Source: a virus
Taxonomy: Duplodnaviria > Caudoviricetes
IMG/VR virus record: IMGVR_UViG_3300031853_000031
Span: 4,579 to 68,578 of that record
DNA length: 64,000 nucleotides
Strand: one strand, 5' to 3'
Part shown: positions 1 through 64,000 of the stretch, one piece after another
Position numbering within the stretch: position 1 is the first letter of the stretch
Layout of the letters: each line of letters starts with the position of its first letter
Position numbers and translations under genes: made by a program
The notes under the pieces: generated by a model
Told to the model about the DNA's origin: nothing
Seen by the model: the letters and a program-made list of their open reading frames with translations, nothing else
Databases searched by the model: none

Positions 1-150
1 GCTAGTAGCAGTGATTACTCTAAGTGTGGTATAAGTTGTACCGCACAGGCCGCCGATTCATTAACGTTTTCTTGCACGACGGTACCGGGCGTTAATGTAT
101 ACGTTACTGCAATCGTTGTTAATACAACATTACTTGATTTCACTTCCTAA
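1..150 (+). CDS. 3' end of a truncated upstream ORF (tail-fibre accessory-like hypothetical)
   Basis: Frame 1 is open from position 1 to TAA at 148-150 (ASSSDYSKCGISCTAQAADSLTFSCTTVPGVNVYV...), followed by RBS GAAAGGAG of the next gene. Confidence 0.6.
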   Translation, partial: ASSSDYSKCGISCTAQAADSLTFSCTTVPGVNVYVTAIVVNTTLLDFTS

Positions 151-167
151 CTTAGAAAGGAGCCCAA

Positions 168-1145
168 ATGAAACTTCAAATTTTAATACCTCAATATGAG
201 GAATCCGATGAGGTAGTAAAACCATTGCTTGATTCAATTGCCATTCAGCAGAATGTCGACTTTGCTGACATCGGGATCATTATTTGTAATGATGGCTCTG
301 ACGTTTTCTTGTCTGATGAACTTCTTAATTCATATCCTTTTATCGTAGAGTATCATAAAGAACCTCACCGTGGTGTATCCGCGACAAGGGATGCTTGCTT
401 TAATTATTCGACTGCTGACTATGTGATGTTTTGTGACGCTGATGATATGTTTTTCAACATCATAGGTATTTTCCACATCTTATCAGAAACTGAGAAAGGT
501 TTTGACAGTTTGGTATCAACTTTCGTTGAGGAGACTAAAGCGCCTCATAATGGAGAAACTGTATACATAGTACACGGTTTATCCGATCAAACTTTTGTAC
601 ACGGTAAAGTGTATTCCAGACAGTTCTTACTTGATAACAACATTCGATGGAACCACAGTTTAACAATTCATGAGGATTCATTCTTTAACACACTTTGCCT
701 CATGCTAAGCAAAAAGCCGTCTCTTTGCAACGATCCGTTTTATCTTTGGAAATGGAGAGACGACAGCGTTTGCCGGCATGACAAAAAGTATATGCTAAAG
801 ACGTATAACAATATGTTGGATTCTAATGAGGCTTTGCTGGGAGAGTTGCTGTCTCGTAAGATGGAAACCGAAGCTTCTCAGTATTTTGTGTCTATGGTAT
901 TTGACACGTATTATACCATGAATAAGGTAGCGTGGATCAATCAAGAAAATCAGGAATACCGTGTAAACACTGAAAGAAGATTTGCTGATGTGTTTAAACA
1001 TTACAAGTGGTTGTGGGATAAAGCTACAGATGAAGAAAAACTTTATATTTCAAACGCAGTACGATCACGTAGTATTCACGAAGGTATGGCTATGGAATCC
1101 ATCACAATTTCCGATTGGCTTCGCAGAATAGAGGAGTTGGCATGA
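168..1145 (+). CDS. Glycosyltransferase family 2 (GT-A fold)
   Basis: N-terminal ILIPQYE, ICNDGS, HRGVSATRDACF, DxD motif FCDADD and late EDSFF; good RBS. Confidence 0.9.
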   Translation: MKLQILIPQYEESDEVVKPLLDSIAIQQNVDFADIGIIICNDGSDVFLSDELLNSYPFIVEYHKEPHRGVSATRDACFNYSTADYVMFCDADDMFFNIIGIFHILSETEKGFDSLVSTFVEETKAPHNGETVYIVHGLSDQTFVHGKVYSRQFLLDNNIRWNHSLTIHEDSFFNTLCLMLSKKPSLCNDPFYLWKWRDDSVCRHDKKYMLKTYNNMLDSNEALLGELLSRKMETEASQYFVSMVFDTYYTMNKVAWINQENQEYRVNTERRFADVFKHYKWLWDKATDEEKLYISNAVRSRSIHEGMAMESITISDWLRRIEELA

Positions 1146-1522
1146 GTTATATTTACTACAACGCTAACCCGGATGGTAAGCATGTTGGGGATTGCGTGAT
1201 TAGAGCTATAGCAACTGTTATGGATGATACTTGGGATGCCATATCTGCAGACCTTTCTATGATGCAACTTAGGATGCGTGACATGTCTAACTCAGATGCA
1301 GTTTGGGGTGAGTACTTGCACCAGAACGGGTTTGTTAAGGGGATACTACCTCATCCCTGTCCGAACTGTGTGACAGTCAAAGAGTTCTGTGAGATATTTC
1401 CTCATGGTCGGTATGTCGTTGCTACAGGTCACCACGTCATCGCAGTGATAGATGGTAATTATATCGATACTACAGACACCGGAAACGAAGTTCTTATCTA
1501 CTACTGGAGGAGGATAGAATGA
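1142..1522 (+). CDS. Conserved phage protein with possible papain-like Cys-His-Asp triad
   Basis: ATG at 1142 overlaps the upstream stop (ATGA). Motifs GDCVIRAIA, GHHVIAVIDG, IDTTD. The ORF-track start at 1115 is probably too long. Confidence 0.6.
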   Translation: MSYIYYNANPDGKHVGDCVIRAIATVMDDTWDAISADLSMMQLRMRDMSNSDAVWGEYLHQNGFVKGILPHPCPNCVTVKEFCEIFPHGRYVVATGHHVIAVIDGNYIDTTDTGNEVLIYYWRRIE

Positions 1523-1836
1523 TGAATTATGGAGGACAGCAGACACAACAAGGCACTGTCTTTGTGATGTTAGTGAACGGTGAAGATTTGCCAAATTCTT
1601 ACCCGGTGCAGCTTGGTTGTACCGGTATTTTTATCGATTTTACGTCTGGTAAATTCTGGGTAAAGGAGAATCCCAGCGGGGTGCCTAGACCTCTTAGGGT
1701 GTTCTCTTTCAAAGAGGAAACTCCTCAGCCCATGATACCGGCAGCTGGTGCTACGAACTATGTTTCAAGGGAAGAATTTGCGAGTCTTTCAGCAAAGATT
1801 GACCAACTCATAAGTGATCTGGGAGGTGCTAAGTAA
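1519..1836 (+). CDS. Hypothetical protein (cassette gene 2)
   Basis: RBS GGAGGA; coupled to neighbours; ends YVSREEF...LGG. Confidence 0.75.
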   Translation: MMNYGGQQTQQGTVFVMLVNGEDLPNSYPVQLGCTGIFIDFTSGKFWVKENPSGVPRPLRVFSFKEETPQPMIPAAGATNYVSREEFASLSAKIDQLISDLGGAK

Positions 1837-2045
1837 TGTATAATATTATGAACAATATTATAAATGCTTTTGGTGGTTTGCAGAACTTTGCTAACACTGT
1901 CAATCAGACCGATCAGGCACTTAGAGATAGGGGAATCTCTGCTGAGGGTAAAGTTCAAGAGATGGTTAATACCGGTAAGGCTAATCAATCACAGCTTCAA
2001 CTTGCTATGAAAATAGCAGACTTTATGACCGGTAGAAATAGATAA
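1836..2045 (+). CDS. Hypothetical N/Q/M-rich small protein (cassette gene 3)
   Basis: TAATG coupling; 69 aa. Confidence 0.7.
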   Translation: MYNIMNNIINAFGGLQNFANTVNQTDQALRDRGISAEGKVQEMVNTGKANQSQLQLAMKIADFMTGRNR

Positions 2046-2088
2046 CTTATTAACTTATATTTTCACAATACCGAAAGGAGACTTTATT

Positions 2089-2937
2089 ATGGGATTTAGT
2101 GAAAATGGTAATGGCATGGGTCCTGCTGACTTTGCTGCTTTACTTGGCAACAACGGTAATAATAATGGAGATGGTTTATTTGGTGGCGGTAGCTACTGGA
2201 TTATTGTCTTACTTATTATGGTATTCCTTTGTGGTGGACTGGGTAACGGCAACAATGCTGGCAACGTCCTTCCTTATCTTATGATGGGCGGACAGGCTCA
2301 GGCTCCAGCAGCAAGTGTTCAGAGCGGCTTCGATCAGGCTGCTATCATGGGCGCTATTGAGGGTGTTAGAGGCTCAGTAAACCAGGGAGCAGCTGACACC
2401 GCCTTAGGACTTGCTGGAGTTAGTCGGTCTATCTGCGAGGGATTTGGCCAGGCAGAGATTGCTGCTAACAACAGACAGATGGCGTCCATGAATCAGTACT
2501 TCAACGGTCAGATGACTACCATGCAGGGATTCAACACTGTTGGTGGAAAGATCGACATGCTTGGAGCCGATGTTGCAAGGGAGGCTTGTGCTGATAGGCA
2601 GGCAGTATCTGAAGGTCTTATGGCTCTTACTGCCCAGAACAATCAGAACACCAACACTATTGTAAATGCCATTCATGGAGTAGGCCAGGATCTTAAGGAT
2701 CAGCTCTTTGCACAGCAGATGTCTGCGAAAGACGATCTTATTGCTCAGCTTAGACAGGAGAAGGCGTATGCTAATCTGCAGGCTTCTCAGACTGCTCAGA
2801 ACGAAAGGATCGTTGACTCTATCTACAACAGACTTTCAACCTGTCCGGTAGGAACCACTCCGGTTTATGGCCAGACACCAATCTTTACTTGCAACCAGAA
2901 TCAGAATCCGGGCTGTCCATGTGGTGGAAACCTCTAA
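2089..2937 (+). CDS. Gly/Asn-rich protein with hydrophobic segment and Cys-rich C-terminus (cassette gene 4)
   Basis: RBS GAAAGGAG; GGGSYWIIVLLIMVFLCGG hydrophobic stretch; Q/A-rich middle; ends TCNQNQNPGCPCGGNL. Confidence 0.8.
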   Translation: MGFSENGNGMGPADFAALLGNNGNNNGDGLFGGGSYWIIVLLIMVFLCGGLGNGNNAGNVLPYLMMGGQAQAPAASVQSGFDQAAIMGAIEGVRGSVNQGAADTALGLAGVSRSICEGFGQAEIAANNRQMASMNQYFNGQMTTMQGFNTVGGKIDMLGADVAREACADRQAVSEGLMALTAQNNQNTNTIVNAIHGVGQDLKDQLFAQQMSAKDDLIAQLRQEKAYANLQASQTAQNERIVDSIYNRLSTCPVGTTPVYGQTPIFTCNQNQNPGCPCGGNL

Positions 2938-2946
2938 GATAAGGAG

Positions 2947-3423
2947 GTGAAAGCCATGTTATTTGCAGCTTCAAATCCTGGAGTTCAAACTGTTGCTCCG
3001 GGCGCAGCCGCAGTCTTCACTCTTGTAGAAGTGCCAGACATGCAAGGATATGTTAGGCCCAGACTTTCTGCTGGGACCTTCCTTCTTTCGGGTGGACCTT
3101 TTAGGAGAAGAAGATGTTGCTGCTCAAACATTAATCAGACAAGGGATTATGTTTCATCAGTGAAGGCTGATATTGCTGTACCGACAGGCGGAACCGTAGG
3201 AGAGATCTCCATGGCTCTTGCAATTGATGGTACGGCGGTGTCGTCTTCTGGCATGAGCGCAACCCCTGCAGCAGTAGAGGAATATTTCAACATCGCTGAG
3301 ACTATCGCTGTGGATGTCTTCAGAGGCTGCTGTGAGTCTGTAAGCTTTATTAACACTAGCGACCAGCCAATCTTAGTAAGAAACCCGTATATCGTAGTTG
3401 ATTTACCGGCTAATAGGAGGTGA
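2947..3423 (+). CDS. Beta-rich protein, possibly BclA C-terminal/C1q-like fold (cassette gene 5)
   Basis: RBS AAGGAGG; RRRRCCCS and GCCESV Cys clusters; IAVPTGGTVGEISMALAIDG strand pattern. The fold call is an inference. Confidence 0.55.
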   Translation: MKAMLFAASNPGVQTVAPGAAAVFTLVEVPDMQGYVRPRLSAGTFLLSGGPFRRRRCCCSNINQTRDYVSSVKADIAVPTGGTVGEISMALAIDGTAVSSSGMSATPAAVEEYFNIAETIAVDVFRGCCESVSFINTSDQPILVRNPYIVVDLPANRR

Positions 3424-3854
3424 AGATAATGGAAAGTACCTATGAAGAACTTCTTGAGCTTCTTGAGAAAGACATCAAGAAAATTGTTAAGAAGGGGGAT
3501 ATTTCCAAAGAAGACCTTTGCTCTATAAAGGAAGCCACCTCTTCTGTTAAGAATACCGAGGAGATTTTAGCCATGAGAAGGGCTAACAAAATGGGATATT
3601 CTGAAGGCACCATGAGAATGCATTATGGTGTTCCCATGCCTGACCCAGAGTATTCCGGCTACAATTCAGAAAGATCTCCCGTGACAGGTCGCTATATTTC
3701 AAATGGCGTTTCACCCAGAATGCCACACTATCAGGGACATTCTATCAAGGATCGTATGATCGCTTGTTTAGAACCAATGATGGACGAGGCTAAGGGCGAG
3801 TATGAACGCCAGATCGTTATGAATACTATCAACCGTATTCGTAGCGAGATGTAA
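3420..3854 (+). CDS. Hypothetical protein, acidic N-terminus and Y/S/R/G-rich middle (cassette gene 6)
   Basis: GTGA overlap with RBS GGAGG; followed by a hairpin. Confidence 0.75.
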   Translation: MKIMESTYEELLELLEKDIKKIVKKGDISKEDLCSIKEATSSVKNTEEILAMRRANKMGYSEGTMRMHYGVPMPDPEYSGYNSERSPVTGRYISNGVSPRMPHYQGHSIKDRMIACLEPMMDEAKGEYERQIVMNTINRIRSEM

Positions 3855-3865
3855 CTGATAACATA

Positions 3866-3900
3866 AGAGGGCCTCCTTAACCGGGGCTCTCTCACTTTTA
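3866..3900 (+). terminator. Intrinsic terminator after the cassette
   Basis: GAGGGCCTCC-ttaacc-GGGGCTCTC hairpin followed by CACTTTT. Confidence 0.55.
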
Positions 3901-3915
3901 GTAAAGGTTACGAAT

Positions 3916-4572
3916 ATGGCGATTATAAACACTCCGGTTTCTTCCGGAAATGTGAACTTAAAAGACGACACGCCTTCTTCTTTGACTGCTTCTTCAAGAA
4001 CATCTACTTCTGGTAGGGAATATCCGGTAGGTTTAGACGCCGATGAAAATTTATCCGTAAATGTACCTTGGCTTGATATTACTAAAGCTAGAGTTGATTC
4101 CGCATTAGGCGCTGGATCTGGGTCGTTGTTCTATAGACAAGATGGAAAATGGGCTTCTCCGGCTACTGGTGGAATTACTGTTAATACGTTGTATTTTTCA
4201 CGATATGGGCTAAACGTTAGTAGTGGTTGGAATCGCACTTATGTTTCGGCTGTTTCATGGTCAACTTATGCTTTACTTTTTATACATATTGCGATGTTAC
4301 ACCCGGCCGGCAGTAGTGGTTACACCAATTATGAAACTAAAGGAATATGGTATCCAAACCCGAGTATAACCATTCCATTATTTAACGGATTCAAAACTGA
4401 ATATGACTATTATTTTTATCCACTACGTAGAAATGTACCGGAGGGGTCATACAGCAGCCATAATCATCCTTTTGAATGTTTAAACCTTATATCTAGTGGA
4501 TGGGATACATTGGGGTTTTATGACGAAGGGTCTACTACAATAAAGCTTTTAGGCATTTACGGCATAAAGTAA
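3916..4572 (+). CDS. Hypothetical S/Y/G-rich protein, tail-fibre-like composition
   Basis: 218-aa ORF coupled to the lysin (TAATG); weak RBS. Confidence 0.6.
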   Translation: MAIINTPVSSGNVNLKDDTPSSLTASSRTSTSGREYPVGLDADENLSVNVPWLDITKARVDSALGAGSGSLFYRQDGKWASPATGGITVNTLYFSRYGLNVSSGWNRTYVSAVSWSTYALLFIHIAMLHPAGSSGYTNYETKGIWYPNPSITIPLFNGFKTEYDYYFYPLRRNVPEGSYSSHNHPFECLNLISSGWDTLGFYDEGSTTIKLLGIYGIK

Positions 4573-5300
4573 TGAAAACTTTCAATCTAACATCCAAGCA
4601 GATTCAAGGCATCGCTAACATCGTTGCCCATGAGCAAGGCTCTAAGGCTGGAAGATATGCAGAGGCTTCTCAGATTGCTAATCGGGCTGAGTTATATCAT
4701 GGTGGTGATCCGGTAAAGTGTGTCACTTCAGGCTGGTATGCTCACGGCAAATCAAGGTACGCGGCCGGTACGTCTAACGCTCAGGCTATTGCTATTGTTA
4801 AAGACGTATTCTTAAACGGTCACCGTACCTTGCCTATATATGTTGATGAGCATGACTGCATGAGTGATATCGACAAAGTAGTCAATAAGAAGGGACAGAA
4901 CATCAAGTGGAGCAAGTCCAAGTGGAAACCATTTGAGACACTAATCCACAACAAGATGAGTGCTAACTACTACTTTTATTCCTTCCCGGGCGGATGGAAA
5001 ACAGGAGTAGATCCCTTTGGCTACACCGGAAAGAAGAAGTCACCAAGTAACTCAAGCAGCTTCCATTATATTCTAGGAAGTGCACCAGCAGATGAGTGGG
5101 GTAGAATGATGCCAACATTGAAGCGAGGATCAAAAGGAAAAGCAGTCAAGATCTGGCAAACGATTCTTGGAATAAAAGTAACGGGTTCGTTTGGAGAAGG
5201 AACCGAGAAAGCAACGAAGGAATTCCAGAAGAATCACAAGTTGACCGCAGACGGCGTTGTGGGCGGTTTTACTTGGTCAGCCGGAATTGGCGAATTATAA
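4572..5300 (+). CDS. Endolysin: SleB/Hydrolase_2-like catalytic domain plus C-terminal PG_binding_1 domain
   Basis: C-terminus TLKRGSKGKAVKIWQTILG...G.FG..TEKATKEFQKNHKLTADGVVG is a classic PG-binding domain; N-terminus IANIVAHEQG...AEASQIANRA resembles the SleB catalytic Glu helix. Confidence 0.75.
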   Translation: MKTFNLTSKQIQGIANIVAHEQGSKAGRYAEASQIANRAELYHGGDPVKCVTSGWYAHGKSRYAAGTSNAQAIAIVKDVFLNGHRTLPIYVDEHDCMSDIDKVVNKKGQNIKWSKSKWKPFETLIHNKMSANYYFYSFPGGWKTGVDPFGYTGKKKSPSNSSSFHYILGSAPADEWGRMMPTLKRGSKGKAVKIWQTILGIKVTGSFGEGTEKATKEFQKNHKLTADGVVGGFTWSAGIGEL

Positions 5301-5323
5301 AACTGAATATTGTTATTAATACC

Positions 5324-5500
5324 TTATTAGTACAAATTGGCTAAAAGAACCGCTTGATACCTAACTATTATCAATTGATGTAGAATTGAACAAGAGATGC
5401 AAGACGGTCGGCAACCACGCATTATAAGCGGTTCTTCAACGCCAATAGAAGTACTAAGCAGTACTAAAAAGCAGACTATTAGTACAGTATTAGTACTGCT
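5324..5500. other. Probable attP region
   Basis: Non-coding gap between convergent lysin and integrase; AGTAC(T/A) arm-type repeats (about 5329, 5450, 5460, 5481, 5492); 11-bp inverted repeat AAGAACCGCTT 5345-5355 / AAGCGGTTCTT 5426-5436. Confidence 0.65.
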
Positions 5501-6680
5501 TTATTTTACTCATTTCTTTAATCAACCAGGAAGTTGGTCGCTCTGTATAGACAGATTCTGTGATGTCGGCTTTTACGGAGTGGCCAACTATCCTCTTGAT
5601 TGCAAAGTCATCAACGCCATATTTCTTTGCAAGGGAGACGAAGTGTTTTCTGGCGTCATGAAGTCTATGGTCAGGACTTATCCCATAAGCCTTGGTAAAA
5701 GTTTCATACTTTGCTCTAAGAGTGTTGTAGGCATAGGGCTTGCCTTCGTTGGTGACCAGTAACTCATGCCCACTCGCAAGAAAAACTTCGATTATATTTT
5801 TTACCAATGGATGGATTGGGATGATGCGATCACGACCGGCTTCAGTCTTCATGCCGCCAACCATATAACCATCTTCTAAAAAGACGTTGCTTGACTTCAT
5901 AGTGATAACTTCTCTTGGTCTAAGACCGGAATAGCACTGCAGCAGGGTTATTCTTGCAAGAGGTTCATGCTGGTTCTCCCAAAGGATTCTCATCTCATCG
6001 TCGGTGTAGGTGATGTGGGGTTTCTGGGTCTTAACTTCGCCCTTTAACTTATATTCTCTTGCATAGTTCCGATCAGTTATCTCAAACTCAATGGCATAGT
6101 CAAAGAGCTGGTTAAAGAGTTTCTTTATATTTCTCTTAGTGTTCTCGGTTGGGGACTGCTTCTTACCTCGTCTTATAACATATCCTTCTTCCATGCAAAA
6201 CTTAATGTGCTTTATCCTTATCTCTCTAAAGGGTGTATCATAGATCAGATGACAGTAATGGTAAGCCGACTCCACATTCACAAGTGTAGCAGAGGTTATA
6301 TTTTTTGAGTGCCTTGCTATCCACTTGTCATAGACTTCCTTAAAGGTAAGGTCAGATGCTAACTCATACGGCGATTTGTTGTACTCCACAAGAGCCATAT
6401 AAGCATCGTTGTAAGTATCAAAGTAAGCCTGAGGTTTAAGGAGCTTACCAATAGGTCTGCCATTTTCATCCTTACCGACAGTAACCATAGCCCGGTAAGG
6501 TTTTCTAACTCTTCCTTTGATTTTTGTAATTCGTCCAAAACCGTTAGGAAGTCGTAATCGTTTTCTGGAAATTTTCCCGGGTGGGATTTTTGGAAATTGC
6601 TTTTGGGGATTACCACAATGGGGACAAGAGTAGGCTTTGTCTGAAACTTGTAATCCGCATTCTTGACATGTAATCAACAT
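5490..6680 (-). CDS. int: Tyrosine integrase with N-terminal zinc ribbon
   Basis: YSGLRPRE (Arg I), KTEAG (Lys), HDARKHF (HxxR) and IVGH...TESVY (His, Tyr nucleophile); RLPNGFG arm-binding domain; CQEC...CPHC ribbon; RBS AAGGAGG. Confidence 0.95.
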   Translation of the reverse strand: MLITCQECGLQVSDKAYSCPHCGNPQKQFPKIPPGKISRKRLRLPNGFGRITKIKGRVRKPYRAMVTVGKDENGRPIGKLLKPQAYFDTYNDAYMALVEYNKSPYELASDLTFKEVYDKWIARHSKNITSATLVNVESAYHYCHLIYDTPFREIRIKHIKFCMEEGYVIRRGKKQSPTENTKRNIKKLFNQLFDYAIEFEITDRNYAREYKLKGEVKTQKPHITYTDDEMRILWENQHEPLARITLLQCYSGLRPREVITMKSSNVFLEDGYMVGGMKTEAGRDRIIPIHPLVKNIIEVFLASGHELLVTNEGKPYAYNTLRAKYETFTKAYGISPDHRLHDARKHFVSLAKKYGVDDFAIKRIVGHSVKADITESVYTERPTSWLIKEMSKIKQY

Positions 6681-6701
6681 TTGTACTACCTCCTTGTTAG
6701 T

Positions 6702-6730
6702 ACTATAACAGGCGGACGCAAAAAAGACAA
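6702..6730 (-). promoter_or_regulatory. Sigma-A-type integrase promoter overlapping the divergent phage promoter
   Basis: Minus strand TTGTCT-17 bp-TATAGT with TG extended -10; overlaps the CGCAA promoter at 6717-6740. Confidence 0.65.
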
Positions 6731-6746
6731 GTGGTATAATGAAAGA

Positions 6747-6890
6747 AAGTATATAAGAACTTATAGTTAGGTAGAGAGAATCGAAAGACTATTCCGACGC
6801 GGGATGAGGTGAGAAACCTACGAACCGGTACCCGGACTTGAAATACAGACGGAAAGCTATAAGTTTCTAAGTATACAACTCTTGTCTTTT
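6747..6890 (+). ncRNA. Putative structured ncRNA 1 (about 140 nt)
   Basis: Downstream of promoter 6717; no ORF; closing stem AACTTATAGTT 6758-6768 / AGCTATAAGTT 6855-6865 extended by GTATA/TATAC; T-loop-like AGGTGAGAAACCT; ends at a T-run. Confidence 0.65.
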
Positions 6891-6924
6891 TTTTCGCAAA
6901 ATCTACATTGGGTATAATGAAAGG

Positions 6925-7146
6925 AAAGAAAAAACTGATGAAGCCTAAGTGCGTTTTAACGAACGCATACGGTGAGCACGCAGGCTATGTAATCTTTTAA
7001 GGCACTATCATACCGGGAGTGAGCAGAGGGTGATGTGTTATATGCGGCGGCGAGATTACATGAGCGTTAATCTCCAAAGGGGAAAGCCCTAAGTGACGTA
7101 AGTTGGTATCAGTAAATTCGCTTTCTAATCAACGCATTATTTTTTT
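6925..7146 (+). ncRNA. Putative structured ncRNA 2 (about 220 nt)
   Basis: Downstream of promoter 6895; no ORF; stems CTGATG/TATCAG, AGCCT/AGGCT, TGCGTT/AACGCA, ATGTAATCT/AGATTACAT and GGG-GAAA-GCCC; T-run at about 7141. Confidence 0.65.
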
Positions 7147-7148
7147 CA

Positions 7149-7177
7149 TAGACTACCAATGTAACATTTGGTATAAT
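7149..7177 (+). promoter_or_regulatory. Sigma-A-type promoter for the 7200 ORF
   Basis: TAGACT-17 bp-TATAAT with TG extension; the spacer CCAATGTAACATTTGG is near-palindromic. Confidence 0.6.
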
Positions 7178-7199
7178 TTTTCCAAAGGAGGTATTTGAC

Positions 7200-7565
7200 A
7201 TGGGTTTAGTTAATATGAAATGCCCTAATTGTGGAGCGGAGTTGAAGATCGATAAGGATAGGGAAAATGTTTACTGCGAGTATTGCGGTTCTCATGTCTA
7301 TTCTCTAATCAAGACAAAAATCGTAGAAGAACATGTTACTAGGGATGAAACTCAGATAAAGAAAATGGAGATAGAAAAACAAGAACGGGAGAAAATGGAG
7401 AAGTACACAGCCCCATTTCTTACCGGTGATCTCGGCGCAATGCTAATCCTTTTTGGGATACTAGGGGAGTATTCTAATTGGTCTCTATTCACAAAAATAA
7501 TATGTATGATACTAGGCGTTGGCTTACTAATCCTAGCACTGATATTATATTTGAAAAAGAAATAA
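7200..7565 (+). CDS. Zinc-ribbon membrane protein (moron or superinfection-exclusion candidate)
   Basis: CPNCG...CEYCG ribbon; two C-terminal hydrophobic helices; RBS AAAGGAGG. Confidence 0.75.
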   Translation: MGLVNMKCPNCGAELKIDKDRENVYCEYCGSHVYSLIKTKIVEEHVTRDETQIKKMEIEKQEREKMEKYTAPFLTGDLGAMLILFGILGEYSNWSLFTKIICMILGVGLLILALILYLKKK

Positions 7566-7599
7566 TTTTTCGCAAAATCTACAGCGCTTATAATGAAAG

Positions 7600-7806
7600 G
7601 AGGTAGACCGCAAAAGATAAGACGGCATTAGTCATATCTATATACATGTCTATTTCACATCTAAAAGGGAAGTGATGTAATACCAAGCACCTCAAAGGTG
7701 GAAGGGTTGCAGTTTTCGACCAATCGTTCAATGAACGTAATGCGGAAGAGCTGTCCGGAACTGGAGTGTAAGTTGTTTTGGTGGAGCAGCTTCCTCTTTT
7801 CTTTTT
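7600..7806 (+). ncRNA. Putative structured ncRNA 3 (about 200 nt)
   Basis: Downstream of promoter 7571; SD-like AAAGGAGG with no following start codon; hairpins CACCT/AGGTG, GGTTG/CGACC, CGTTC/GAACG and GAAGAGCTG/CAGCTTC; T-run at the end. Confidence 0.5.
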
Positions 7807-7884
7807 GCCTGAACGAAGTGAAGACAAGCGAGCATCGCAAAATTTACACTCCTTATAGTAGAAAGATTAAGGAGGTATATTACC

Positions 7885-8073
7885 ATGAAAAAAGCTATAA
7901 CGATTATATTAAGTGTCATATTCGTATTAATGATTTGTGTTTTTGGAATGACTATTTTTAGCTTTATGGCTATTAATAGAGCGAGTGACGAAATCACAAC
8001 TACCATTGAGCGAATTGAAAACGAAAATGAAAAAGTCGATTTAGATTTAGAAAACTTGGTAAATGAATTCTGA
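7885..8073 (+). CDS. Small N-terminal TM protein
   Basis: Own promoter (7836), RBS AAGGAGG and downstream hairpin repeat. Confidence 0.75.
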   Translation: MKKAITIILSVIFVLMICVFGMTIFSFMAINRASDEITTTIERIENENEKVDLDLENLVNEF

Positions 8074-8178
8074 TTTTTGTCCTGAGCAAGACTTTAAACT
8101 GCTCATATTTTTTTCGCAAAATTTACAACTCCTATAATGAAAGAAGGAACTATAGATTTATTATAGGAGGACAAAACA

Positions 8179-8376
8179 ATGTTAAGAACATTAAATAATA
8201 TAGATGTAACAGAAATTGTTTGGAAACTATTAAAAGAGGTTTTCACCTTTGTAGTAATCTTTTGCTGCGTATGGGTAGCAGTAAAGGTGTCTACATTGGT
8301 AGACTTCAAAGTGTTTGCGTTAGTAATGTTAGGAATTATTTATGTGTTAATGTGTAAATTATCTAAAGATTCGTAG
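8179..8376 (+). CDS. Small two-TM protein
   Basis: Own promoter (8115); RBS AGGAGG. Confidence 0.75.
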   Translation: MLRTLNNIDVTEIVWKLLKEVFTFVVIFCCVWVAVKVSTLVDFKVFALVMLGIIYVLMCKLSKDS

Positions 8377-8510
8377 TTCCTCTTTCAAATCCTGAGCAAG
8401 ATTTAAAACTGCTCATTTTCTTTTTGCCATGATGGGGGATCGAATAAGGCACGCAGGTGACGTTATCTAATTGTAAACTTTCACTTATCAAACTATAAGG
8501 AGGTTTCACA

Positions 8511-8717
8511 ATGATAGCTTTTAGAAAAGGTCACATGCCAGTGTCTGTCGCCGCTAAAATATTCGGTAAGGATGCGAGTTGGGTTAGAGCCGGTATAACG
8601 GAAGGTTGGCTACCCATCGGCATCGTAACAGGTCAGGGTAAGAGGTGTAACTATTATATTTCACCAAAGAAGGTCTATGAGCTTACAGGTTACTTATGGG
8701 AGGGTGAGGAGATATGA
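8511..8717 (+). CDS. HTH DNA-binding protein (Xis-like)
   Basis: PVSVAAKIFGKDASWVRAG HTH; YYISPKK wing; RBS AAGGAGG. Confidence 0.7.
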   Translation: MIAFRKGHMPVSVAAKIFGKDASWVRAGITEGWLPIGIVTGQGKRCNYYISPKKVYELTGYLWEGEEI

Positions 8718-9097
8718 GTACGGTAATAAGAAACGAAGTATCCAAGTCCAACCCCTACTATCTCCCAAAGCACCGTTATCTGGAGCTTAAGCACTTCTGC
8801 CTGCAGTATCCTGATTGGAGAAAGGAATACGGAGCTATTATATTTGAGAAAGATGATGACTTTGACCCGACCGGCAAGAAGGCTGTAAGGCTTAAGATGC
8901 TGACGGATAGGATGGCTATGGTGGAAGAGACTGCTAAAGAGGTAGATCCAGTATTAGCAGAGTATCTCTTTTTTGCTGTAACGGGAGATAAGTCCTATAC
9001 ATACCTTAGAACAGCTATGAATATACCCTGTGGCAAGAATCTATACTACGACCTTTACAGGAAGTTCTGGTGGCTACTTAGTAAGAAACGGGAGTAG
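8714..9097 (+). CDS. RinA/ArpU-like transcriptional regulator
   Basis: ELKHFCLQYPDW; C-terminal HTH-like SYTYL...IPCGKNLYYDLYRKFWWLL. Confidence 0.55.
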   Translation: MSTVIRNEVSKSNPYYLPKHRYLELKHFCLQYPDWRKEYGAIIFEKDDDFDPTGKKAVRLKMLTDRMAMVEETAKEVDPVLAEYLFFAVTGDKSYTYLRTAMNIPCGKNLYYDLYRKFWWLLSKKRE

Positions 9098-9157
9098 ACG
9101 CAAGAAAAGCAGTGGTTATAATGAACCACTTAACTTGTTAAAAGAAAGGAGAATATT

Positions 9158-9367
9158 ATGAGCAAGTTAAAAAGAGAGACGTTAATGACATTAGTTGATG
9201 AGATAGGAGCGTATAATGATGCGGTATTGAAACTCTTCAAATGCATGGAAGAGGAAAAGATCGGCAAAGATAAACCACTGCTCCTACTCAAACAGTTGGA
9301 GGTCAGTGTACACGGTCTCAACCTTAACGAAGCCGTATCCAAAGTTTTGGACGAATTAAGTGAGTAA
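9158..9367 (+). CDS. Hypothetical early protein
   Basis: Promoter 9099; RBS GAAAGGAG; GAAA-loop hairpin follows. Confidence 0.7.
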   Translation: MSKLKRETLMTLVDEIGAYNDAVLKLFKCMEEEKIGKDKPLLLLKQLEVSVHGLNLNEAVSKVLDELSE

Positions 9368-9475
9368 ACTTATAAGGGCTCTGCCAGAAATGGCATCCCT
9401 TATAAACTTTTCGCAAAAATTACACCTCTTATAATAGAATCAAGAGGAATATTTTATTATAGGAGGTATGTTATC

Positions 9476-9691
9476 ATGATTAAATATTATATTACACTGG
9501 CTGTAGCAGGTATTTGTAACGCTATGGGCATTCTGATTGGAATGTTCTGTAGATTTCTTACCAATAACGGGATTAATATCCCTGAGGTAGTAACCATGCA
9601 GAATGTGTCCAAGGCATGTTTCCTGGTGTTCATTATCATGTTGGTCATTATGAATATTATGTTAATTATCGAAAGAAAACACAATAAGTAA
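9476..9691 (+). CDS. Small two-TM protein
   Basis: Promoter 9412; RBS AGGAGG; hairpin repeat at 9703. Confidence 0.75.
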   Translation: MIKYYITLAVAGICNAMGILIGMFCRFLTNNGINIPEVVTMQNVSKACFLVFIIMLVIMNIMLIIERKHNK

Positions 9692-9771
9692 ACTCTGATC
9701 AAGTCCTGAGCAAGACTTTAAACTGCTCATTATTTTTTTTTCGCAATAATTACATTCCTTATAATGAAGGA

Positions 9772-10215
9772 ATAATGTAAGGTTTGAGAGACCAACCTTA
9801 AAGATGGATTAAGCCATTGATAAATGGTAGCGTAGCCGTATCGCTAGGCTTGCTTAAATATCCTGGGCGTTAGGTCATTATTTCTACAAAATTATGTAGA
9901 CAAGTTATCACACGGACACGTGGTGGTGGCTACCTAATAATCGTTGATGAAGGGTTATTAGAGTGACGCAGATGATAATCGTAAGTCGGGCAGGCAATAA
10001 ACTGAAAAGGTGTTATTGTTTAAACTACAGATTTTGGGAACAGATATTATGTATGGCTGTTACGATAGTTAGGTGATCGAAAGTGAGCATGAACTCTTAT
10101 GAGGTGAGAAACCTGAACTGTGTGGCTATAAATCGAGCCATTGACGCCAGTATCTCTGAAGGCTGGTGGGCAGCGTTTGATGCGTGCGGTCCTAAGCATA
10201 GTATTTATTTTTTTT
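9772..10215 (+). ncRNA. Putative large structured ncRNA 4 (about 440 nt)
   Basis: Downstream of promoter 9742; no ORF of 60 aa or more; many stems (TAAGGTT/AACCTTA, GTAGCC/GGCTAC, TCTACA/TGTAGA, CTAATAAT/GTTATTAG, GGCAATAA/TTATTGTT, TGGCT/AGCCA, GCCAG/CTGGT); shares a module with ncRNA 1; ends at a T-run. Confidence 0.7.
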
Positions 10216-10235
10216 CTTAGAAAGGAGGTGAAATC

Positions 10236-10505
10236 GTGTTAACTAATATTATATTTTTGGCTGTTGGAGTTTTTGTAACGGTGTGGGCTTTTATCATACT
10301 AGACAGACTTACCGGCATTAGGAACAAACCCGTAGGTGAGCTTCAGGTGGATACAGAAAAGGAGATAGTCCAGTTAGTTTTCTATTCTACTCAGGACCTG
10401 CATCTCTCTATCCATGATAAGACCAGAGTGACCTTTGACGTGGTCCATAAGAGTCTGGATTTTAAGATCCCGGAAGAGTTCACGCAAGGAAAACAGAGCC
10501 TATAA
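10236..10505 (+). CDS. N-terminal TM hypothetical protein
   Basis: RBS AAAGGAGG; GTG start. Confidence 0.7.
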   Translation: MLTNIIFLAVGVFVTVWAFIILDRLTGIRNKPVGELQVDTEKEIVQLVFYSTQDLHLSIHDKTRVTFDVVHKSLDFKIPEEFTQGKQSL

Positions 10506-10547
10506 TGAAGGTGTTGTTAAGCATTATCCAAAGAAAGGAGTTATATC

Positions 10548-10997
10548 ATGGATAAGATTGCTGAGAATCACGAAGAACTTATTGAGAAGTTGCAGGCGCA
10601 TTTGCTTAAGCTGGATCCGGGTGATCCGCAGTATGGTAAGTTGCAAGCACGGTTGGATGCCATGATGAGGCAACGGAGTACAGACTTTAGAAACGAGCTT
10701 GACGCTATTGAGAACAACGAGCGTCTTGAGTTCGATCGCTGGAAAGCTGAGAAGGAAGCAGAAGAGAAAGCTGCTCAGAGAAAGGCTGACCAGGAGAAAA
10801 CCGAGAAGGAGTATGAGATCAACAAGGTCAAGAACAGGAATGATAAAGTCAGGAATGTTGTTGAATTCTTAAAGACTGGCTTCACCGTTTGCGTACCTGC
10901 CGCGTTAACCTGGGTGTTGGCAAAGAAGGAGATGGATCCTGTCGAACCGATCAATGTTAGACAAAGGATTTGGAATCTGATTCCAAAGATTAAGTAA
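10548..10997 (+). CDS. Charged coiled-coil protein with C-terminal hydrophobic segment
   Basis: Promoter 10483; RBS GAAAGGAG. Confidence 0.75.
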   Translation: MDKIAENHEELIEKLQAHLLKLDPGDPQYGKLQARLDAMMRQRSTDFRNELDAIENNERLEFDRWKAEKEAEEKAAQRKADQEKTEKEYEINKVKNRNDKVRNVVEFLKTGFTVCVPAALTWVLAKKEMDPVEPINVRQRIWNLIPKIK

Positions 10998-11125
10998 CTA
11001 TTGGTAATTGCATGAAAACACACTTTATAGCCTCTGTCAGAAATGACAGGGGTTATATTTTTTTCGCAAAAATGACAGCTGTTATAGTAGGAACCTATGG
11101 AATATTATTAATGGAGGTATTTAAT

Positions 11126-11371
11126 ATGAAGGTATACGTGTTAGTAAGCAAGTATAATGAGAACGACAAGCCGAGGTTTACAACTGATGTATTTCAGTCT
11201 TACGGAGAAGCTAATGACGCGGCGTTTGAGCGGATTAATAAAATAATCGGAGAGGATTATGTGTTTGATCGTGAAGCGTCGACAACAAGAGTGAAAATCG
11301 TAAGAAAAGTAGATTCAGGTTGGCTTGGTAGGGTTACTCACAGGTTTGTAATCACGGAAAACGAACTCTAA
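11126..11371 (+). CDS. Hypothetical early protein
   Basis: Promoter 11065; RBS GGAGG precedes ATG 11126, so the track start at 11012 would run through the terminator and promoter. Confidence 0.7.
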   Translation: MKVYVLVSKYNENDKPRFTTDVFQSYGEANDAAFERINKIIGEDYVFDREASTTRVKIVRKVDSGWLGRVTHRFVITENEL

Positions 11372-11467
11372 ACCTGTTCCTAGTCCTGAGCAAGACTTTA
11401 AACTGCTCATTATATTTTTTTCAATAATTACAGAGGCTATAATAGAAAAGCAAAGGAGGTAACAATT

Positions 11468-11680
11468 ATGAACCTAAAGTCGGAAGTAGCTTTGTACGAT
11501 TCCATGGTTGAAACTGAAGATTTGATTGAAAATATTCAAGGGAGGATTTATGGTTTTACAACAATCCCCCTTGAGGAAAGAGATGAGCTTTCAAGGAAAC
11601 TGTATGAGATTCGTATGAAGTTAGTAGATTATTCTAATGCATTAGGTGAGTCGTTAGTTATTATGGAAGCTTTTGATTAA
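11468..11680 (+). CDS. Acidic helical hypothetical protein
   Basis: Degenerate promoter 11420; RBS AAAGGAGG. Confidence 0.7.
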   Translation: MNLKSEVALYDSMVETEDLIENIQGRIYGFTTIPLEERDELSRKLYEIRMKLVDYSNALGESLVIMEAFD

Positions 11681-11729
11681 GGTAATAGTCCTGAGCAAGA
11701 CTTTAAACTGCTCATTATATTTTTCGCTT

Positions 11730-12035
11730 ATGACTTACAAAATCTACAAATGTGACCATTCTGTGTATTCTACATGTACATTATATTTTCATAAAGGTAA
11801 AGGACTAGCCATCATCCAGCAACGCTTTAACAAGAGGCTTAAGGTAACGTTCTGGTCGTCTGTTGACAAGGATTTAGCTGCAGAGATCGCTTATCATGAG
11901 AAGTTCTATGAATATTTCGTTGCTGAAGCAGGCTTCGCTAATGATGGATTATATCCTACCAAGACTATTAGACAGGTTATGTGGGCTCTTAAGATGAAAC
12001 CACTAAAGAAACATCCTTGGGAGACTCGTTGGTGA
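11730..12035 (+). CDS. Hypothetical protein
   Basis: First in-frame ATG after the hairpin repeat; no clear RBS or promoter. Confidence 0.5.
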   Translation: MTYKIYKCDHSVYSTCTLYFHKGKGLAIIQQRFNKRLKVTFWSSVDKDLAAEIAYHEKFYEYFVAEAGFANDGLYPTKTIRQVMWALKMKPLKKHPWETRW

Positions 12036-12100
12036 GTTCGCAAGAATAACAAAGGCTATAATGAAACCTGTTGGTGAGTTGAAGAAAGGAGTACATGTAA

Positions 12101-12172
12101 ATGGAAATGTTGGCGGTTTTCATGATCGCTTTGGGAATTTATATTCTCTATAAAGAGCATACAAAAACCTGA
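12101..12172 (+). CDS. 23-aa hydrophobic peptide MEMLAVFMIALGIYILYKEHTKT (not in ORF track)
   Basis: Own promoter 12039; RBS GAAAGGAG; downstream hairpin and T-run. Confidence 0.6.
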   Translation: MEMLAVFMIALGIYILYKEHTKT

Positions 12173-12286
12173 AGCAAATCATGAATAGGACTAAAGGAGG
12201 CTTTACAGTCTCCTTTCTTTTTCGCAAGAATAACACCTCCTATAATAGGTACAAGTTGATGTACATATTAAGAAAGGAGAACCATT

Positions 12287-12409
12287 ATGGTAAGTATTTT
12301 TGCGGGAGTTGTATTAGGTATCGCTTTAGTAGCGATGATACCGGCAGCAGAAGCCGTAAGTACAGAATTCCAGAAAGGAGAAATCCTTCTGAAGTACAAT
12401 CACGAGTAA
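12287..12409 (+). CDS. 40-aa hydrophobic peptide MVSIFAGVVLGIALVAMIPAAEAV... (not in ORF track)
   Basis: Own promoter 12223; RBS GAAAGGAG; GAAA terminator at 12414. Better supported than track ORF 12181-12447. Confidence 0.65.
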   Translation: MVSIFAGVVLGIALVAMIPAAEAVSTEFQKGEILLKYNHE

Positions 12410-12522
12410 ACGATAAGGAGCTTTGTAGAAATTACAAGGCTCCTTAGTTCTTCCGCAAAAATAACATCTCATATAATGAAGCGTATAGTGTGCTTCGTTA
12501 TATTTTAAAGGAGGATTTTATT

Positions 12523-12762
12523 ATGAAGAAATTAATATTCAAGCTGTCTATGTTAGCTGGAGCAAGCACCGCAGCTGGATGGGGTGGCTATTTTTGGTCT
12601 ATGAAAAACTTCAAGAACGGACATCTTAAAGAAGGCGTCCTGATTGGAACGATCACAGCCATTATAGCTACCGTCCTATCTGTTTGGGGCGGACAGAGAG
12701 CAATAGAGTGGACGAGTGAAGCATTAATAAACAACTCCAAAAAGGAGGAAGCAAGCGCTTAA
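12523..12762 (+). CDS. Small two-TM protein
   Basis: Promoter 12454; RBS AAAGGAGG precedes ATG 12523. Confidence 0.7.
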   Translation: MKKLIFKLSMLAGASTAAGWGGYFWSMKNFKNGHLKEGVLIGTITAIIATVLSVWGGQRAIEWTSEALINNSKKEEASA

Positions 12763-12845
12763 AACCAAGAAGAGGATTAGTAGAAATTACTAGTCCTCTT
12801 AGGTTTTTGCAAGACTTTGCGAGAAGCAGAAAGGAGTGTTGAAAA

Positions 12846-13058
12846 GTGGATCGCATTATTATTAAGTCAAAGCTCTTTAGATGGGTGTTAAGCAAGGTCA
12901 TCAAGAGAGCCATTAACAAGTCGTGTGGAGTAGACTCGGGGTTTACTCTGCATAGCTTTAACTTAGGGCATGACGATGGGGTAACCAAGATTACAGCCTG
13001 TTTCACCATTGAGGCGAGTGATGAAGACATTGTTAAGTTGTTTAAGGAGGAAGCTTAG
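12846..13058 (+). CDS. Hypothetical protein
   Basis: RBS GAAAGGAG; GTG start. Confidence 0.6.
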   Translation: MDRIIIKSKLFRWVLSKVIKRAINKSCGVDSGFTLHSFNLGHDDGVTKITACFTIEASDEDIVKLFKEEA

Positions 13059-13062
13059 AATA

Positions 13063-13458
13063 ATGGAAAGAACTAGAAGAATATTATATTTAATTATGAT
13101 GCTTGGAATCTTATCAGCTGAAGTATCATCTTGTAAGGCACACGCTTCCACAAAGACCATTGTCCCAATGGGCGAATTTCTGATCACCGCCTATTGTCCC
13201 TGCGAGGAGTGCTCAGAGGGTTACGGTCGTAAGACATCAACCGGTCATACAGCCCGAGCGGAGCATACCATAGCGGTTGACCCGTCAGTCATAAACTATG
13301 GTAGCAAAGTCAAAATCGGAAAACGCACATATGTAGCCGAAGACTGTGGCGGTAAAGTCAACGGTGACCATATTGATGTGTTCTTCGATTGTCATGAAGA
13401 GGTTGAAGGGTTTGGAAAGAAGTATAAGAATGTCTTTGTTGTGAAAGGAGAAAAGTGA
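13063..13458 (+). CDS. 3D-domain (MltA-like) cell-wall protein with N-terminal signal or anchor
   Basis: ITAYCPC, TSTG, TIAVDPSVI.YGSKV, AEDCGG and HIDVF (three Asp motifs); RBS AAGGAGG. Confidence 0.85.
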   Translation: MERTRRILYLIMMLGILSAEVSSCKAHASTKTIVPMGEFLITAYCPCEECSEGYGRKTSTGHTARAEHTIAVDPSVINYGSKVKIGKRTYVAEDCGGKVNGDHIDVFFDCHEEVEGFGKKYKNVFVVKGEK

Positions 13459-13889
13459 TGGGTGAACTGTATTATGAAAACGCAACTGGTTCGATGTTTC
13501 GTTCTAAGTCGGTTGAAGAGATTAGAAAGCGAATGGGAGAAATAGCTAAGAACTCAGAAGAGTCGTTACAGGCTGAGGGTTATTTGAGTGGTAAGACCGT
13601 CCAAGAATTATGTTTTGACGAGTTTTACAAACCATACTCCGGTAATGTTGTTACAGTCGTTGGTAGTTACATCAACGTATACTCCATAGGCGTTGATGTG
13701 TATGTCATTTTAAATGAACCAAACGATCAACCTAGGTCACACGAGGTTGGTGTTATAAGCGAGACGATAGGCAAATTGTTAAATGACAAAACGGAGACCA
13801 TAACTGAAAATAAAGTTTATGAGGCTCTTGATAAGCTGGAGTTAAAGTGTCTTAAGTTCGGCTTTAGTGTAAATATTATAATCCGATAA
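13455..13889 (+). CDS. Hypothetical protein
   Basis: RBS GAAAGGAG; overlaps the upstream stop. Confidence 0.7.
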   Translation: MMGELYYENATGSMFRSKSVEEIRKRMGEIAKNSEESLQAEGYLSGKTVQELCFDEFYKPYSGNVVTVVGSYINVYSIGVDVYVILNEPNDQPRSHEVGVISETIGKLLNDKTETITENKVYEALDKLELKCLKFGFSVNIIIR

Positions 13890-13939
13890 CGCAACAAAAA
13901 CATCTCCTATAATAGGTCGAATGAAAGGAGGACCAAGAT

Positions 13940-14308
13940 ATGAACAAAGAAAACGATACTATTGATATCCGCGAGTTCAAGCGTGAAGCTTTAAAGCGGA
14001 AGGTTAAGGAGAAGCTTGATTGGTGTAAAGACCGAGTCGAAGCCGGAGTTGAGTACATAGAGGAACACAAGGAACTTCTGATTCCAATTGGTGTTGCTCT
14101 TGCTGGAGGTATGAAGAGAGTTATCTCAAGCAGGGCTAAAGCCAAAGAGGAAGAGGAATTCGCGTGTAAGTATTACGACCCAAGGACTGGCAAGACCGAG
14201 TATGCCAGGAAGAAGCCTTCTGTTAAGCAGAGGCTTGAAATCGAACGAAGGTATCAGGAGGGAGAGTCGTATCTCGATATCCTTCACGATATGAGACTGT
14301 TAAAGTGA
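13940..14308 (+). CDS. Hypothetical protein
   Basis: Promoter 13890; RBS AAAGGAGG; terminator 14315. Confidence 0.75.
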   Translation: MNKENDTIDIREFKREALKRKVKEKLDWCKDRVEAGVEYIEEHKELLIPIGVALAGGMKRVISSRAKAKEEEEFACKYYDPRTGKTEYARKKPSVKQRLEIERRYQEGESYLDILHDMRLLK

Positions 14309-14380
14309 CGAGCGAGGAGCTTAGTAGAAATTACTAGGCTCCTTAGCTTTTTCTTAACGAAAGGAGATTATATTTAAGCA

Positions 14381-14653
14381 ATGTCAACTACTATAAACCT
14401 AGAAGATAGAACATTCTACGTTGGAAACTTCGTTCCGACAACAGAAGAGATTATCTGGCTCAGGAGTCAGTTTGAGGGTTATGACTTTGCTCTTGATCCA
14501 AGACCTCTTCAGAACAGGTTCACTATAAGTATGTGGGACGTAGAGCACCCGGAGGCTTTCTTAAAGTGTAATATCTACTACCCATTTGACCTATTCGACC
14601 TTAAGCGGATTATGCAGGCTATGGTCGAGGAAATTGACAGGAGGTGGCGCTGA
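14381..14653 (+). CDS. Hypothetical protein
   Basis: RBS GAAAGGAG. Confidence 0.6.
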   Translation: MSTTINLEDRTFYVGNFVPTTEEIIWLRSQFEGYDFALDPRPLQNRFTISMWDVEHPEAFLKCNIYYPFDLFDLKRIMQAMVEEIDRRWR

Positions 14654-14940
14654 TGTTTTGGACAGTATTACAGGAGTGCTTCCTTATTATATTCTGTATC
14701 TGTTGTGGTATTGCTTGCGAGGGTGATATCACATTTTCAGTGTATGCATTCTTTATGGGGCAGATCATCATTTGGGACAGATGTTATGAACGAAGAGAAA
14801 ATAAAGATACTACCGGTATTTGAAACTTATGTTGACTACGATGGTGACAGCTTTCTTACCGTGAAAAAGGGTCACGCGGACTATCGTAGCGGATGTAGAG
14901 CCCATTAGTGAGGAAATATTATATTTTATAAAGGAGGATA

Positions 14941-15789
14941 ATGAACATGACAACAACAGCAGTAATTTTACCAGAATGTGAACAGATTAAACAGAGGAGA
15001 CTTGAAATGGGGCTTTCTCAGGCAAAAGTCGAAGATAGTCTTGGATGGGGTAGAGGTAACCTTTCCAAATACGAGAAGGGTACTACCAAGATTCCGGCAG
15101 ACCGTAAAGAGGAACTCTGGGAGTTCTATGGTCTGGGTGCTAAGAAGGTCGCTGACTTCTTCGGGTTTAAGGAGACGGAGACACCAAGACCTGTTAAGGA
15201 CACTTCTCGTGGGTCTAGTACTCATAACGCTGAGGGTTATACAGATCCAACTATGGCAGAAGCTCTTAAGAAAGCTATGGCAGCTACCAAGTATACCGAT
15301 CCTCTGCCCGGTGAGGTGTGGACGAACTATAGGAACAACGGAGGCGTCCTTAGCAAGCTGATACTCTCTGTTGAAGGTAATACTGCTTACTGCCTGACAG
15401 TCTTCACTAAAGGTGCCAGCTATGACTTTAAGGTCAAGTGTAAGGCAGGTTTTACATATTATGTAGCCTTCGACAGGATGGAAGCTATCAAACTCAAAGA
15501 CCTTAAGGAAAGAAAGGCTATTATATCCTCTAAGTCTTTCGAAGAGGTTAAGCTTCACTTCGCCGGCTTGATGGGTATTGCTGTTGTAGAAAAGACCGTG
15601 GAGGTACCGGTTGAGGTTGAGAAGGTTGTAGAGAAGGAAGTCGTTAAAGAAGTTCCGGTAGAAGTAATCAAAGAGGTAGAGAGGGAGGCTCCAGTGATCG
15701 ACTCCTTTGAGTTTGAGATGTGCAAGAGGGAGCGTGACATCTACAAGGACATTGTAGACAGACTCTTGCCCTCTAAGACGCTTTTATGA
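14941..15789 (+). CDS. XRE-type HTH protein with C-terminal EVPVEVEKVVE repeats
   Basis: IKQRRLEMGLSQAKVEDSLGWGRGNLSKYEKG is an XRE HTH; E/K/V/P repeats near the C-terminus. Confidence 0.8.
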   Translation: MNMTTTAVILPECEQIKQRRLEMGLSQAKVEDSLGWGRGNLSKYEKGTTKIPADRKEELWEFYGLGAKKVADFFGFKETETPRPVKDTSRGSSTHNAEGYTDPTMAEALKKAMAATKYTDPLPGEVWTNYRNNGGVLSKLILSVEGNTAYCLTVFTKGASYDFKVKCKAGFTYYVAFDRMEAIKLKDLKERKAIISSKSFEEVKLHFAGLMGIAVVEKTVEVPVEVEKVVEKEVVKEVPVEVIKEVEREAPVIDSFEFEMCKRERDIYKDIVDRLLPSKTLL

Positions 15790-15971
15790 ATAGACAAGGT
15801 TTAAAGCCTTACTATCCTCGTTATTGGCCTGACTGGTTTAGTTACCACTATGCTTGTTGGGCCAATAATCATCGGGGATGGCAAAAGGCAAAGAAGAAAG
15901 AACGACGCATGGCTAAGAGGAGGCTTAAGCGGGAATTAAGAAAGGAGATAGAGAATGAACGTATATTTTGA
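15786..15971 (+). CDS. Small basic hypothetical protein
   Basis: Coupled ORF; aromatic N-terminus and K/R-rich C-terminus. Confidence 0.55.
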   Translation: MNRQGLKPYYPRYWPDWFSYHYACWANNHRGWQKAKKKERRMAKRRLKRELRKEIENERIF

Positions 15972-16605
15972 TACGGAATTTACAGGGCTTGTGCCTAACA
16001 CTACGCTGATCAGTATTGGTATGGTAGCGGAAACCGGTGAGAAGTTCTACGCCGAGTTTACCGATTATGATAAGGATTTGGTAACAGACTGGATTCAGAA
16101 AAACGTTGTTGATAAACTTGTGCTGAAACCAAACGAATCAATAATTACTAAAGACTGTTGGATGTTTTCCGGTTCGACAAATTATATTTGGAACAGGTTA
16201 CTTATTTGGTTCGAAAAAATCAGTGGAGCACAGTATGAAACCTTTCAGGATAACGCAAAAGCGTATATCCACCCTGAGCATCTAGGAGAACAAATTCAGC
16301 TAGTTTCAGACGTCTGCCATTACGACATGTACCTGCTTCAAAACCAGGTATTTGGCGGAGCTTTTAATATGCCGGTTAACATCAACCCGGTCTGCTATGA
16401 CATTTGTCAGGATATATGTGCTAGAGAAGTAGCTGGAGACGATTTAAAATGGTACCCCAACATGAACGGTATGGCAGATGCTTTCTATGTGTCAAGAGAG
16501 ATGTTCTGTAAGAAAGTAGCGGGCGATCTTCCTGAAGGTAAGAGGCACAACGCGCTTTATGACGCTAAAGTAATCAAAATGATATATGAAGGGATGAGAA
16601 AATAA
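15955..16605 (+). CDS. DEDDh 3'-5' exo(ribo)nuclease
   Basis: YFDTEFTGL (ExoI), SDVCHYD (ExoII), HNALYDAK (ExoIII). Confidence 0.85.
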   Translation: MNVYFDTEFTGLVPNTTLISIGMVAETGEKFYAEFTDYDKDLVTDWIQKNVVDKLVLKPNESIITKDCWMFSGSTNYIWNRLLIWFEKISGAQYETFQDNAKAYIHPEHLGEQIQLVSDVCHYDMYLLQNQVFGGAFNMPVNINPVCYDICQDICAREVAGDDLKWYPNMNGMADAFYVSREMFCKKVAGDLPEGKRHNALYDAKVIKMIYEGMRK

Positions 16606-16704
16606 TGGGTCTAGCGGCTTGTATAATATGGCTTCTACTCACTGCTTCAGGTTTTGTAAAAGTAAGCAACGATGTTTACTGGATGATCTGGGGCATGATT
16701 GTAA

Positions 16705-16989
16705 TTGCTATGTCGATTGATATACACGGACAGAGACTTACGAACGAGGAGGATGAAGATGAAAATGAGGACTACCGATAATTTATATTTAGTAACAAGA
16801 CATTATGATTTTCTCGTTATTGAGGACATCGATGCATATGGTATTACCAAAGACGGAGACGCCGTATATTTCGATATACTGAAGACTAATGGAGTTCGTT
16901 ATCGTCAGTTTTTTAACAAAGACCTAATACTATATATAGGTAACGACAAACAAGTCTTTGATCAGTTGAAAGGAGGGAACGATGAATGA
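16705..16989 (+). CDS. Hypothetical protein (true start probably at a downstream ATG)
   Basis: ORF track; GGAGG precedes an internal ATG near 16753. Confidence 0.5.
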   Translation: MLCRLIYTDRDLRTRRMKMKMRTTDNLYLVTRHYDFLVIEDIDAYGITKDGDAVYFDILKTNGVRYRQFFNKDLILYIGNDKQVFDQLKGGNDE

Positions 16990-17396
16990 GTGCTTTTATG
17001 TGTTCAAAAGAGACTCTATGGGATATGGCATTATATTTTGCTAAGTATTATCCGTGTGAGTGGGGTCACTTGTTAGAGAAGGAAGCTGGTGTAATTGAGA
17101 TCTATAAGGCTCTTGCTGAACTCAATGTCAAGTCTCTCATAGCAAGATACGGTGAGAGTGCTGTACCTGAGATGACTGGACCTTTGTCGGAATTATATTC
17201 TTATGAGGGCGATCTGGATGAGCAGGAAACAGATAATCTTTGCGTTGAGATGTCCTGTTATCTCTATCAGTCTTGTGAGGGTGACTGTGACGAGGATCCC
17301 ATATACGGATTAACACAGGAAATATTCAACGATACAGTGCGAGATGCGTTGTTTAGTAAACTCGACGACGATGTAATTACAATTTATTGGAGGTAG
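16986..17396 (+). CDS. Acidic hypothetical protein
   Basis: RBS AAAGGAGG; LNVKSLIARYGE...CYLYQSCE. Confidence 0.7.
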   Translation: MSAFMCSKETLWDMALYFAKYYPCEWGHLLEKEAGVIEIYKALAELNVKSLIARYGESAVPEMTGPLSELYSYEGDLDEQETDNLCVEMSCYLYQSCEGDCDEDPIYGLTQEIFNDTVRDALFSKLDDDVITIYWR

Positions 17397-17398
17397 AA

Positions 17399-17740
17399 AT
17401 GAAACCACTTGTTGAATATATAGGAAAGCCCGCACTTCTTGAGCAGACTGCTGAGGAGTGCTTAGAACTTGCATTCGCTTGTCTGAAACTTGCAAGATAC
17501 ATGCGTGGAGAAAACACAGTCTACGGACGGACGTATAGCGAAATGGTTGATTCCATTCATGAGGAGATTGCCGACGTGCGTATCACTATGGATGAGCTTG
17601 TTAATGCGGGCATGGTCCATTCGGACACCATATGGACTATGGAAGAGATGAAGAGAGAACGTATGGCAAGACGGTTTAAAGAATGTGATGGGGATGCTTG
17701 TGATATCGAATGGTTGAAGGAGGCTGAGACGGATGATTGA
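17399..17740 (+). CDS. MazG-like nucleotide pyrophosphohydrolase
   Basis: EQTAEECLEL...HEEIADV (ExxE...ExxD). Confidence 0.75.
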   Translation: MKPLVEYIGKPALLEQTAEECLELAFACLKLARYMRGENTVYGRTYSEMVDSIHEEIADVRITMDELVNAGMVHSDTIWTMEEMKRERMARRFKECDGDACDIEWLKEAETDD

Positions 17741-17984
17741 GGCTATAGCTGAACTCATGGATGAAAATCCGGGATTAGAAATTCGTTTAGAGCATGATCA
17801 GGATCTAAACGGAATTATATTCACAATCAGACTGGGGATAAATATCATAGAAAAAAGATATCTTATCAATGAAATTATAGCCGTGTGTGACGAAAATTTA
17901 GTGGATATCCATTTCAAGTATCTTCTTGAAGAAGCTGTAGAGGAGTTAAAGGAGGCAAACAAAAATGATAACAAAGAGATATAA
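17733..17984 (+). CDS. Acidic hypothetical protein
   Basis: Coupled ORF; RBS AAGGAGG. Confidence 0.6.
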   Translation: MIEAIAELMDENPGLEIRLEHDQDLNGIIFTIRLGINIIEKRYLINEIIAVCDENLVDIHFKYLLEEAVEELKEANKNDNKEI

Positions 17985-18285
17985 CATTATGCTGGCCGAC
18001 GGTCCTCTGGAGAATGATCCGGAAATAGATCAAGATATAGGTGAAGCAGTTAGAAAAACTGCAATGTCTCTTGAGTATCGGTGTAATATATTGCTCCGAC
18101 TCGAACAGGACTTTGGTCCAATATACACGATTTCAGTATCAAGCAGTGATCAACGGGTGTTTAAGAATATCGGATCAAGGTTAAGAGGTATCGCTTGCCA
18201 GTTATTGAAACTTAATAAAGATAAATATACCTCTATGAAATATTATAGTCGCTTATTAGTTGTTAAGGAGGCTAATACAAAATGA
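17965..18285 (+). CDS. Hypothetical protein
   Basis: RBS AAAGGAGG; coupled. Confidence 0.6.
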   Translation: MITKRYNIMLADGPLENDPEIDQDIGEAVRKTAMSLEYRCNILLRLEQDFGPIYTISVSSSDQRVFKNIGSRLRGIACQLLKLNKDKYTSMKYYSRLLVVKEANTK

Positions 18286-19055
18286 TTAAGCTAGAAAGCA
18301 CTAAAGTTGTTGGGTTTGAGCCGACTATAAGAGGTATGAGAAATCCAATGAATAGCTGGGAGAAAAGCGATACACTTTTTTGTGATTACGATGGGGATAG
18401 TTATACCATTAATGGAGACATGGCACCTATAGATAGTGGCTTTGAAGGCTGTGGTGGTGAGTATTATATTGTTGGTCCTAATGATCTTGACCTAATGAAG
18501 CGACTTGCTGCTGGCGGTCCTGTCCATGCTAAGTATAGAAGGATGATTGTGGTGTATGTAGATATTACCGCCCCATTATATTGGTGGAAGGAGTTTGACA
18601 CGTACAAAGTTGGTACAGTGGCTAATTCCTGCTCTACCATGCATAAGATTCATGCAAAAGAGTTCGAACTTGATGATTTTAGTCATGAACATATTATAGA
18701 CTTCTGGGGAGTAACGGTTAAAAGTCTAAATATGGGTAAATTTGATTTCGATGACCAGCCCATTATAGTACTTGGTGATGGAGATCATTTTGTTTCACCA
18801 TATGGCATTCTGAAGTTTACGATAAGTATGCTGAATAGATGTCGCGAATTATATTTAGAGACCAAAGACAAGAAGTACTGGTGGCAAATGATACAGTTGC
18901 TGCCGTCTTCTTACAACCAGAAGAGGACTGTAATGCTTAACTACGAAGTCTTGCATAACATCTACCACAGCAGAAAGGACCACAAACTTGATGAGTGGCA
19001 CTCCTTCTGTGACTGGATTAAGGAACTTCCATATGCGGATGAGGTGATATTATGA
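18282..19055 (+). CDS. ThyX-like flavin-dependent thymidylate synthase homologue
   Basis: VDITAPLYWWKEFDTYKVG...NSCSTMH, QLLPSSYNQKRTVMLNY...RKDHKLDEWH follow the ThyX topology with a divergent signature. Confidence 0.7.
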   Translation: MIKLESTKVVGFEPTIRGMRNPMNSWEKSDTLFCDYDGDSYTINGDMAPIDSGFEGCGGEYYIVGPNDLDLMKRLAAGGPVHAKYRRMIVVYVDITAPLYWWKEFDTYKVGTVANSCSTMHKIHAKEFELDDFSHEHIIDFWGVTVKSLNMGKFDFDDQPIIVLGDGDHFVSPYGILKFTISMLNRCRELYLETKDKKYWWQMIQLLPSSYNQKRTVMLNYEVLHNIYHSRKDHKLDEWHSFCDWIKELPYADEVIL

Positions 19056-19945
19056 CTATGTGGCCATTACCGGAAAATACATACTTAGGTTATAAAGATT
19101 TTTGTAAAGGTTGCAAACATTGTAAACCCGATATAGTATCTCAGGGCCTTGAGTATCATTTCTTGACTTGTGAGCACATGTCTGCTTGTGAGGCATTATA
19201 TTCGAGAATAACGGGAGGTGATAAAGATGCCACTGCTTTATCATAAACAGTGCATTATTTGTGGGGCTTATTTCAAACCAAGAAATAGAATCCAAGTCAC
19301 TTGTGGATCAAAGGTATGCCAAAGCGAATACAGTAAAAAAGTTAGAAGTCCTAAAAAGCATGGGTTAAAAGATCCGATGAAAGGACTTACCATGGATGCC
19401 ATTGCTGCAGAGAACCTTGGAATGACTTACGGGCAATACAAGGGAGCCCAATGGTGTAGGAACAAACAGGTAATGAGCAGCACCAGTCCGGTATATGAAT
19501 TTAGAGGCGTTGAATAGGAGGGATTATATTTTGGAAACAACAGCAATGTTAATCGAGTTTGAAAAGTGGTGCCCTAAGTGTAAGAATAATGTCCTGGCTG
19601 AGGAAGAGGATCCTTGTGATGAATGCTTAGAGCAGGGTTGGAACGAAGATTCCGTTAAGCCGATTAGGTTTGAGCCTAAGGAGTAAAATTATGACAAACT
19701 ATGAAAAGATGAAGCCGGCGTTAGATATGATCTTCGATGACGTAAATCTTGATGAAGCGGCAAAAGTTTTAAGTAACGGTCTTATCGCTTGTGAATTTTG
19801 CAATATTAGGAACTATTGCGATGAGAAAACGGATATTTATAACGACAGTAAACCGCCGTTAGGAAAGATTGTTACTTGCGAGGAAGTCTGCAAAATGTGG
19901 CTTAAAGAAAACGCAGAAAAAACAGTGGGTATAATGAGCGAATAG
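19052..19945 (+). CDS. Four small Cys-motif (Zn-finger-like) ORFs: 19052-19246, 19218-19517, 19495-19686, 19670-19945
   Basis: CKGCKHC..C, CIICG...CGSKVC, CPKC...CDEC and CEFC...C motifs; overlapping coupled ORFs. Confidence 0.55.
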
Positions 19946-19978
19946 TGCTCGGTTATTATATTTGAAAGGAGTTCGGAC

Positions 19979-20365
19979 ATGAACGAAGAAGTAAGAAACG
20001 AAGAGATCGTTGAAAAAGAAACTGTTAATAATGAAATAGTGGAAACTGAAACTTTTGACGAACCGGAAGTGATCCCGGCTGAAGAGGAATCTGACGGACT
20101 GTCTAAGGGAGCAGTTGCAGCGGTTGTCGTTGTCGGTGGACTCGCACTGTACGGTGCACGTAAATTAGTAAAAGACGTGATCGTACCAGGAGCGAAGAAA
20201 GCTGGCGGCGCGATTGTTAGCAAGATACCCTTTGACATCAAGAAGAAACCCAAGGTTCGGAAGAACAAGAAGGGGAATGTCGAAGTAGAAGTCGAAGCTG
20301 AGGAAGTGGACTTTGACGAGGTGTTCGAAGAAGACTTCGAGGATGAGGAGACTCCCAGCAAGTAA
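19979..20365 (+). CDS. Acidic-TM-basic-acidic membrane protein
   Basis: Promoter 19912; RBS GAAAGGAG; terminator 20389. Confidence 0.75.
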   Translation: MNEEVRNEEIVEKETVNNEIVETETFDEPEVIPAEEESDGLSKGAVAAVVVVGGLALYGARKLVKDVIVPGAKKAGGAIVSKIPFDIKKKPKVRKNKKGNVEVEVEAEEVDFDEVFEEDFEDEETPSK

Positions 20366-20452
20366 ACGAGTAAAAAACGCGAAACCGGAAGAGGATTAGT
20401 AGAAATTACTAGTCCTCTTAGGTTTTTCTCATAGTAATGAAAGGAGTATATC

Positions 20453-21223
20453 ATGAAAAGAGATTCAATTATATTTACCAATATGAAGTTGTTCGATGCT
20501 ATGGATTCGTTACAGGAGATAGGTGTTGTTGGAGCGCTAGCGAGTGTCGTTCTTATTACTATCGGCGGTTATGTTAAGGGACGGCATTGCAGAGCGCTTA
20601 ACGGTACCGGCAACGTGAATGGAATAGCTGACGTCGTCGAAAATCTTTATAAGTATTTTACAGACGATAATTCTGAGGTCATTGAAATCAAGAAAAGACA
20701 TGAAAATGAGGAGGACAACCATGAGAGGGATTAACTACAATTCTGCTAACTGGAATAACTTCAAAAGTAGAGCCAAGAGGGTAAAATCCGTTCAGGATCA
20801 GCAACAAATTAACCGTGAACTTATCGGTTATATTTCTATGCTGCAGGACCAGATAACAGAGATCAAGAAGAGTCTGGAGGATGATGGAAGATGAGTCCGA
20901 CTGGAACGTATTTGTGTTATGGGATTCAGCTAGCGGCTTTTTATCCTGAGCTTACATCTTTCAATTTAACCCCTTACAAGCTTAGTAAGGATCAGAAGTT
21001 CACAACGGTCTTTAAAAGGAGGACTCGAACAACCATAAGTCGGTGTGAATGGATGTTGAATTATATTTATACGAACAATGATGATATACCAGCGATAGTT
21101 AAGATGTTGATTGTTGGTGTTAATGCTGAGAATCGGTATCTTGATGTTAGAATATCTAATGAAGAGTTTGGTATGGAAGAACTTTGGAAGAAGTATGGAC
21201 CACGATTATATTCTAAGATTTGA
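20453..21223 (+). CDS. Three hypothetical ORFs (20453-20734, about 20721-20894, 20891-21223)
   Basis: RBSs and translational coupling. Confidence 0.55.
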
Positions 21224-21239
21224 AAGGAGATGACTAAAA

Positions 21240-22073
21240 ATGAACCTTGTAAAAATATTAAAGCCTTTAGAAAAAACCGCTTACCAGTTGCTTAGATCTG
21301 TTAAGGCTAACAGAACTACGCTCTACGCCATTGGAGCGACAGTTGGAGTGGTTGGGACGGCTGCGGCTAGTGCTAAGGCGGCTGTTAAGACCAAGGAGTA
21401 TCAGGAGGAGTATGCTGATGCGAGCTTTGCTGAGAAGGCGAAATTTATTGGTGGACTTTGGGTGATGCCGGTAGTAGTAGGAGGCGTTACTATCTTCTGT
21501 ATCTGGAGAGGACATAAGATCCACCTTGAGAAGGAAGCAAGTCTGGCTGCTATGAGTGCTTTCTGGAAGACCAAGTACGATGAACTTGATAAGAAAATCT
21601 CTGAGAAACTCTCTGAAGAAGAGTACAAAGAGGTTAAGGATGAGATATTCAAAGAGAACGTAGAGAAGGCAGCTAATGAACGGGGAGTGAATCTTGCAGC
21701 TCTGTCTAAAGGCCAGTTCTGGGTGTACGACGCTATAACAGGGCAGTTCATGAAGGTGACTGCAGACCAGATGACCTGGGCTACATATGCTCTTAATAAG
21801 CGTTTCATGGAAGGACAGGTCGTGCAGTATAACTGGTTCTTAGGACTGCTTGGAGGTAGACCGAGTGAACTTGCTAAAGACGTTGGTTGGGATCCTAACA
21901 ACGAGACGTTCTTTGAAATGTTGGACTACAATAATGGGTTCGGCATCGCACCGTGGCTTGATGTAGATGCTGACCATCACGCCGACATCAATATGGATCC
22001 TGTTAACTCTGAGGGCTTGCCTGTAGCGCAACTGTTCTACAAGTATGACCCCTTCTATCTATATGAAAAATGA
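21240..22073 (+). CDS. Paralogue family member 1 (DUF6353-like)
   Basis: AIGATVGVVGTAAASAKAA hydrophobic helix, second TM, C-terminal YNWFLGLLG...VGW; family name from recall. Confidence 0.6.
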   Translation: MNLVKILKPLEKTAYQLLRSVKANRTTLYAIGATVGVVGTAAASAKAAVKTKEYQEEYADASFAEKAKFIGGLWVMPVVVGGVTIFCIWRGHKIHLEKEASLAAMSAFWKTKYDELDKKISEKLSEEEYKEVKDEIFKENVEKAANERGVNLAALSKGQFWVYDAITGQFMKVTADQMTWATYALNKRFMEGQVVQYNWFLGLLGGRPSELAKDVGWDPNNETFFEMLDYNNGFGIAPWLDVDADHHADINMDPVNSEGLPVAQLFYKYDPFYLYEK

Positions 22074-22080
22074 GACGAAC

Positions 22081-22120
22081 GAACCCTTCGGGACCTGTAT
22101 GAGTTTCGAGGGGTTCTTTT
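22081..22120 (+). terminator. Intrinsic terminator
   Basis: GAACCCTTCGGGAC/GTTTCGAGGGGTTC hairpin followed by TTTT. Confidence 0.6.
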
Positions 22121-22580
22121 ATGGTGAGTGTTATGGGTAAAGATACACTATCATTAGGCGAAATTGTATTTCTAAAAGAATTTGACACTATTGGATGGGT
22201 AATAGATGAGGAAGATCCTGATGGCGATTATCGTGTAATGTATTACGATCACGGTCATTGTTGTTTTCAGTTATATTTCTTTGACATTACCGAAGTAGAA
22301 AGAACCGGTAGATTTGTTTACGATTTGCTTAAAGCAAGAGAGGAGTTAGTTGATTATGAGGATAACTAAGGATTTTGTGTTAGGGCTGTTGATAGGTATT
22401 GCTGGGATGAGCTGGGTTACTAATAAGAAGTTCGCATCTATCATTGAGGAAGACCGGAAAAAGCGTAAGACTACTGTAGAAGAGGCAACTGCTGAGATAC
22501 AGGACGTGGAGATCGCTGACATTATGGATATCTTTCACGAACAGGAGCAGGATGATGACGAGTACGACGACTTTATCTAA
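22121..22580 (+). CDS. Two hypothetical ORFs (22121-22369; 22350-22580 with TM and acidic tail)
   Basis: ORF track; coupling. Confidence 0.5.
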
Positions 22581-22855
22581 TCCGCAAGAAAAGCAGTTGG
22601 TATAATGGAAGGCTATAGGTCTTACTATTATATTTTGAAAGGAGTTTTATTATGAAGAAAGTATTGTTAGGAACTGGTTTAGGTTTCTTTGGCACCTGTT
22701 GTTTGTTATGCTGGAGGTGTCGTGATGATGCCTGGACCAAGGAGTTTACAGATTTTCTCTGGGAAGTGAACTCTGATTGTAAGAAAAAGATACTATAGTT
22801 GTACAAAGGGCTCTGTAATTATATTTACAGGGTCCTTTAGTTTTTTCGTTGGTTT

Positions 22856-23686
22856 TTGGAGGCTGTTATGAAACTACCGATTAAAGCTGTTAAGACAGCG
22901 CTGGTTAAGTATACGAAGATGATCCCTAAACTGATGGTCAAGGAGAGTCCTACTATACTTGCTGGGATAGGTGTTGTAGGCGTAGTTAGTGTTGCTGTAA
23001 CGACGCATACGGCGACCAAGAAGGCTGTGGAAAAGATGGAGGAAGTACGCAGCGAGGATGATTACGTGGAGCCCGAAACAAAGGTTGATGCTGCTATTGA
23101 GGAGGTAAAGGAGACATGGCAGTATTATATTCCTGTTGGAGCTATTATGGTGGTTGCTATCGTAGCTATCGTTCAGGGGAATAGGATAAGTTTGAGGCGT
23201 ATATCCATTCTTACTGATGCTTACAGGATGAGCGAGAAACTGAGGAAAGAGTATCAGACCAAGGTTAAGGAGGTCCTTGGAGAGAATAAGGAAGCCAAAA
23301 TCCAGAATGAGATAGCTCAGGACAGGCTTGATGAAGACCCTGTTGATGAGAAGTATGTCTATGCGACAGGGCATGGTAATAGTTTGATCAAGGACTGCTT
23401 TTCTGGAAGATACTTCTATAGCAATCCGGAGTTCATAAGACAAGTTAAGAATCAGTTGGATAGAAAACTCGTTATTGAAGATTATATTTCTGTTAACGAG
23501 CTTTTCTATAAACTAGATTTGGAGATGTTAGATGCTGCAGCGGACTATGGTTGGAGGGTAGACCACTGTGACATGAAGGATCTTACAGACATTAGACTAA
23601 TACCAGGTACAGCTTCTGATGGAAGGCCGTGTCATGTGCTGACGTATGAAGTTGAGCTGGGTTTTGATGTGTATGAGGATAGTTAG
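22856..23686 (+). CDS. Paralogue family member 2 (DUF6353-like); start probably ATG 22868
   Basis: SPTILAGIGVVGVV, YIPVGAI, ISVNELFYKLD...YGW. Confidence 0.7.
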   Translation: MEAVMKLPIKAVKTALVKYTKMIPKLMVKESPTILAGIGVVGVVSVAVTTHTATKKAVEKMEEVRSEDDYVEPETKVDAAIEEVKETWQYYIPVGAIMVVAIVAIVQGNRISLRRISILTDAYRMSEKLRKEYQTKVKEVLGENKEAKIQNEIAQDRLDEDPVDEKYVYATGHGNSLIKDCFSGRYFYSNPEFIRQVKNQLDRKLVIEDYISVNELFYKLDLEMLDAAADYGWRVDHCDMKDLTDIRLIPGTASDGRPCHVLTYEVELGFDVYEDS

Positions 23687-23930
23687 AAAGGAGTCGTTAT
23701 GAATAAGGTAATAAAGTTCGTGACCAGTCATAAGAAGGAAATCATGGCTATGGTTCTGTACGTTGGGGAAAAGATGATCACCGACCAGATCAATAAGCAT
23801 GAAATCCGGATGGCGGTTAAGGAAGAACTTGAAGATAAAGAGGAAGGGGGCAAGTAAGTTGCCTATTATGGGGTTTGGTGGAGTCATTTAGACACATCAA
23901 GCCCTATATTTTTCTCGCCGGTTTATAGAT

Positions 23931-24581
23931 ATGGAGGTAGATATGGATTTAAAGAGCTTGAAGCCTAATTCCAGGGCTTCTAAAGAGGGAAATGAGGAAA
24001 AATCCCAGGGGAAGAATTTGCAAAAAGCGGTTCTGGGGACGGTAATTGTTAAGGAAAAGACCGCACCCCATAAATTTTTCAGAACTTTCCTGGCGGAGGA
24101 CGCTAAAACCATAGAAAAGCATGTTGTTGAGGAGGTCGTGAAGCCAAGACTACTCGATATTATATTTGCAGCGGCTATGGATGGGCTCGAAATGGCACTT
24201 TACGGTCAAATTTCGACCAGAAGGAGTCGTGGAGGAGGCGGTTATACCTCTTATGGGAACTATTATCGGGGTTCTGATGACAGAAAACGGGAGAAAAAGT
24301 CAGAATCAAGGTCAAAACCCCTCGATAGAAGGACTATTTACGACCTTGAAGAGATGGAATTTGAGTTCAGAGAGGACGCTCAGAACGTTTTAGACGCCAT
24401 GTGTGACGTATTGGAGGAGTATCCTGCTGTGTCTGGGGCTGATTTGTGCCAACTTTTGGGTAAGCCGATCAATTATACTGACCGGAAATACGGCTGGACA
24501 GACCTTGGAAAGGCAAGAATCGAGCGTTTAAGAGGTGGAAATTACGTTCTGATCCTGCCCAGAGCGGAGGTTTTAGAGTGA
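23931..24581 (+). CDS. Hypothetical protein sharing the paralogue C-terminal ...LG...YGW motif
   Basis: VSGADLCQLLG...YGWTDL; central GGGGYTSYGNYY linker. Confidence 0.7.
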   Translation: MEVDMDLKSLKPNSRASKEGNEEKSQGKNLQKAVLGTVIVKEKTAPHKFFRTFLAEDAKTIEKHVVEEVVKPRLLDIIFAAAMDGLEMALYGQISTRRSRGGGGYTSYGNYYRGSDDRKREKKSESRSKPLDRRTIYDLEEMEFEFREDAQNVLDAMCDVLEEYPAVSGADLCQLLGKPINYTDRKYGWTDLGKARIERLRGGNYVLILPRAEVLE

Positions 24582-24661
24582 TAAAGCTAATTATATTTGC
24601 AATTCTCATATGGATTGTCGTTTACGTACTCGCTGACATGTGGTAAGCGGAGGGAATAAGC

Positions 24662-25041
24662 ATGGAAAGGCTAAAAATTCACATAAAAACGTGGAAAATT
24701 TGGAATAAAAGCTGTATGAATCGTCCTTTTTATAAGTTTTTGGTCCTGATCGGACTTGTTAAATCGCCAACTTTCGATATGTTAAAGGGTCATGAGGAGG
24801 AATTGGAAAAAACATGGCAAAAATTCCTGAAGAAAAGGTCGCTTTAGCCGTTGTTCACTCTAAAGTGGCCTTTGAAATGATGAAAGCAGACCCTACGATC
24901 AGGCATTCTTTGGTAATTTCTGACATTATTCCCGAAGATTTGGCTGTTGTAGTGGGTCGAGACGAGTTTGTTAAGTGGTTGGAAGGAGGAATCATACAGG
25001 AAAATGGGAAAACTGGTAGGAAAAGACGCCATAAATCCTGA
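24662..25041 (+). CDS. Two hypothetical ORFs (24662-24847, 24814-25041)
   Basis: ORF track; coupling. Confidence 0.5.
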
Positions 25042-25324
25042 TCATTACAAAAAACAGTGCTCAATTGAGTGCATCGAGGCTATGGAAATAGCTTTTGGGG
25101 CTGAAGGAGTGGTCAATTTCTGCCTTTGTAACGCCTTTAAGTACTTATGGAGGCATACAAACAAGGCTGGATACGAGGATTTAGAGAAGGCATCCTGGTA
25201 CGTTGACGCCGCAAGGGAGAAAATGCCCTTGATGGGTGATAAGAGAGGGCTTTATGAAGCTAAATTACTCTCTTTAAGTGAAGTTATCGCGACTTATGTA
25301 TTATATTTTGGAGGAAAATCATGA
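25004..25324 (+). CDS. DUF3310-like (SaV-like) protein
   Basis: INPDHY...ECIEAM...FCLCNAFKYLWR...KAGYEDLEKASWY. Confidence 0.8.
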   Translation: MGKLVGKDAINPDHYKKQCSIECIEAMEIAFGAEGVVNFCLCNAFKYLWRHTNKAGYEDLEKASWYVDAAREKMPLMGDKRGLYEAKLLSLSEVIATYVLYFGGKS

Positions 25325-26331
25325 AATTATTAAGCGTTGTTGCATCTAAAATGACAAATTCTATGGGTAAAGTTGGTTTAAAACTCACTAAGGCAGCTCC
25401 TGATATTCTCGTTGCTGCAGGTATTGGTGGACTTGTTGGAGCTACTGTTTGGCTGATTAAGAACGAGGAAAAGCGTAAGGAAATTCTCGAAGACTTTGCT
25501 GAAGAGAGAGAAAACATCGAGGCCGACAAGGAGATTTTAGAAGAGATGGCTGAATCTGGCAATACCGAGGCCGTAGAATGCCCTTCTGACGCACCAGAAG
25601 CCTCATATAGCGGTTTAGTGGTAAAATCCTATGTAGAGGTCGCTGGAAGGCTTGCAGGGCTGTATGCGGCTCCTGTGGCTTTATACGGGGTCTCTCTGGC
25701 TTGTATCTTAAAGAGCCATTATATTCTTAAAGGGAGAGTTGCAGGTCTTGCTGCTGCTTATGAGTGTCTGGACAGAGCCTATAAGAGGTACCGTGGGAAC
25801 GTCGTTGAGAGATATGGTGAAGAGGTCGACAAGGATATGGCTTACGGCAGAAAGAAGGAGACTATCATTGAGAGCCATCCAGATCCTGAGACAGGCGAGG
25901 AGATTGTTGAGACCAGCGAGAGAATGACTTACAACGTTCCTCTTGGTGGATCTGAGTTCGGTAGATGGTTTGAGCAGGGTGGTAGTTGGGAGTTTGAGAA
26001 GAACAATCCCATTTACAATATGACTTACGTTGTTGGAGTACAGGCTCAGCTTGATAACCTGCTGCACGCAAGAGGGCACGTATTCCTTAACGAGGCATAT
26101 GACGCTTTGGGATTTGAAAGAACGCCTGAGGGAGCTGTTGTAGGTTGGATCCTGGGAGCCGGGGACGATTGTATTGACTTCGGTATCAACGACAAGGTGG
26201 TTTGGGTTAAGGACCGCTGGCATGGCGACGGAGACGAGCTTACTGTTGTAGGAAGAGACGATTATGACGGCTTCAGACAGGGATTCTGGCTTGATTTCAA
26301 CCACGATGGAGTTATATTTGACAAGATTTGA
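25321..26331 (+). CDS. Paralogue family member 3 (DUF6353-like)
   Basis: APDILVAAGIGGLV, LYAAPVAL, RVAGLAAAY, GHVFLNEAYDALG...VGW. Confidence 0.75.
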   Translation: MKLLSVVASKMTNSMGKVGLKLTKAAPDILVAAGIGGLVGATVWLIKNEEKRKEILEDFAEERENIEADKEILEEMAESGNTEAVECPSDAPEASYSGLVVKSYVEVAGRLAGLYAAPVALYGVSLACILKSHYILKGRVAGLAAAYECLDRAYKRYRGNVVERYGEEVDKDMAYGRKKETIIESHPDPETGEEIVETSERMTYNVPLGGSEFGRWFEQGGSWEFEKNNPIYNMTYVVGVQAQLDNLLHARGHVFLNEAYDALGFERTPEGAVVGWILGAGDDCIDFGINDKVVWVKDRWHGDGDELTVVGRDDYDGFRQGFWLDFNHDGVIFDKI

Positions 26332-26398
26332 ATGAGCGGAATAAACGCTAAAGGTACCGGGCGTTTAGGAGATCAGTACAATTATATTTGGGAGAACA

Positions 26399-27806
26399 AT
26401 GAGCGATGGAGTAAAAGACGGCTGGGGAAGAAAGTATTTCAAATTCGCCGTTAATACGAAAGACAGGTGCTGTAAAGATTGTGATAGGAGGACCGTTGGA
26501 TGCCACAGCACCTGCGAGGATTATAAAAAATTTAGAGAAAGACACGAAGCAAATGTGAAAGCTTATAGAAAAGACCGTAAGAAGTGGGGTAGAAATTATG
26601 AGTAAATTATATTTTTTAGGTGGACTTTTGGTAGGTGGTCTTACCGGATTCTTCGCTGCTAAGAAGTATTATGAGCAGGTAAAGGAGGATGAACTTGCAA
26701 GACAGAGAGAATATTATGAGTCAGGTAAAGGAGACAGTGGGTCCAATGCTGACGGGTCACAAGAGGATGGTGGCCAGGAAGAAAAGAGTGCTGAGAAAGA
26801 AGACAAATCTGGAGATAGAGAAAGCAAAGAGGAAAAAATTACGCGTCTTAAGAACTATCAGATGTCACAGAAGGAGGTTAGAGAGCTTGTGGAGAGACAT
26901 GGATACGATGAAAGTAGAACTGTCAATCCCGGAGTGGGGGAGTACGCTGATGAAATAGAAATTATATCTCCTGAGGAGTATGCTACCGGTCAGACATATG
27001 CTGATGTGTCACTTACCTGGTATGAGAGAGATGGCGTTTTAGTCTATGATGAATGGAATGATGAGGACTATAATACTGAGGTAGTACTGGATGTTGAGAA
27101 CACTGTTGGGGTAGAGTGGAAAGAGCGTTTTAGCGAGTTTGAGGAGGATACAGTCTATGTAAGAAACCATAAAACAGCCACTGATTATACCATAACAAGA
27201 GAGGAGACAGCGTATGAAATCGACTAGAAAATTTGGGTATTGTGGGGTGAGTGAATGGGTAAAATTAAGAGATCCGTTAGGGCTTATTATATTTGGTTAT
27301 TAGAAAAAAGCGGGTTGGAAAAGGGCCTAATTAAGAGGTATTCTAAGACTCTTGAGGAGCTTTTTAGGAGACCTTTTTACTGGAAAATTGCCCATGATGA
27401 GAACCGAATTACGGACATTTTTGAGCTTAGAAATGAGTATGTTGACGGGCTTGACGAGGGGTCTGCTGAGGAGTTTTTGGATGAGATGGGAGGTATTGAG
27501 GCGACCCTTTTAGAGTTGATAATCGTGCTTGCTTTGAGTGCGGAATTTGACATTATGCATGACGATGATGTGGGTGACAGAACGGGATTTTGGTTCTGGT
27601 GTATGATGGAAAATGCTGGGTTTGACAAGTACGATAACGAGCATTTTGACAGGCTAAAAGTGGACCTAATTGCGTCAGATATAGTGGATAGACACTATAA
27701 AAAAAATGGCACAGGCGGACTATTTTTGGCACAAAACTATGATGTTGACATGCGAGAAACCGAACTTTGGTACCAACTTAACTACTGGCTTAGGGAGAAT
27801 TTCTAG
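26399..27806 (+). CDS. Three hypothetical ORFs (26399-26605 Cys motif; 26598-27227 TM and acidic; 27255-27806)
   Basis: ORF track; coupling; CCKDC..R..GCHSTC in the first. Confidence 0.65.
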
Positions 27807-28020
27807 GATTTTGTGCCAAAAAAATGCTTTTGTGCCACTTTTGTGCCACTTTTTTTTGAAAAATGGCACAGCGCAGAGCCTTTATTTATGCGGGTTTTGG
27901 GGCTTTTGTGCCACTTTTCCACTTTTTTTGTGTACTACTACGTGAGAAAAAAATGAAATTTATAAAGAATATTTTTTTTCAATATTTTTGGCACAAGTGG
28001 CACAAAACGTTATATTGGCA
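27707..28020. repeat. Iteron-like TGTGCCA/TGGCACA array; probable replication origin
   Basis: TGTGCCA at 27812, 27831, 27842, 27907; TGGCACA at 27707, 27727, 27864, 27989, 27998; AT-rich core about 27940-27988; directly upstream of the replicase. Confidence 0.7.
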
Positions 28021-28052
28021 AAAAATGGATTATTTGGAGGGCTTGATATGAT

Positions 28053-31000
28053 ATGTATGATTTTGTGAAAATAACTAGTAGATCTCCTAAGCACGGACTG
28101 GTTGAAGTATACCCGGAGTTTCTTGTAGAAACCTCTGATGATCTTATGATTAAGGGCGGTGATTTCTATGCTGTTTGGATGGAAGATAAACAGCTATGGA
28201 GTACAAATGAGGACGATGTGATTCGAACCATAGATGCGGCTATAAAAGACGAAGTAGAAAGACTTCGAAAAACGTCTAGCGATCATGTCAAAGGATTATA
28301 TTTGAAATACTCCTCGACAAGGATGATAAAGTCTTGGCATTCTTTCGTCCAAACAGATATGCGTGAACATTTCACTCCCCTTGATAAGAAGATTATATTT
28401 GCAGACACTAAGACTACGAAGAAAGACTACGCCTCTAAAAAACTTCCCTATTCTTTGAGTGATGGGGAATGTCCTTGTTGGGATGAACTTGTGGGAACAT
28501 TATATTCTGAGACAGAGAGGGCGAAGATCGAATGGGCTATTGGTGCCATCGTAACGGGTGATTCGAAAAAGCTTCAGAAGTTTCTTGTTATGTATGGTGA
28601 TCGTGGAACTGGAAAGTCAACGATAATAAACATCATTGAACAGTTGTTTAAAGGGTATTGCACGACGTTTGTATCTAAAGCTTTAGGTAGTTCAAAAGAT
28701 TCGTTTGCGATGTCGCCTTTTAAAGATAATCCCCTGGTGGCGATTGAGCATGAGGGTAATTTATCAAAAATTGAGGACAACTCAAAACTTAACGCTATCG
28801 TTTCTCACGATTCGGTAGTGATTAATGAAAAGTTTGAAAAGGCGTATTCACAAAAGCTTAACACTTTTATTGTTATAGCCTCTAACAAGCCTGTTAAAAT
28901 TACTGATTCTAAATCTGGTCTTTTAAGACGTTTGATAGATGTGACGCCTACAGGAAATAAGATACCAGCCGAACGATATCTTTATCTGACGAATAATATT
29001 CAGTTTGAGTTGGGCGCTATAGCCAAACATTGTAAGGATGTATATCTCGACATGGGTTTTCGTTATTATGATAACTATGTGCCGAAGCTTATGCTCGGTG
29101 AAACCAACGACATGTATAATTTCTTAGAAGACATGTATGATGAGTTGGTAAGAGAAGACGGAATTACAATGAAGTCTTTATGGGCTAGATACAAAGAATA
29201 TTGCCAGGAAGCCAACGTGCCTTATCCGTTTTCTTATAGGGTTTTTAAGACTGAGGTTAGGCCGTATTTTACTGATTCGTACGAGCGAAAGAGATTAGAG
29301 GATGGGACTCAGGTACGAAACTATCTATCCGGTTTCAAGGCGGAGAAGTTTGATTATATTTTCCAGAAGGAAGAGTCTGAGAAGGAGAAAGGAGCAAAGA
29401 ATAACTTCTGGCTGGAGTTTGGAGAATATGAATCGGTTTTTGATGAGGAGTTTATTGATTGCCCTGCTCAGTATGGTAGCGGTAAAGACGAGAAACCTAT
29501 GAAGAGCTGGGACGATGTTGAGCTGGTGTTGGGGGATCTTGATACTACGAGACTGCATTACGTGAGAGTTCCATTATATTTGATATGTGTGGACTTTGAC
29601 ATTAAGGATCCTGTCACTGGTAAGAAGAGTCTTGAGCTTAACATTGAAGCAGCCAGTAAGTGGAAAGCTACCTATGCTGAGCTTAGCAAGTCTGGGGGTG
29701 GGATACATCTCTATTATATTTATGAGGGAGATGTGGAAGCTCTGGAGAGAAACTATGGCGATGACATTGAGATTAAGGTGTTTACCGGTAAGTCCAGTCT
29801 TAGAAGGCGGCTTACTAAGTGCAATAATCTCCCAATCGCCAAGATAAGTAGCGGTCTTCCAAAAAAGGAGGTGAGGAAGACGGTATCTAAGAAAACAATT
29901 GAAGATGAGAAACATCTGGTAAATAAGATTAACATGGCTCTTCGTAAAGAAGTGTCGCCAGGTAAGACAGTAACCTGTGTTAATTATATTTATGACACCC
30001 TTGAAGAAGCTTACAACAGCGGTATGCATTATGATGTGACTGCTTTGAAGGGAAAAATACTTGGGTTTGCTATGGGGTCTACCAATCATAGTCAGGAATG
30101 TGTGGACAGAGTAGCGAACATGAGGTTTTGTTCGGACGATGTTTCGGAACCAGTTGAGGCTAGCAGTGATTTGCTGGTCTTTTTTGATGTGGAGGTTTTT
30201 AAGAACCTCTTTGTGATTGTCTGGAAAGCTCAGGATAAGAATCATAAGCCTGTTATTATGATAAACCCTAAACCTGAAGAAGTTGAGGCGCTGTTTGATT
30301 TTAGATTGGTGGGCTTTAACAACAGAAAGTATGATAATCATATTCTCTGGGCGGCTATGATGGGTTATAACAACCTACAGCTCTATCATTTGTCTCAGAA
30401 TATCATTGGCAACGTGGATGGTGCTTGTTTCAGGGAAGCTTACAATCTTTCTTATGCTGATATTTATGACTTCAGTTCTAAGAAGCAGAGTCTTAAGAAG
30501 TGGGAGATTGAGCTTAAGATTCATCATGAGGAGCTTGGTCTTAAGTGGGATCAGGAAGTTCCACCAGAGCTTTGGGACAAAGTGGCACAGTATTGTGTTT
30601 ATGATGTCCTAGCAACTGAAGCAGTGTTTGATGCTTGTCACGGGGATTATACTGCCAGACAGATTCTTGCTGAGCTGAGTGGACTTAAAGTCAACGATAC
30701 TAACAGGGCCCATATCACAAAGATTCTGGTTGGGAATGATAAGAACCCCAAGCATGTTTACACAGACCTATCAATTATATTTCCAGGATACAAAATGGAA
30801 TGGGTTAACGGGAAGAAGTGTAACATGTATCGTGGAACGGATGTTGGTTTTGGTGGCTATGTGTACGCAGAACCCGGTGCTTATACAAACGTTGCCCTTC
30901 TTGACGTTGGTAATATGCATGGCGCAAGCATACTCGCCCTTAACAAGTTTGGTGAGCATACTAAGAACTACAAGGAAATCAGAGACGCACGTATGGCTAT

Positions 31001-32039
31001 TAAGTCTGGCGACTTTGATAAGGCCAAGACCATGCTTGGTGGAAAGCTTGCCAAGTATCTGACCAATCCTGAGGAAGCTGATCAGTTACAGACAGCCCTT
31101 AAACTGGTGCTTAACTCAACTTATGGTATTGCAGCGGCTACGTTCCCGAATCCGCTTAGGGATGATAGGGACGTGAACAATATTATTGCGCTTCGTGGTG
31201 CTTTATTCATGAGAACGTTGCAGGATGAAGTAGCCGAACGTGGTTTTACTGTAGCGCATATAAAAACAGACTCCATCAAGATACCTGATGCTACTCCTGA
31301 GATTATCGAATTCGTTATGGAGTTTGGCAGGAAGTATGGATATGAGTTTGAGCATGAGGCGACATATGAGAAGATGTGTCTTGTCAATAATGCCGTTTAT
31401 GTTGCTAAGTATGCTACGCCCGAATGGTGTGAGGAAGCTTATGGTTATATTCCAAAGGATTGTAAGAAGCATCCGGGACAGTGGACGGCTACTGGCACAC
31501 AGTTCCAAGTTCCGTATGTCTTTAAGACACTCTTTAGTCATGAACCAATTATATTTGACGACATGTGTGAGACCAAATCGGTTAAGACTGCTATCTATCT
31601 GGACTTTGCAGAGGATAAGTTTGATGTGAGTCAGTGGGAAGATCTTAAAGCGTTTAGGGAGATTAGCCCTGAGAAGAGAACTAGGAAACAGGATAAGTTG
31701 GTCGAGCTTTATAAAGACATCAGCGATCAGGAGCTTGATGACATGATAGCAGAAGGTCACAATTATATTTTCATAGGACGGGTTGGAAGATTCTGTCCTA
31801 TGGTGAAAGGTTGCGGTGCTGGGTACTTGCTTCGTGAAAGCGATACCGGTTTTAGTGCTGTGACTGGAAGTAAAGGTTATATGTGGATGGAGGCAGAGTC
31901 TGTTGAGAAGCTTGGCCTTCAGGATAAGATTGATAAGAGCTATTATATTTCACTAGTTGATGAGGCTATTAAGTCTATCAGTGAGTACACAGATATTGAA
32001 TGGTTCTTAGATAGTGACGTAGAAGACGCAGTAGCGTGA
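28053..32039 (+). CDS. Fused SF3-type helicase / AEP primase / 3'-5' exonuclease / family B DNA polymerase
   Basis: GDRGTGKS (Walker A); DFDIKD...SKSGGGIHLYY (AEP); FFDVEV, GFNNRKYD, YCVYDV (Exo I-III); DVGNMH, KLVLNSTYG, KTDS (PolB A-C). Confidence 0.9.
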   Translation: MYDFVKITSRSPKHGLVEVYPEFLVETSDDLMIKGGDFYAVWMEDKQLWSTNEDDVIRTIDAAIKDEVERLRKTSSDHVKGLYLKYSSTRMIKSWHSFVQTDMREHFTPLDKKIIFADTKTTKKDYASKKLPYSLSDGECPCWDELVGTLYSETERAKIEWAIGAIVTGDSKKLQKFLVMYGDRGTGKSTIINIIEQLFKGYCTTFVSKALGSSKDSFAMSPFKDNPLVAIEHEGNLSKIEDNSKLNAIVSHDSVVINEKFEKAYSQKLNTFIVIASNKPVKITDSKSGLLRRLIDVTPTGNKIPAERYLYLTNNIQFELGAIAKHCKDVYLDMGFRYYDNYVPKLMLGETNDMYNFLEDMYDELVREDGITMKSLWARYKEYCQEANVPYPFSYRVFKTEVRPYFTDSYERKRLEDGTQVRNYLSGFKAEKFDYIFQKEESEKEKGAKNNFWLEFGEYESVFDEEFIDCPAQYGSGKDEKPMKSWDDVELVLGDLDTTRLHYVRVPLYLICVDFDIKDPVTGKKSLELNIEAASKWKATYAELSKSGGGIHLYYIYEGDVEALERNYGDDIEIKVFTGKSSLRRRLTKCNNLPIAKISSGLPKKEVRKTVSKKTIEDEKHLVNKINMALRKEVSPGKTVTCVNYIYDTLEEAYNSGMHYDVTALKGKILGFAMGSTNHSQECVDRVANMRFCSDDVSEPVEASSDLLVFFDVEVFKNLFVIVWKAQDKNHKPVIMINPKPEEVEALFDFRLVGFNNRKYDNHILWAAMMGYNNLQLYHLSQNIIGNVDGACFREAYNLSYADIYDFSSKKQSLKKWEIELKIHHEELGLKWDQEVPPELWDKVAQYCVYDVLATEAVFDACHGDYTARQILAELSGLKVNDTNRAHITKILVGNDKNPKHVYTDLSIIFPGYKMEWVNGKKCNMYRGTDVGFGGYVYAEPGAYTNVALLDVGNMHGASILALNKFGEHTKNYKEIRDARMAIKSGDFDKAKTMLGGKLAKYLTNPEEADQLQTALKLVLNSTYGIAAATFPNPLRDDRDVNNIIALRGALFMRTLQDEVAERGFTVAHIKTDSIKIPDATPEIIEFVMEFGRKYGYEFEHEATYEKMCLVNNAVYVAKYATPEWCEEAYGYIPKDCKKHPGQWTATGTQFQVPYVFKTLFSHEPIIFDDMCETKSVKTAIYLDFAEDKFDVSQWEDLKAFREISPEKRTRKQDKLVELYKDISDQELDDMIAEGHNYIFIGRVGRFCPMVKGCGAGYLLRESDTGFSAVTGSKGYMWMEAESVEKLGLQDKIDKSYYISLVDEAIKSISEYTDIEWFLDSDVEDAVA

Positions 32040-32055
32040 AAGGAGAATTATATTT

Positions 32056-32580
32056 ATGGAATACAGGAATATCCCCAATATCGTATTAAAGGACGTTGAC
32101 GCAAGACAGATGATGTACAGGAACTTCGCAGGTAATGAAGGAAGATTCAATCCTGCAGGCAGAAGAAGCTTTACTCTTAGGTTTAATCCCGATCCTAAAG
32201 TGGACGGTCCGTTAGTTGAGCAGCTTAAGGCTGATGGATGGAATATCCGTGATAAGGAAACACGTGATGGCGATCCCATGTGCCAGCTGCAGGTCTTTGT
32301 GGACTTCTCTAAAGCCAAGTTCATGCCCAACATCAAGATGTATCGTAACAGCGATATGAGAGGTGTGAGGATTACAGAGTCAAACGCCGATCTGCTTGAT
32401 TCGTCAGAGATTGTTTCGTTTGACGTTAGCATTAGACCCTATCAGTGGGAGACAGCTCCTGGCACATCCGGTGTTAAGGCTTATGTTAAGTCTATGAATG
32501 TCGTAATTGAGTATGACGAGATCGCTGATCGGTACGAACATGGTGTTGCGGAAGACGATGAAGAACTTCCGTTCCTGTAA
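32056..32580 (+). CDS. Single-stranded DNA-binding protein
   Basis: Located in the replication module; OB-like pattern; acidic tail EDDEELPFL. Confidence 0.7.
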   Translation: MEYRNIPNIVLKDVDARQMMYRNFAGNEGRFNPAGRRSFTLRFNPDPKVDGPLVEQLKADGWNIRDKETRDGDPMCQLQVFVDFSKAKFMPNIKMYRNSDMRGVRITESNADLLDSSEIVSFDVSIRPYQWETAPGTSGVKAYVKSMNVVIEYDEIADRYEHGVAEDDEELPFL

Positions 32581-33779
32581 TGGGAATTGAGCTGGATGCT
32601 CATCAGATAGAAGCTGTTAACAAACTTGGTAATGGTAAGATACTTTGTGGCGTAGTAGGTTCAGGTAAGAGTCGTTGTGCTCTTGCCTACTACTTCTGCC
32701 GTGAGTGTCAGGGCAAGGTACGGCTTAATGGTAAGGGTCGTTATGTGAAACCTAAGAAGCCTAAGCCATTATATATTATCACTACAGCAAGGAAGAGGGA
32801 TACATTCGAGTGGGAAAAGGAATGTCTCCCTTTTCTTCTTAGTGACGAAGTTACCGTAGACTCATGGAATAACATCAAGAAGTATGTAGATGTTAGAGAT
32901 GCGTTCTTTATATTTGATGAGCAAAGAGTTGTTGGTTATGGAGCATGGTCTAAGTCTTTTATAAAGATAGCTAGGAACAATCGCTGGATTCTTCTTAGTG
33001 GAACACCCGGTGATACTTGGATGGACTATATGTCTGTCTTCATAGCTAACGGATTCTTTAAACACAAGACTGATTTCGTTAATCAACATGTGGTCTTTAA
33101 GAAGTTCTCACGTTACCCAAACCAAATCGACTATTATATTTTTGAGGATCGGTTAGAGAAGTTAAGAGACCAGATACTGGTGGATATTGAATACACCAAG
33201 CCTGCCACCTCACACGAACAGGTTGTCCAAGTAAGTTATGATAGGACACTCTATAAAACGGTTCGTAGCAGACGGTGGAATATCTATAAGGACGAGCCGG
33301 TTCAGAACATTTCAGAACTCTGCTACTTGCTTAGAAGAATTATCAACACTGACGAGAGTAGAGAGAAAGCAGTTATAGAAATTGTTCGTGAGAAGAAGAA
33401 AGTAATTATATTTTACAATTTCAATTGCGAATTGGACATGCTTAAAGGGATTAAGTATGGGAATGGCTTTTCTGTTGCAGAATGGAATAGTTATAAGCAT
33501 GAGCCTATTCCTAAGACAGACAAGTGGGTGTACTTGGTTCAGTACGCTGCCGGTGCTGAAGGATGGAATTGTATAGAAACAGACACTATTATATTTTTCT
33601 CACAGAACTACTCATACAAAATTATGCAACAAGCTGCTGGTCGTATAGACCGACGCAACACACCCTTTAAAGACTTGTATTTTTATCACTTGAAATCAAG
33701 AGCTCCGATTGACAAGGCTATCTCTGTAGCCCTTAAAGAGAAGCGTAATTTTAACGAGTCTCGTTTCATCGGAAAGTAG
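32580..33779 (+). CDS. SF2 (SNF2/DEAD-like) helicase
   Basis: VGSGKS, FDEQR, LSGTPG, GAEGWN and QAAGRIDR motifs. Confidence 0.9.
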   Translation: MGIELDAHQIEAVNKLGNGKILCGVVGSGKSRCALAYYFCRECQGKVRLNGKGRYVKPKKPKPLYIITTARKRDTFEWEKECLPFLLSDEVTVDSWNNIKKYVDVRDAFFIFDEQRVVGYGAWSKSFIKIARNNRWILLSGTPGDTWMDYMSVFIANGFFKHKTDFVNQHVVFKKFSRYPNQIDYYIFEDRLEKLRDQILVDIEYTKPATSHEQVVQVSYDRTLYKTVRSRRWNIYKDEPVQNISELCYLLRRIINTDESREKAVIEIVREKKKVIIFYNFNCELDMLKGIKYGNGFSVAEWNSYKHEPIPKTDKWVYLVQYAAGAEGWNCIETDTIIFFSQNYSYKIMQQAAGRIDRRNTPFKDLYFYHLKSRAPIDKAISVALKEKRNFNESRFIGK

Positions 33780-33871
33780 CCTTTCGCAAAAAAAACAGAC
33801 GGTATAATAGAAGAGAAGGGAAGAAATATGCCATTTTTGATATTATTTTGGCATTTTCTTATATTTTTTCG

Positions 33872-34162
33872 ATGAAAGAGTCAAGATTTCAAATGAAACT
33901 TATAGAAGATCTGAACGCTCTATTTCCCGGTTGTATGGTAATGAAACTAGATGCTGGGTACCGTCAGGGCATACCAGATCTTCTTATTTTGTTTAAAGAC
34001 AAATGGGCTGTGTTGGAGTGTAAGGCTAGTGCGACAGCACATCACCAACCTAATCAAGACTATTATATTTCTAGGATGGATGATATGTCCTTCGCTAGAT
34101 TTATCTATCCTGAGAACAAGAAGGAGGTCTTAGATGAACTTCAACGAGCATTTCAAACTTAA
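33872..34162 (+). CDS. VRR-NUC nuclease
   Basis: ESRFQ..LI, GIPDLL, AVLECKA, PNQDYY; promoter 33785 upstream; start uncertain. Confidence 0.8.
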   Translation: MKESRFQMKLIEDLNALFPGCMVMKLDAGYRQGIPDLLILFKDKWAVLECKASATAHHQPNQDYYISRMDDMSFARFIYPENKKEVLDELQRAFQT

Positions 34163-34691
34163 AGGTTCTCATTCTTTTTTGGGTGCCTCTAAGTATCATT
34201 GGATACGATACGACGAGGATAAGTTCAGGAAAGCATGGAGTAACCATGAAGCAGCCTTACGAGGCACTGCTGATCACGAGTTTGCAGCCTTGTGTATTGC
34301 ACGTGGTCAGAAGTTACCTCGTAGTAAACAAACCCTTAACATGTACGTTAACGACGCAATAGGCTTTGGGCTTAAGCCCGAGGTCACGTTGCGGTATTCT
34401 GATAACGCCTTCGCGACAGCTGATGCTATTGATTTCAAAGAGCGTAAGAAGTTGTTGCAAATCTTTGATTTGAAGACTGGTGTCGTTCCGGCACATATGG
34501 AGCAGCTGCTTGTGTACGCTGCTTATTTTTGTTTGGAATACAAGATGCGTCCTTCTGAATTCAAAACAGAACTTCGTATCTATCAGAACAGTGACGTCGT
34601 AATTTATGAACCCGAAGTAGATGAGATTGTCCCCATAATGGACAAGATCATTCACTTTAACAAGATCATCGAAGAGAGGAAATACCAATGA
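34134..34691 (+). CDS. PD-(D/E)xK (Cas4/RecB-like) exonuclease
   Basis: RGTADH, ATADAI, IFDLKTG and EQLLVYA. Confidence 0.75.
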   Translation: MNFNEHFKLKGSHSFLGASKYHWIRYDEDKFRKAWSNHEAALRGTADHEFAALCIARGQKLPRSKQTLNMYVNDAIGFGLKPEVTLRYSDNAFATADAIDFKERKKLLQIFDLKTGVVPAHMEQLLVYAAYFCLEYKMRPSEFKTELRIYQNSDVVIYEPEVDEIVPIMDKIIHFNKIIEERKYQ

Positions 34692-37615
34692 GTATTATTA
34701 TATTCTCAGATGAGTTGATGCATTATGGTACTCCTCATTCGGGAGCAACCCCACACTCAGGACGCTATCCTTGGGGATCTGGTAAGAATCCACAAAGACA
34801 TAAAAGTATTCTTCAGAGAGCTGGCGAACTTAAAGAAGCTGGATTTACAGCTAGTGAGGTAAGAGCAGTTATGGGTACCACGGATAGCGAAATAGCTGCG
34901 GCTAAAGCTAGAGAGAACAAATGGGGTGATGCTGATGCTCTTCACGAACAGAACAAGGCAACGCTTGCTAAGATTAAGAAGCTTGAAGAAGAAGGTAAGA
35001 CATCGACACAGATTAAAGAAGAAACCGGGTTATCCAGTGGTGATGTTAGAGCTTTAAAGTCTGTCGTAAAGAAGCGTCAGCTTCAACTCGATGTTACAGA
35101 GGCTAGAAGACTTCGAGATGAGGAACACCTTGGGCCCACTGAAATTGCTCGACGTATGAACACTGGTGAGTCTACGATTCGTAACTATCTTAAAGACTCG
35201 TATAAAGAGAAAGTGGATCGTCAAGATGACATCATCAATGTTTTAAAGGCCGAGGTCGATAAAAAGAAATACATTGACGTTGGTAAAGGTGTTGAACTTC
35301 AGCTCAATATTACAAGGGATAAACTTGACAAAACTGTAAAAGAACTTAAACAGCAAGGGTATACTATACACCATTTATCCGTTCCACAAGCTACTAATCC
35401 TGTACACAAAACATCGATCCAGGTATTAACCAAAGATGATGTACCGTGGAAAGAAGTTAATGCTAATCGTGAAAAAGTAGCAACCATATTGGATGTGTAT
35501 TCGGATGGTGGTGAGATTAAGAAGAAAGCCCCACCCGTCAGTATTGACTCATCACGTATCATGATTCGATACAACGAAGATGGTGGTGTAGATAAGGACG
35601 GTGTGTTGGAGCTTAGGCCAAGCGCTAAAGACTTATCGATGGGTGGAAACCGGTATTCTCAAGTCCGAGTCGCAGTTGATGACACCCACTATCTTAAAGG
35701 CATGGCGATGTATGCTGATGAGAAGGACTTCCCACCAGGTATCGATATTATATTTAACACTAATAAGCATAGGGGCACACCTATGATCGGAGAAGATGCT
35801 GATCATGAAGTTCTTAAGCGATTGAAGACTGATAAAGTCACCGGTGATGTTGATGTCGATAATCCTTTCGGTGCTATTGTAAAACAAAAGACGTATGTTG
35901 GAGACGATGGAAAGGAACATCAGTCCCCCATCAACATCGTTAACGAAGATGAAGACTGGGAGAAGTGGTCAAAGAATCTTTCTGCACAGTTCTTATCTAA
36001 ACAATATTTAGCTACTGCTAAGAAACAATTAGACCTCACATATAGAGATAAAGTGAAAGAGTTTGAAGAGATTCAGGCTCTTACCAATCCCGTTCTCAAA
36101 GAAAAACTGATGCGGTCTTTTGCTGATGATTGCGATTCAGCAGCAGTTCATCTCAAGGCTAAGGCGTTTGATCGGCAAGCGAGTCATGTTATTCTTCCTA
36201 TGCCTTGGAATAAACCTAATGAGATCTATGCACCGAATTATGAACAGGGTGAGGAATTGGCTCTTGTACGATATCCACACGGTGGAACGTTCGAGATTGC
36301 TATCGTTACTGTTAACAATAACAATCCTAAAGCTAGAAGATTAATAGGTAACGCCGCACACGCTGTGGGTATTAATCCAGAAGTAGCACAACAGTTATCT
36401 GGTGCAGACTTTGATGGTGATACTGTAGTTTGTATTCCTACTAGAGGTAATAAGATTAAGGCAACGAAAGCTATTAAGGAGTTAATAGACTTCGAGCCTA
36501 AAGAAAAGTATCCTGCTTACGAAGGTATGCCTCGTGTCGGTCCTGATACTGGATTCCATAAACAGGCTGAGATGGGTCGAGTTACAAATCTTATCACGGA
36601 TATGACCATTAAGCACGCCACTACTGAAGAAATTATTAAAGCTACTAAACATTCCATGGTAGTAATAGACGCTGAAAAGCATAATCTCGATTGGAGGCGT
36701 AGCTATGAAGAGAATCAGATAGAGGCGTTGAAGCGTAAATATCAGAACACCGCTTCTAACGGACGTCCGGGTGGATCATCGACTATCATCTCTCGTGCAA
36801 AGTCCCCCTACATGGCTCCTGAAATAGACACCAACCGGCCCTATAAGATCAATCCTGAAACCGGGGAGAAGGAGTTCCAGTTTACAAACAAGACCCATAA
36901 CAAAAGAAATAAAGACGGGACCTATAGCGACAAAGAGATACCCAACACCTATAAATCCACCAAGATGTACTGGGCTAAGGACGCCTATGAACTAACGTCT
37001 GATGGGAAGGGTGGTACTAAGATGGAACAAGCCTATGCTGACTATGCTAATAGTCTTAAAGCATTAGGTGATAGGGCCAGACTGGAGTCGGTCCATATAG
37101 AGAGTATCCCCTATTCAAAAGAAGCCCGTCGTGTTTACAAAGCTGAAGTAGAATCGTTACAGGCTAAACTTAATGCTGCTATAGCCCACTCTCCTAAAGA
37201 ACGTAAGGCTCAACTTGTAGCGTCTAAAGTGATTGCTGCTAAAAAAGAGGCCAATCCAGACATGACTAAAGAAGAGGAGAAGAAGATGCGGTCTATAGCT
37301 ATAGCAGACGCACGTTCTCATCTTATAGGTACACAGAGTAAGCCTCGTATTACAGAGATTACAGATCGTGAATGGGAAGCAATTCAGTCTGGTGCTGTTA
37401 CTAAGTCCATGCTTAGAGAGATTATTGATAACTCTGATCAAGACATGATTAGACAAAGAGCAACACCAAGAACTAATAGTAAGACATTAACACCTGCACA
37501 GAGGGCTAGTATACACGCCATACTTACTAACCCCAACAACAAAGTAACACAAGCTGAATTAGCTAAACGTTACAATGTTTCAGTATCTACGATCAATAAG
37601 ATTGCTCGTGAATAA
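34688..37615 (+). CDS. Single-chain two-barrel RNA polymerase (YonO / RdRP-like) with HTHs and N-terminal HxG tag
   Basis: SGADFDGD at 36398-36421; LVRYP upstream; QVRV...YLKGM second-barrel motif; HTHs GPTEIARRMNTGESTIRNYL and TQAELAKRYNVSVSTINKI; starts SDELMHYG. Confidence 0.85.
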   Translation: MSIIIFSDELMHYGTPHSGATPHSGRYPWGSGKNPQRHKSILQRAGELKEAGFTASEVRAVMGTTDSEIAAAKARENKWGDADALHEQNKATLAKIKKLEEEGKTSTQIKEETGLSSGDVRALKSVVKKRQLQLDVTEARRLRDEEHLGPTEIARRMNTGESTIRNYLKDSYKEKVDRQDDIINVLKAEVDKKKYIDVGKGVELQLNITRDKLDKTVKELKQQGYTIHHLSVPQATNPVHKTSIQVLTKDDVPWKEVNANREKVATILDVYSDGGEIKKKAPPVSIDSSRIMIRYNEDGGVDKDGVLELRPSAKDLSMGGNRYSQVRVAVDDTHYLKGMAMYADEKDFPPGIDIIFNTNKHRGTPMIGEDADHEVLKRLKTDKVTGDVDVDNPFGAIVKQKTYVGDDGKEHQSPINIVNEDEDWEKWSKNLSAQFLSKQYLATAKKQLDLTYRDKVKEFEEIQALTNPVLKEKLMRSFADDCDSAAVHLKAKAFDRQASHVILPMPWNKPNEIYAPNYEQGEELALVRYPHGGTFEIAIVTVNNNNPKARRLIGNAAHAVGINPEVAQQLSGADFDGDTVVCIPTRGNKIKATKAIKELIDFEPKEKYPAYEGMPRVGPDTGFHKQAEMGRVTNLITDMTIKHATTEEIIKATKHSMVVIDAEKHNLDWRRSYEENQIEALKRKYQNTASNGRPGGSSTIISRAKSPYMAPEIDTNRPYKINPETGEKEFQFTNKTHNKRNKDGTYSDKEIPNTYKSTKMYWAKDAYELTSDGKGGTKMEQAYADYANSLKALGDRARLESVHIESIPYSKEARRVYKAEVESLQAKLNAAIAHSPKERKAQLVASKVIAAKKEANPDMTKEEEKKMRSIAIADARSHLIGTQSKPRITEITDREWEAIQSGAVTKSMLREIIDNSDQDMIRQRATPRTNSKTLTPAQRASIHAILTNPNNKVTQAELAKRYNVSVSTINKIARE

Positions 37616-37623
37616 AGAAAGGA

Positions 37624-37866
37624 ATGAAAGTAATGATTGCAATGTTATCAACTTCTGATAATCCTTTCAATCCTTTTACAAACTTTGAAGAATGGTACGA
37701 GTATGATGAGCGAAATAATTACCATTCCACTTCGTATTTAGGTCGAATTGCAAGACTTTCTCCGAATTTAACAAATAAAGAATACGAAGATGAAGTTGAA
37801 AGAGCGATTGATGAGATTATTAAGTACAATTTAACAGGAAATTACATTAAGGTGACACAGCCTTGA
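37624..37866 (+). CDS. Small acidic hypothetical protein next to the RNAP
   Basis: RBS GAAAGGA; MLSTSDNPFNPF... Confidence 0.65.
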   Translation: MKVMIAMLSTSDNPFNPFTNFEEWYEYDERNNYHSTSYLGRIARLSPNLTNKEYEDEVERAIDEIIKYNLTGNYIKVTQP

Positions 37867-37867
37867 T

Positions 37868-37950
37868 AGGGGGGAGGGGGTACCCCGAATCCCGCCCCCT
37901 CCCTGCATCGCGGCGTCCTTATATTTTTCTCCGGGGGTTAAAACCCCAAT
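37868..37950. other. Probable cos / genome-end region
   Basis: GC-rich island between the RNAP and terS/HNH; GGGAGGGGG/CCCCCTCCC inverted repeat, then GCATCG-CGGCGTCCT (37911-37919). Confidence 0.5.
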
Positions 37951-37957
37951 TATATTT

Positions 37958-38127
37958 TCAGAAACATTCCACCAGGGCATGGGGACTAACTAGTTAATTG
38001 CTATACATTGTTCGTTCGTTATAGGTTTTTCTTTGAGCTCTTTTCTAAAAATCGGTGTCGAAATTTGTGTCAAATGTCCTCCAAAAAGTGATTACAAAGT
38101 TCTCGTGCCTTGTTGGAATGTTTCTGA
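37958..38127 (+). ncRNA. Structured late-operon leader or ncRNA
   Basis: Perfect 14-bp inverted repeat TCAGAAACATTCCA/TGGAATGTTTCTGA, extended by about 15 bp with several G:U pairs. Confidence 0.45.
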
Positions 38128-38164
38128 CTTATATTCTATACCACACTAAACTAATCAAAAGGAG

Positions 38165-38500
38165 GTGACATGTGTGGGTAAACGTGCTGAGCGTCCTGCT
38201 ATGTCGCCGGAAGCAAAAGAGCAACAAATGATTGGACTCGCTATTGACTGCTGTGAGCAGCGTATGCGTGATGGAACAGCTTCTTCTGCAGAGATTTGCC
38301 ACTATCTCAAGCTTGGAACAACTAAAGCCAGACTTGAATTGGAAATCTTAGAGCACGAGAAACAGTTAGTCATCGCAAAGACCGAGTCCATTCGTAAAGC
38401 AGAAGAATCTTCCGCACTATACGCCGAGGTAATTAAGGCTATGAAGATCTACAAAGGCGAAGAGGACGAAGAGGAGGACTATGATGAGGACATATACTGA
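38165..38500 (+). CDS. Probable terminase small subunit
   Basis: First gene after the putative cos; helical; RBS AAGGAGG (start possibly GTG 38174). Confidence 0.55.
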   Translation: MTCVGKRAERPAMSPEAKEQQMIGLAIDCCEQRMRDGTASSAEICHYLKLGTTKARLELEILEHEKQLVIAKTESIRKAEESSALYAEVIKAMKIYKGEEDEEEDYDEDIY

Positions 38501-38900
38501 ACTTATCACCCTTCCGACCTTTGAAGAACGCTTTAACTACCTGAAACTTGACAACAAGGTCGCCGAACAGACCTTTGGAGCAGAAAGATATTTGAACCAG
38601 AAGTTCTATCGGTCTCCCGAATGGCGAAGACTCCGCGACCAGATAATAGTAAGAGATCTGGGCTGTGATATGGGTTTGCCCGGTTACGAAATCCATGGAA
38701 AGATCATCATCCACCATATGAATCCTATAACGATGGAAGACATCTACCATGCTTCGAACGCTCTGATGAATCCTGAGTTCTTAGTTTGTGTAAAACACGC
38801 TACCCACAACGCCATCCACTATGGTGACGATACGATTCTCAGAACAAACGTCGTAACAGAACGCAAACCCAACGATACCTGCCCTTGGAGGAAGTCATGA
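38481..38900 (+). CDS. HNH endonuclease (cos-packaging associated)
   Basis: RDLGCDMG...IHHMNP...LVCVKHATHNAIH. Confidence 0.85.
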   Translation: MMRTYTELITLPTFEERFNYLKLDNKVAEQTFGAERYLNQKFYRSPEWRRLRDQIIVRDLGCDMGLPGYEIHGKIIIHHMNPITMEDIYHASNALMNPEFLVCVKHATHNAIHYGDDTILRTNVVTERKPNDTCPWRKS

Positions 38901-39724
38901 GAACACAATACCAAGACTTTCTAGTCCATCATGGACGTCTAGGACAAAAATGGGGTGTGAAAAACGGTCCTCCCTATCCGCTCCAACTAAAGGGTAAGTC
39001 CTACGGTTCAGTAATGAAGAAAAAGCTTACCCGGAAACAGACAAAAGAGTTAAAGAAAGAGTTTTCACGACAATCTGAGAAGGATAAAGAAGAAACTAAG
39101 AATGAAAAACGAGAGCTTCATTCGGCTGGTATACACAAAGGCATCTTTAATGACTACCTCGAAAAAGACAAATCCCTTTATCGCTATAGTAGTACGGATA
39201 AGGAGTCTTTGGACAATCGGCGTAAATACGTCAGTGTTACAGAAACGGACAGAAGAGTCTATAAGAACGACGCTGAAGCGAATGCCCTGTCTAACAAGGG
39301 AAAAGACGTATATTTGTACGAATACACTTCCAAGGAACGAATTAAGATTGCCAGAGCTGAGAAGTTTATCAAGGATGCGATCCGAGAATATGGCGACGAC
39401 GATGTAAAAGAAGCTTGGAAACAGACGAAAATAGCTAATGTCCGCAAACATTATCACAAGCTTAATAGCGAGTTAAAAGATCCGTCAAACAATAAAAGAT
39501 GGATGTTTGATCATGCTGCGGATAATCAGGAAAAGGTATCTAAGTTTCTTCATGATGTCTTATACGACCCCGAAAAGTCTAAGAAGTTCTACGATAAGTA
39601 TTACAAGAAAGGTTATCGTGCGATTGTCGATCCTGAAGACTATTCTTCTGGATATTACTATCCACTGATAGTTCTAAATCCAAAAGAAAGCATGGTAACC
39701 AAGAAAGTTAAAAGGGTGAGATAA
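38897..39724 (+). CDS. HHG-tagged protein A with ADP-ribosyltransferase-like domain
   Basis: FLVHHGRLGQKWGVKNGPPYPL; LYRYS, KYVSVT and KGYRAIVDPED...PLIVLNP resemble ART strands. Confidence 0.6.
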   Translation: MRTQYQDFLVHHGRLGQKWGVKNGPPYPLQLKGKSYGSVMKKKLTRKQTKELKKEFSRQSEKDKEETKNEKRELHSAGIHKGIFNDYLEKDKSLYRYSSTDKESLDNRRKYVSVTETDRRVYKNDAEANALSNKGKDVYLYEYTSKERIKIARAEKFIKDAIREYGDDDVKEAWKQTKIANVRKHYHKLNSELKDPSNNKRWMFDHAADNQEKVSKFLHDVLYDPEKSKKFYDKYYKKGYRAIVDPEDYSSGYYYPLIVLNPKESMVTKKVKRVR

Positions 39725-39725
39725 G

Positions 39726-40088
39726 ATGAACGACTCAATTCTAACTTCTATAAAGAAACTCCTAGGAATCCCAGCTGATTACACTCACTTCGACGAAGAC
39801 ATCCTAACCCAGATCAACATGGCTTTCTCTACGCTTAAGCAATTAGGCGTTGGACCAGAGGATGGCTTTACTGTCGAAGACAAAAACGACTTCTGGGACG
39901 ACTATATGGACGAAGGTCCAACTCTCAACATGGTGAAAACCTATATTCAGCTCAAAGTTCGTCAGACATTCGACCCGCCAACCATTTCAGCAGTCTTAAC
40001 CTCTCTTGAGAGCCAGATAGCTGAGCTTGAGTGGAGGCTCTTAGTCGAATGTGATCCTGATTCCACGAATGAGGGCGAAGAGGAATAG
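39726..40088 (+). CDS. Head-tail connector (gp6/gp15-like)
   Basis: SILTSIKKLLG...FDEDIL..IN...LKVR..FDPP...ELEWRL. Confidence 0.7.
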   Translation: MNDSILTSIKKLLGIPADYTHFDEDILTQINMAFSTLKQLGVGPEDGFTVEDKNDFWDDYMDEGPTLNMVKTYIQLKVRQTFDPPTISAVLTSLESQIAELEWRLLVECDPDSTNEGEEE

Positions 40089-40092
40089 CAAA

Positions 40093-41064
40093 ATGAAAGC
40101 GTTTACTAAATACCAAGACTTCTTAGTCCATCATGGACGTCCTGGACAGCGATGGGGTGTGAAGAATGGTCCTCCCTATCCTCTCGGTGCTTCTAACCAG
40201 AAGTATAAGAAGATGATGAAAGATCGGAAAGGGACAGTTCACGAGCCGTTTTCCGAAGCTGACATTTCCAAGGCTGAATGGAATAAGTTCAAGAAAATGC
40301 TTGCTGAAGAAGAGTCTCGTGAAAACATTAGCCTAATGGAGGCGGATGCCAGGGCAAAATTAGAGAAGAAAAATACGAAAAAGGCGTTGACTGCGTCGGC
40401 AGTACTAACTCCTATTTTTCCTCTTTTGTTGATAACCGACATATCAAACGCAAAGCTGCTTGCCGACAATCGTTCCGCTGAAAAACTTGAAAAAGCCCTT
40501 CTTAAGCAAATCGAATCTAACACCCGTGTTGACCCGAAAACTGGTTTTAGGCTAAAACAAAAAGAGATGACCATACCACAGGATGTTGCTATGATCAACC
40601 CCGGTTTTAAGACCTTTAACGATTCGTATAAGCATAACTGTACTTTCTGTACTACTGCTTATGATATGCGTCGTAGAGGTTATGACGTTATGGCCAACAA
40701 GACTCCGAATGATCAGATGACAGGACAATTCTTCCAGTGGTATCCTAAATCTAAGATGGTATCCATTACTAGATCGTCCAATTCTAACGGTGATTATCTG
40801 AAAGAAATCCAAGATGAAATCACCAAACAGGGTAATGGTGCCAGAGGTAACTTTTCTGTTCAGTGGAAGGGTGGAGCTGGCGGACATTCGATGGCTTATG
40901 AGGTTGTTGGAGATAAGTTCGTGGTTATCGACGCTCAGTCTAATAAGATCTACAAGGATAAGGACCTATCGAGGATCATCGAACACACCGACTATGCGAC
41001 CTATATCAGATTAGATAACGTAGACATCAATCCAAAAATGATAAAGAAGGCGGTGAGACCATGA
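40093..41064 (+). CDS. HHG-tagged protein B with papain-fold toxin (Tox-PL / Gln deamidase-like) domain
   Basis: FLVHHGRPGQRWGVKNGPPYPL; HNCTFCTTAYDMRRRGYDV (Cys), GGHSMAY (His), VIDAQS (Asp); ATG at 40093. Confidence 0.8.
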   Translation: MKAFTKYQDFLVHHGRPGQRWGVKNGPPYPLGASNQKYKKMMKDRKGTVHEPFSEADISKAEWNKFKKMLAEEESRENISLMEADARAKLEKKNTKKALTASAVLTPIFPLLLITDISNAKLLADNRSAEKLEKALLKQIESNTRVDPKTGFRLKQKEMTIPQDVAMINPGFKTFNDSYKHNCTFCTTAYDMRRRGYDVMANKTPNDQMTGQFFQWYPKSKMVSITRSSNSNGDYLKEIQDEITKQGNGARGNFSVQWKGGAGGHSMAYEVVGDKFVVIDAQSNKIYKDKDLSRIIEHTDYATYIRLDNVDINPKMIKKAVRP

Positions 41065-41315
41065 CACCAAAAGAAGCAGTAGCATCTGTGAAAAAAGTTC
41101 ATCCGAACCATGTGCCGACACAGGTGCTCGATTACGATAATGATTATTACATTGTCGAGGCTTTACCGAAAGGCGTTGACAAGAGTTCTGACGACCCTTA
41201 CTATGCTGTAGAAAAGAAAACCGGTAAAGTCTACTTCTATCATCCAGGTGGCGATTTCATCAAATTCTTTGATGCATTAGATAATAGAGCCATCAAAATA
41301 GGAGATGTAAAATGA
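41061..41315 (+). CDS. Putative immunity protein (Imm35/YrhB-like)
   Basis: 84 aa; ATGA overlap with the toxin gene; MTPKEAVASV...PYYAVEKKTGKV pattern. Confidence 0.55.
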   Translation: MTPKEAVASVKKVHPNHVPTQVLDYDNDYYIVEALPKGVDKSSDDPYYAVEKKTGKVYFYHPGGDFIKFFDALDNRAIKIGDVK

Positions 41316-43012
41316 GAACACAATACCAAGACTTTCTAGTCCATCATGGACGTCTAGGACAAAAATGGGGTGTGAAAAACGGTCCTCCCTATCCGCTCCA
41401 GCTTAAAGGCAGATCTTACGGCTCTATCATGAAGAAAAAGAAGAAGCTTCCTGAGGCGGAGGTTGCTACAAAGAAGGAAGGATCGTCAGATAGGGCGAGT
41501 CAGAATCAGAGTCGGGCAGCTTCAGATGTTTATAAAAAATGGGATAACGACACATTACTGTCTACTCGCAAAGAAGTAAAAGATGTCCATGACGAATTAA
41601 ACAAGATCCCAAAGAAACATCGTACAGAAGCTCAGCAACGTCAGTATGAAGATACCAAACAGAAACTTAGTTTGTTAGATAAAGAACTCAATAGGCGTTC
41701 TTCCAAAGACTTCGATGCAAGTGCTTCTAATAATCCGTCTCTTAGAGCCAATCTCGACACGATCGAGCAGATGATTCGACAGCATATGATCAATGAAACT
41801 AATCGTTCAATAGACCTTAACAATCAGACGGTTAATAATGTTGTTACACAGCAAATGATGTTTGGTAAAGGCCAAAAACAAGGCTCCATCGCAGACAGGG
41901 CAAAATCTTTTCTTAAGAACTACAACTCCCCAGAAGCCAAAGCTGCTCGTGAAGCCCGTCGTCATGAGGAAAATCTTAAGATGATGGAGAATATGAGAGC
42001 TCATGATGAGCGTGCTGCTCAGAAACAGAAAACGAAAGACTTAAAGGCTGAGCGTGAAGAACATCAGAGAAGACTTAAGGAGATCGAAGCCGAGCTTAAG
42101 AAGGACAAAGAAGAACGTAGTCACGAGAAAGCCATGAAGATGCTTGAGAAGTATCAGAAGAAAAATGGTAGTGATGTCGAGGATACCTCGGGCTCTGAAG
42201 AGCGTGGCTCTATCACCGATAGAGAGGGTAGTTCAAGGGATTGGTCTAAAACTGAAAAAGCTATCGAAAAACAATCTAGCAAAAGTCTTAGGAATAGTTT
42301 TCAGGAGGCCCAATTCTGGAAAGAAGATCTTAGAGATAGACTCACAGAAACCAAGGACCCCAAAGAGAGAGCCGAGATTCAGAAGAGTATTAACGAAATA
42401 GACAAACGGCGTCAGTTAATACAAAAAGAGTTAGACAGTCGTAGGAAGAACGGCGATGCTGATACGCTCACTCAAACGCAAGGCTCTCTTAGGGAAAAAG
42501 CTAAGCAGGCTATCGAGAAGTACAATTCTCCAGAAGAGAAAACCAAGCGTGCAGCGGCTAGAGCCGAACGTGAGAGAGTTAGAGCAGAGAAAGCTGTGGA
42601 GAAAGCGATAAAAAGGTCTGAACGTAGTGAGGCCAGAGCTGAGCGTAAGCGTGAACGGGCGGAAGCTAAAGCCGAAGCCGCCAGGGAAGCTGCAGCGGCT
42701 GAAAGAAAGAAGTTTCTTGATAATGCCACTCCTGAACAGATTCTTAAACGTCATGATGAGTTCACTACAAAAGAAGTAGACGATGCCATTGTGCGTATCA
42801 GGCAGCGGCAGACATTGCAGTCTCTTAGCGAAACTGAGAAATCTCAGACCGAACGCTTTATTAAGAATACTTTTAATAAAGTCAACACTGTTGAAAAGTT
42901 TGTATCGACTTCTATCAAGCTTTACGATGACTATGAGGACTTCATGAATATTCTCAACAAGAGACCTCGTCGTAAAGATCAGAAGAAAAATGACGATAAA
43001 AAGAAAGAATAA
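41312..43012 (+). CDS. HHG-tagged protein C, highly charged coiled coil
   Basis: Same tag; E/K/R/A-rich; no catalytic motif recognised. Confidence 0.8.
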   Translation: MRTQYQDFLVHHGRLGQKWGVKNGPPYPLQLKGRSYGSIMKKKKKLPEAEVATKKEGSSDRASQNQSRAASDVYKKWDNDTLLSTRKEVKDVHDELNKIPKKHRTEAQQRQYEDTKQKLSLLDKELNRRSSKDFDASASNNPSLRANLDTIEQMIRQHMINETNRSIDLNNQTVNNVVTQQMMFGKGQKQGSIADRAKSFLKNYNSPEAKAAREARRHEENLKMMENMRAHDERAAQKQKTKDLKAEREEHQRRLKEIEAELKKDKEERSHEKAMKMLEKYQKKNGSDVEDTSGSEERGSITDREGSSRDWSKTEKAIEKQSSKSLRNSFQEAQFWKEDLRDRLTETKDPKERAEIQKSINEIDKRRQLIQKELDSRRKNGDADTLTQTQGSLREKAKQAIEKYNSPEEKTKRAAARAERERVRAEKAVEKAIKRSERSEARAERKRERAEAKAEAAREAAAAERKKFLDNATPEQILKRHDEFTTKEVDDAIVRIRQRQTLQSLSETEKSQTERFIKNTFNKVNTVEKFVSTSIKLYDDYEDFMNILNKRPRRKDQKKNDDKKKE

Positions 43013-43025
43013 GGAGTGACTCTAT

Positions 43026-44759
43026 ATGGCATTATCTAACACTGCCACTCCTTACTACTATGGTCAATTTCGTGATGCGGTAATGAGAGGTGAGATACCT
43101 GTCTGTGAGACTATTGTTATGCAGATGAATCTCATCGACAAGTTAATAGAAGATGCTAGATACTACTATGACGATCGGGCTGTCGAAGGTTGGATTAAGT
43201 TCTGTGAAGCCGAGCTTACTCTGACTGATGGTTCCGATCTTTTCTTATTACCGACATTCAAACTCTGGGCTGAGGACGTCTATGGTTGGTACCACTTTAT
43301 AGAAGAAGACGTCTGGAACAGAGCACAACGACGCTTTATCAAGAAACAGGTAAAGCATCGTCTAAGAAACAAGCAATACTTGATAGTTGCCAGAGGAGCG
43401 GCTAAGACTGTATATGGTGAATGTCATCAGGCTTATGGTCTGACGGTAGACACTACTACAACTCATCAGATTACCACGGCTCCAACCATGAAACAAGCAG
43501 AAGAAATACTATCTCCTTTCAGAACTGCTATAACCAGGGCTCGTGGGCCGCTCTTCCGGTTTCTTACAGAAGGATCTCTCCAGAACACCACTGGCAACAA
43601 AGCACTTAGACAAAAACTTGCATCCACAAAGAAGGGCGTTGAGAACTTCTTAACGAATTCTCTCCTTGAAGTACGACCTATGTCTATCAACAAGCTTCAG
43701 GGGTTACAGAACAAGTATTCCACTGTCGATGAGTGGTTGTCTGGTGACATCAGAGAGGACGTTATAGGTGCCCTAGAGCAGGGCGCATCTAAGGTGGATG
43801 ACTGGCTCATCATTGCTATGAGTTCAGAGGGAACAGTCCGTAATGGAGCTGGCGATACCATCAAAATGGAGCTTATGGACATCCTTAAAGGTAAGTATGA
43901 AGCTCCTAACGTGTCTATCTGGTGGTACAAACTCGACAACCTTGAAGAAGTAAACATGCCTGAGATGTGGTTGAAAGCCAATCCTAATCTTGGTGCGACC
44001 GTATCTTACGAGACTTACGAGATTGAGAAGCAGAGAGCTGAGAACGCACCTGCCGCTCGTAATGACATCCTTGCTAAAAGATTCGGTATCCCTATGGAGG
44101 GGTATACTTACTTCTTTACTTACGAGGAAACCTTCTGTCACGAGAAGAGGGACTACTGGCAGATGGAATGTGCTATGGGTGCTGACCTTTCTCAGGGTGA
44201 TGACTTCTGTGCATTCACTTTCCTATTCCCTCTTGGCGATGGTTCCTTCGGCATTAAGACCAGGTCCTACATCACTTCTTTAACTCTTCACAAACTTCCA
44301 GCTGCTATGAGAATTAAGTACGACGAGTTCATGAAAGAAGGTTCTCTCATTGTTCTTGAGGGTACGGTTCTTAACATGATGGAAGTCTATGAAGACTTGG
44401 ATGAGTTTATTACAGCTAACGAGTATGATGTCAACTGCTTCGGTTACGACCCGTACAACGCAAAAGCTTTTGTGGAGAGATGGGAACTGGAGCATGGACC
44501 TTTTGGTACTGTGAAAGTCATTCAAGGTGCCAGAACAGAATCAGTCCCCCTTGGCGAACTTAAGAAACTCGCCGAAGAGAGACTACTCTTGTTTGATGAG
44601 GAACTTATGTCCTTTACGATGGGGAACTGTATCACCCTTGAAGATACTAATGGTAACCGGAAACTGCTTAAAAAGCGCTATGAGCATAAGATTGATAATG
44701 TCGCAGCTCTAATGGATGCTTTCATAGCTTATAAGGAAAATCTGGATATGTTTGATTAG
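43026..44759 (+). CDS. Terminase large subunit
   Basis: VARGAAKT (Walker A), TVDEW (Walker B), GADLSQGDDF (RNase H-like nuclease), KIDNVAALMDA. Confidence 0.95.
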   Translation: MALSNTATPYYYGQFRDAVMRGEIPVCETIVMQMNLIDKLIEDARYYYDDRAVEGWIKFCEAELTLTDGSDLFLLPTFKLWAEDVYGWYHFIEEDVWNRAQRRFIKKQVKHRLRNKQYLIVARGAAKTVYGECHQAYGLTVDTTTTHQITTAPTMKQAEEILSPFRTAITRARGPLFRFLTEGSLQNTTGNKALRQKLASTKKGVENFLTNSLLEVRPMSINKLQGLQNKYSTVDEWLSGDIREDVIGALEQGASKVDDWLIIAMSSEGTVRNGAGDTIKMELMDILKGKYEAPNVSIWWYKLDNLEEVNMPEMWLKANPNLGATVSYETYEIEKQRAENAPAARNDILAKRFGIPMEGYTYFFTYEETFCHEKRDYWQMECAMGADLSQGDDFCAFTFLFPLGDGSFGIKTRSYITSLTLHKLPAAMRIKYDEFMKEGSLIVLEGTVLNMMEVYEDLDEFITANEYDVNCFGYDPYNAKAFVERWELEHGPFGTVKVIQGARTESVPLGELKKLAEERLLLFDEELMSFTMGNCITLEDTNGNRKLLKKRYEHKIDNVAALMDAFIAYKENLDMFD

Positions 44760-44932
44760 TCTTCTCTTTCAATCCAATTACCAATGACACGCTTACCATC
44801 TAGGTAGGTCCATTCGCCATCCTCTTCGTCCTCGTTGTAAAAGGTGGCTTCGGCTTCTTCATAGGTGTCATAAACTTGGGTGCTACGATATTCAGACTCA
44901 TCTTCTGTTACAGAATAAACCCTATATCCCAT
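44756..44932 (-). CDS. 58-aa acidic antisense moron protein (not in ORF track)
   Basis: MGYRVYSVTEDESEYRSTQVYDTYEEAEATFYNEDEEDGEWTYLDGKRVIGNWIERED; RBS GGAGG; upstream TTGCTT-16 bp-TATACT with TG extension on the minus strand. Confidence 0.75.
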   Translation of the reverse strand: MGYRVYSVTEDESEYRSTQVYDTYEEAEATFYNEDEEDGEWTYLDGKRVIGNWIERED

Positions 44933-45004
44933 AGTACTTCTACCTCCGTTTAAGTGCTATTTATTGCTACTAATAACAGTATACCAGAAAGTGAGGATTA
45001 AGCA

Positions 45005-46282
45005 ATGCCTAGTTTTGGATCCAGGCTACAACATGCTTGGAATGCTTTCTTCAACAAAGACCCCACACCGCAAGCCCGGGTTGAGTATGGCTACTCGTCA
45101 TATCACAGACCCGACAGATATCAGATGTCACCAAGTAACAAGCGGTCTATCGTGTCAGCGATTTACAATCGTATAGCCGTAGACGCTTCCATGGTGGCAA
45201 TCGAACATGTAGATACAGATCCGGATCAAAATCATCGCTTTGTAGGAGTACGTAAGTCTGCTCTTAACGACTTGCTTACTGTCAGAGCAAATATCGACCA
45301 GACTGGCAAGGACTTTATTAGAGACATTATTATCTCTATGTTTGACGAAGGCTGTATTGCTTTGGTTATCACTCAGGCTACAGATGACCCACGACTTACT
45401 AACATCTACGACATTGGTTCTGCCAGAGTTGCAAAGATTGTCCAGTGGTATCCGGAACATGTAAAAGTACAAGTATACAACGAAAGAACCGGCCATCGAG
45501 AAGAACGTATCTATCCCAAGGAATGTACCGCCATTATCGAGAACCCGTTCTTTCTAATCATGAACGAGCCTAACTCAGTTCTCCAGCAGCTTATCAGGAA
45601 GATGAACTTGCTGGATTATGTGGAGTCAAGGGCTAATTATGGGAAGTTGGATTTGATTATTCAGCTTCCTTATTTAGTTAAGACGCCTAAGAAACAGGCT
45701 CAGGCTGAACGACGTCGTAAAGACATCGAACAACAGTTATCCAGTTCCGATTACGGAATTGCATATACAGATGGTACGGAGAGAATCACTCAGCTTAACC
45801 GTCCTGTCGAAAACAAGATTTGGGAAGAAGTGAAAGACTTAACGAGCATGTTATACAACCAGTTAGGAATGCACCAATCCATCTTTGACGGCACGGCGAA
45901 CGAGCAGACGATGATTAACTACTATAACCGAACCATCGACCCCGTGTTAGCCGCTATTGCTGATGCTATCAACATGAAGTGGCTGACCAAAACTGCACGT
46001 ACGCAAGGGCAGACCATCCGGTATTACAGGAGTCCCTTTAGGCTTACACCTGCTAAGGAGATTGCTAACATCGGAGGAGCTCTCATACAAAGCGAGGTCG
46101 TATCGTCCAACGAAGTGCGTGCTGAGCTTGGTTACGTACCGTCTGATGATCCTAGAGCTGATCAGCTTCTTAACAAGAACATCAACACGGTTGACCAATC
46201 TACGCAGGCGGCAGAGAATCCTCCGTCTGTGGAGGACTCTGTAAAAGTAAAAGGAGGAACAGATCAAAATGGCGAAACCTGA
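45005..46282 (+). CDS. Portal protein (HK97-like)
   Basis: After TerL; SIVSAIYNRIAVD, IFDGTANE, NEVRAELG motifs. Confidence 0.9.
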   Translation: MPSFGSRLQHAWNAFFNKDPTPQARVEYGYSSYHRPDRYQMSPSNKRSIVSAIYNRIAVDASMVAIEHVDTDPDQNHRFVGVRKSALNDLLTVRANIDQTGKDFIRDIIISMFDEGCIALVITQATDDPRLTNIYDIGSARVAKIVQWYPEHVKVQVYNERTGHREERIYPKECTAIIENPFFLIMNEPNSVLQQLIRKMNLLDYVESRANYGKLDLIIQLPYLVKTPKKQAQAERRRKDIEQQLSSSDYGIAYTDGTERITQLNRPVENKIWEEVKDLTSMLYNQLGMHQSIFDGTANEQTMINYYNRTIDPVLAAIADAINMKWLTKTARTQGQTIRYYRSPFRLTPAKEIANIGGALIQSEVVSSNEVRAELGYVPSDDPRADQLLNKNINTVDQSTQAAENPPSVEDSVKVKGGTDQNGET

Positions 46283-48152
46283 ATTACAGTGTGATTTCTC
46301 CGGCTGGGTTACGAAAAACGACGTTAAATGTGCAGACGGACGAGTCATCAAACATGGAGCCTTCGCTGACAATGAGGGTGAAACTGTCCCGTTAATGTGG
46401 GGACACAATCACTCCGACCCTTCTAATGTTCTGGGAAAGATGCTTCTTAGAAACTTAGATGAGGGGACATACGGCTATGGCTTCCTTAATCATAGTGCCA
46501 AAGCTGATGAGGCAAGAGAGCTTCTTAAGCATGGCGATATTACCAGAATGTCTATATGGGCAGGGGAACTTGTTCATCAGGACTGTAACGTTGTTCATGG
46601 CCGAATTAAAGAAGTAAGCCTTGTCGTTGGTGCCGCTAATCCCGGAGCCAGGATTGAAAATGTCTATCTGGCTCACAGCGATGGTGAAGGTGAAGTATTA
46701 GACGATGAAGCTGTAATCTTCTTTGATGATGGCATTGATTTCTTCCACTCTGACGAACCTGAAGAAGGTAAAAAAGAGGAAAAGAAGGAAGAGAAGGAAG
46801 AAGGGAAAGAAGAAGGCGAAATGGATCCGGAAAAGATCTATAAAACTTTAAACGACGATCAGAAGAGATTGTTCACTTTTGTAGTAAATGAAGCCCTCGA
46901 ATCCGGCAAAGCCGACGAGGAAGAAAAAGAAGTTAAACATTCGGAAGGAGAAACTGAAATGAAATACAATACTTTTGATACTGGTGCAGAGCAGGCTAGA
47001 GGTAACTTCATCTCTCACGCTGACCAGGAAATGATTATGGAAATGGCTAAGGACCGTGGTGTAGGTTCTTTCCAGAACGCATTTAAGATTTATGCCGAGC
47101 AGAACGAACTGATGCATTCCGACGCAGCTGACGCTGTAGGTGGTTTTACTACATCACCAACAGAGAACCATTTCGGACTTGAAGCTGTATTCCCGGAATA
47201 CAAGGAAGTATCCGGCAGCAAGACCCCGGAGTTAATCACTTCTGATCAGGGCTGGATCACAACAGTCATGAACAAGGTTCATAAGAGCCCCATCTCCAGA
47301 ATCAGAACCAGCCATCTCGACATTCGTGGACTGGACGAGCTTCGTGCAAAGGGTTATCAGAAGGGCCGGAAGAAATCCCTGTCTGGCAACTTCGAGTTTG
47401 CTCGTAGAACAACCGATCCTCAGACTATCTATGTTCGTAACTCCCTGCACAGGGATGATATCATCGATATCACAGACTTTGACTATGTAAACTACCTCTT
47501 TAACATCGACAAGATGATGCTGAACGAAGAGCTGGCTACAGCTATCATGATTGGTGATGGCCGTGCTCAATCGTCCGATGACAAGATCTTCGAGACACAT
47601 ATCAGATCTATCTGGCATGATGACGACCTGTACACCATACATGTAGATCTTGATACTACAGATCCCGAGATTCAGGGCAGCGAGACTGAAGGATACTTCG
47701 GTGAGAACTACATCATGGCTGAATCCATGATCCAGACCGTTCTCTATGCACGTGAGAACTTCAAAGGCACAGGTACTCCTGATATGTTCATTACTCCTCA
47801 TATGCTCAACGTAATGCTTCTGTCCAGAGACCGCAACGGCCGTAGAATCTTCTCCAGCAAGAACGAACTGGCTGCAGCTCTTAACGTTGGTGCTATCCAT
47901 ACAGCCGAACAGTTTGCTGACAAGACTCGTACCGCTACTATCAACGGAACCGAGAAGACCAAGAAGCTCATCGCTATCATCTGCAACCTGGCTGACTACT
48001 CTCTGGGTCATACAAAGGGTGGCGAAGTAACACACTTTACACAGTTTGATATCGACTTCAACCAGCAGAAGAGCCTGCTTGAGACCAGATGCTCCGGTGC
48101 TCTTACAAAGCTGTGGTCTGCTATCGCTATCGAGGAGGATGTAACTGCCTAA
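46269..48152 (+). CDS. Fused prohead protease (HK97-type S78) / scaffold / major capsid protein
   Basis: VPLMWGH (His), RMSIW (Ser), EVSLV...ANPGARI; acidic linker; capsid-like C-terminus FDIDFNQQK.L.ETRCSGAL. Confidence 0.9.
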   Translation: MAKPELQCDFSGWVTKNDVKCADGRVIKHGAFADNEGETVPLMWGHNHSDPSNVLGKMLLRNLDEGTYGYGFLNHSAKADEARELLKHGDITRMSIWAGELVHQDCNVVHGRIKEVSLVVGAANPGARIENVYLAHSDGEGEVLDDEAVIFFDDGIDFFHSDEPEEGKKEEKKEEKEEGKEEGEMDPEKIYKTLNDDQKRLFTFVVNEALESGKADEEEKEVKHSEGETEMKYNTFDTGAEQARGNFISHADQEMIMEMAKDRGVGSFQNAFKIYAEQNELMHSDAADAVGGFTTSPTENHFGLEAVFPEYKEVSGSKTPELITSDQGWITTVMNKVHKSPISRIRTSHLDIRGLDELRAKGYQKGRKKSLSGNFEFARRTTDPQTIYVRNSLHRDDIIDITDFDYVNYLFNIDKMMLNEELATAIMIGDGRAQSSDDKIFETHIRSIWHDDDLYTIHVDLDTTDPEIQGSETEGYFGENYIMAESMIQTVLYARENFKGTGTPDMFITPHMLNVMLLSRDRNGRRIFSSKNELAAALNVGAIHTAEQFADKTRTATINGTEKTKKLIAIICNLADYSLGHTKGGEVTHFTQFDIDFNQQKSLLETRCSGALTKLWSAIAIEEDVTA

Positions 48153-48171
48153 CTAACAAAGGAGGTACAAG

Positions 48172-48390
48172 ATGAGCATTAGGAAAGCTTTAGAAATCCT
48201 TGTAACAACTCTTGGCGGAGAGCCAACTTCCAAATCCATCAGAGGGCTTGTGGGCGATGTGTCCGCAGCTCTCGACGGTGAATCTAACGGTAGAACAGTT
48301 GCCGAACAGATCATCAATGTAGCTATCGCAAAAGGGTACAAACCTCCTGCAGAGTCTGACGAAGACCCGGAAGAAGATCCCGAAGGCTAA
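48172..48390 (+). CDS. Small head-associated hypothetical protein
   Basis: RBS AAAGGAGG; follows the capsid gene. Confidence 0.65.
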   Translation: MSIRKALEILVTTLGGEPTSKSIRGLVGDVSAALDGESNGRTVAEQIINVAIAKGYKPPAESDEDPEEDPEG

Positions 48391-48413
48391 CATCAAAATG
48401 AAAGGAAATTCTC

Positions 48414-48734
48414 ATGGCTAAGTTTTATGGCAAGGTGGGCTATGTTCTAACAGAAGAGACTGCTCCCGACGTGTGGATGCCTGTGGAAGTAGAACGTGAC
48501 TATTACGGCGACAGTTTAAACCTCACAAGCCTGAGGAGAGGAGTTGAGGTGAATGATAACATTGAGCTGTCCTGTGAGATACAGATTCTTGCTGATCCTT
48601 ACGCCTTTGAGCATTACGCCTACATTAAATACGTTGTGATTGACGGCTTTAGGTGGTCGGTCAAAAGCGTAAAACCTCGTTATCCGAGATTGGTACTGTC
48701 GATTGGAGGTGTCTACAATGAACAATCAGATTGA
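48414..48734 (+). CDS. Head-tail stopper/adaptor
   Basis: Position; ADPYA...WSVKSVKPRYPRLVLSIGGVY. Confidence 0.7.
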   Translation: MAKFYGKVGYVLTEETAPDVWMPVEVERDYYGDSLNLTSLRRGVEVNDNIELSCEIQILADPYAFEHYAYIKYVVIDGFRWSVKSVKPRYPRLVLSIGGVYNEQSD

Positions 48735-49041
48735 AAGTAGACGCCTTCAATTATCGGAAATACTCCACGAAATCATAGGAAATGAAAATGTGTATTTCCA
48801 GCCTCCAGAAAGCCTTAAGATGTCTTATCCATGTATAAGGTATCAAAGGTCTTCTGGAGATTCGATACCGGCGGATAATCTTAAATACGTTAGACGGCTT
48901 GGTTACGAAATCATGGTCATCAGTAGAAATCCATCAGAACCGGCCGTCGAACTTATCCCCGAAATGTTTCAATACTGTAACGAAGGAAGACATTATACGG
49001 CAGATGGACTGAATCACGATGTCTTCTACATTTATTGGTAA
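48718..49041 (+). CDS. Tail terminator
   Basis: NVYFQPPESLKMSYPCIRY...DGLNHDVF; RBS GGAGG. Confidence 0.7.
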   Translation: MNNQIESRRLQLSEILHEIIGNENVYFQPPESLKMSYPCIRYQRSSGDSIPADNLKYVRRLGYEIMVISRNPSEPAVELIPEMFQYCNEGRHYTADGLNHDVFYIYW

Positions 49042-49053
49042 AGGAGAAATACT

Positions 49054-49731
49054 ATGAGATTAGAATGGGATAAAGTCACCGAACGACTTTACGAAACAGG
49101 TGTCAGCAATGGCGTTTACTATAAGTATACTTCCGCTGGTGCATATGATAATGGTGAAGCATGGAATGGTCTTACCGGCGTAACTGAAAGACCTTCTGGC
49201 GCTGAATCCAACCCTATTTACGCTGATAATACCAAATACCTCGATTTAAGATCTGCAGAGGACTTCAACGCTACTATCGAGGCATACACTTATCCTGACG
49301 GCTTTTCTGCCTCTGACGGTAAGAGTGCGCTCATGGATGGTGTCAACATTGGACAGCAGAAGAGAGCTCCGTTTGGATTCTCTTATCAGACCATTATCGG
49401 TAATGATACTGAGTACAATGATTACGGTTATACAATCCATCTTATCTATGGTGCTACAGCATCACCTTCTGAGAAGACTCGTACTACTGTAAACGATTCG
49501 CCTGAAGCAACAGCAATGAGCTGGGAAGTCTCTACTGTTCCTGTACCGGTTGAGGGTTTTAAGCCAACTGCTCACTTGGAGATCGACTCTACTAAGTTCA
49601 CTGATGCTCAGATGACCGCTATTAAGAACGTTCTCTATGGCACCGATGAAGATGACGCACGTATGCCTTTCCCGGCAGAAGTAGCATCTATCTTACAGGC
49701 AGCTGCTGGTGGGAATGATTCTACTCCGTAA
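49054..49731 (+). CDS. Major tail protein
   Basis: YETGVSNGV...AWNGLTGV...YADNTKY..LRSAE.F..TIEAYTYP. Confidence 0.9.
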   Translation: MRLEWDKVTERLYETGVSNGVYYKYTSAGAYDNGEAWNGLTGVTERPSGAESNPIYADNTKYLDLRSAEDFNATIEAYTYPDGFSASDGKSALMDGVNIGQQKRAPFGFSYQTIIGNDTEYNDYGYTIHLIYGATASPSEKTRTTVNDSPEATAMSWEVSTVPVPVEGFKPTAHLEIDSTKFTDAQMTAIKNVLYGTDEDDARMPFPAEVASILQAAAGGNDSTP

Positions 49732-49752
49732 ACTAATATTTGATACTCGTAT

Positions 49753-49788
49753 GGGGCTTCCGCATAACGTGGAAGTCCTATTTTTTTA
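49753..49788 (+). terminator. Intrinsic terminator after the major tail gene
   Basis: GGGGCTTCCGC-ataac-GTGGAAGTCCT followed by TTTTTTT. Confidence 0.8.
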
Positions 49789-49803
49789 AGAAAGGGGCAA
49801 ATC

Positions 49804-50181
49804 ATGTATATCAAAGAATTAACTTACAAAGATTATAACGGAAACGAAAGAACCGAAAAATTCATGTTCGACTTGTCTCAGGCCGAAGTGATGGAAATGG
49901 AAATGGACAATAACGGCTTTGAAGAGTATGTCAAGAAGATCGTTTCAGCGCAGGATGCTAAACGGCTTAAGGATCTCTTTAAGGAAATCCTTCTCATGAG
50001 CTATGGAGAGATGAGTCTTGACGGTAAGTACTTCTATAAGTCCGAGGAACTTAGAAATAAATTTAAATCTACCAGAGCTTATTCAGATCTCTTTGTGCTG
50101 CTGGCCACAAATACCGAAGCTGCGACAGAATTTGTCAACGGTGTGGTCTCTAATGCAGGAGAAATCGTACCTGTAAAATAA
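49804..50181 (+). CDS. Tail assembly chaperone
   Basis: Position between the major tail and tape measure genes; acidic. Confidence 0.7.
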   Translation: MYIKELTYKDYNGNERTEKFMFDLSQAEVMEMEMDNNGFEEYVKKIVSAQDAKRLKDLFKEILLMSYGEMSLDGKYFYKSEELRNKFKSTRAYSDLFVLLATNTEAATEFVNGVVSNAGEIVPVK

Positions 50182-50211
50182 GCAAATTTTCTTTAGTTAG
50201 GAGGCAAGGGA

Positions 50212-50748
50212 ATGCTTACTCTCACGGTTCCAGCGTCAACTTTGTATAAATCTTCCTCTCATGAATTTATAAATTTAAAAGAAACAACTATTCAACTTGA
50301 GCATTCCCTTGTCTCAATTTCAAAATGGGAGTCAAAATTTTGTACTCCCTTTATCGGCAGGCAGTTAACTCTCCCTGAGTTTCGTGAATACGTGAAATGT
50401 ATGACCATGACTCAGAATGTGAATCCGTTGCTTTATCATAGTTTAACGAAAGAGAACGCTACTGACATCAAAGAGTATATGGATCGCCCTATGACTGCCT
50501 CCACTTTCCATGGGCGTCCTAGAAATACGTCTGGCGAGTTTGTTACCAGTGAAACACTATACTGTCTGATGTTCAATCTCAATATTCCTAAAGAATGCGA
50601 GAAGTGGCATCTTAACAGATTAATGGCTTTAATCAGGTATTGCCAGGCTAAGGCCGCCCCACCGGAAAAGATGAGCAAAGCAGAAACAGAAGCTTACTAC
50701 GCTAAACTAAATGCAGAGCGTCGTAAAATGTGGGGTACTAAAGGATGA
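50212..50748 (+). CDS. Second tail assembly chaperone
   Basis: Own RBS AGGAGG; LEHSLVSISKWESK...KWHLNRL. Confidence 0.65.
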   Translation: MLTLTVPASTLYKSSSHEFINLKETTIQLEHSLVSISKWESKFCTPFIGRQLTLPEFREYVKCMTMTQNVNPLLYHSLTKENATDIKEYMDRPMTASTFHGRPRNTSGEFVTSETLYCLMFNLNIPKECEKWHLNRLMALIRYCQAKAAPPEKMSKAETEAYYAKLNAERRKMWGTKG

Positions 50749-51155
50749 ATGAATACGTTCACATAGAAGTAAAGTCTGATGATAAGGTTGAAAAACGCCT
50801 TAAAGAAATGGCTTTATACATGAAGAACTTAAAGTATATCCACTACATGACAGAAGCTGGAAACAAAGGGGTAGCCGCTTTACAAGCAGCAACTCCTAAA
50901 CGAACCGGAGCCACAGCAGATGCTTGGACTTATGAAATCCGAATTGATGATGAAGGAGCTACCCTTTCCTTCCTTAATAACAATGTCGTAAAAGATTGGT
51001 TCAACGTTGCTTTAGCTCTGCAATACGGACATGGTACCGGTACAGGTGGCTATGTTCCGGGTATTGACTATATTAACCCCGCTCTTCATCCGATATTCGA
51101 TGAACTTCAAGCCCATTTAGTAAAGGTAGGTGATATTACTTGGGGAACAATGTAG
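50745..51155 (+). CDS. HK97 gp10-like tail completion protein
   Basis: ATPKRTGATADAW...LQYGHGT..GGYVPG.DYINPAL. Confidence 0.75.
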   Translation: MNEYVHIEVKSDDKVEKRLKEMALYMKNLKYIHYMTEAGNKGVAALQAATPKRTGATADAWTYEIRIDDEGATLSFLNNNVVKDWFNVALALQYGHGTGTGGYVPGIDYINPALHPIFDELQAHLVKVGDITWGTM

Positions 51156-54100
51156 AAAACCTCGTTGTTGAGGCGCAGTTTAAAAACAAACAGTTTGAGT
51201 CTGGTGTTGCCCAGAGTTTATCAACTATCCAGAAACTAAAGCAATCTCTTAAGTTTGAACAGACCGGGCAGAGCTTATCGAAACTGGGAACACTTGTAGG
51301 GCGAAGTAAAGACTCTATCGGGAATCTCGGTAAGAATGTAGACCAGATCGCTTATAGATTTTCTAAGCTTGGTATGATTACCACCAGAATCTTCAACAAG
51401 ATGATTTCGTCTGTTGAGAGTTTTGGTAGCAAAATGGTTAATGCCGTTTACGACCCATTAGTTCACGGTGGTATTCAAAGAGCTATGGACATCTCTCAGG
51501 CTCAGTTCATGGTCGAAGGTCTTGGGCAGTCTTGGGAGAAAGTTAGAGACGCTGTTGACGCTGCTGTTACCGGAACAGCTTATGGTTTCGATGAAGCAGC
51601 TAGAGCGGCTGCTCAGTTAGGTGCCTCGGGCGTTGAAGCTGGCGACACAATGACTCAACATCTATTAGCGGTTGCTGGTACAGCAGCTATGACTGGCGCG
51701 ACCTTTACTGATATCGCGGATGTCTTCACCGCCGTAGCTGGACAGGGTAAGGTAATGGCTTACCAGCTTAATCAGCTTTCGTTCAGAGGTCTTAATGCCG
51801 CAGCGATTCTTGGCGAACAGCTTGGTAAGACTGAAGCTGAGATTCGGGAGATGGTCAGCAAGGGAGAAATCGATTTTAATACCTTCTCGAAAGCGATGTA
51901 CGAGGCGTTTGGAGAACATGCCAAGGATGCTAACAAGACCTTTACAGGTTCGTTAGCTAATATGAAAGCCGCTATTAAGAGAATTGGGCAGGATGTCGCT
52001 CTACCTTCTCTTGATCATCTTAGAGACGTTTTTAATGCTATTAAACCTGCAGTTGATAAAGTACATGTTGCTTTAGGCAATTCAAAAGAAGGATTTCTTG
52101 GACAGATAGTTAGTGGCATAGGATTTGTATCAGGAAAACTTGCAAAGTTTATCAACGGCTTGGATTTCTCTTGGGTTACCAAAGTCGCTGATACCATTAC
52201 TAACATCTTTTATGGGATGTACGGTATCGCTCTTAAAACCGGTCGTACCGTAAGAGAGATGTTTCCCGGGAGTTTCACTAAAACTCTTACTGGAATCTCA
52301 GACGCCGTTAACAAATGGTCTAAGGGATTCAAAGATCGTAACTATACGTCGTATATGAAGGAACTTAAGGAAGAGGCAGAAGCTGCTAAGAAGCCTTTAT
52401 ACGACATTAACAAACTTGCCAAAGAAGTAATCAATGGTGATTATGGAAATGGCGATAAACGTGTCAAAGAACTTCACGCAATAGACGTATCCTATGCGAA
52501 AGTTCAAAATAGAGTTAATGAATTATTAGGATGTGAGAAGCGACATAAGGAAACTCAGGAAGACCTTGCCGCTGAAGAGCGTCGTCGTAAGTCTGTCCAA
52601 CAGAACTTAAATACACAGCTTACTAAACAGGTTAAGGCTACGAAAGAAGCGACGACTACATCTGATAAACTTGCGAATATTATCGGTGGTATGATTGCTG
52701 TTGTTAAGATGACAGCGGCTGCTACCTCAGCATTTTATAAAATACTACTTAAACCCGCTCTTAAGTCTTTCTTAAACTTTATCTTTAACGCCGCCAGTAA
52801 GATTGGTGCTAAACTAATCGAGCTTTACCACTACTCTAAAGATACTAATGCTTATACTAGGGCTTTTATAGCCCTACGAAACATTTTAGTAAAAGTTGGA
52901 AATGGTACTATGACGGTTGTACGGTATATGAAACGTCTAGGTTCCTATTTAGGTAGCCTTGGAAAACATGTACAGAAGCTTAAGCCTCTTGAGACTATCA
53001 TGACTGGTGCTGGCAAAGCTTTTAATACTTTCATGACTTTCATAACCGGAATACCGGAAAAAGTTAGAGAACTTAGTGGTCTTTTAGGAAACTTGACTGG
53101 TGTACAGCACCTCATCACAACATTATCTCAGCTTAGAGACTTAATTGTTGGCTCTTTTGTTAACGGATTACAACTGTTAACGGGTGCTATGGGCAATGCG
53201 TCCGATGCAGCATCAAATCTCTTCACACAAGATAATGCTTTAAACTTTATCAACGTTGTGTCAGAAGGTTTAGCTACCCTTATCGACCTTCTTATTGACG
53301 GTACGGGTAAAGTGAGGGAATTCTTCTCAGCCGCATCAGACCATGTTGGAGATCCTTTTGGTGGTATCGGCGATATGGTTGATAGCCTTAAAGGGAAGAT
53401 TAAACAGCTTGCTGGAGCGTCAGCGGATGCTTCTGGAGATGTTACTGGAATCTTTGATAGCTTCAAAGAAGGTCCTGCAACAGTATACCAGACAATTAAG
53501 AAAACCGTTGAATACGTTGTTAAAGGTTTGGCTGATGGCTTAGCAGGTATAAACTTAGATCGAGCTATCGGATGGGCTAAGGGGTTTGCATCGATTTATC
53601 TCTTACTCAAAATGGTTGATCTAATTAAGAGTTTGAAGGGTCCAATTGATTCTGTAAAAGCTATTCCTGATAAAATCTCAGGCGTATTGTCGGCTTTAGC
53701 AGGAACTATAACCAAATATCAGGATCAGATTAAGGCTGATTTAGTGTGGGCTCTGGCTAAGTCCATCCTTGCTATTAGTGCTTCTTTACTACTCTTATCT
53801 GGAGTAGAAACAGAGAAGTTATACGGTGTAGCTTTCTCTATGGCTATGGTTATCGGTGCCGTTGCGTTACTGGTTCGGGCTATCGGATTACTTCCACAGA
53901 AGGCACAAGTTAACCAGGCCGAGGAAGGTGTTAAAGAGGTGACAGCGACCCTTAGAAACACCATTAGTAGATTAGGCACAGCGTTAGGGGAAACCATTAA
54001 AGAGCTTGGCAAGAGTGCTGGATTAGCATCCGTTATCTTAGCGGTTGGTGTTAGCATATCGCTATTGGTAAAAACCTTTGTAATGCTCGCTAAAGCCAAG

Positions 54101-56902
54101 GTTACCTTTGGAGAGGCAGGACAGGCAGCTGTTATCATGCTTGTGGCAGCTATCGCATTAGGCAGTCTCACTGTAGCTTTAAGTAAATTTGCCGATGTTA
54201 TGTCCATTGGTACAGCGGCTACTGTATACGCACTAGCTTCTGCTGTAGCGAAAATAGCTGGTGTTGTTGTAGAAATCGGTAATCTTGGCAAAGGTACCGA
54301 TGTTAAGAAGGGTGTTATAGCAGTAGGCGTATTATTGCTTGCTCTTGGTGAAGCTACCAACCTTGCAGGTAAGAGCGGTAGAAGTTTTGGCGGGATTGTT
54401 TCTATGGCAATCACCCTCATGGTTCTAACCAAATCTATTAAAGCCCTGTTACCGGTTGTTGAAAAACTTGGTAACATGGACAATAACAAATTAATCCAGG
54501 CTAAGACAGCTATTACAGAGTTCTTAATTGAGCTTGCGTTGGCTGCGGCTGGTTTGGGTGTCGCTGTAGCATGGCTAAAAGATCTTGGAGATGGAGCTAA
54601 GAATCTTGTTGTTGTAGCAGGTGCTTTACTAATCATGGCTGCGGCTATGAGAGTATTCGCACCGGCATCTTACGCAGTTGGCCCAGCCTTAGCCGCTTTA
54701 GTTGTTTCACTAGCGGCTATAGCTGGCGTATCGTGGTTGTTTGGTCAATTTCCAGTACTTGGAACTGGTTTGGAAATCCTTGCAGTCGGAATGCTTCAAG
54801 TGGGCGGAGCTGCTCTTATGTTTGGCCTTGGTGCTGCAGCCTTTGGTATCGGAGTTGTAAAGATCGGAGAAGGTCTCACCAAGATTGGCCAAGGTATGAG
54901 AGACCTTGCTGACGGTTTTGTTGCTAGCCTTAAAACTGTTAGTGATCATAAAGAAGAAGTCAAACAGGGCATTTCTGATACTATTACCTCTATGGCCGAC
55001 GGGGTGTCTGAGTCTAAGGAAGACCTTAAGCGAGGTGCGGCAGATGCTATACTAGCTTTCTGCGATGCCGTAATAGAGAACGCTCCGAAGATTTCTGAAA
55101 CTGGTAAGACCATCTTTAAGGCATTGATCGTCGGTCTTGTAGAGACTGCCGACTTTGCTGTAACAGCTATCGTACATACTGTAACGTTAGTTATGGACAA
55201 CGCTGCTGATTTATTAGTTGCTGAAGGTGGTCCGTTCTGGAGCGCTGCTCATAAGTTGGTCAATGCATTTGGCAACTTCTTACAACAAGGTTTTACCGAA
55301 TTCTTTGGTGATACTCCGATATTTGAGTGGTTACTGAGACTTGCTGGTCTACAAGGTTCGTTATCTTTCCCGGGAATGGTTAACAGTGGCTTGAACTACG
55401 CTGATCAGAAAGGATTCGGTCCATCGTCACTCGGGCAGAAGAGAGACCCTAACGACACTGGCGGAGGCGGTTCAGCCTCATTTGGACCTGAAACTGAGAA
55501 AGCTTGGGCTGAAGCTGAGGAGAAGACTAAAGAAGGTAGCGAGAAAGTTAATCAGGCTACTATTGAAGGGTTTAATAAGATCCACGAATCAGCTGAAGAG
55601 AACTCTAAAGGCGTGATTAGTGATCCGGTCACAGATGAAGTTGATAAGCTAGTTGACTCACTTCAAAATGGCGATATAAACGTTTCAGAATCCTTGATGA
55701 ATAGTCTCTTCGGCGACGAGATAAAGAAGGCTGCAGAGGAGAATGGTATAGATCTTGGCGGTCCTATCACCGAGGGAATGGCTAAAAAGATAGCAGAAAC
55801 TAGTGGTTTGCCGGTTGATGCTATCATGGAAGTATGTGGTCTTACCGAGGAAGGTGCTAAAGATAAGCTCGAAATCAATTCTCCATCCAAGGTCTTTGAA
55901 AGGATTGGTAATGGGGTTGTAGAAGGCTTGGTTCTAGGACTTGGCAAGACAAGCGGTCTTACTGAAGCGATGTCTGGCATCGTTAATAAACTTACCAACG
56001 CTTTCAAAGGCAAATCCTTCGGTTCAGCCGGTAGAGGTTTGATGCAAGGACTTATAACTGCTGTGAAGAGCGGAATATCATCAACACAACAGTCTATTAA
56101 TTCTGGCGTTGTTAAATGGGTAACTACGATACGGTCGAAGGTTTCTCAGTTTACATCTGCGGGTAAATCATTGATGACAGGTCTTCGTTCGGGTATTTCC
56201 GGCATGGCTGGTCGAGTAGCGTCAGCCGTATCGTCGGTAGTAACATCGGCTAGATCGGCGGCAACGAGGGGTATACATAGTTTCCATTCGATTGGTTCTA
56301 GTATGATGACTGGTTTGCGCTCGGGTATCATTTCTATGGCTAGTAGAATCGCCTCAGCTGCGGCTGCTGTTGTTGCTAGAGCTATCGCTGCAGCCAAAGC
56401 TAAAGCCAAGATCAACTCTCCTTCTAAAGAGTTTATGTGGATTGGTGAAGGTTTTGGCGAGGGTATGATTAAGGGTATTGGCAACATGTCAAAGGCTGTT
56501 GCTAAAACTTCATCTGTGATGACCGAGAAAGCTATCGACACGGCTAAGTCAGCTCTCACTACTGTAGCAGACCTCTTAAGTACTGATGCTATCCCAGTTA
56601 TCACACCCGTCATTGACACCAGCAATGTATACGCTACAGCGGCTGATATCAATGCTTTATTTGGAAAGCAATCTGTGGGACTTAACGCCAACATTAACGC
56701 TCTTATGAACACCATGAACGCTAATCAAAATAGAAGCCCAAATTCAGATGTTGTAAGACAGCTTAAGGCTTTAAGTAAGGACATCGCTAATATGCCACGT
56801 AACAATTACAACGTGAATGGTGTTACCTACGATGATGGTAGCAATATTCACTCTGCAATAGAGACACTTATCAGAGCAACTGTAATAGAAGGGAGGGCTT
56901 AA
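51140..56902 (+). CDS. Tape measure protein
   Basis: 1920 aa, A/G/L-rich; tape-measure N-terminal domain (TAYGFDEAARAAAQLGASG); TTG start. Confidence 0.95.
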   Translation: MGNNVENLVVEAQFKNKQFESGVAQSLSTIQKLKQSLKFEQTGQSLSKLGTLVGRSKDSIGNLGKNVDQIAYRFSKLGMITTRIFNKMISSVESFGSKMVNAVYDPLVHGGIQRAMDISQAQFMVEGLGQSWEKVRDAVDAAVTGTAYGFDEAARAAAQLGASGVEAGDTMTQHLLAVAGTAAMTGATFTDIADVFTAVAGQGKVMAYQLNQLSFRGLNAAAILGEQLGKTEAEIREMVSKGEIDFNTFSKAMYEAFGEHAKDANKTFTGSLANMKAAIKRIGQDVALPSLDHLRDVFNAIKPAVDKVHVALGNSKEGFLGQIVSGIGFVSGKLAKFINGLDFSWVTKVADTITNIFYGMYGIALKTGRTVREMFPGSFTKTLTGISDAVNKWSKGFKDRNYTSYMKELKEEAEAAKKPLYDINKLAKEVINGDYGNGDKRVKELHAIDVSYAKVQNRVNELLGCEKRHKETQEDLAAEERRRKSVQQNLNTQLTKQVKATKEATTTSDKLANIIGGMIAVVKMTAAATSAFYKILLKPALKSFLNFIFNAASKIGAKLIELYHYSKDTNAYTRAFIALRNILVKVGNGTMTVVRYMKRLGSYLGSLGKHVQKLKPLETIMTGAGKAFNTFMTFITGIPEKVRELSGLLGNLTGVQHLITTLSQLRDLIVGSFVNGLQLLTGAMGNASDAASNLFTQDNALNFINVVSEGLATLIDLLIDGTGKVREFFSAASDHVGDPFGGIGDMVDSLKGKIKQLAGASADASGDVTGIFDSFKEGPATVYQTIKKTVEYVVKGLADGLAGINLDRAIGWAKGFASIYLLLKMVDLIKSLKGPIDSVKAIPDKISGVLSALAGTITKYQDQIKADLVWALAKSILAISASLLLLSGVETEKLYGVAFSMAMVIGAVALLVRAIGLLPQKAQVNQAEEGVKEVTATLRNTISRLGTALGETIKELGKSAGLASVILAVGVSISLLVKTFVMLAKAKVTFGEAGQAAVIMLVAAIALGSLTVALSKFADVMSIGTAATVYALASAVAKIAGVVVEIGNLGKGTDVKKGVIAVGVLLLALGEATNLAGKSGRSFGGIVSMAITLMVLTKSIKALLPVVEKLGNMDNNKLIQAKTAITEFLIELALAAAGLGVAVAWLKDLGDGAKNLVVVAGALLIMAAAMRVFAPASYAVGPALAALVVSLAAIAGVSWLFGQFPVLGTGLEILAVGMLQVGGAALMFGLGAAAFGIGVVKIGEGLTKIGQGMRDLADGFVASLKTVSDHKEEVKQGISDTITSMADGVSESKEDLKRGAADAILAFCDAVIENAPKISETGKTIFKALIVGLVETADFAVTAIVHTVTLVMDNAADLLVAEGGPFWSAAHKLVNAFGNFLQQGFTEFFGDTPIFEWLLRLAGLQGSLSFPGMVNSGLNYADQKGFGPSSLGQKRDPNDTGGGGSASFGPETEKAWAEAEEKTKEGSEKVNQATIEGFNKIHESAEENSKGVISDPVTDEVDKLVDSLQNGDINVSESLMNSLFGDEIKKAAEENGIDLGGPITEGMAKKIAETSGLPVDAIMEVCGLTEEGAKDKLEINSPSKVFERIGNGVVEGLVLGLGKTSGLTEAMSGIVNKLTNAFKGKSFGSAGRGLMQGLITAVKSGISSTQQSINSGVVKWVTTIRSKVSQFTSAGKSLMTGLRSGISGMAGRVASAVSSVVTSARSAATRGIHSFHSIGSSMMTGLRSGIISMASRIASAAAAVVARAIAAAKAKAKINSPSKEFMWIGEGFGEGMIKGIGNMSKAVAKTSSVMTEKAIDTAKSALTTVADLLSTDAIPVITPVIDTSNVYATAADINALFGKQSVGLNANINALMNTMNANQNRSPNSDVVRQLKALSKDIANMPRNNYNVNGVTYDDGSNIHSAIETLIRATVIEGRA

Positions 56903-56904
56903 TT

Positions 56905-59676
56905 ATGGCTGCTGGCATACTTGTCGATAGTATGGTCGACAAAAGCGCTCCTAAGATTACAGGTCTTAAACTTCGTAGGAATGCTGCTAACCCCAACGAG
57001 CTTATCGCTGAGTGGAATAAGTGTTCTATGAAGAAATACAAGCGTAACAAGAAAAATGAGCTTGCTATAAAAAGTAGCGGTAAGGTGAAGGCTATCGAAG
57101 CTGTTAAATCGTTTAGAATCGTATGGCATGTGTACAGGGTTGATGCTAAAGGTAAGACTGTTCGTACTGATTCAGTATCTACTCTTGACAATACGCACTA
57201 TCCTGTAAGTACAACACATACCATCGATTCTACTGCTACCAAGGTAACCTTCTTCATTAAACCAGAATCCAAGACCTATTCTTACGAAACCGTTAAGACT
57301 ACGACTACAGGCTCTGGAAAGAAGAAGAAAAAAACTAAGACCACTACGACCCATACTGGCTATTACTTTACCGGAGTTAAGGAGTACAGTAAAACCTTCG
57401 ATCTACAATCAGTTCTCGATACACCTCCTTCTGTACAGTTAAGCTCCAGTGCAGCAGCATCTGGTAACGGTTCTGACGTAAGGCTTACTATCACAGGCTA
57501 CCCGACAACTACTACTAAGATACAGTACGAAATTGCTGATGGACAGTCCAGTGGTAACGTCATACTTGCTACCACTGATGGTGGCTACCCCTCCTTCACT
57601 AAAACTCTTTGTAATACCAGAGTCGTTCTTAGTACTGGCTCATATACTGGTCAGATTATGGCTAGGGCAAGAGTCCAGTATCCGGGAGGTTTATGGGGTC
57701 AGTGGTCGAACTGGTCTTCATCGGTTTATTACTATTCCAACGATAAGGGAGCATCTGCTTCTGAACTTCAGGCTACGGCTATCAGCTCCACATCTATTTC
57801 TCTTACTTGGAAGCAGTTCGCTGCCGATACTTATGAAATTCAGTATGTTGTAAACGATCCGACTCTCTTTGATAGCACAGAAGGTACTACGGTTACGCAA
57901 GCCGCTAATCAGGGTACTACAAAGATTATCCAACAGCTTGAGTCGGGACAAACTTACTACTTCCGTATTAGAGGTTCTTACCAGGGCAGTTACACTAGCT
58001 GGTTCCCGACCTCGTCTACGGGTTATATTTCCGTAACCTTGGGTCTTCCGCCGGGGATACCAACCACTTACTCATTGCTTAACACTCTTGCTGTGGGTGA
58101 GACCGTGAGACTCTACTGGGTACATAACCCAAGAGATAAGTCAACGCAGGTCAAAGCTATGGTACAACTCCTCTTTGAAGGTGTTAGCGGTGTTAACGAA
58201 GGATATGTGGTTGTTAACAATCCATATTACGATGACGAAATTCGTAAGGATGAAAACCTCTACTTAGAGATTGATACAGGTTCGACTTTGACTGTTTACG
58301 GCTCTCCTGAAAACGCTGAGTCTAAGACGTCGCCTATATCCGTGTCATTCTCAGAAGGCGTTTCCTTCCAGTGGAGAGTTAAGACTCAGGGTATTGTTCC
58401 CGAATACAGCGAGTACTCCGTTTACAGGAAAATCACAGTTTACGCTCAGCCAGAGCTTACGCTTGAGGCTTCGTCCGATGGAGTAACATGGGATAATCCT
58501 ACCACTCTTTCTTCCTTCCCATTGTGGCTTAGGATGTCCATCACTCCACGTACTCAGGCACCTATTGGCTTCTCTGTGAACGTCATTGCTCAGGATTCTT
58601 ATTCTTACGATATGGTGAATGGTGAAACTGGCTATGTGACGGCTGGTGAAACTATCTTCTCTGACTACGTGAACGTTACAGAGAACCCATATGTATACAA
58701 GCTCGATTCGACGAAAGCCGCTCTTCAAAATGGCGTATCTTATTTGATCACTACAGCGGTTGCTACAGATATTGGGTTGAGTGCAGAGAACGATTACTAC
58801 ATCACTCCAGCTTGGGAAGATGTCGGAATGGCTCCCACAGCGGATGTTGAGGCTGACTTCGATAGGTTAATATGTATGATCCTTCCTGTATGCTTCGAGT
58901 CTGATGTGGATTACGACCAGTATATGGAGTATGACGAGGAAAATGACGAATGGCTTGTTGATGTAGATTCTTTCGACTTCGAGCCGATGGAGAACGTGTC
59001 TTTAGCTGTTTATCGGGCTAACTCTGATGGGTCTTTCACAGAGATAGCGAGCGGTTTATCCAACCCACCAGATGAGCCCATCGTTGACCCGCATCCAACT
59101 CTTGATTATGTCTACTATCGGGTTGTCTCCACGTACATCCCAACAGGACAACAGGAGTATACGGATTTCGGACCGGTAGAGTTTGATCAGCCCGGTCTTG
59201 TTCTTGACTGGGATCAGGAAGTAAGTTTGGTGGATGTCAACGACCTCGTTATGGAAGAAGAGGGTGTCATTCCGATTCAGGCATATCAAGGTTCTATGGT
59301 GACTCTGCCGTTTAATGTTGATACATCAGAAGGACACTCCAGAGATTCTGAGTTGATAGAATACATCGGTCGTCAAAGACCTGTTGGTTACTATGGAACT
59401 CAGCTGGGGGAGAGCTTCAGCTATAAGACGGAGATCCCGGTTGAGCCGGATGATGAAGAGTTAGATTGGTTGGGCGATGCGATTGTCTATGGTGGCTACA
59501 CATACACTATCGGTATGTTAAGGCAACTATCCAGATACATGGGACCAGTCTACGTACGAGACAATTTAGCCAGGTCTGGTTTCTGGGCTCATGTGGACGT
59601 TTCTATGGAGATTAACCATATGGCTCACACTGTTCCTGTGACTTTAACCGTAACTCCAGTCGAAGGAGGTGCTTAA
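56905..59676 (+). CDS. Minor tail / distal-tail protein with fibronectin-III-like domains
   Basis: ATAISSTSISLTW...LESGQTYYFRIRG FN3 signature; follows the tape measure. Confidence 0.75.
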   Translation: MAAGILVDSMVDKSAPKITGLKLRRNAANPNELIAEWNKCSMKKYKRNKKNELAIKSSGKVKAIEAVKSFRIVWHVYRVDAKGKTVRTDSVSTLDNTHYPVSTTHTIDSTATKVTFFIKPESKTYSYETVKTTTTGSGKKKKKTKTTTTHTGYYFTGVKEYSKTFDLQSVLDTPPSVQLSSSAAASGNGSDVRLTITGYPTTTTKIQYEIADGQSSGNVILATTDGGYPSFTKTLCNTRVVLSTGSYTGQIMARARVQYPGGLWGQWSNWSSSVYYYSNDKGASASELQATAISSTSISLTWKQFAADTYEIQYVVNDPTLFDSTEGTTVTQAANQGTTKIIQQLESGQTYYFRIRGSYQGSYTSWFPTSSTGYISVTLGLPPGIPTTYSLLNTLAVGETVRLYWVHNPRDKSTQVKAMVQLLFEGVSGVNEGYVVVNNPYYDDEIRKDENLYLEIDTGSTLTVYGSPENAESKTSPISVSFSEGVSFQWRVKTQGIVPEYSEYSVYRKITVYAQPELTLEASSDGVTWDNPTTLSSFPLWLRMSITPRTQAPIGFSVNVIAQDSYSYDMVNGETGYVTAGETIFSDYVNVTENPYVYKLDSTKAALQNGVSYLITTAVATDIGLSAENDYYITPAWEDVGMAPTADVEADFDRLICMILPVCFESDVDYDQYMEYDEENDEWLVDVDSFDFEPMENVSLAVYRANSDGSFTEIASGLSNPPDEPIVDPHPTLDYVYYRVVSTYIPTGQQEYTDFGPVEFDQPGLVLDWDQEVSLVDVNDLVMEEEGVIPIQAYQGSMVTLPFNVDTSEGHSRDSELIEYIGRQRPVGYYGTQLGESFSYKTEIPVEPDDEELDWLGDAIVYGGYTYTIGMLRQLSRYMGPVYVRDNLARSGFWAHVDVSMEINHMAHTVPVTLTVTPVEGGA

Positions 59677-59677
59677 T

Positions 59678-60742
59678 ATGCCTGATTGGACCCAAGGGAT
59701 GCAGCAGACATTTGAGTACTATACTGTTGATCCAGCTACTTGGCGTAATGTTGAGAGAATAACAGAGGTGATTTCGTCCAACGTCGACCGTGATGATGAG
59801 GACGAGACCAAGGGTTCGGCAACCTTCGACGCCACTCAGGAGTTCGATGAAGGCTATGTGAGAGTGTATTTAAAGACTATTCAAAATGGAACCCCTGAAT
59901 CGTTCTCACTTGGAACCTTCTTAATACAAACCCCGCACGATACCTTCAACGGTCGTGTTCGGGGATTCTCATACGATGCTTACACGCCTCTGCTAGAGCT
60001 TAAAGAGAACTCACCGCCTCTTGGATACTTCGTTCCTAAGGGGTCTAACATCATGGAAACGGCATATCGGATTGTTAGAGACAACGTTCGGGCGCCAGTT
60101 CTGATGGGCGAGTCTGATGACGTTCTGGTAGAGGACTTTGTAGCGTCAGATAATGACTCATGGCTGAGCTTCGTTAGCGACTTGATAGCTGTTGCGAAGT
60201 TCAGCTTAGCTTTAGATGAGTTGAGCAGGGTGATGTTCATGCCGAATTCGGATATGGCAGCATCTCCGCCTGTATGGACTTATACTGATGACAACTCATC
60301 TATACTCTATCCTGACCTTGAGAGAGAAAGGGATTTGTATGGTATACCCAATGTCGTTCAGGTTACTTACACAACACCGGAGGAAGTACCGGTTACCGTT
60401 GAAGTGGTAAACGACGACCCGTCAAGTCCTACATCGACGGTATCAAGGGGCAGGGTGATACTGCATAGAGATACTAGTCCAAGCATCAACGGCAAACCAA
60501 GTTATCAAGAGCTTAAAGAGTATGCAACAACATTACTAAAGACTCTTTCGACTCTTGAGTATAAGATTTCTTATCGTCATGGTTACTGTCCCGTTAGGAT
60601 TGGAGATTGTGTCTTACTTAGTTACAAACGGGCAGGGTTTCTTCAAACAAAGGCTAAGGTGATTTCACAGTCTATTTCCTGTGAGCCTGGATGTCCTGTT
60701 GATGAAACCGCTGTCTATACTATTAAATTGTGGGAGGGGTGA
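59678..60742 (+). CDS. Baseplate hub / minor tail protein
   Basis: Position; RDLYGIPNVV, YCPVRIGDCV; RBS AAGGAGG. Confidence 0.7.
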   Translation: MPDWTQGMQQTFEYYTVDPATWRNVERITEVISSNVDRDDEDETKGSATFDATQEFDEGYVRVYLKTIQNGTPESFSLGTFLIQTPHDTFNGRVRGFSYDAYTPLLELKENSPPLGYFVPKGSNIMETAYRIVRDNVRAPVLMGESDDVLVEDFVASDNDSWLSFVSDLIAVAKFSLALDELSRVMFMPNSDMAASPPVWTYTDDNSSILYPDLERERDLYGIPNVVQVTYTTPEEVPVTVEVVNDDPSSPTSTVSRGRVILHRDTSPSINGKPSYQELKEYATTLLKTLSTLEYKISYRHGYCPVRIGDCVLLSYKRAGFLQTKAKVISQSISCEPGCPVDETAVYTIKLWEG

Positions 60743-60747
60743 TTGAC

Positions 60748-63700
60748 ATGGACCTATCGGCTACATTAAAAAAGCAATTTGCTAAGCTCGCCGCTCCGAA
60801 AGAAGTAAAAACTATCAACAAGCTTTACGGGACAGTACACGCCGTAGAAGGTCAAGCTGCGACGGTCCAGATAGACGGGTCTGACATCGCTACTCCTGTA
60901 ACCTCTCTGGTTGACATACAGGACGGTGATAGGGTAACGCTGTCTATCATCAACCATAAGATTGTCATCGACGGCAACGTATCCCGTCCTACAGACTCTG
61001 CCCTCGATGAGGTGGCTGAGTTACAAGAAGAGCTTGATAATCTGGATATCACAACGCTTGTACAGATCGTTGACGAGTACTGTCTAGCCACAGAGAATTA
61101 TATTCCTGAAGGACAGACCTTTGAAGACATCCGTTATACCGAGTGGGTAGAAGATATCACTGAGCTTACCTGGCAATCCGGGTATTTCTTCTGGCATAGG
61201 CAAAAATTTATATTTTCAGATGGTTCTATCACCTACTCAGATCCTTGGTTTGATGCAGTAGTGCAGATAACATATGAATCTGACAAGGCGGTAGAAGATG
61301 CTATGCAGGCTGCTGAGGACGCAAATGATGTTGCTGAGGCAGCTAATGCGGTAGCCAACCAGAAGCGTAGGGTCTTTAACTCGACACCCACTCCGCCTTA
61401 TGATCTTAACGACATGTGGTTTGATGGACCGCAGGGAGAAGCAAAAATCTGTATTAGGGCCAAAACTAAGAATCAGTCTTATGCGGATTCTGACTGGCAG
61501 CTTGCTACAAAGTATACCGACGATTCTACCGTAAACGCCCTTAAGAATCATTTTTGGTATGATTCCTCTGGAGCCCATGTAGCACAGACTCAGGGCGATG
61601 TAACAAGTGGATATGCTCAGACCATCGCATCAACCGGTATTGCTCAGACATATAATGGTAAACTGGTAACTTCTTGGACTAATACCGGACTTAATTTTTA
61701 TGATAATTCAGGGTCAAGTGCGGTATTGGTAGCTTCTTATGCTAAAGGCGGTTACACACACTATGTAAAGGGCAAGAGGATGATGTCTCTTACGGACTCT
61801 GGTCTTGCCCTTTATAAGTCTGACGGATCCACCTTAATGGCGGGTTTTCTTAGTACCGGTGTTACCTTTGCCAACGATGTTCCATTTACTATTGGTAATA
61901 ACAACAGCTATATCAAATGGGTAAAAGAAAATAACACTTGGAAGATTAAGATCGCAGCTGATGAGATTGAGATGGGTGGGAGCTCGCTCGATACCGGCGG
62001 TGACTATATTAAACGCAATCTAGTAACCAAAGGGCATTGGGATGCTGCTTTTGCGTCAAGTCCTTCTGGCGGCTGGACAAAAGAGTCAAGCTCTACGTTA
62101 CTCTCATATAATGAAACTACCGGTCTCATGAAAGTGTATTGTAGTGGTTCTTGGTATACCATTTACCAGGCTATTGCTGTAAAAGCTAACACTAAATACA
62201 CTATTTCTGCAAAAGTCGGGAGTTCATATCATATCGCATTTTCTACTTCAGCAGCCACAAACTCAGAACTCTCTGGTTGGACTACCGCCTCTGATGGGCG
62301 AGTTTACACTTCTGTTACAACCGGTTCATCTACTACCTATTATATTACCGTAATCGCTAGATCTTCTTCATATTCTTATGTTAATAACATTAAGGTAGAA
62401 GAAGGAGATTACAGCGGGTGGTACTCAGAAGAAGGGGAAAAAGGAGATACTGGCGCAACTGGTGCAACTGGACCTCAAGGTCCAAAAGGTGATAAGGGCG
62501 ATGCTGGAGATTCTAAATATGTTGTAAGAGTTTCTAGTAACTACGGCATTAGAGTTTATACTTCGTATTCGTCTGGGGAGGTTAATACCAGTTCTTATGC
62601 TGAGATTAATTCTAGCAATATTCTCATGGTAGCTGGTGGAACTCAGTATGCTAGTTTCGGAAGTACGACTACTATTGGGTATACTTCATATTATAATCTA
62701 CAGCTATCGTCCAGCGGAATTGATTTTAGATCTGGAACGTCAACGCTTGGAAGAATTACTTATCAATCAAGTGTGCCTAGCGAAAGTGGAGGATCAGTTA
62801 GCGATTCTAGTTTATGCATGGGCTATGGAACGTCTACTGATACAGCAGTTTATGTGACGTCTAATTATAGAGCCATATTAAGATCGTATTATACCAGTTC
62901 CACATATGCGTCACTTGTTGTTAAAGGCTCGACACCTTCTATAGTAGCATATATTAATTCTTCTAGTATTAGTGCGAGCGCTATAATAAATAGCACTTCG
63001 TTTAATTATTCTACAACGAATGCTTTAGCGACTGTATTTTGTAATAGCGTTAAGATGTTCGATGTTAATTCCAGATCAGTTGCGGTCAACGGTGTTAAAT
63101 ACGCAGTCGGACTCGCTACTGACGATTATTCATTTTTAGTCCATCAATATCATGCCGCCGGTTCTAGCGATTTTCCGGTAGAATCAACACGAATAATAGG
63201 TCACGGATCTGCCGGTCTTCATATTTGGGAATCTGGAAACTGGGGGTCGTATGTTCATCTGTACAGAACAACCGATGGAAATGCATATTTTCAGTTTAGA
63301 CCACTTACAACCAACGGTACAATGCTTGGCGGTTCTTCGCATCGTTGGAAACAGATTTGGTGTAATCAGAGCGATATTAATTCCACTTCGGACCTTAAAT
63401 GTAAACGAGTTGTTGAGGACCATGATTGGAAAGTGGATGAATTCATCATGGGTCTTAAACCTATAGCTTTTTATAGGATTGATGAAAACACCGACCAAGA
63501 AGAAGGCGAACTAAATATGGGTTTCGGAGCGCAGGACGTCTACGCTCTTACAAAGTCGCTTAATCTTGGAGATTTATCTATATGCTCAGCCACGATAAAA
63601 GGAAACGTTGATGATGGGCACTCTGGTGAAATAGAATACCATGGCGAAGATATCGACGATCAATATCTGTATTGGTCACTTCAATATAACCAGCTAATCG

Positions 63701-63771
63701 CCCCCATAGTCCTTGAACTGCAAAGATTAATGAAACGTGTTGAAGATTTAGAAAGGAGCACAGCACTATGA
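60748..63771 (+). CDS. Tail fibre / receptor-binding protein with CBM-like module, collagen repeat and C-terminal S74 chaperone
   Basis: RNLV...KANTKYTIS...IKVEEG (CBM-like); G-X-Y repeats at 62434-62511; TSD..CK...GFGAQDV...LIAPIVLELQRL (S74). Confidence 0.85.
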   Translation: MDLSATLKKQFAKLAAPKEVKTINKLYGTVHAVEGQAATVQIDGSDIATPVTSLVDIQDGDRVTLSIINHKIVIDGNVSRPTDSALDEVAELQEELDNLDITTLVQIVDEYCLATENYIPEGQTFEDIRYTEWVEDITELTWQSGYFFWHRQKFIFSDGSITYSDPWFDAVVQITYESDKAVEDAMQAAEDANDVAEAANAVANQKRRVFNSTPTPPYDLNDMWFDGPQGEAKICIRAKTKNQSYADSDWQLATKYTDDSTVNALKNHFWYDSSGAHVAQTQGDVTSGYAQTIASTGIAQTYNGKLVTSWTNTGLNFYDNSGSSAVLVASYAKGGYTHYVKGKRMMSLTDSGLALYKSDGSTLMAGFLSTGVTFANDVPFTIGNNNSYIKWVKENNTWKIKIAADEIEMGGSSLDTGGDYIKRNLVTKGHWDAAFASSPSGGWTKESSSTLLSYNETTGLMKVYCSGSWYTIYQAIAVKANTKYTISAKVGSSYHIAFSTSAATNSELSGWTTASDGRVYTSVTTGSSTTYYITVIARSSSYSYVNNIKVEEGDYSGWYSEEGEKGDTGATGATGPQGPKGDKGDAGDSKYVVRVSSNYGIRVYTSYSSGEVNTSSYAEINSSNILMVAGGTQYASFGSTTTIGYTSYYNLQLSSSGIDFRSGTSTLGRITYQSSVPSESGGSVSDSSLCMGYGTSTDTAVYVTSNYRAILRSYYTSSTYASLVVKGSTPSIVAYINSSSISASAIINSTSFNYSTTNALATVFCNSVKMFDVNSRSVAVNGVKYAVGLATDDYSFLVHQYHAAGSSDFPVESTRIIGHGSAGLHIWESGNWGSYVHLYRTTDGNAYFQFRPLTTNGTMLGGSSHRWKQIWCNQSDINSTSDLKCKRVVEDHDWKVDEFIMGLKPIAFYRIDENTDQEEGELNMGFGAQDVYALTKSLNLGDLSICSATIKGNVDDGHSGEIEYHGEDIDDQYLYWSLQYNQLIAPIVLELQRLMKRVEDLERSTAL

Positions 63772-63968
63772 ATCAGAAACCAATCATTTTAGCAAGAGAA
63801 GAATACGCTAAGGCAATTATTGACGCAACTAACTCTGCACCACTTCCTGCTTTTGTAAAGATCGATGTTCTTAACGGACTTATTCAGTCTCTTAATCAGG
63901 TTGCTCAGGAAGAGTATGCCAGAGAAAAAGCAGAGTGGGACAAGAATCAAAATGAGGAGGAAAATTAA
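63768..63968 (+). CDS. Small tail-fibre accessory protein
   Basis: ATGA overlap with the fibre gene; 66 aa. Confidence 0.65.
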   Translation: MNQKPIILAREEYAKAIIDATNSAPLPAFVKIDVLNGLIQSLNQVAQEEYAREKAEWDKNQNEEEN

Positions 63969-64000
63969 ATGTTTATCGTAGTTGAACTTCAGAAAAACGC
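63969..64000 (+). CDS. 5' start of a truncated ORF (MFIVVELQKN...)
   Basis: RBS GAGGAGG; runs off the window. Confidence 0.5.
   Translation, partial: MFIVVELQKN

Follow-up and report, generated by a model that had tools for sequence, protein, structure and literature searches.

The locus analysed here raises the question of why the RNA polymerase of a phage and three proteins of its head module open with the same short histidine motif, and why similar motifs recur inside the precursor of its capsid protein. An earlier note on this DNA had proposed that the motif directs cargo into the prohead, that the prohead protease cuts after the histidine, and that the polymerase and other effectors are injected with the DNA. 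From the comparisons given below, packaging of the four tagged proteins into the virus head, followed by trimming by its protease, is considered probable.

The window (the whole stretch of 64 000 nucleotides that was analysed) is DNA of an uncultured siphovirus, and the phage was assigned to a large lineage of Gram-positive siphoviruses with a three-part capsid fusion. Cultured members of this lineage include Lactococcus phage 1706 and many SEA-PHAGES actinophages, with representatives among Arthrobacter AU/AM, Gordonia DJ and Streptomyces BI phages. Searches for near-identical phage genomes found none, DNA matches being limited to the terminase gene, with actinophages. A promoter and terminator scan of 33.5–48.5 kb gave counts no higher than chance, and sequence searches with the fusion protein, its profile, the polymerase or the tag found no solved structures. 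Features are listed in table 1.

Table 1. Features of the polymerase and head-module region, with positions in the window.
Feature	Position	Strand	Basis
Single-chain two-barrel (YonO-like) RNA polymerase, 975 aa, predicted	34688..37615	+	phrog_4291 E=0, residues 79-973
Leader and polymerase-type adaptor	34706..34789	+	polymerase residues 7-34
HNH endonuclease, start of head module	38481..38900	+	phrog_4321 E=1.4e-63
Tagged protein 1, 275 aa from ATG	38897..39724	+	tag and folded domain with weak ART/RES-like resemblance; repeat D1 at 38897-39025
Head-tail connector protein	39726..40088	+	PF24829 E=7e-36; phrog_4247
Tagged protein 2, tag and papain-fold glutamine deamidase toxin domain	40093..41064	+	PF15644 27.3 bits, cut-off 24.1; repeat D1 at 40099-40227
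84-aa ORF	41061..41315	+	ORF list; overlaps stop of tagged protein 2
Tagged protein 3, 566 aa, tag and long basic coiled-coil-like region	41312..43012	+	repeat D1 at 41312-41440
Terminase large subunit	43026..44759	+	PF20441 E=8e-31; phrog_9 E=7e-101
Portal protein	45005..46282	+	PF04860 E=5e-19
Protease domain of fusion protein, residues 1-132, assemblin/HK97-protease fold	46269..46664	+	PF04586 20.5 bits (cut-off 21); phrog_3270 E=8e-193
Acidic spacer, residues 133-283, two helices	46665..47117	+	H136, H160, H224, H250 and H283 in hydrophobic-x-His-small sites
HK97-fold major capsid protein domain, residues 284-627	47118..48152	+	Foldseek; relatives with PF05065

Leader and adaptor modules

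The motifs noted earlier were confirmed in the translations. L-x-H-[H/Y]-G...WG stands at the beginning of four otherwise unrelated proteins. One is the two-barrel RNA polymerase; the other three belong to the head module, and these, starting at 38897, 40093 and 41312, each carry Q-D-F-L-V-H-H-G followed by R-x-G-Q-x-W-G-V-K-N-G-P-P-Y-P-L. A six-frame scan of the window for [LIVMF]-x-H-[HYF]-G...WG returned exactly four matches, each within 13 residues of a start codon, where about 0.06 would be expected by chance on a rough estimate.

By its sequence, the product of the first gene is a two-barrel YonO-like RNA polymerase with that predicted activity. It contains D-F-D-G-D, corresponding to the D-x-D-G-D catalytic loop, and has N- and C-terminal HTH domains, with a Sigma70_r4 match at the C-terminus. 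Over its full length it is 34% identical to ORF75 of phage 1706, with the leaders aligned; the 1706-type polymerase has been placed among YonO-like proteins (PMC2919709) and its D-x-D-G-D motif has been noted (bioRxiv 10.1101/842583). The leader S-D-E-L-M-H-Y-G occupies polymerase residues 7–14 and is followed by S-G-R-Y-P-W-G-S-G, a module different from the core that follows the head-module leaders.

The latter core is Pfam DUF7211 (PF23847), a family with no assigned function, and neither DUF7211 nor typical tag strings were mentioned in a phage context in the open-access literature searched. The window tags scored 15.8–19 bits against PF23847, below the curated cut-off of 27, and the polymerase gave no match; among 25 representative tagged proteins of related loci, 19 matched (best E 2.6e-12). 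The tag profile aligned with the polymerase over eight leader positions (8.3 bits). Homology of the polymerase N-terminus to DUF7211 was rejected since the leader alone matches, so that, of the single tag proposed earlier for all four proteins, the leader is common to them and the DUF7211 core is not. The polymerase-type adaptor also opens small head-module proteins in loci L023, L054, L068 and L075. Two kinds of short adaptor, the DUF7211 core and the polymerase type, are recognized after the leader.

Across tags from Firmicute and actinobacterial phages the His, Gly, Gly, Trp and Gly columns are invariant, and the window tags have all of them. Of 378 tags, 377 have His immediately before [HYFW]-G-x-x-G-x-x-W-G and one has Gln; Leu stands at −2 to this position in 359. 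The tag is predicted to be disordered by itself, as would be expected of a partner-binding peptide. Its most conserved part lies C-terminal to the His, so the core would remain on the mature protein, unlike the targeting peptide of T4, which is removed.

The three tagged head-module proteins

Tagged protein 1 was modelled with AF2 at a pLDDT of 73, the tag being disordered. Its best Foldseek matches were MbcT and pertussis S1 (E>=0.013), and in Atlas the ART-PolyVal leads scored 0.88-0.89; these weak, mutually consistent hints are kept as a lead to a possible ART fold. For the 84-aa ORF that overlaps the end of the tagged protein 2 gene, Pfam and PHROG scans gave no family match, and it is a candidate immunity or partner gene of that protein.

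Tagged protein 3 is encoded directly upstream of the terminase, the place of ORF7 in phage 1706. It was not accepted as an orthologue of ORF7; similarity beyond the tag was not significant and the link is positional only. The counterpart of the connector protein is ORF6 of phage 1706, which is annotated as a structural protein. The portal protein has an N-terminal L-x-H-A-W-N that is kept in most relatives; the His is replaced by Asn in several, and for this reason no claim is made for the portal N-terminus as an additional protease substrate.

The protease-capsid fusion and its spacer

The fusion protein (46269-48152) consists of a protease, an acidic spacer and a capsid domain. For the protease domain, Foldseek returned the KSHV protease (probability 1.0, E 1e-3); in aligned relatives H46, H48 and S95 are invariant and H110 nearly so, and assignment of the catalytic residues among these conserved Ser and His residues is putative. 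From a low-confidence model of the capsid domain, Foldseek returned capsids of phages, GTA and encapsulins, with E from 7e-3 to 0.1. An assemblin/HK97-type protease fold and an HK97-fold capsid domain were both matched.

The spacer, which is scaffold-like or delta-domain-like, has His at residues 136, 160, 224, 250, 283 and 301, five of the six in a hydrophobic-x-His-small context. The first five are the LAHSD, FFHSD, VKHSE, ISHAD and ELMHSD motifs reported before, and the translations bear out that ELMH is common to the last of these and the polymerase leader. These five sites align across relatives 33–59% identical, including phage 1706 and actinophages, and are placed by the structure prediction either in disordered stretches or at the edges of helices, in the region between the assemblin-fold and HK97-fold domains. 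In 58 related fusion proteins, L, I, V or M occupies −2 in 297 of 308 spacer His (96%; 27% in other ORFs), and the combination with G, S, N, A or D at +1 was found in 292 (10% in other ORFs). T4 gp21 follows a like rule, its hydrophobic-x-P1 site (I/L-x-E) being cut after P1, and this was counted in favour of cleavage at the His sites.

Tags and spacer sites have Leu at −2 and His at 0 in common and differ at +1, where a small residue stands in the spacer sites and one of H, Y, F and W, ahead of an invariant Gly, in the tag. Because the residue after it is a bulky aromatic, the tag His may be a binding residue and not a scissile site. This difference, together with the position of the conserved core after the His, speaks for a rival explanation in which the tag is a virion-incorporation or binding module left uncut at its own His, the protease cutting spacer-type sites only; Leu-x-His would then bind, for example as a non-cleavable substrate mimic in the protease groove. 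Internal tags of multi-tag proteins bear on the same point. A spacer-type His site lies 4–30 residues upstream of the tag in 172 of 250 cases, with Gln at that conserved position in 20 more, and since the site holds His and sometimes Gln, a protease P1 residue fits better than a metal ligand. For most internal tags the distance is 10–14 residues, and cuts there alone would release units starting like single-tag proteins. Against an uncut tag, many single-tag proteins have only five or six residues before the tag His, a length more in keeping with a minimal site than with a structural element, and the acidic residues and Leu preceding the His resemble each other in tags and spacer sites. An uncut tag is on balance judged unlikely.

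Distribution of the tag

The profile search across related phages that had been suggested as a check was run and gave 50,647 protein clusters (50% identity), the best matches having two to five tags per chain. Two multi-tag chains are encoded between terminase and portal; in one case the protease-capsid fusion gene comes next, and the other contig ends at the portal. At about 80 loci the C-terminal parts of tagged proteins were very diverse and fell into 29 unrelated clusters. A constant tag, variable C-terminal parts and Gln_amidase above its cut-off would suit a polymorphic-toxin architecture, to which an adjacent immunity gene, for which the 84-aa ORF is a candidate, would also belong; besides the glutamine deamidase, an acetyltransferase domain, a protease and an RNA ligase occur in GenBank records. 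Sequence comparison supports the view that the tag is a conserved modular element found in phages of two bacterial phyla and in tens of thousands of protein clusters.

The three head-module tags of the window form a 129-nt direct DNA repeat, D1 (38897, 40099 and 41312; 91% and 64% identity), and L-x-H is a motif low in information. The shared N-termini might accordingly be no more than a product of gene duplication and recombination in the head module, with the likeness to the spacer coincidental. This is very unlikely, given that the His, Gly, Gly, Trp and Gly positions do not vary over Firmicute and actinobacterial phages and the clusters of the profile search while the rest of the proteins is unrelated, and that the motif context holds in nearly all spacer His.

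Whether the tagged proteins belong to the head was considered from gene order and annotation. At every locus examined, tagged genes are found in the midst of those for terminase, portal and capsid; in ReqiPoco6, six consecutive tagged genes are found between terminase and portal, one product (gp106) being labelled structural by similarity to phage 1706. GenBank labels two products of phage 1706 as structural, namely ORF7, a protein with two tags, and ORF75, which is homologous to the polymerase and shares its leader; a tagged protein and the polymerase homologue are thus placed in 1706 virions by annotation only. These observations tell against an explanation that denies the tagged proteins, as a class, a place as head cargo. 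The tag would on this view act inside the host during infection, either as a degron or timing signal that the phage protease reads or in assembly, at the membrane or in lysis; as a separate point, the polymerase would be made after infection for transcription of later genes, like YonO of SPbeta. That explanation draws on the many tagged proteins that are small and basic with a hydrophobic segment, on a promoter-like element of the early-region class just upstream of the polymerase operon (at 33785), and on YonO, described as a non-virion late-gene polymerase (PMC5467207). An element C-G-C-A-A / A-C-A / T-A-T-A-A-T is present in 18 copies. The explanation as a whole is considered improbable.

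Among 50,697 phage records, tag, RNA polymerase and fusion protein coincide in one set of ~250 genomes, which comprises actinophages, Lactococcus 1706-like phages and Faecalibacterium phages. As the three are inherited together in one lineage, their co-occurrence cannot separate function from descent, and an independent covariation test of tag against protease type was ruled out because all three are in the same records.

Proposed mechanism

The reading slightly favoured here is that the leader-adaptor loads cargo into the prohead, that the fused protease processes it at His, and that the cargo leaves with the DNA. The capsid protein is made as a fusion in which a protease of assemblin fold comes first, an acidic, scaffold-like spacer second and the HK97-fold capsid domain last, and after assembly of the shell the fused protease would cut the spacer out at hydrophobic-x-His-small sites. 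The acidic-Leu-x-His leader, which opens accessory head-gene proteins and the phage's own polymerase, would with its adaptor bring these proteins into the assembling prohead, where the protease would then process them at His sites. In relatives with polyproteins, His-site processing would separate the fused cargo units. At infection the polymerase, the putative ART/RES-like protein, the glutamine deamidase and the long basic protein would exit with the DNA. We infer that the tag effects loading, that the protease cuts after His, which bond it would break at the tag, and that injection follows; of the cuts, the one at the tag is the least certain. The earlier interpretation has partial support, from a modular conserved tag, diverse C-terminal parts, conserved His sites in the spacer and the 1706 annotation, and is amended as to MuF and the core on the polymerase.

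The simplest docking partner would be the protease or spacer part, carried by every capsid subunit. A more specific version, put forward tentatively and with less confidence than the general scheme, is that the protease on every capsid subunit is itself the cargo receptor, the leader-adaptor docking in its groove as a substrate or mimic. Single proteins or multi-unit polyproteins, with a self-sufficient RNA polymerase and toxin-like enzymes among them, would be loaded in this way, and a cut specific for His or Gln would free them within the shell for injection.

Comparison with known systems

The closest analogue is the capsid-targeting sequence (CTS) of T4 on IPI-III and Alt, which is removed by the prohead protease gp21 at I/L-x-E (PMC9026906, PMC12991175). 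In both systems a short N-terminal leader stands on unrelated proteins that vary between relatives, packing into the head and injection being inferred here; the leader ends in hydrophobic-x-P1, as do the sites of scaffold and capsid precursors; basic proteins are found among the cargo, as is an enzyme of ADP-ribosyltransferase type (here a lead); and the protease has the assemblin fold. They differ in that P1 is Glu in T4 and would be His, rarely Gln, here, and that in the present phages a conserved adaptor of 20–30 residues after the site would stay on the cargo, cargo units can form polyproteins, the protease is fused to the capsid protein with no separate scaffold core, and the phages are siphoviruses of Gram-positive hosts.

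The HK97 protease gp4 is carried into the prohead by its C-terminal tail, and herpesvirus assemblin cuts at V/L-x-A|S. Fold, Ser/His/His-type residues and a hydrophobic-x-P1-small grammar are common to these and the present protease, as would be the cutting of a scaffold-like segment off an HK97-fold shell protein. The present protease differs in lying covalently upstream of the capsid, in its proposed P1 His and in a site proposed on extra cargo.

MuF proteins had also been named as a parallel, which did not hold: Pfam scans of the three tagged proteins and 22 other tagged representatives found no MuF domain. MuF-associated polymorphic toxins of temperate phages were reportedly treated by Jamet et al. 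in 2017. A conserved head-associated N-terminal part with swappable C-terminal toxin domains (here glutamine deamidase) is common to both; the conserved part here is a peptide-sized tag, in contrast to a folded domain.

In the giant phages phiKZ and SPN3US, the prohead protease acts at a common short motif on many propeptide-bearing proteins that reside in the head and are ejected, subunits of the virion RNA polymerase among them (PMC5694885, PMC10052503). These phages differ as myoviruses with multisubunit virion polymerases, Glu at P1, long propeptides and no DUF7211-like adaptor. Virion polymerases are also described for N4 and crAss-like phages, and a tape-measure-fused one for P23-45 (bioRxiv 10.1101/2022.12.01.518664). 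Like these and YonO, the present enzyme belongs with two-barrel or single-chain phage polymerases, some of which are delivered with the DNA; it is set apart by its ~1,000 aa, built-in HTH domains and head-cargo-type leader, with presence in virions taken from the 1706 annotation alone.

Significance

If the proposed scheme is true, DUF7211 would gain a function applying to 50,647 clusters at 50% identity, assemblin-fold prohead proteases would gain a new P1 His specificity, and a T4-like protein-delivery code would exist among siphoviruses of an abundant lineage from gut, dairy and soil. Cultured members make the idea directly testable. The scheme would also explain how a YonO-like polymerase could act at once on infection, would allow the injected effectors to be catalogued (deamidase, ART-like, acetyltransferase and RNA-ligase-like), their targets probably being the physiology or the defences of the host, and would supply a short tag with which foreign proteins could be packed into phages of Gram-positive bacteria. 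Should the protease prove to be the cargo receptor, a programmable peptide delivery code would be common to tens of thousands of Gram-positive phages.

Window, relatives and tags

The source IMG/VR virus record is 68.6 kb long with direct terminal repeats, 64 kb of which is covered by the window, and all long ORFs of the window lie on the + strand. Relatives were taken from eighty IMG/VR loci, chosen by terminases about 75% identical. Terminase DNA of the window (43372-44736) was 70-73% identical to that of Arthrobacter, Gordonia and Rhodococcus phages, despite the 42% G+C of the window phage.

Every string quoted in the earlier note was found in the sequence, and when all six frames were scanned for hydrophobic-x-H-[HYF]-G...W-G, the window gave four matches, each N-terminal. 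The note had assigned one tag to the polymerase and the head-module proteins; the leader was common to both but the rest of the tag was not, the polymerase aligning with the tag profile over 8 positions only. The polymerase adaptor is a second module, found also at the start of small head-module proteins in four loci. The head-module tags form a 129-nt direct DNA repeat (38897-39025, 40099-40227 and 41312-41440; copies 2 and 3 are 91% and 64% identical to the first), which could promote the exchange of cassettes between the putative cargo genes. The tag core corresponds to Pfam DUF7211, a family without assigned function, and no phage-context mention of this name or of typical tag strings was found in the literature searched. 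The eighty loci held 190 tagged ORFs, whose C-terminal parts fell into 29 unrelated clusters; in the tags His was invariant and Leu at -2 nearly so.

Positions of features in the window and in related loci (L-handles)
Feature	Position	Strand	Remark
Polymerase	34688-37615	+	975 aa; first gene of region of interest
HNH endonuclease	between polymerase and tagged protein 1	+	
Tagged protein 1	38897-39724	+	
Connector protein	between tagged proteins 1 and 2	+	
Tagged protein 2	40093-41064	+	
84-aa ORF	between tagged proteins 2 and 3	+	
Tagged protein 3	41312-43012	+	
Protease-capsid fusion	46269-48152	+	627 aa
Second motif	window 42730-42850		
Second motif	L062:9575-9988		
Second motif	L024:5517-6038		
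Second motif	L088:412-2028		ReqiPoco6 gp015
Promoter-like element	6717, 9742, 13890, 19912, 22583, 33785	+	examples

Fusion protein and its His sites

The fusion protein matched a 'head maturation protease' PHROG (E=8e-193), with Peptidase_S78 slightly under the cut-off. Its AlphaFold2 model (51 sequences) was of low overall confidence (pLDDT 56); the N-terminal domain (residues 10-132) was modelled confidently and the C-terminal domain with partial confidence, and the acidic spacer was predicted to be disordered with helices at 187-211 and 250-278. In Foldseek searches with the model, the N-domain grouped with herpesvirus assemblin (KSHV protease, probability 1.0), and HK97-fold capsids and encapsulins were the matches of the C-domain.

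The spacer contains six His, of which residues 136, 160, 224, 250 and 283 are in hydrophobic-x-His-small context; these are the five spacer motifs listed by the earlier note, each modelled at a helix edge or within a disordered stretch. The five sites align family-wide, and the last directly precedes the start of the capsid domain. Among 308 spacer His of 58 distinct fusion proteins, 297 had L/I/V/M at -2 and 292 also had G/S/N/A/D at +1; for His in other ORFs the same contexts accounted for 27% (-2 alone) and 10% (-2 plus +1).

Internal tags and polyproteins

Searched against 1.84 billion representatives, the tag profile (36 columns) matched 50,647 clusters at E<=1e-3; the best matches have 2-5 tags per chain, and their chains reach 1,569 aa in length. 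Two multi-tag chains sit between terminase and portal, followed in one case by the protease-capsid fusion gene (the other contig stops at the portal), and so represent gene arrays like those found elsewhere, in fused form. A spacer-type site, usually hydrophobic-K-H-S-D, lay 4-30 residues upstream of 172 of 250 internal tags, most commonly at 10-14; in another 20, Gln replaced His in an unchanged conserved context. Such His/Gln alternation, at a fixed position with conserved flanks, is what a protease P1 residue would be expected to show, and argues against a metal-binding role of the site.

Polymerase and tagged proteins

The polymerase matched phrog_4291 (E=0) and has a D-F-D-G-D loop and HTH domains at its N- and C-terminal ends. 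The C-domain of tagged protein 1 is folded (pLDDT about 85) and gave only weak hints toward ART/RES-type NAD-using toxins; besides these, Foldseek gave a weak match to a cyanophage A4 pre-ejectosome chain (9k3a_B, E 0.056). Two relatives of tagged protein 1 (L008:2689-3711 and L066:11762-13048) have a spacer-type site, x-K-H-S-D or x-E-H-S-D, at their C-terminal end, either close to the stop codon (within a few residues) or followed by a short tail, which hints at C-terminal trimming as well. Tagged protein 2 contains a papain-fold glutamine deamidase domain (Pfam score above cut-off), and tagged protein 3 is a long basic protein of coiled-coil-like character.

A second motif, M/F-S/T-x-x-E-L-x-x-R-x-x-R-L-x-x-E, recurs in most of the small tagged proteins, and a hydrophobic stretch resembling a membrane segment often comes after it. 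A copy directly 5' of the terminase was almost universal, and its protein may act in ejection or as a membrane channel.

Promoter-like element and other leaders

The element C-G-C-A-A, 5 nt, A-C-A, 5 nt, T-A-T-A-A-T occurs in 18 + strand copies with fixed spacing (window 6717-33834), densely at 6.7-13.9 kb; the last is directly upstream of the polymerase operon, and no copy was found in 34-64 kb. It may be a promoter class for the phage polymerase, or for host sigma-A plus a phage factor.

Portal N-termini (window 45005-45050; portal genes of L008-L087) carry a conserved hydrophobic-x-H-A-W-N-A-F nine residues from the start, with Asn replacing His in several relatives. The actinophage gene between portal and fusion protein (L088:9642-10292, ReqiPoco6 gp025; L089:6901-7431, LibertyBell gp11) starts with [LI]-I-H-E-Y-D-P, which makes a third type of hydrophobic-x-His leader at N-termini; no counterpart was found in the window or gut loci.

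Lineage and individual genomes

Polymerase matches were obtained in 250 of 50,697 phage records (Arthrobacter 95, Gordonia 55, Streptomyces 54, Lactococcus 13, others); the fusion protein was found in 246 and a 45-aa tag query in 233, in the same genera. Described in bioRxiv 10.1101/842583, the lineage comprises the actinophage supercluster together with the group of Lactococcus 1706 and Faecalibacterium phages; polymerase motifs were noted there and the tag was not mentioned. Because tag, polymerase and fusion protein are inherited together, their co-occurrence is non-independent evidence of coupling.

In Lactococcus phage 1706, ORF7 (two tags) and ORF75 are both annotated in GenBank as structural proteins; ORF75 is homologous to the polymerase (34% identity) and aligns with it in the leader, which is of polymerase type. 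Seven His sites lie in the spacer of ORF10. In Rhodococcus phage ReqiPoco6 the tag opens six consecutive genes in the terminase-portal interval. A seventh tagged protein, gp015, has a 2H-phosphoesterase-like domain (two H-x-T motifs), then a His site of spacer type and, after it, an internal tag, and is thus an untagged enzyme unit fused ahead of a tagged one. Three genes of Streptomyces phage LibertyBell are tagged, and for one of them an acetyltransferase domain is annotated.

Comparison with known systems

The residue after His is aromatic, then Gly, in tags and small in spacer sites, and because of this difference it is uncertain which bond would be cut at the tag, if any. The nearest known system is the capsid-targeting sequence of T4, which gp21 processes at I/L-x-E; in contrast to that peptide, the conserved core of the tag would here stay on the mature protein. 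Further analogues are propeptide-bearing ejection proteins of giant phages, and MuF-linked toxins; Pfam scans found no MuF domain here.

Follow-up and report, generated by a model that had tools for sequence, protein, structure and literature searches.

A predicted single-chain two-barrel RNA polymerase with fused helix-turn-helix modules, and its candidate promoter, in a temperate phage

The 975-aa protein encoded at positions 34688–37615 of the DNA analysed here (a 64,000-nucleotide stretch of viral sequence, hereafter the window) was shown by structure modelling to be a single-chain member of the two-barrel (double-psi beta-barrel, DPBB) RNA polymerase superfamily, and polymerase activity is predicted for it. 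In the model, its core fold comes nearest to enzymes of the QDE-1/RDR class and to the small RNA polymerase (RNAP) of Thermus phages, the non-virion one. We consider it moderately probable that this superfamily member is a DNA-dependent, sigma-independent transcriptase acting at the phage's own promoters. The family had already been predicted computationally, and this gene is one more, slightly longer member that leaves the prediction unchanged.

The sequence comes from a complete IMG/VR virus contig of 68.6 kb that has terminal repeats, and an integrase is encoded at 5490–6680 on the minus strand; together these support the initial description of the virus as a temperate phage. Near-identical DNA was not found among cultured phages. 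The polymerase gene sits in a replication/recombination module, after genes for a DNA polymerase-primase, an annealing protein, a helicase, a VRR-Nuc-like endonuclease and an exonuclease, and the DNA polymerase carries a primase-like part. It is the penultimate gene before the packaging and head genes, which have the same orientation, and the structural operon starts at 38.1 kb. The operon and its surroundings contain the following features:

33848–34162, plus strand: gene for a VRR-Nuc-like endonuclease, which opens the operon (phrog_93 endonuclease, E 2.4e-15)
34134–34691, plus strand: Cas4/RecB-like exonuclease gene (phrog_3953 exonuclease, E 2.5e-70)
34688–37615, plus strand: gene for the predicted single-chain two-barrel RNA polymerase (975 aa, protein P0001; PHROG 4291, AF2 model, Foldseek, VIA)
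37624–37866, plus strand: small ORF of 80 aa (phrog_4303, E 5.9e-32)
37868–37947, plus strand: G+C-rich inverted repeat and short hairpin with an A/T-rich tail (sequence reading)

The polymerase ORF was open throughout, is preceded by the ribosome-binding site AGAGGAAA, and its start overlaps the exonuclease stop in the sequence ATGA. Counterparts of the first gene in syntenic actinophage loci are annotated as VRR-Nuc. The inverted-repeat region, with its hairpin at 37934–37947, is by its sequence a candidate for an operon-closing terminator or a cos region; in ReqiPoco6, the cos end comes after the orthologous small ORF.

Alignment, Pfam searches and the structural model divided the polymerase into these parts:

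34688–34804, plus strand: N-terminal leader peptide, residues 1–39, DELMHYG...SGRYPWGSGKNP (alignment of 60 homologues; pLDDT 30–39)
34805–35479, plus strand: N-terminal DNA-binding region, residues ~40–264, with three helix-turn-helix (HTH) units and a winged helix (Pfam, model, winged-helix matches)
35540–35947, plus strand: predicted beta-like barrel DPBB-B, residues ~285–420, with the invariant QVR...YLKGM (whole-model alignments)
36170–36457, plus strand: predicted beta-prime-like catalytic barrel DPBB-A, residues ~495–590, with VRYPH and GADFDGD (VIA, alignment)
37484–37609, plus strand: C-terminal sigma-region-4-like HTH, residues 933–974 (Pfam Sigma70_r4, HTH_11)

Translation placed GADFDGD at residues 572–578 (36401–36421), so that both the ORF and the motif lay exactly where the sequence-only reading had put them. 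The R-Y-P that it had noticed upstream belongs to VRYPH (residues 527–531; R528, Y529 and P530), and its QVRV...YLKGM spans residues 325–339. D574, D576, G577, D578, R528, P530 and H531 were invariant in a 60-sequence family alignment, as were Q325, V326, R327, K337, G338 and M339; this invariance across homologues marks the motifs as conserved family signatures and not chance. The HTHs that had been seen near both ends were recovered by Pfam, with HTH_29, HTH_31 and Sigma70_r4_2 matching residues ~138–172 and Sigma70_r4 matching residues 933–974 (E 2.4e-7, 30.6 bits; Pfam cut-off 24.1). HTH_11 also matched at the C-terminal end (E 1.8e-6), and the C-terminal HTH is kept in the family consensus. 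Residues 170–264 matched winged-helix folds (VIA Z 7.3), while the alignment identified the first HTH unit (~40–78) as an insertion that is missing from most homologues. Among the shared genes examined, the polymerase was the only one to encode an HTH-bearing protein.

The AlphaFold (AF2) model of the 975-aa protein had a pLDDT of 84 and a pTM of 0.70, and structure searches with it bore out the suggested QDE-1-like two-barrel arrangement. Foldseek returned QDE-1 (E 2.6e-7), P74 gp62 (4.6e-5) and RDR2 (3.5e-4). VIA aligned the model to QDE-1 with a Z of 16.6 over 373 residues, to RDR2 with 15.1, to Thermus phage P74 gp62 with 12.4 over 347 residues and to gp96 with 9.0–9.4. The sequence-only reading had staked its case on double-psi barrels, and the DFDGD domain was modelled as a clean one: residues 496–585 superposed on an idealised DPBB with a Z of 10.9 and an rmsd of 1.7 Å over 77 residues. 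This catalytic barrel also aligned with the largest subunits of Pol I, Pol II and bacterial RNAP (Z 10–11). DPBB-B falls inside the whole-model alignments to QDE-1 (281–801), RDR2 and gp62. When modelled alone (pLDDT 93.8), its best matches were DPBB folds and beta-like RNAP subunits, at weak scores (Z 2.4–4.0); the gp66 of crAss-like phage phi14:2, another QDE-1-like two-barrel enzyme, was a weak match in the same search (Z 3.2). Against PDB sequences, phmmer and the 60-sequence profile found HTH proteins and reached no solved RNAP, and Pfam PF05183 (eukaryotic-type RdRP) had no match to this protein at E 1 or below. One homologue, P0034, has a precomputed PF05183 match; the kinship with PF05183 is remote homology, not membership. 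Since profiles reach neither a solved RNAP nor PF05183, homology to QDE-1 rests on fold and motifs.

The likeness to QDE-1 and RDR2 in the model consists of both barrels, the helices after them and the DxDGD catalytic loop, whereas identity is ~11–15% and there is no sequence-profile match. QDE-1, which takes part in RNA silencing and uses ssDNA and RNA as templates, differs from the phage protein in having neither fused HTH modules nor a leader. The Thermus phage enzymes, P23-45 gp64 and P74-26 gp62 (non-virion) and gp96 (virion), are likewise single-chain two-barrel phage RNAPs, although no sequence similarity to them was detectable and gp62 (~590 aa) lacks fused HTH modules. They serve pre-early and early transcription from phage-specific promoters (Chaban et al. 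2024, PMC10770324). YonO of the Bacillus prophage SPbeta is described as a ~100-kDa single-chain two-barrel DNA-dependent RNAP (Forrest et al. 2017, PMC5467207). The resemblance to YonO is one of description: size, single chain, two barrels and a temperate Firmicute phage. No YonO entry was among the matches in the PDB structure searches with Foldseek and VIA. Single-chain two-barrel RNAPs are the closest relatives, in the prokaryotic world, of the eukaryotic RNAi polymerases. To our knowledge, only a handful have been studied, namely YonO, crAss gp66 and the Thermus phage enzymes.

The protein matched the PHROG 4291 profile almost throughout (E 0, 1035 bits; residues 79–973 on positions 26–905 of 909). 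Homologues formed at least ~8000 sequence clusters (7999 at E 1e-10 or better) from gut, dairy and soil phages, which makes this family far commoner than the studied enzymes. The orthologue in phage 1706, orf75, aligned end to end (BLASTP E 5e-159), and identity was 34–43% to 1706 orf75, ReqiPoco6 gp106, FP_oengus AUV56548 and actinophage orthologues. These relatives share DFDGD, RYPH, the N-terminal leader and the terminal HTHs with the protein described here. They also share gene order, in which VRR-Nuc, Cas4-like exonuclease, polymerase and the phrog_4303 ORF are followed by cos and the head module. The present copy differs in its length (975 aa vs ~890–920), in having one more HTH unit at the N-terminal end and a leader in which TPHSG is duplicated, and in belonging to an integrase-bearing phage from a metagenome. 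The novelty that the sequence-only reading implied was overstated. RefSeq phage records name the family 'RNA-dependent RNA polymerase', and Koert et al. (2021, bioRxiv 10.1101/842583) described it as a signature of the Lactococcus 1706/Faecalibacterium FP_oengus/actinophage supercluster and as a predicted HTH-flanked, RdRP-like polymerase with a DxDGD motif and terminal HTHs, reporting an HHpred probability of 95.7% for RdRP. Literature searches found no biochemical or transcript-start work on any family member.

The promoter-like motif CGCAA-N5-ACA-N5-TATAAT occurs in 17 copies in the window, all on the plus strand, against 0.1 expected:

6717–22606, plus strand: 16 copies, of which 14 lie between 6717 and 13913, followed by 19912 and 22583 (pattern search)
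33785–33808, plus strand: last copy, heading the endonuclease-exonuclease-polymerase-small ORF operon (pattern search)

The polymerase gene had been placed behind the last of these sites, and the copy at 33785–33808 does precede its operon. Copies are placed alike ahead of the operon in ReqiPoco6 (73859) and Hankly (54492). Motifs of equal geometry were counted in 1706 (9), ReqiPoco6 (13), LibertyBell (6) and Hankly (9). Almost all of these lie on the coding strand, and reversed-pattern controls gave 0–2 hits. Of the five polymerase-bearing phages compared, drawn from two phyla, four keep the spacing unchanged. The remaining one, FP_oengus, carries at least 11 variant copies in which the upstream half is kept and the downstream box reads TTTATGG, a poor sigma-A −10 sequence. 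No copy occurred in five phages that infect the same host genera but lack the polymerase. Conservation across phyla extends to the purine-rich bases that directly follow the box, and the motif has no −35 hexamer. Between 27.0 and 38.4 kb, sigma-70-type sites numbered 25 vs 27 expected from shuffles, with no canonical promoter ahead of the polymerase. A search for RNA records covering the early region listed none. In each of the six phages, the places where the motif occurs point towards the early and middle genes. Neither Klyczek 2017 nor Cornuault 2018 mentions the polymerase or the motif. Its presence in polymerase-bearing phages of two phyla and its absence from the five polymerase-less ones suggest that the motif is probably the polymerase's own promoter.

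We infer that the enzyme would act as a DNA-dependent, sigma-independent transcriptase whose fused HTH modules recognise CRCAW-N5-ACA-N5-TATART followed by a purine-rich start. Promoters of this class would head the early and middle cassettes as well as the polymerase operon itself, and the outcome would be a private, self-reinforcing phage transcription programme. The first enzyme molecules may come from weak host transcription of the TATAAT-bearing sites or from virion-carried enzyme. Several observations count against this reading. The sequence TATAAT doubles as the universal −10 box of sigma-A, and CGCAA is placed about as the T4 MotA box is, so that host RNAP with a phage activator fits most copies. 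Shared descent partly confounds the joint occurrence of motif and polymerase, since the whole lineage inherits a common gene block, and a temperate phage must also start the programme on induction, without virion protein. The clear candidate promoter and built-in DNA-binding modules make a compact orthogonal polymerase-promoter pair possible, and the family may bear on how many temperate phages run early transcription.

In another reading, which we judge unlikely, host sigma-A RNAP reads the promoters, the protein or its HTH modules serve as an activator or sigma-region-4 substitute, and the polymerase core has another task. That task could be RNA priming, R-loop formation for replication or recombination, or RNA-templated synthesis as in QDE-1. 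Most copies carry a perfect TATAAT, and their upstream box lies 13 bp from it, which is the spacing found in T4 middle promoters. The location of the gene in the replication/recombination module and the use of both ssDNA and RNA templates by QDE-1 fit this view too, and Henson et al. read the copies in Gordonia phage Vardy as sigma-70 −10 sites. Host RNAP does not sit well with FP_oengus, where TATAAT is swapped for TTTATGG while the upstream half is kept, nor with the conserved purines after the box or the lack of the motif in other phages of the same hosts. A priming role would meet a DNA polymerase that already has a primase-like part, and the invariant catalytic triad together with four or five DNA-binding modules suits a promoter-specific transcriptase better. 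We find it distinctly unlikely that the protein is instead a middle-phase enzyme like YonO that transcribes the structural operon from 38.1 kb, perhaps through the hairpins at 37868–37947. YonO sets a precedent as the characterised enzyme of this kind, single-chain and two-barrel, from a temperate Firmicute phage, and the gene's position just upstream of co-oriented packaging and head genes would suit such a role, but the 38–64 kb structural region has zero copies of the conserved motif, no other repeated late promoter was identified, and the early and middle spread of the motif in all six phages argues the same way. Most database records call the protein merely a helix-turn-helix DNA-binding protein, yet a catalytically inert DNA-binding protein on a polymerase scaffold is very improbable given that the Asp triad, RxPH and the lysine motif of the second barrel are invariant in the 60 homologues and in five cultured-phage orthologues.

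A refinement of the preferred transcriptase reading, rather than an alternative excluding it, is that the polymerase is delivered by the virion: the leader would target it to the capsid, and it would be injected with the DNA and carry out early transcription without host RNAP. We regard this as possible though doubtful. Virion-carried RNAPs start early transcription in N4, crAss-like phages and P23-45. The likeness to N4 and phi14:2 gp66 lies in a phage RNAP that may be packaged and injected; the virion RNAPs of N4 and phi14:2 exceed 2000 aa, and that of N4 is T7-like, not two-barrel. Thermus gp96 forms a fusion with the tape-measure protein; any virion delivery here would use the short N-terminal leader. 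This leader is almost invariant in the family, exceeds most of the core in conservation and is predicted to be disordered, and five phage orthologues from two phyla carry it with the pattern HYG...SGRYPWGSG. In its first half it is similar to the leader of the cargo proteins in the head module. Among 120 polymerase homologues, 69 were matched by an HMM built from the head-module leaders, in every case at residues 1–16; the HMM matched 7 of 985 decoy ORFs. In ReqiPoco6 the leaders of the two kinds read DDYLAHYGI and DDFLAHYGV. Leader-bearing ORFs cluster by TerL, upstream of the portal, and one has a toxin-like deamidase domain. In the authors' GenBank record of 1706, the full-length orthologue orf75 is annotated 'structural protein', as is orf7, which bears the cargo leader. 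The orf75 annotation and the resemblance of the leaders make up the evidence for presence in virions. Finally, the only visible promoter of the polymerase gene is of the private class, which poses a bootstrap problem that injection would solve.

Other observations argue against delivery. Single leader matches were weak (E 0.05–10), and the reverse HMM, built from the polymerase leader, matched the polymerase alone among all six-frame ORFs of the window. Pfam DUF7211 likewise had no match to the polymerase leader, and in none of five phages was the polymerase matched by a 40-aa query made from the cargo leader. The case for relating the two leaders to each other is therefore built on the one-way HMM, a weaker result, and on identity seen by eye when the leaders of a single phage are compared. 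Two small replication-module proteins of 1706 are also marked structural, so carry-over is possible, and the ReqiPoco6 label was given by similarity only. Prophage induction cannot draw on injected enzyme. The fuller scheme, in which capsids are loaded through the leader with the polymerase and effector-like proteins, and the injected enzyme starts the CRCAW-N5-ACA-N5-TATART early programme without host RNAP, seems to us somewhat unlikely. If true, it would amount to a compact, sigma-free, virion-borne transcription system in thousands of siphophages of Firmicutes and Actinobacteria.

The 80-aa ORF at 37624–37866, which had been suggested as a possible accessory subunit, exists and belongs to the conserved family phrog_4303; its start may be at M4 or M7. 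Pfam found no match for it, and the ESM Atlas gave no usable feature match (TM <0.5, viral clusters only). It is 43% identical to 1706 orf76. The small ORF was present in 247 of the 250 phage records holding the polymerase, with the same host distribution, always directly after the polymerase and, in linear relatives, as the last gene before the cos end. This co-conserved protein is a candidate partner of the polymerase.

The open reading frame at 34688–37615 (+ strand) encodes a 975-residue protein, a predicted single-chain two-barrel RNA polymerase (hereafter the polymerase). Its ribosome-binding site is AGAGGAAA, and its ATG and the stop of the upstream exonuclease gene overlap. The sequence-only reading had reported GADFDGD at 36401–36421, an upstream R-Y-P, a QVRV...YLKGM element and helix-turn-helix (HTH) units near both ends. 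All of these were confirmed, at residues 572–578, 527–531 (VRYPH) and 325–339, and, using Pfam, as a Sigma70_r4 match at 933–974 (E = 2.4e-7, better than the curated cut-off) and several HTH models around 138–172. Pfam matched no family other than helix-turn-helix ones. In an alignment of 60 homologues (49–71% identity), 13 residues were invariant: R528, P530, H531, D574, D576, G577 and D578 in the catalytic barrel, and Q325, V326, R327, K337, G338 and M339 in the beta-like barrel.

From the alignment, AlphaFold2 produced a confident model (mean pLDDT 84, pTM 0.70). The top Foldseek match was QDE-1 (E = 2.6e-7), followed by the Thermus phage RNAPs P74 gp62 and P32 gp64, plant RDR2 and P23-45 gp96. 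With a Foldseek-independent aligner, QDE-1 scored Z 16.6 over 373 residues (model residues 281–801), RDR2 Z 15.1, gp62 Z 12.4, and the largest subunits of Pol I, Pol II and bacterial RNAP Z ~10–11. Residues 496–585 superimposed on an idealised double-psi beta-barrel (Z 10.9, rmsd 1.7 Å), and because the model contains such a barrel, the earlier two-barrel polymerase reading survives. The model is also consistent with a second, beta-like barrel (~285–420). This region falls inside the long structural alignments and was modelled by itself at pLDDT 93.8, with double-psi beta-barrel folds and beta-like RNAP subunits as its best matches, all at Z 4.0 or less. Neither PF05183 nor solved RNAPs were reached by sequence profiles alone; the tie to QDE-1 is thus one of remote homology through fold and motifs. 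An RdRP-like relationship of the family was likewise seen with HHpred (Koert et al. 2021, bioRxiv 10.1101/842583).

Layout of the polymerase, by residue
1–39: predicted disordered leader
about 40–170: three HTH units
176–264: winged helix (structural matches at Z 7.3)
285–420: beta-like barrel (model)
421–490: connector helices (model)
495–590: catalytic barrel (model)
after the catalytic barrel, up to ~925: helical and beta elements (model)
933–974: sigma-4-like HTH (Pfam and model)

The first HTH unit (~40–78) is an insertion that most homologues in the alignment lack. At 34724–34921, this extra unit is accompanied by a duplication of TPHSG in the leader, and the two account for the greater length of the polymerase.

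The gene belongs to a family already recognised in silico, for which a DxDGD motif, an RdRP-like match in HHpred and an HTH at each end were described by Koert et al. (2021). PHROG 4291 ("RNA-dependent RNA polymerase") matched at E = 0 over nearly the full length, and a RefSeq product name exists for this type of protein. A word-indexed search returned at least 7999 similar clusters at E 1e-10 or better. With tblastn, full-length homologues (35–43% identity) were located in 250 records of phages, cultured or assembled, with hosts including Arthrobacter (95), Gordonia (55), Streptomyces (54), Lactococcus (13) and Faecalibacterium (2), annotated variously as "HTH DNA-binding protein", "RNA-dependent RNA polymerase" or "putative RNA polymerase". 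No biochemical work on the family turned up in a literature search of limited reach; the family is large and can now be tested directly.

The window makes up the greater part of a 68.6-kb IMG/VR virus record, which is complete and has terminal repeats, and includes a tyrosine integrase gene on the strand opposite to the polymerase. The surrounding genes are arranged as follows:

up to a CGCAA motif copy at 33785: DNA polymerase-primase, annealing protein, helicase
after this copy: VRR-Nuc endonuclease, Cas4-like exonuclease, polymerase, 80-aa ORF (37624–37866)
past the 80-aa ORF: G+C-rich inverted repeat, then HNH, connector, TerL, portal and protease-capsid genes

The order endonuclease, exonuclease, polymerase, small ORF and cos end is common to phages 1706, ReqiPoco6, FP_oengus, LibertyBell and Hankly. 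The small ORF product is 43% identical to 1706 orf76, and the 247 phage records in which it was found show a host distribution matching that of the polymerase. This co-conservation fits the accessory-subunit role that had been suggested for it but is no proof, since the lineage inherits the entire block as a unit. Directly 3′ of the small ORF, 37868–37947 holds the inverted repeat (GGGGGGAGGGGG ... CCCCCTCCC) and a GGGGTTAAAACCCC hairpin; the cos end occupies the equivalent position in linear relatives.

The window contains 17 copies of the candidate promoter motif, CGCAR-N5-RCA-N5-TATART, all of them on the + strand, where 0.1 would be expected. Fourteen copies lie at 6.7–13.9 kb and the others at 19912, 22583 and 33785, the last directly heading the polymerase operon; the sequence-only reading had placed the gene downstream of this copy. 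The structural region contained none. The copies, spread over 6717–33808 of the window, usually have a T-run in front and GAAAG-like purines behind. Relatives were searched with one mismatch allowed and the reversed pattern as control.

Motif copies in relatives (forward, reverse, reversed-pattern control)
Lactococcus phage 1706: 9, 0, 1
Rhodococcus phage ReqiPoco6: 13, 0, 0
Streptomyces phage LibertyBell: 6, 0, 0
Arthrobacter phage Hankly: 9, 1, 2

Spacing was identical in the window and these four phages, with purines directly after the last box, and ReqiPoco6 and Hankly also carry a copy directly ahead of the polymerase operon. ReqiPoco6 (40.9–50.3 kb) and LibertyBell (24.5–30.8 kb), actinophages from different host genera, share a conserved leader, GAGACCCCTA(C/T), between the promoter and the RBS; the conserved unit therefore reaches into the transcribed region. 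FP_oengus had no copies at the same stringency and at least 11 of a variant, CGCGAAAAAT-RCA-N6-TTTATGG at 2280–9356. Over the same interval, 6–7 copies of a conserved hairpin, GGAGCTTACGAGAAATCGTAGGCTC, plus T-run jointly frame small early cassettes with the variant promoters.

The motif was absent from all five phages from these host genera that lack the polymerase (sk1, TP901-1, ReqiPine5, ReqiDocB7 and phiC31) and present in the four polymerase-bearing relatives tabulated above, so it tracks the polymerase rather than the host. The polymerase was also the only HTH-bearing protein seen among the shared genes. Recognition by host RNAP together with a phage activator also fits, given the TATAAT box and the MotA-like placing of CGCAA. 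The FP_oengus variant keeps the upstream half of the motif, and its downstream TTTATGG is a poor sigma-A −10. On these sequence patterns, the motif being the polymerase's own promoter is the most likely reading, with roughly an even chance of being correct. The motif was mentioned as a possible sigma-70 −10 promoter in the genome announcement of Gordonia phage Vardy, which drew no connection to the polymerase, and Koert et al. (2021) did not discuss promoters.

The polymerase leader (first ~35 residues), (D/E)xLxHYG(T/I)xRxSGRYPWGSG, is predicted to be disordered and is nearly invariant among 60 metagenomic homologues and five cultured-phage orthologues from two phyla. A related "cargo leader", (D/E)x(F/I)LAHYGVKGMKWGV(R/K) in relatives, begins head-module ORFs of the same phages. 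In the window, three ORFs between the HNH gene and TerL start with DFLVHHGRxGQxWGVKNGPPYP, with weak Pfam DUF7211 matches:

38897–39724: cargo-leader ORF
40093–41064: cargo-leader ORF
41312–43012: cargo-leader ORF

Of 120 polymerase homologues, 69 were matched by a cargo-leader HMM, in every case at residues 1–16, compared to 7 of 985 decoy ORFs; single matches were weak (E 0.05–10), and reverse searches from the polymerase leader to head-module leaders were negative. The GenBank record of 1706 labels both orf75, the polymerase orthologue, and the leader-bearing orf7 "structural protein". Taken together, the leader resemblance and these annotations raise the real, though rather unlikely, possibility that the polymerase is packaged and injected. 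Injection would also solve the bootstrap problem that arises when a polymerase gene lies behind its own promoter class, but an induced temperate phage must start its programme without virion protein. Two small replication-module proteins of 1706, orf62 and orf71, are likewise annotated as structural, which may reflect either packaging of several non-canonical proteins or contaminants in the virion preparation. The middle cargo-leader ORF of the window encodes a papain-fold glutamine-deamidase toxin domain (PF15644, E = 7.3e-6), and the 84-aa ORF that follows overlaps it; ReqiPoco6 has six cargo-leader-bearing ORFs between TerL and portal.

Follow-up and report, generated by a model that had tools for sequence, protein, structure and literature searches.

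A tagged Tox-PL1 papain-fold enzyme and its conserved small partner gene among the head genes of a temperate siphophage

What does an enzyme of a papain-fold toxin family, followed by a small immunity-like gene, do among the head genes of a phage? The locus that raises this question lies in the 64,000-nt stretch analyzed here (the window; positions 4,579 to 68,578 of IMG/VR record IMGVR_UViG_3300031853_000031). The window covers most of a 68.6-kb gut virus record that has direct terminal repeats and is rated 100% complete; the G+C content is about 42%, and all predicted genes, as read in the window, lie on the plus strand except a tyrosine integrase (5490-6680, minus strand). The integrase, together with a tape measure protein of 1920 aa that contains a CW_7 wall-binding repeat, therefore identifies a temperate siphophage, and its host is probably Gram-positive. 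In the genome collection, a single related locus was found, in a rabbit-gut Clostridia MAG.

The original prediction had placed the pair inside the head module, and the gene order bears this out. On the plus strand, an HNH endonuclease (38481-38900) precedes the first tagged gene, which encodes a 275-aa protein with a differing C-terminal part (38897..39724; phrog_7502, function unknown), and a head-tail connector (39726..40088; Pfam Phage_connect_2, E 7e-36; phrog_4247) lies directly 5′ of the enzyme gene. The 323-aa tagged Tox-PL1 protein (40093..41064) and the untagged 84-aa partner (41061..41315) are then followed by a 566-aa tagged protein with many charged residues (41312..43012), for which family searches gave no informative match, and directly 3′ by the large terminase, the portal and a protease-capsid fusion (43026..48152; Pfam TerL_nuclease 7.9e-31, Phage_portal 4.7e-19). 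The 627-aa protease-capsid ORF showed a weak Peptidase_S78 match at its N-terminus, and in Arthrobacter phage Lewando the homologous protein bears the annotation of a capsid-protease fusion. Across the related loci, homologues of the terminase, portal, capsid or connector lay at most 6 kb from the enzyme gene in 49 of 81.

The enzyme gene carries a GAGGAA ribosome-binding site about 12 nt 5′ of its ATG, and its translation (40093-41064) contains HNCTFCTTAYDMRRRGYDV, GGHSMAY and IDAQS, the motifs quoted in the original prediction. The Pfam model Gln_amidase (PF15644), named "Papain fold toxin 1" and equal to the Tox-PL1 family of Zhang et al. 2012, matched residues 182-284 with 27.5 bits (cut-off 24.1, E 7.3e-6), a match that spans nearly the whole model. 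The papain-fold catalytic domain, delimited by the AF2 model, VIA-align and conservation, comprises residues 118-323 (40444..41061, plus strand). The family signature is NC-H-DxQ (Zhang et al., 2012; PMC3482391), and its residues, indexed from the sequence on the plus strand, are Asn182 (40636-40638), Cys183 (TGT, 40639-40641), His265 (CAT, 40885-40887), Asp280 (GAC, 40930-40932) and Gln282 (CAG, 40936-40938). N182, C183, H265 and Q282 were invariant in the enzyme alignments of 31 (A1) and 111 (A4) homologues, and D280 was conserved in at least 90% of the 111. As for the complete Cys-His-Asp triad that had been predicted, all three residues are present, but the family signature is properly NC-H-DxQ; judging from the papain fold, Cys, His and Asp would form the catalytic triad.

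At least 204 homologues were found among 5.8 billion proteins, mostly of about 300 aa and with the same tag-plus-domain layout. An IMG/VR scan with a single-protein pattern returned no enzyme relatives, while the alignment-based search did find loci. The AF2 model of the enzyme was confident from residue 118 to the end, with pLDDT >90 over the domain, and of low confidence at residues 100-114. A candidate transmembrane helix at the hydrophobic residues 108-133 was rejected, since from residue 118 on this segment is the confident first helix of the catalytic domain. The best 50 VIA-align rows for the model were all papain-fold cysteine enzymes, with SpvD in the top row (Z 11.3, rmsd 4.1, 163 aligned) and OspI (Z 9.1), the C39 leader peptidases (Z 8.7-9.2) and AvrPphB (Z 8.1) as further neighbours; SpvD and OspI are injected effectors. 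A Foldseek search with the model supported the papain fold weakly, and profile searches against PDB sequences gave no match for the enzyme. The PF15644 score above its cut-off, the conserved residues and the fold all agree on the predicted Tox-PL identity of the C-terminal domain. The computation thereby shows both the identity and the intactness of the enzyme: the protein belongs to the papain-fold cysteine enzymes of the Tox-PL1 (Pfam Gln_amidase) family and is intact. The predicted fold fits a protease and a deamidase alike, and the chemistry of the enzyme would be one or the other; in the literature search, no PF15644 member with a characterized function was found.

The 84-aa ORF was predicted to overlap the stop of the enzyme gene, and it does: its ATG at 41061 lies within an ATGA that includes the TGA of the enzyme gene. 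At its other end the partner gene shares a second ATGA with the tagged gene that follows, whose start codon at 41312 overlaps the partner stop. A word-based search with the 84-aa protein returned only itself, and tblastn against 50,697 phage records gave nothing at E 0.01; relatives were found only by a full HMMER scan together with neighbourhood mining. The HMMER scan of 1.8 billion representatives gave 100 partner relatives, almost all close to 80 aa in length. Hits that linked the partner with a 2827-aa protein and with PQQ beta-propellers were discarded, as they stem from a common 'Y-x-V-D-K-x-T-G-E' hairpin motif.

Neighbourhood mining showed how regularly the two genes go together. A small ORF (45-125 aa, starting within -40 to +100 nt of the Tox-PL1 stop) was located directly downstream in 64 of the 71 IMG/VR loci with a complete Tox-PL1 gene; 38 of these 64 ORFs joined the family of the window partner in an iterated HMM search, and many others showed, by eye, a helix plus a "V-x-K-x-T-G-E" pattern. 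Counted over all loci, 40 of the 46 partner-family hits were directly downstream of Tox-PL1, three lay inside the Tox-PL1 reading frame before the tag (L015, L018 and L019), one just upstream of the Tox-PL1 gene (L013), and another was a tandem second copy. Fusions of the partner with the enzyme, or with the tagged protein that follows, also occur in some phages; the partner domain was fused ahead of a tag in 8 of the 100 representatives, and the layout of representative P0147 is partner-tag-enzyme. The same pair was also found in the Arthrobacter phages Lewando (gp10/gp11) and Sporto (gp8/gp9), in Gordonia phage Mossy (gp17/gp18) and in Acutalibacter phage Fontainebleau. Further, the distances among enzymes and among partners correlated (Mantel r 0.64, a value reached by 0 of 2000 permutations); read from sequence distances, this co-divergence shows co-inheritance of the two genes, not binding. 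The computation supports this conserved pairing, and the 84-aa ORF is a conserved partner of the Tox-PL1 domain.

The original prediction had further called the partner immunity-like, with reference to the Imm35-family immunity genes that follow Tox-PL toxins in bacteria. According to Zhang et al. (2012; PMC3482391), Imm35 is specific to Tox-PL1, probably acts as a peptidase inhibitor and has W and S/T as conserved residues. The expected HMM matches were obtained for one gene of the two: PF15644 recognized the enzyme, but the Pfam Imm35 model (PF15567) missed the 84-aa ORF; with all six frames of the phage searched, nothing matched even at a threshold of E 10, and the E. coli control was positive. 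Imm35 hits were likewise absent among the partner-family members searched (33 and 88). E. coli yrhB was taken from its annotated record, and an alignment of its relatives, which carry PF15567, then served as the Imm35 reference. With hhalign, the diverse partner alignment (A2) matched this reference over its full length (95.5%, E 1.6e-8, score 45.5, 77 columns), while 80 column shuffles and a reversal scored at most 16.1; when the window sequence and its three closest relatives were left out, the value was 95.9%. A closer-knit partner alignment (A3) gave only 34% (score 26.4). In the ESM Atlas, the best named clusters for the partner were all Imm35, at 0.76, which was taken as a lead only. The 84-aa protein contains no Trp; a Tyr aligns with the Trp of YrhB, and the K-x-T-G turn contains its Thr. 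Imm35 was not found in 401 searched genomes of the phylum to which the Clostridia MAG belongs, and the profile searches against PDB sequences gave none for Imm35 and chance hits only for the partner. The term "Imm35 family member" is too strong because the Pfam model misses the partner and the listed Trp is absent; the remote likeness to Imm35, tested by hhalign with shuffles, is supported.

The structure of the partner pointed in a second direction. Its AF2 model (pLDDT 92.9) consists of a helix on a four-stranded sheet, followed by another helix, and its best structural matches were PepSY proteins (4exr, Z 6.4; YpmB, Z 6.3; YpeB, Z 5.6), with cystatins next (Z about 4-5), although such Z-scores fall in the range of common arrangements. 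PepSY domains are propeptide inhibitors of M4 peptidases. The partner resembles both PepSY (PF03413) and the cystatins in the one helix packed on a four-stranded sheet, and an inhibitor role would match. Pfam PepSY hits were obtained for 5 of 33 family members (best 1.5e-7) and for 18 of 88; the window partner itself scored 11.8 bits (cut-off 24) over model positions 2-56 of 60, and no PepSY signal arose anywhere in the phage other than one located exactly at the 84-aa ORF (E 0.02). An hhalign comparison of the partner with a small alignment of four PepSY domains stayed at noise level, and the literature search found no paper linking PepSY with Tox-PL1 in phages. From the Imm35 result by hhalign together with the PepSY-like fold and hits, the partner is therefore best labelled a remote relative of Imm35/YrhB, a relationship that the computation supports, with a predicted PepSY/cystatin-like shape.

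PepSY proteins are mostly found outside the cytoplasm, whereas the window partner has no leader. This bears on the view that the enzyme is a virion-associated cell-wall amidase or endopeptidase that helps the DNA to cross the Gram-positive wall. Wall hydrolases with a papain fold are known, one structural neighbour of the enzyme is the pseudomurein endoisopeptidase PeiR (Z 8.2), and gp8 of Arthrobacter phage Sporto is annotated as 'amidase'. However, Pfam assigned the enzyme to Gln_amidase and to no CHAP or NlpC/P60 family at E 0.1, no CHAP or NlpC/P60 structure was among the best rows shown by Foldseek and VIA-align, and the tape measure protein already bears the wall-binding CW_7 repeat. A leaderless partner that is kin to the immunity proteins of polymorphic toxins argues for an intracellular target, and a wall hydrolase is, in our judgement, extremely improbable.

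If the target is intracellular, how would the enzyme reach it? Compared with the bacterial Tox-PL1/Imm35 pairs (Zhang et al., 2012; PMC3482391), the window pair shares the enzyme family, the NC-H-DxQ signature, the position of the partner directly downstream and its full-length remote homology to Imm35/YrhB. It differs from them in that Pfam Imm35 misses the partner, which lacks the listed Trp, in that the partner is sometimes fused to the enzyme or to the next tagged protein, and in that the enzyme has no secretion-system domain (WXG, RHS or SpvB), so that its vehicle would be the phage head. What the enzyme carries instead of such a domain is a DUF7211-like tag, with the core YQDFLVHHGRPGQRWGVKNGPPYPL at residues 7-31 (40111..40185, plus strand). 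A regex scan of all six frames found this tag on three window proteins (38897-39724, 40093-41064 and 41312-43012). Its residues H13, G15, G18, W21 and G22 were invariant in the A1 alignment and at least 90% conserved in A4. The DUF7211 model (PF23847) gave 12.7-15.8 bits with the three window proteins (cut-off 27), and many full-length enzyme homologues carry a precomputed PF23847 match. The tag segment was disordered in the AF2 model (pLDDT <50), and DUF7211 was mentioned in no paper found in the literature search. In related loci, two to nine tagged proteins were present per locus, always on the strand of the enzyme gene. A complete (100%) phage of 86.7 kb bears five tagged genes yet lacks a Tox-PL1 catalytic domain, four partial records show the same pattern, and Tox-PL1 appears to be an optional cargo of the tag system.

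The untagged Tox-PL1 genes gave the strongest hint at what the tag may do, as they are mostly fused to Phage_Mu_F and, in phage Fontainebleau, to the minor capsid protein 2 (Phage_min_cap2). The partner gene was also found 3′ of these MuF- or minor-capsid-fused Tox-PL1 genes; thus the same cassette moves between a virion carrier and the tag. No MuF domain (PF04233) was detected in the window enzyme, for which Pfam at E <=0.1 returned Gln_amidase and a weak DUF7211 match only, while the same search did recognize MuF in the relatives. MuF polymorphic toxins, MuF-Tox-PL1 fusions included, have been described from temperate phages (Zhang et al., 2012, PMC3482391; Jamet et al., 2017, PMC5576092). 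Similar to these, the window phage is temperate and has a variable C-terminal toxin domain with a small downstream partner gene, set among head genes beside terminase and portal, and the very same Tox-PL1 and partner cassette follows MuF in related loci. Unlike in the MuF toxins, a 25-residue DUF7211 tag takes the place of the MuF domain, and the tag recurs on two more proteins here and on up to nine per locus elsewhere; with several proteins bearing it, the tag suggests a peptide for cargo loading more than a structural carrier. The locus is a variant of the MuF-type toxin-plus-antidote cassettes of phages, not a new kind of system.

A second precedent is phage T4, whose capsid targeting sequence directs anti-defence proteins into the head, from where they are injected (Rao and Black, 2010; PMC3012670). 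The tagged proteins resemble the T4 internal proteins in having a short conserved N-terminus on unrelated, fast-changing proteins that are encoded with head genes. The tag has no sequence similarity to the T4 targeting sequence, and T4 uses a separate scaffold core, whereas the window phage has a protease-capsid fusion. By analogy with these systems, the tag may be a head-loading module, the carrier swap being the main argument, and packaging and injection of the enzyme through the tag is the outcome toward which we lean, if only by a little.

Since packaging is argued by analogy, the pair might instead stay unpackaged, as a cytoplasmic late enzyme with its regulator or as a toxin-antitoxin-like module of the lysogen, with the tag serving another purpose. 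The integrase would suit this, the phages of the MuF toxins being temperate as well (Jamet et al., 2017; PMC5576092), as would a tag that is disordered and has no known binding partner. Yet the enzyme gene sits between connector and terminase and is translationally coupled to genes of the structural module, and the identical cassette is fused elsewhere to virion proteins, namely MuF and minor capsid protein 2. Promoter-like sites were not in excess (9, vs. 7.8 ± 2.6 in shuffles), and no promoter signal above chance was found before the partner gene. The overlapping stop and start codons, together with this promoter result, fit co-expression of the two genes in the late operon. The self-protection during late expression that had been predicted fits this coupling and the lack of a promoter signal above chance, while immunity expressed by the lysogen does not fit. 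An unpackaged pair was therefore considered quite improbable.

The main rival role would be that of the phage's own processing peptidase, with Tox-PL1 acting on tagged proteins or polyproteins in the cell or the prohead and the partner behaving like a pro-domain until assembly. A releasing-peptidase role has been proposed for Tox-PL1 domains that are internal or linked to MuF (Zhang et al., 2012; PMC3482391), and several layouts among the relatives agree with it: gp17 of Gordonia phage Mossy is tag-GNAT-tag-Tox-PL1, one locus (L008) has four tags in a single 1028-aa frame that ends in Tox-PL1, and the partner-tag-enzyme fusions resemble zymogens. The C39 double-glycine leader peptidases are also among the best structural neighbours of the enzyme (Z 8.7-9.2). 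However, the complete 86.7-kb phage, whose five tagged genes come without a Tox-PL1 domain, indicates that the tag system works without the enzyme, and MuF-carried Tox-PL1 is present in loci without any tags. Further, the window phage already owns a prohead protease, fused to its capsid protein, and its tagged proteins are separate genes, so that nothing needs release. A processing role is therefore unlikely, though it deserves to be kept in mind.

Taken together, the explanation we judge best, with modest confidence, is an enzyme with a cognate inhibitor that are co-expressed late, the enzyme being loaded into the head via the tag and injected. In detail, the enzyme and the 84-aa partner would be produced together late in infection, and the untagged inhibitor would silence the enzyme inside the producing cell. 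The tag, in place of the MuF or minor-capsid carrier, would bring the enzyme into the head, from which it would enter the next host alongside the DNA and free of the inhibitor. There it would alter a cytoplasmic host protein through cleavage or deamidation; a host protein is the presumed target. It is likely that the enzyme is restrained by a cognate inhibitor during late expression, and inhibition by direct binding of the partner is probable.

The fusions found in relatives touch on this sequence of events. In 8 of 100 representatives the partner is fused before a tag, so that on occasion it may reach the head or be cleaved off there; such fusions blur the simple picture of an inhibitor that stays behind. 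Multi-tag polyproteins ending in Tox-PL1 have the look expected of a processing peptidase, an observation that counts against the best explanation.

A wider version of the same idea can be put forward tentatively, as plausible but somewhat short of even. In a large group of Gram-positive siphophages, DUF7211 might serve as a general peptide for cargo loading, through which changeable effectors are brought into the head and injected, and the partner might be a detachable safety catch that stays behind, or is cleaved off at the tag, as assembly proceeds. The effectors would include Tox-PL1 and perhaps the phage's single-chain RNA polymerase, whose N-terminus is tag-like.

Toxin domains carried by phages have been described in MuF fusions, and to our knowledge their action on entering a host is largely untested. 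The window locus and its relatives present one enzyme-plus-inhibitor cassette moving between two different carriers, which makes the 25-residue tag a likely head-loading signal and a possible handle for loading chosen proteins into phage particles. The Tox-PL1 family gains a defined, conserved predicted inhibitor partner, and the Imm35 family is extended, through remote relatives, into phages, where current Pfam models miss members. Cultured Arthrobacter, Gordonia and Acutalibacter phages carry the pair, so these ideas are testable at the bench. If the cargo-peptide reading is true, phages would possess a MuF-independent, programmable route of protein delivery.

Several DUF7211 tags were found within one polyprotein in Gordonia phage Mossy gp17 (L090:1472-3016), arranged in the order tag, GNAT acetyltransferase, tag and Tox-PL1, and in an IMG/VR ORF of 1028 aa (L008:1571-4657), which carries four tag motifs in a single frame with Tox-PL1 at the end, indicating that the tag is not necessarily N-terminal. 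The tag may mark cleavage or docking sites. Further, the Imm35-like partner domain was joined in frame ahead of the tag in the partner-family representatives P0126, P0127, P0130, P0131, P0136, P0145, P0147 and P0149 and at the compared loci L015, L018 and L019, in some of these fusions the tag leads into Tox-PL1 itself, in others into an unrelated C-terminal region. In E. coli K-12, yrhB (L087:9760-10044), the type member of Imm35, lies just downstream of yhhZ, annotated as a putative endonuclease, and an IS1-interrupted yrhA.

The complete IMG/VR phage genome containing locus L070 (G403; 86.7 kb, 100% complete) encodes five tagged ORFs and no Tox-PL1 catalytic domain; the Tox-PL1 enzyme is an optional cargo of the tag system. 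Within the window, the two other tagged proteins (38897-39724 and 41312-43012) have unrelated C-terminal parts, yielded no informative family match, and lack a small partner gene of their own.

Those cluster-F mycobacteriophage proteins that are annotated as 'VIP2-like toxin', such as that of the gp3-gp4 locus of Mycobacterium phage Fameo (L089:1545-2674), matched Pfam Gln_amidase (E 3.8e-13); no ADP-ribosyltransferase family was matched at E 0.001. The downstream Fameo gp4 (105 aa) contains the partner-like motif V-D-K-A-T-G-E and scores under the partner-family HMM threshold.

Between the terminase and portal genes of the window, an acidic 58-aa ORF without a Pfam match is encoded on the minus strand (44756-44932). 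The N-terminal sequence of a 975-aa single-chain RNA polymerase-like protein (34688-37615; phrog_4291), ELMHYG...GRYPWGSGKNP, resembles the tag, and Pfam DUF7211 gives no match to this protein, which has a DFDGD motif and carries HTH domains at its two ends. If the tag is a cargo loader, this polymerase-like protein might be packaged.
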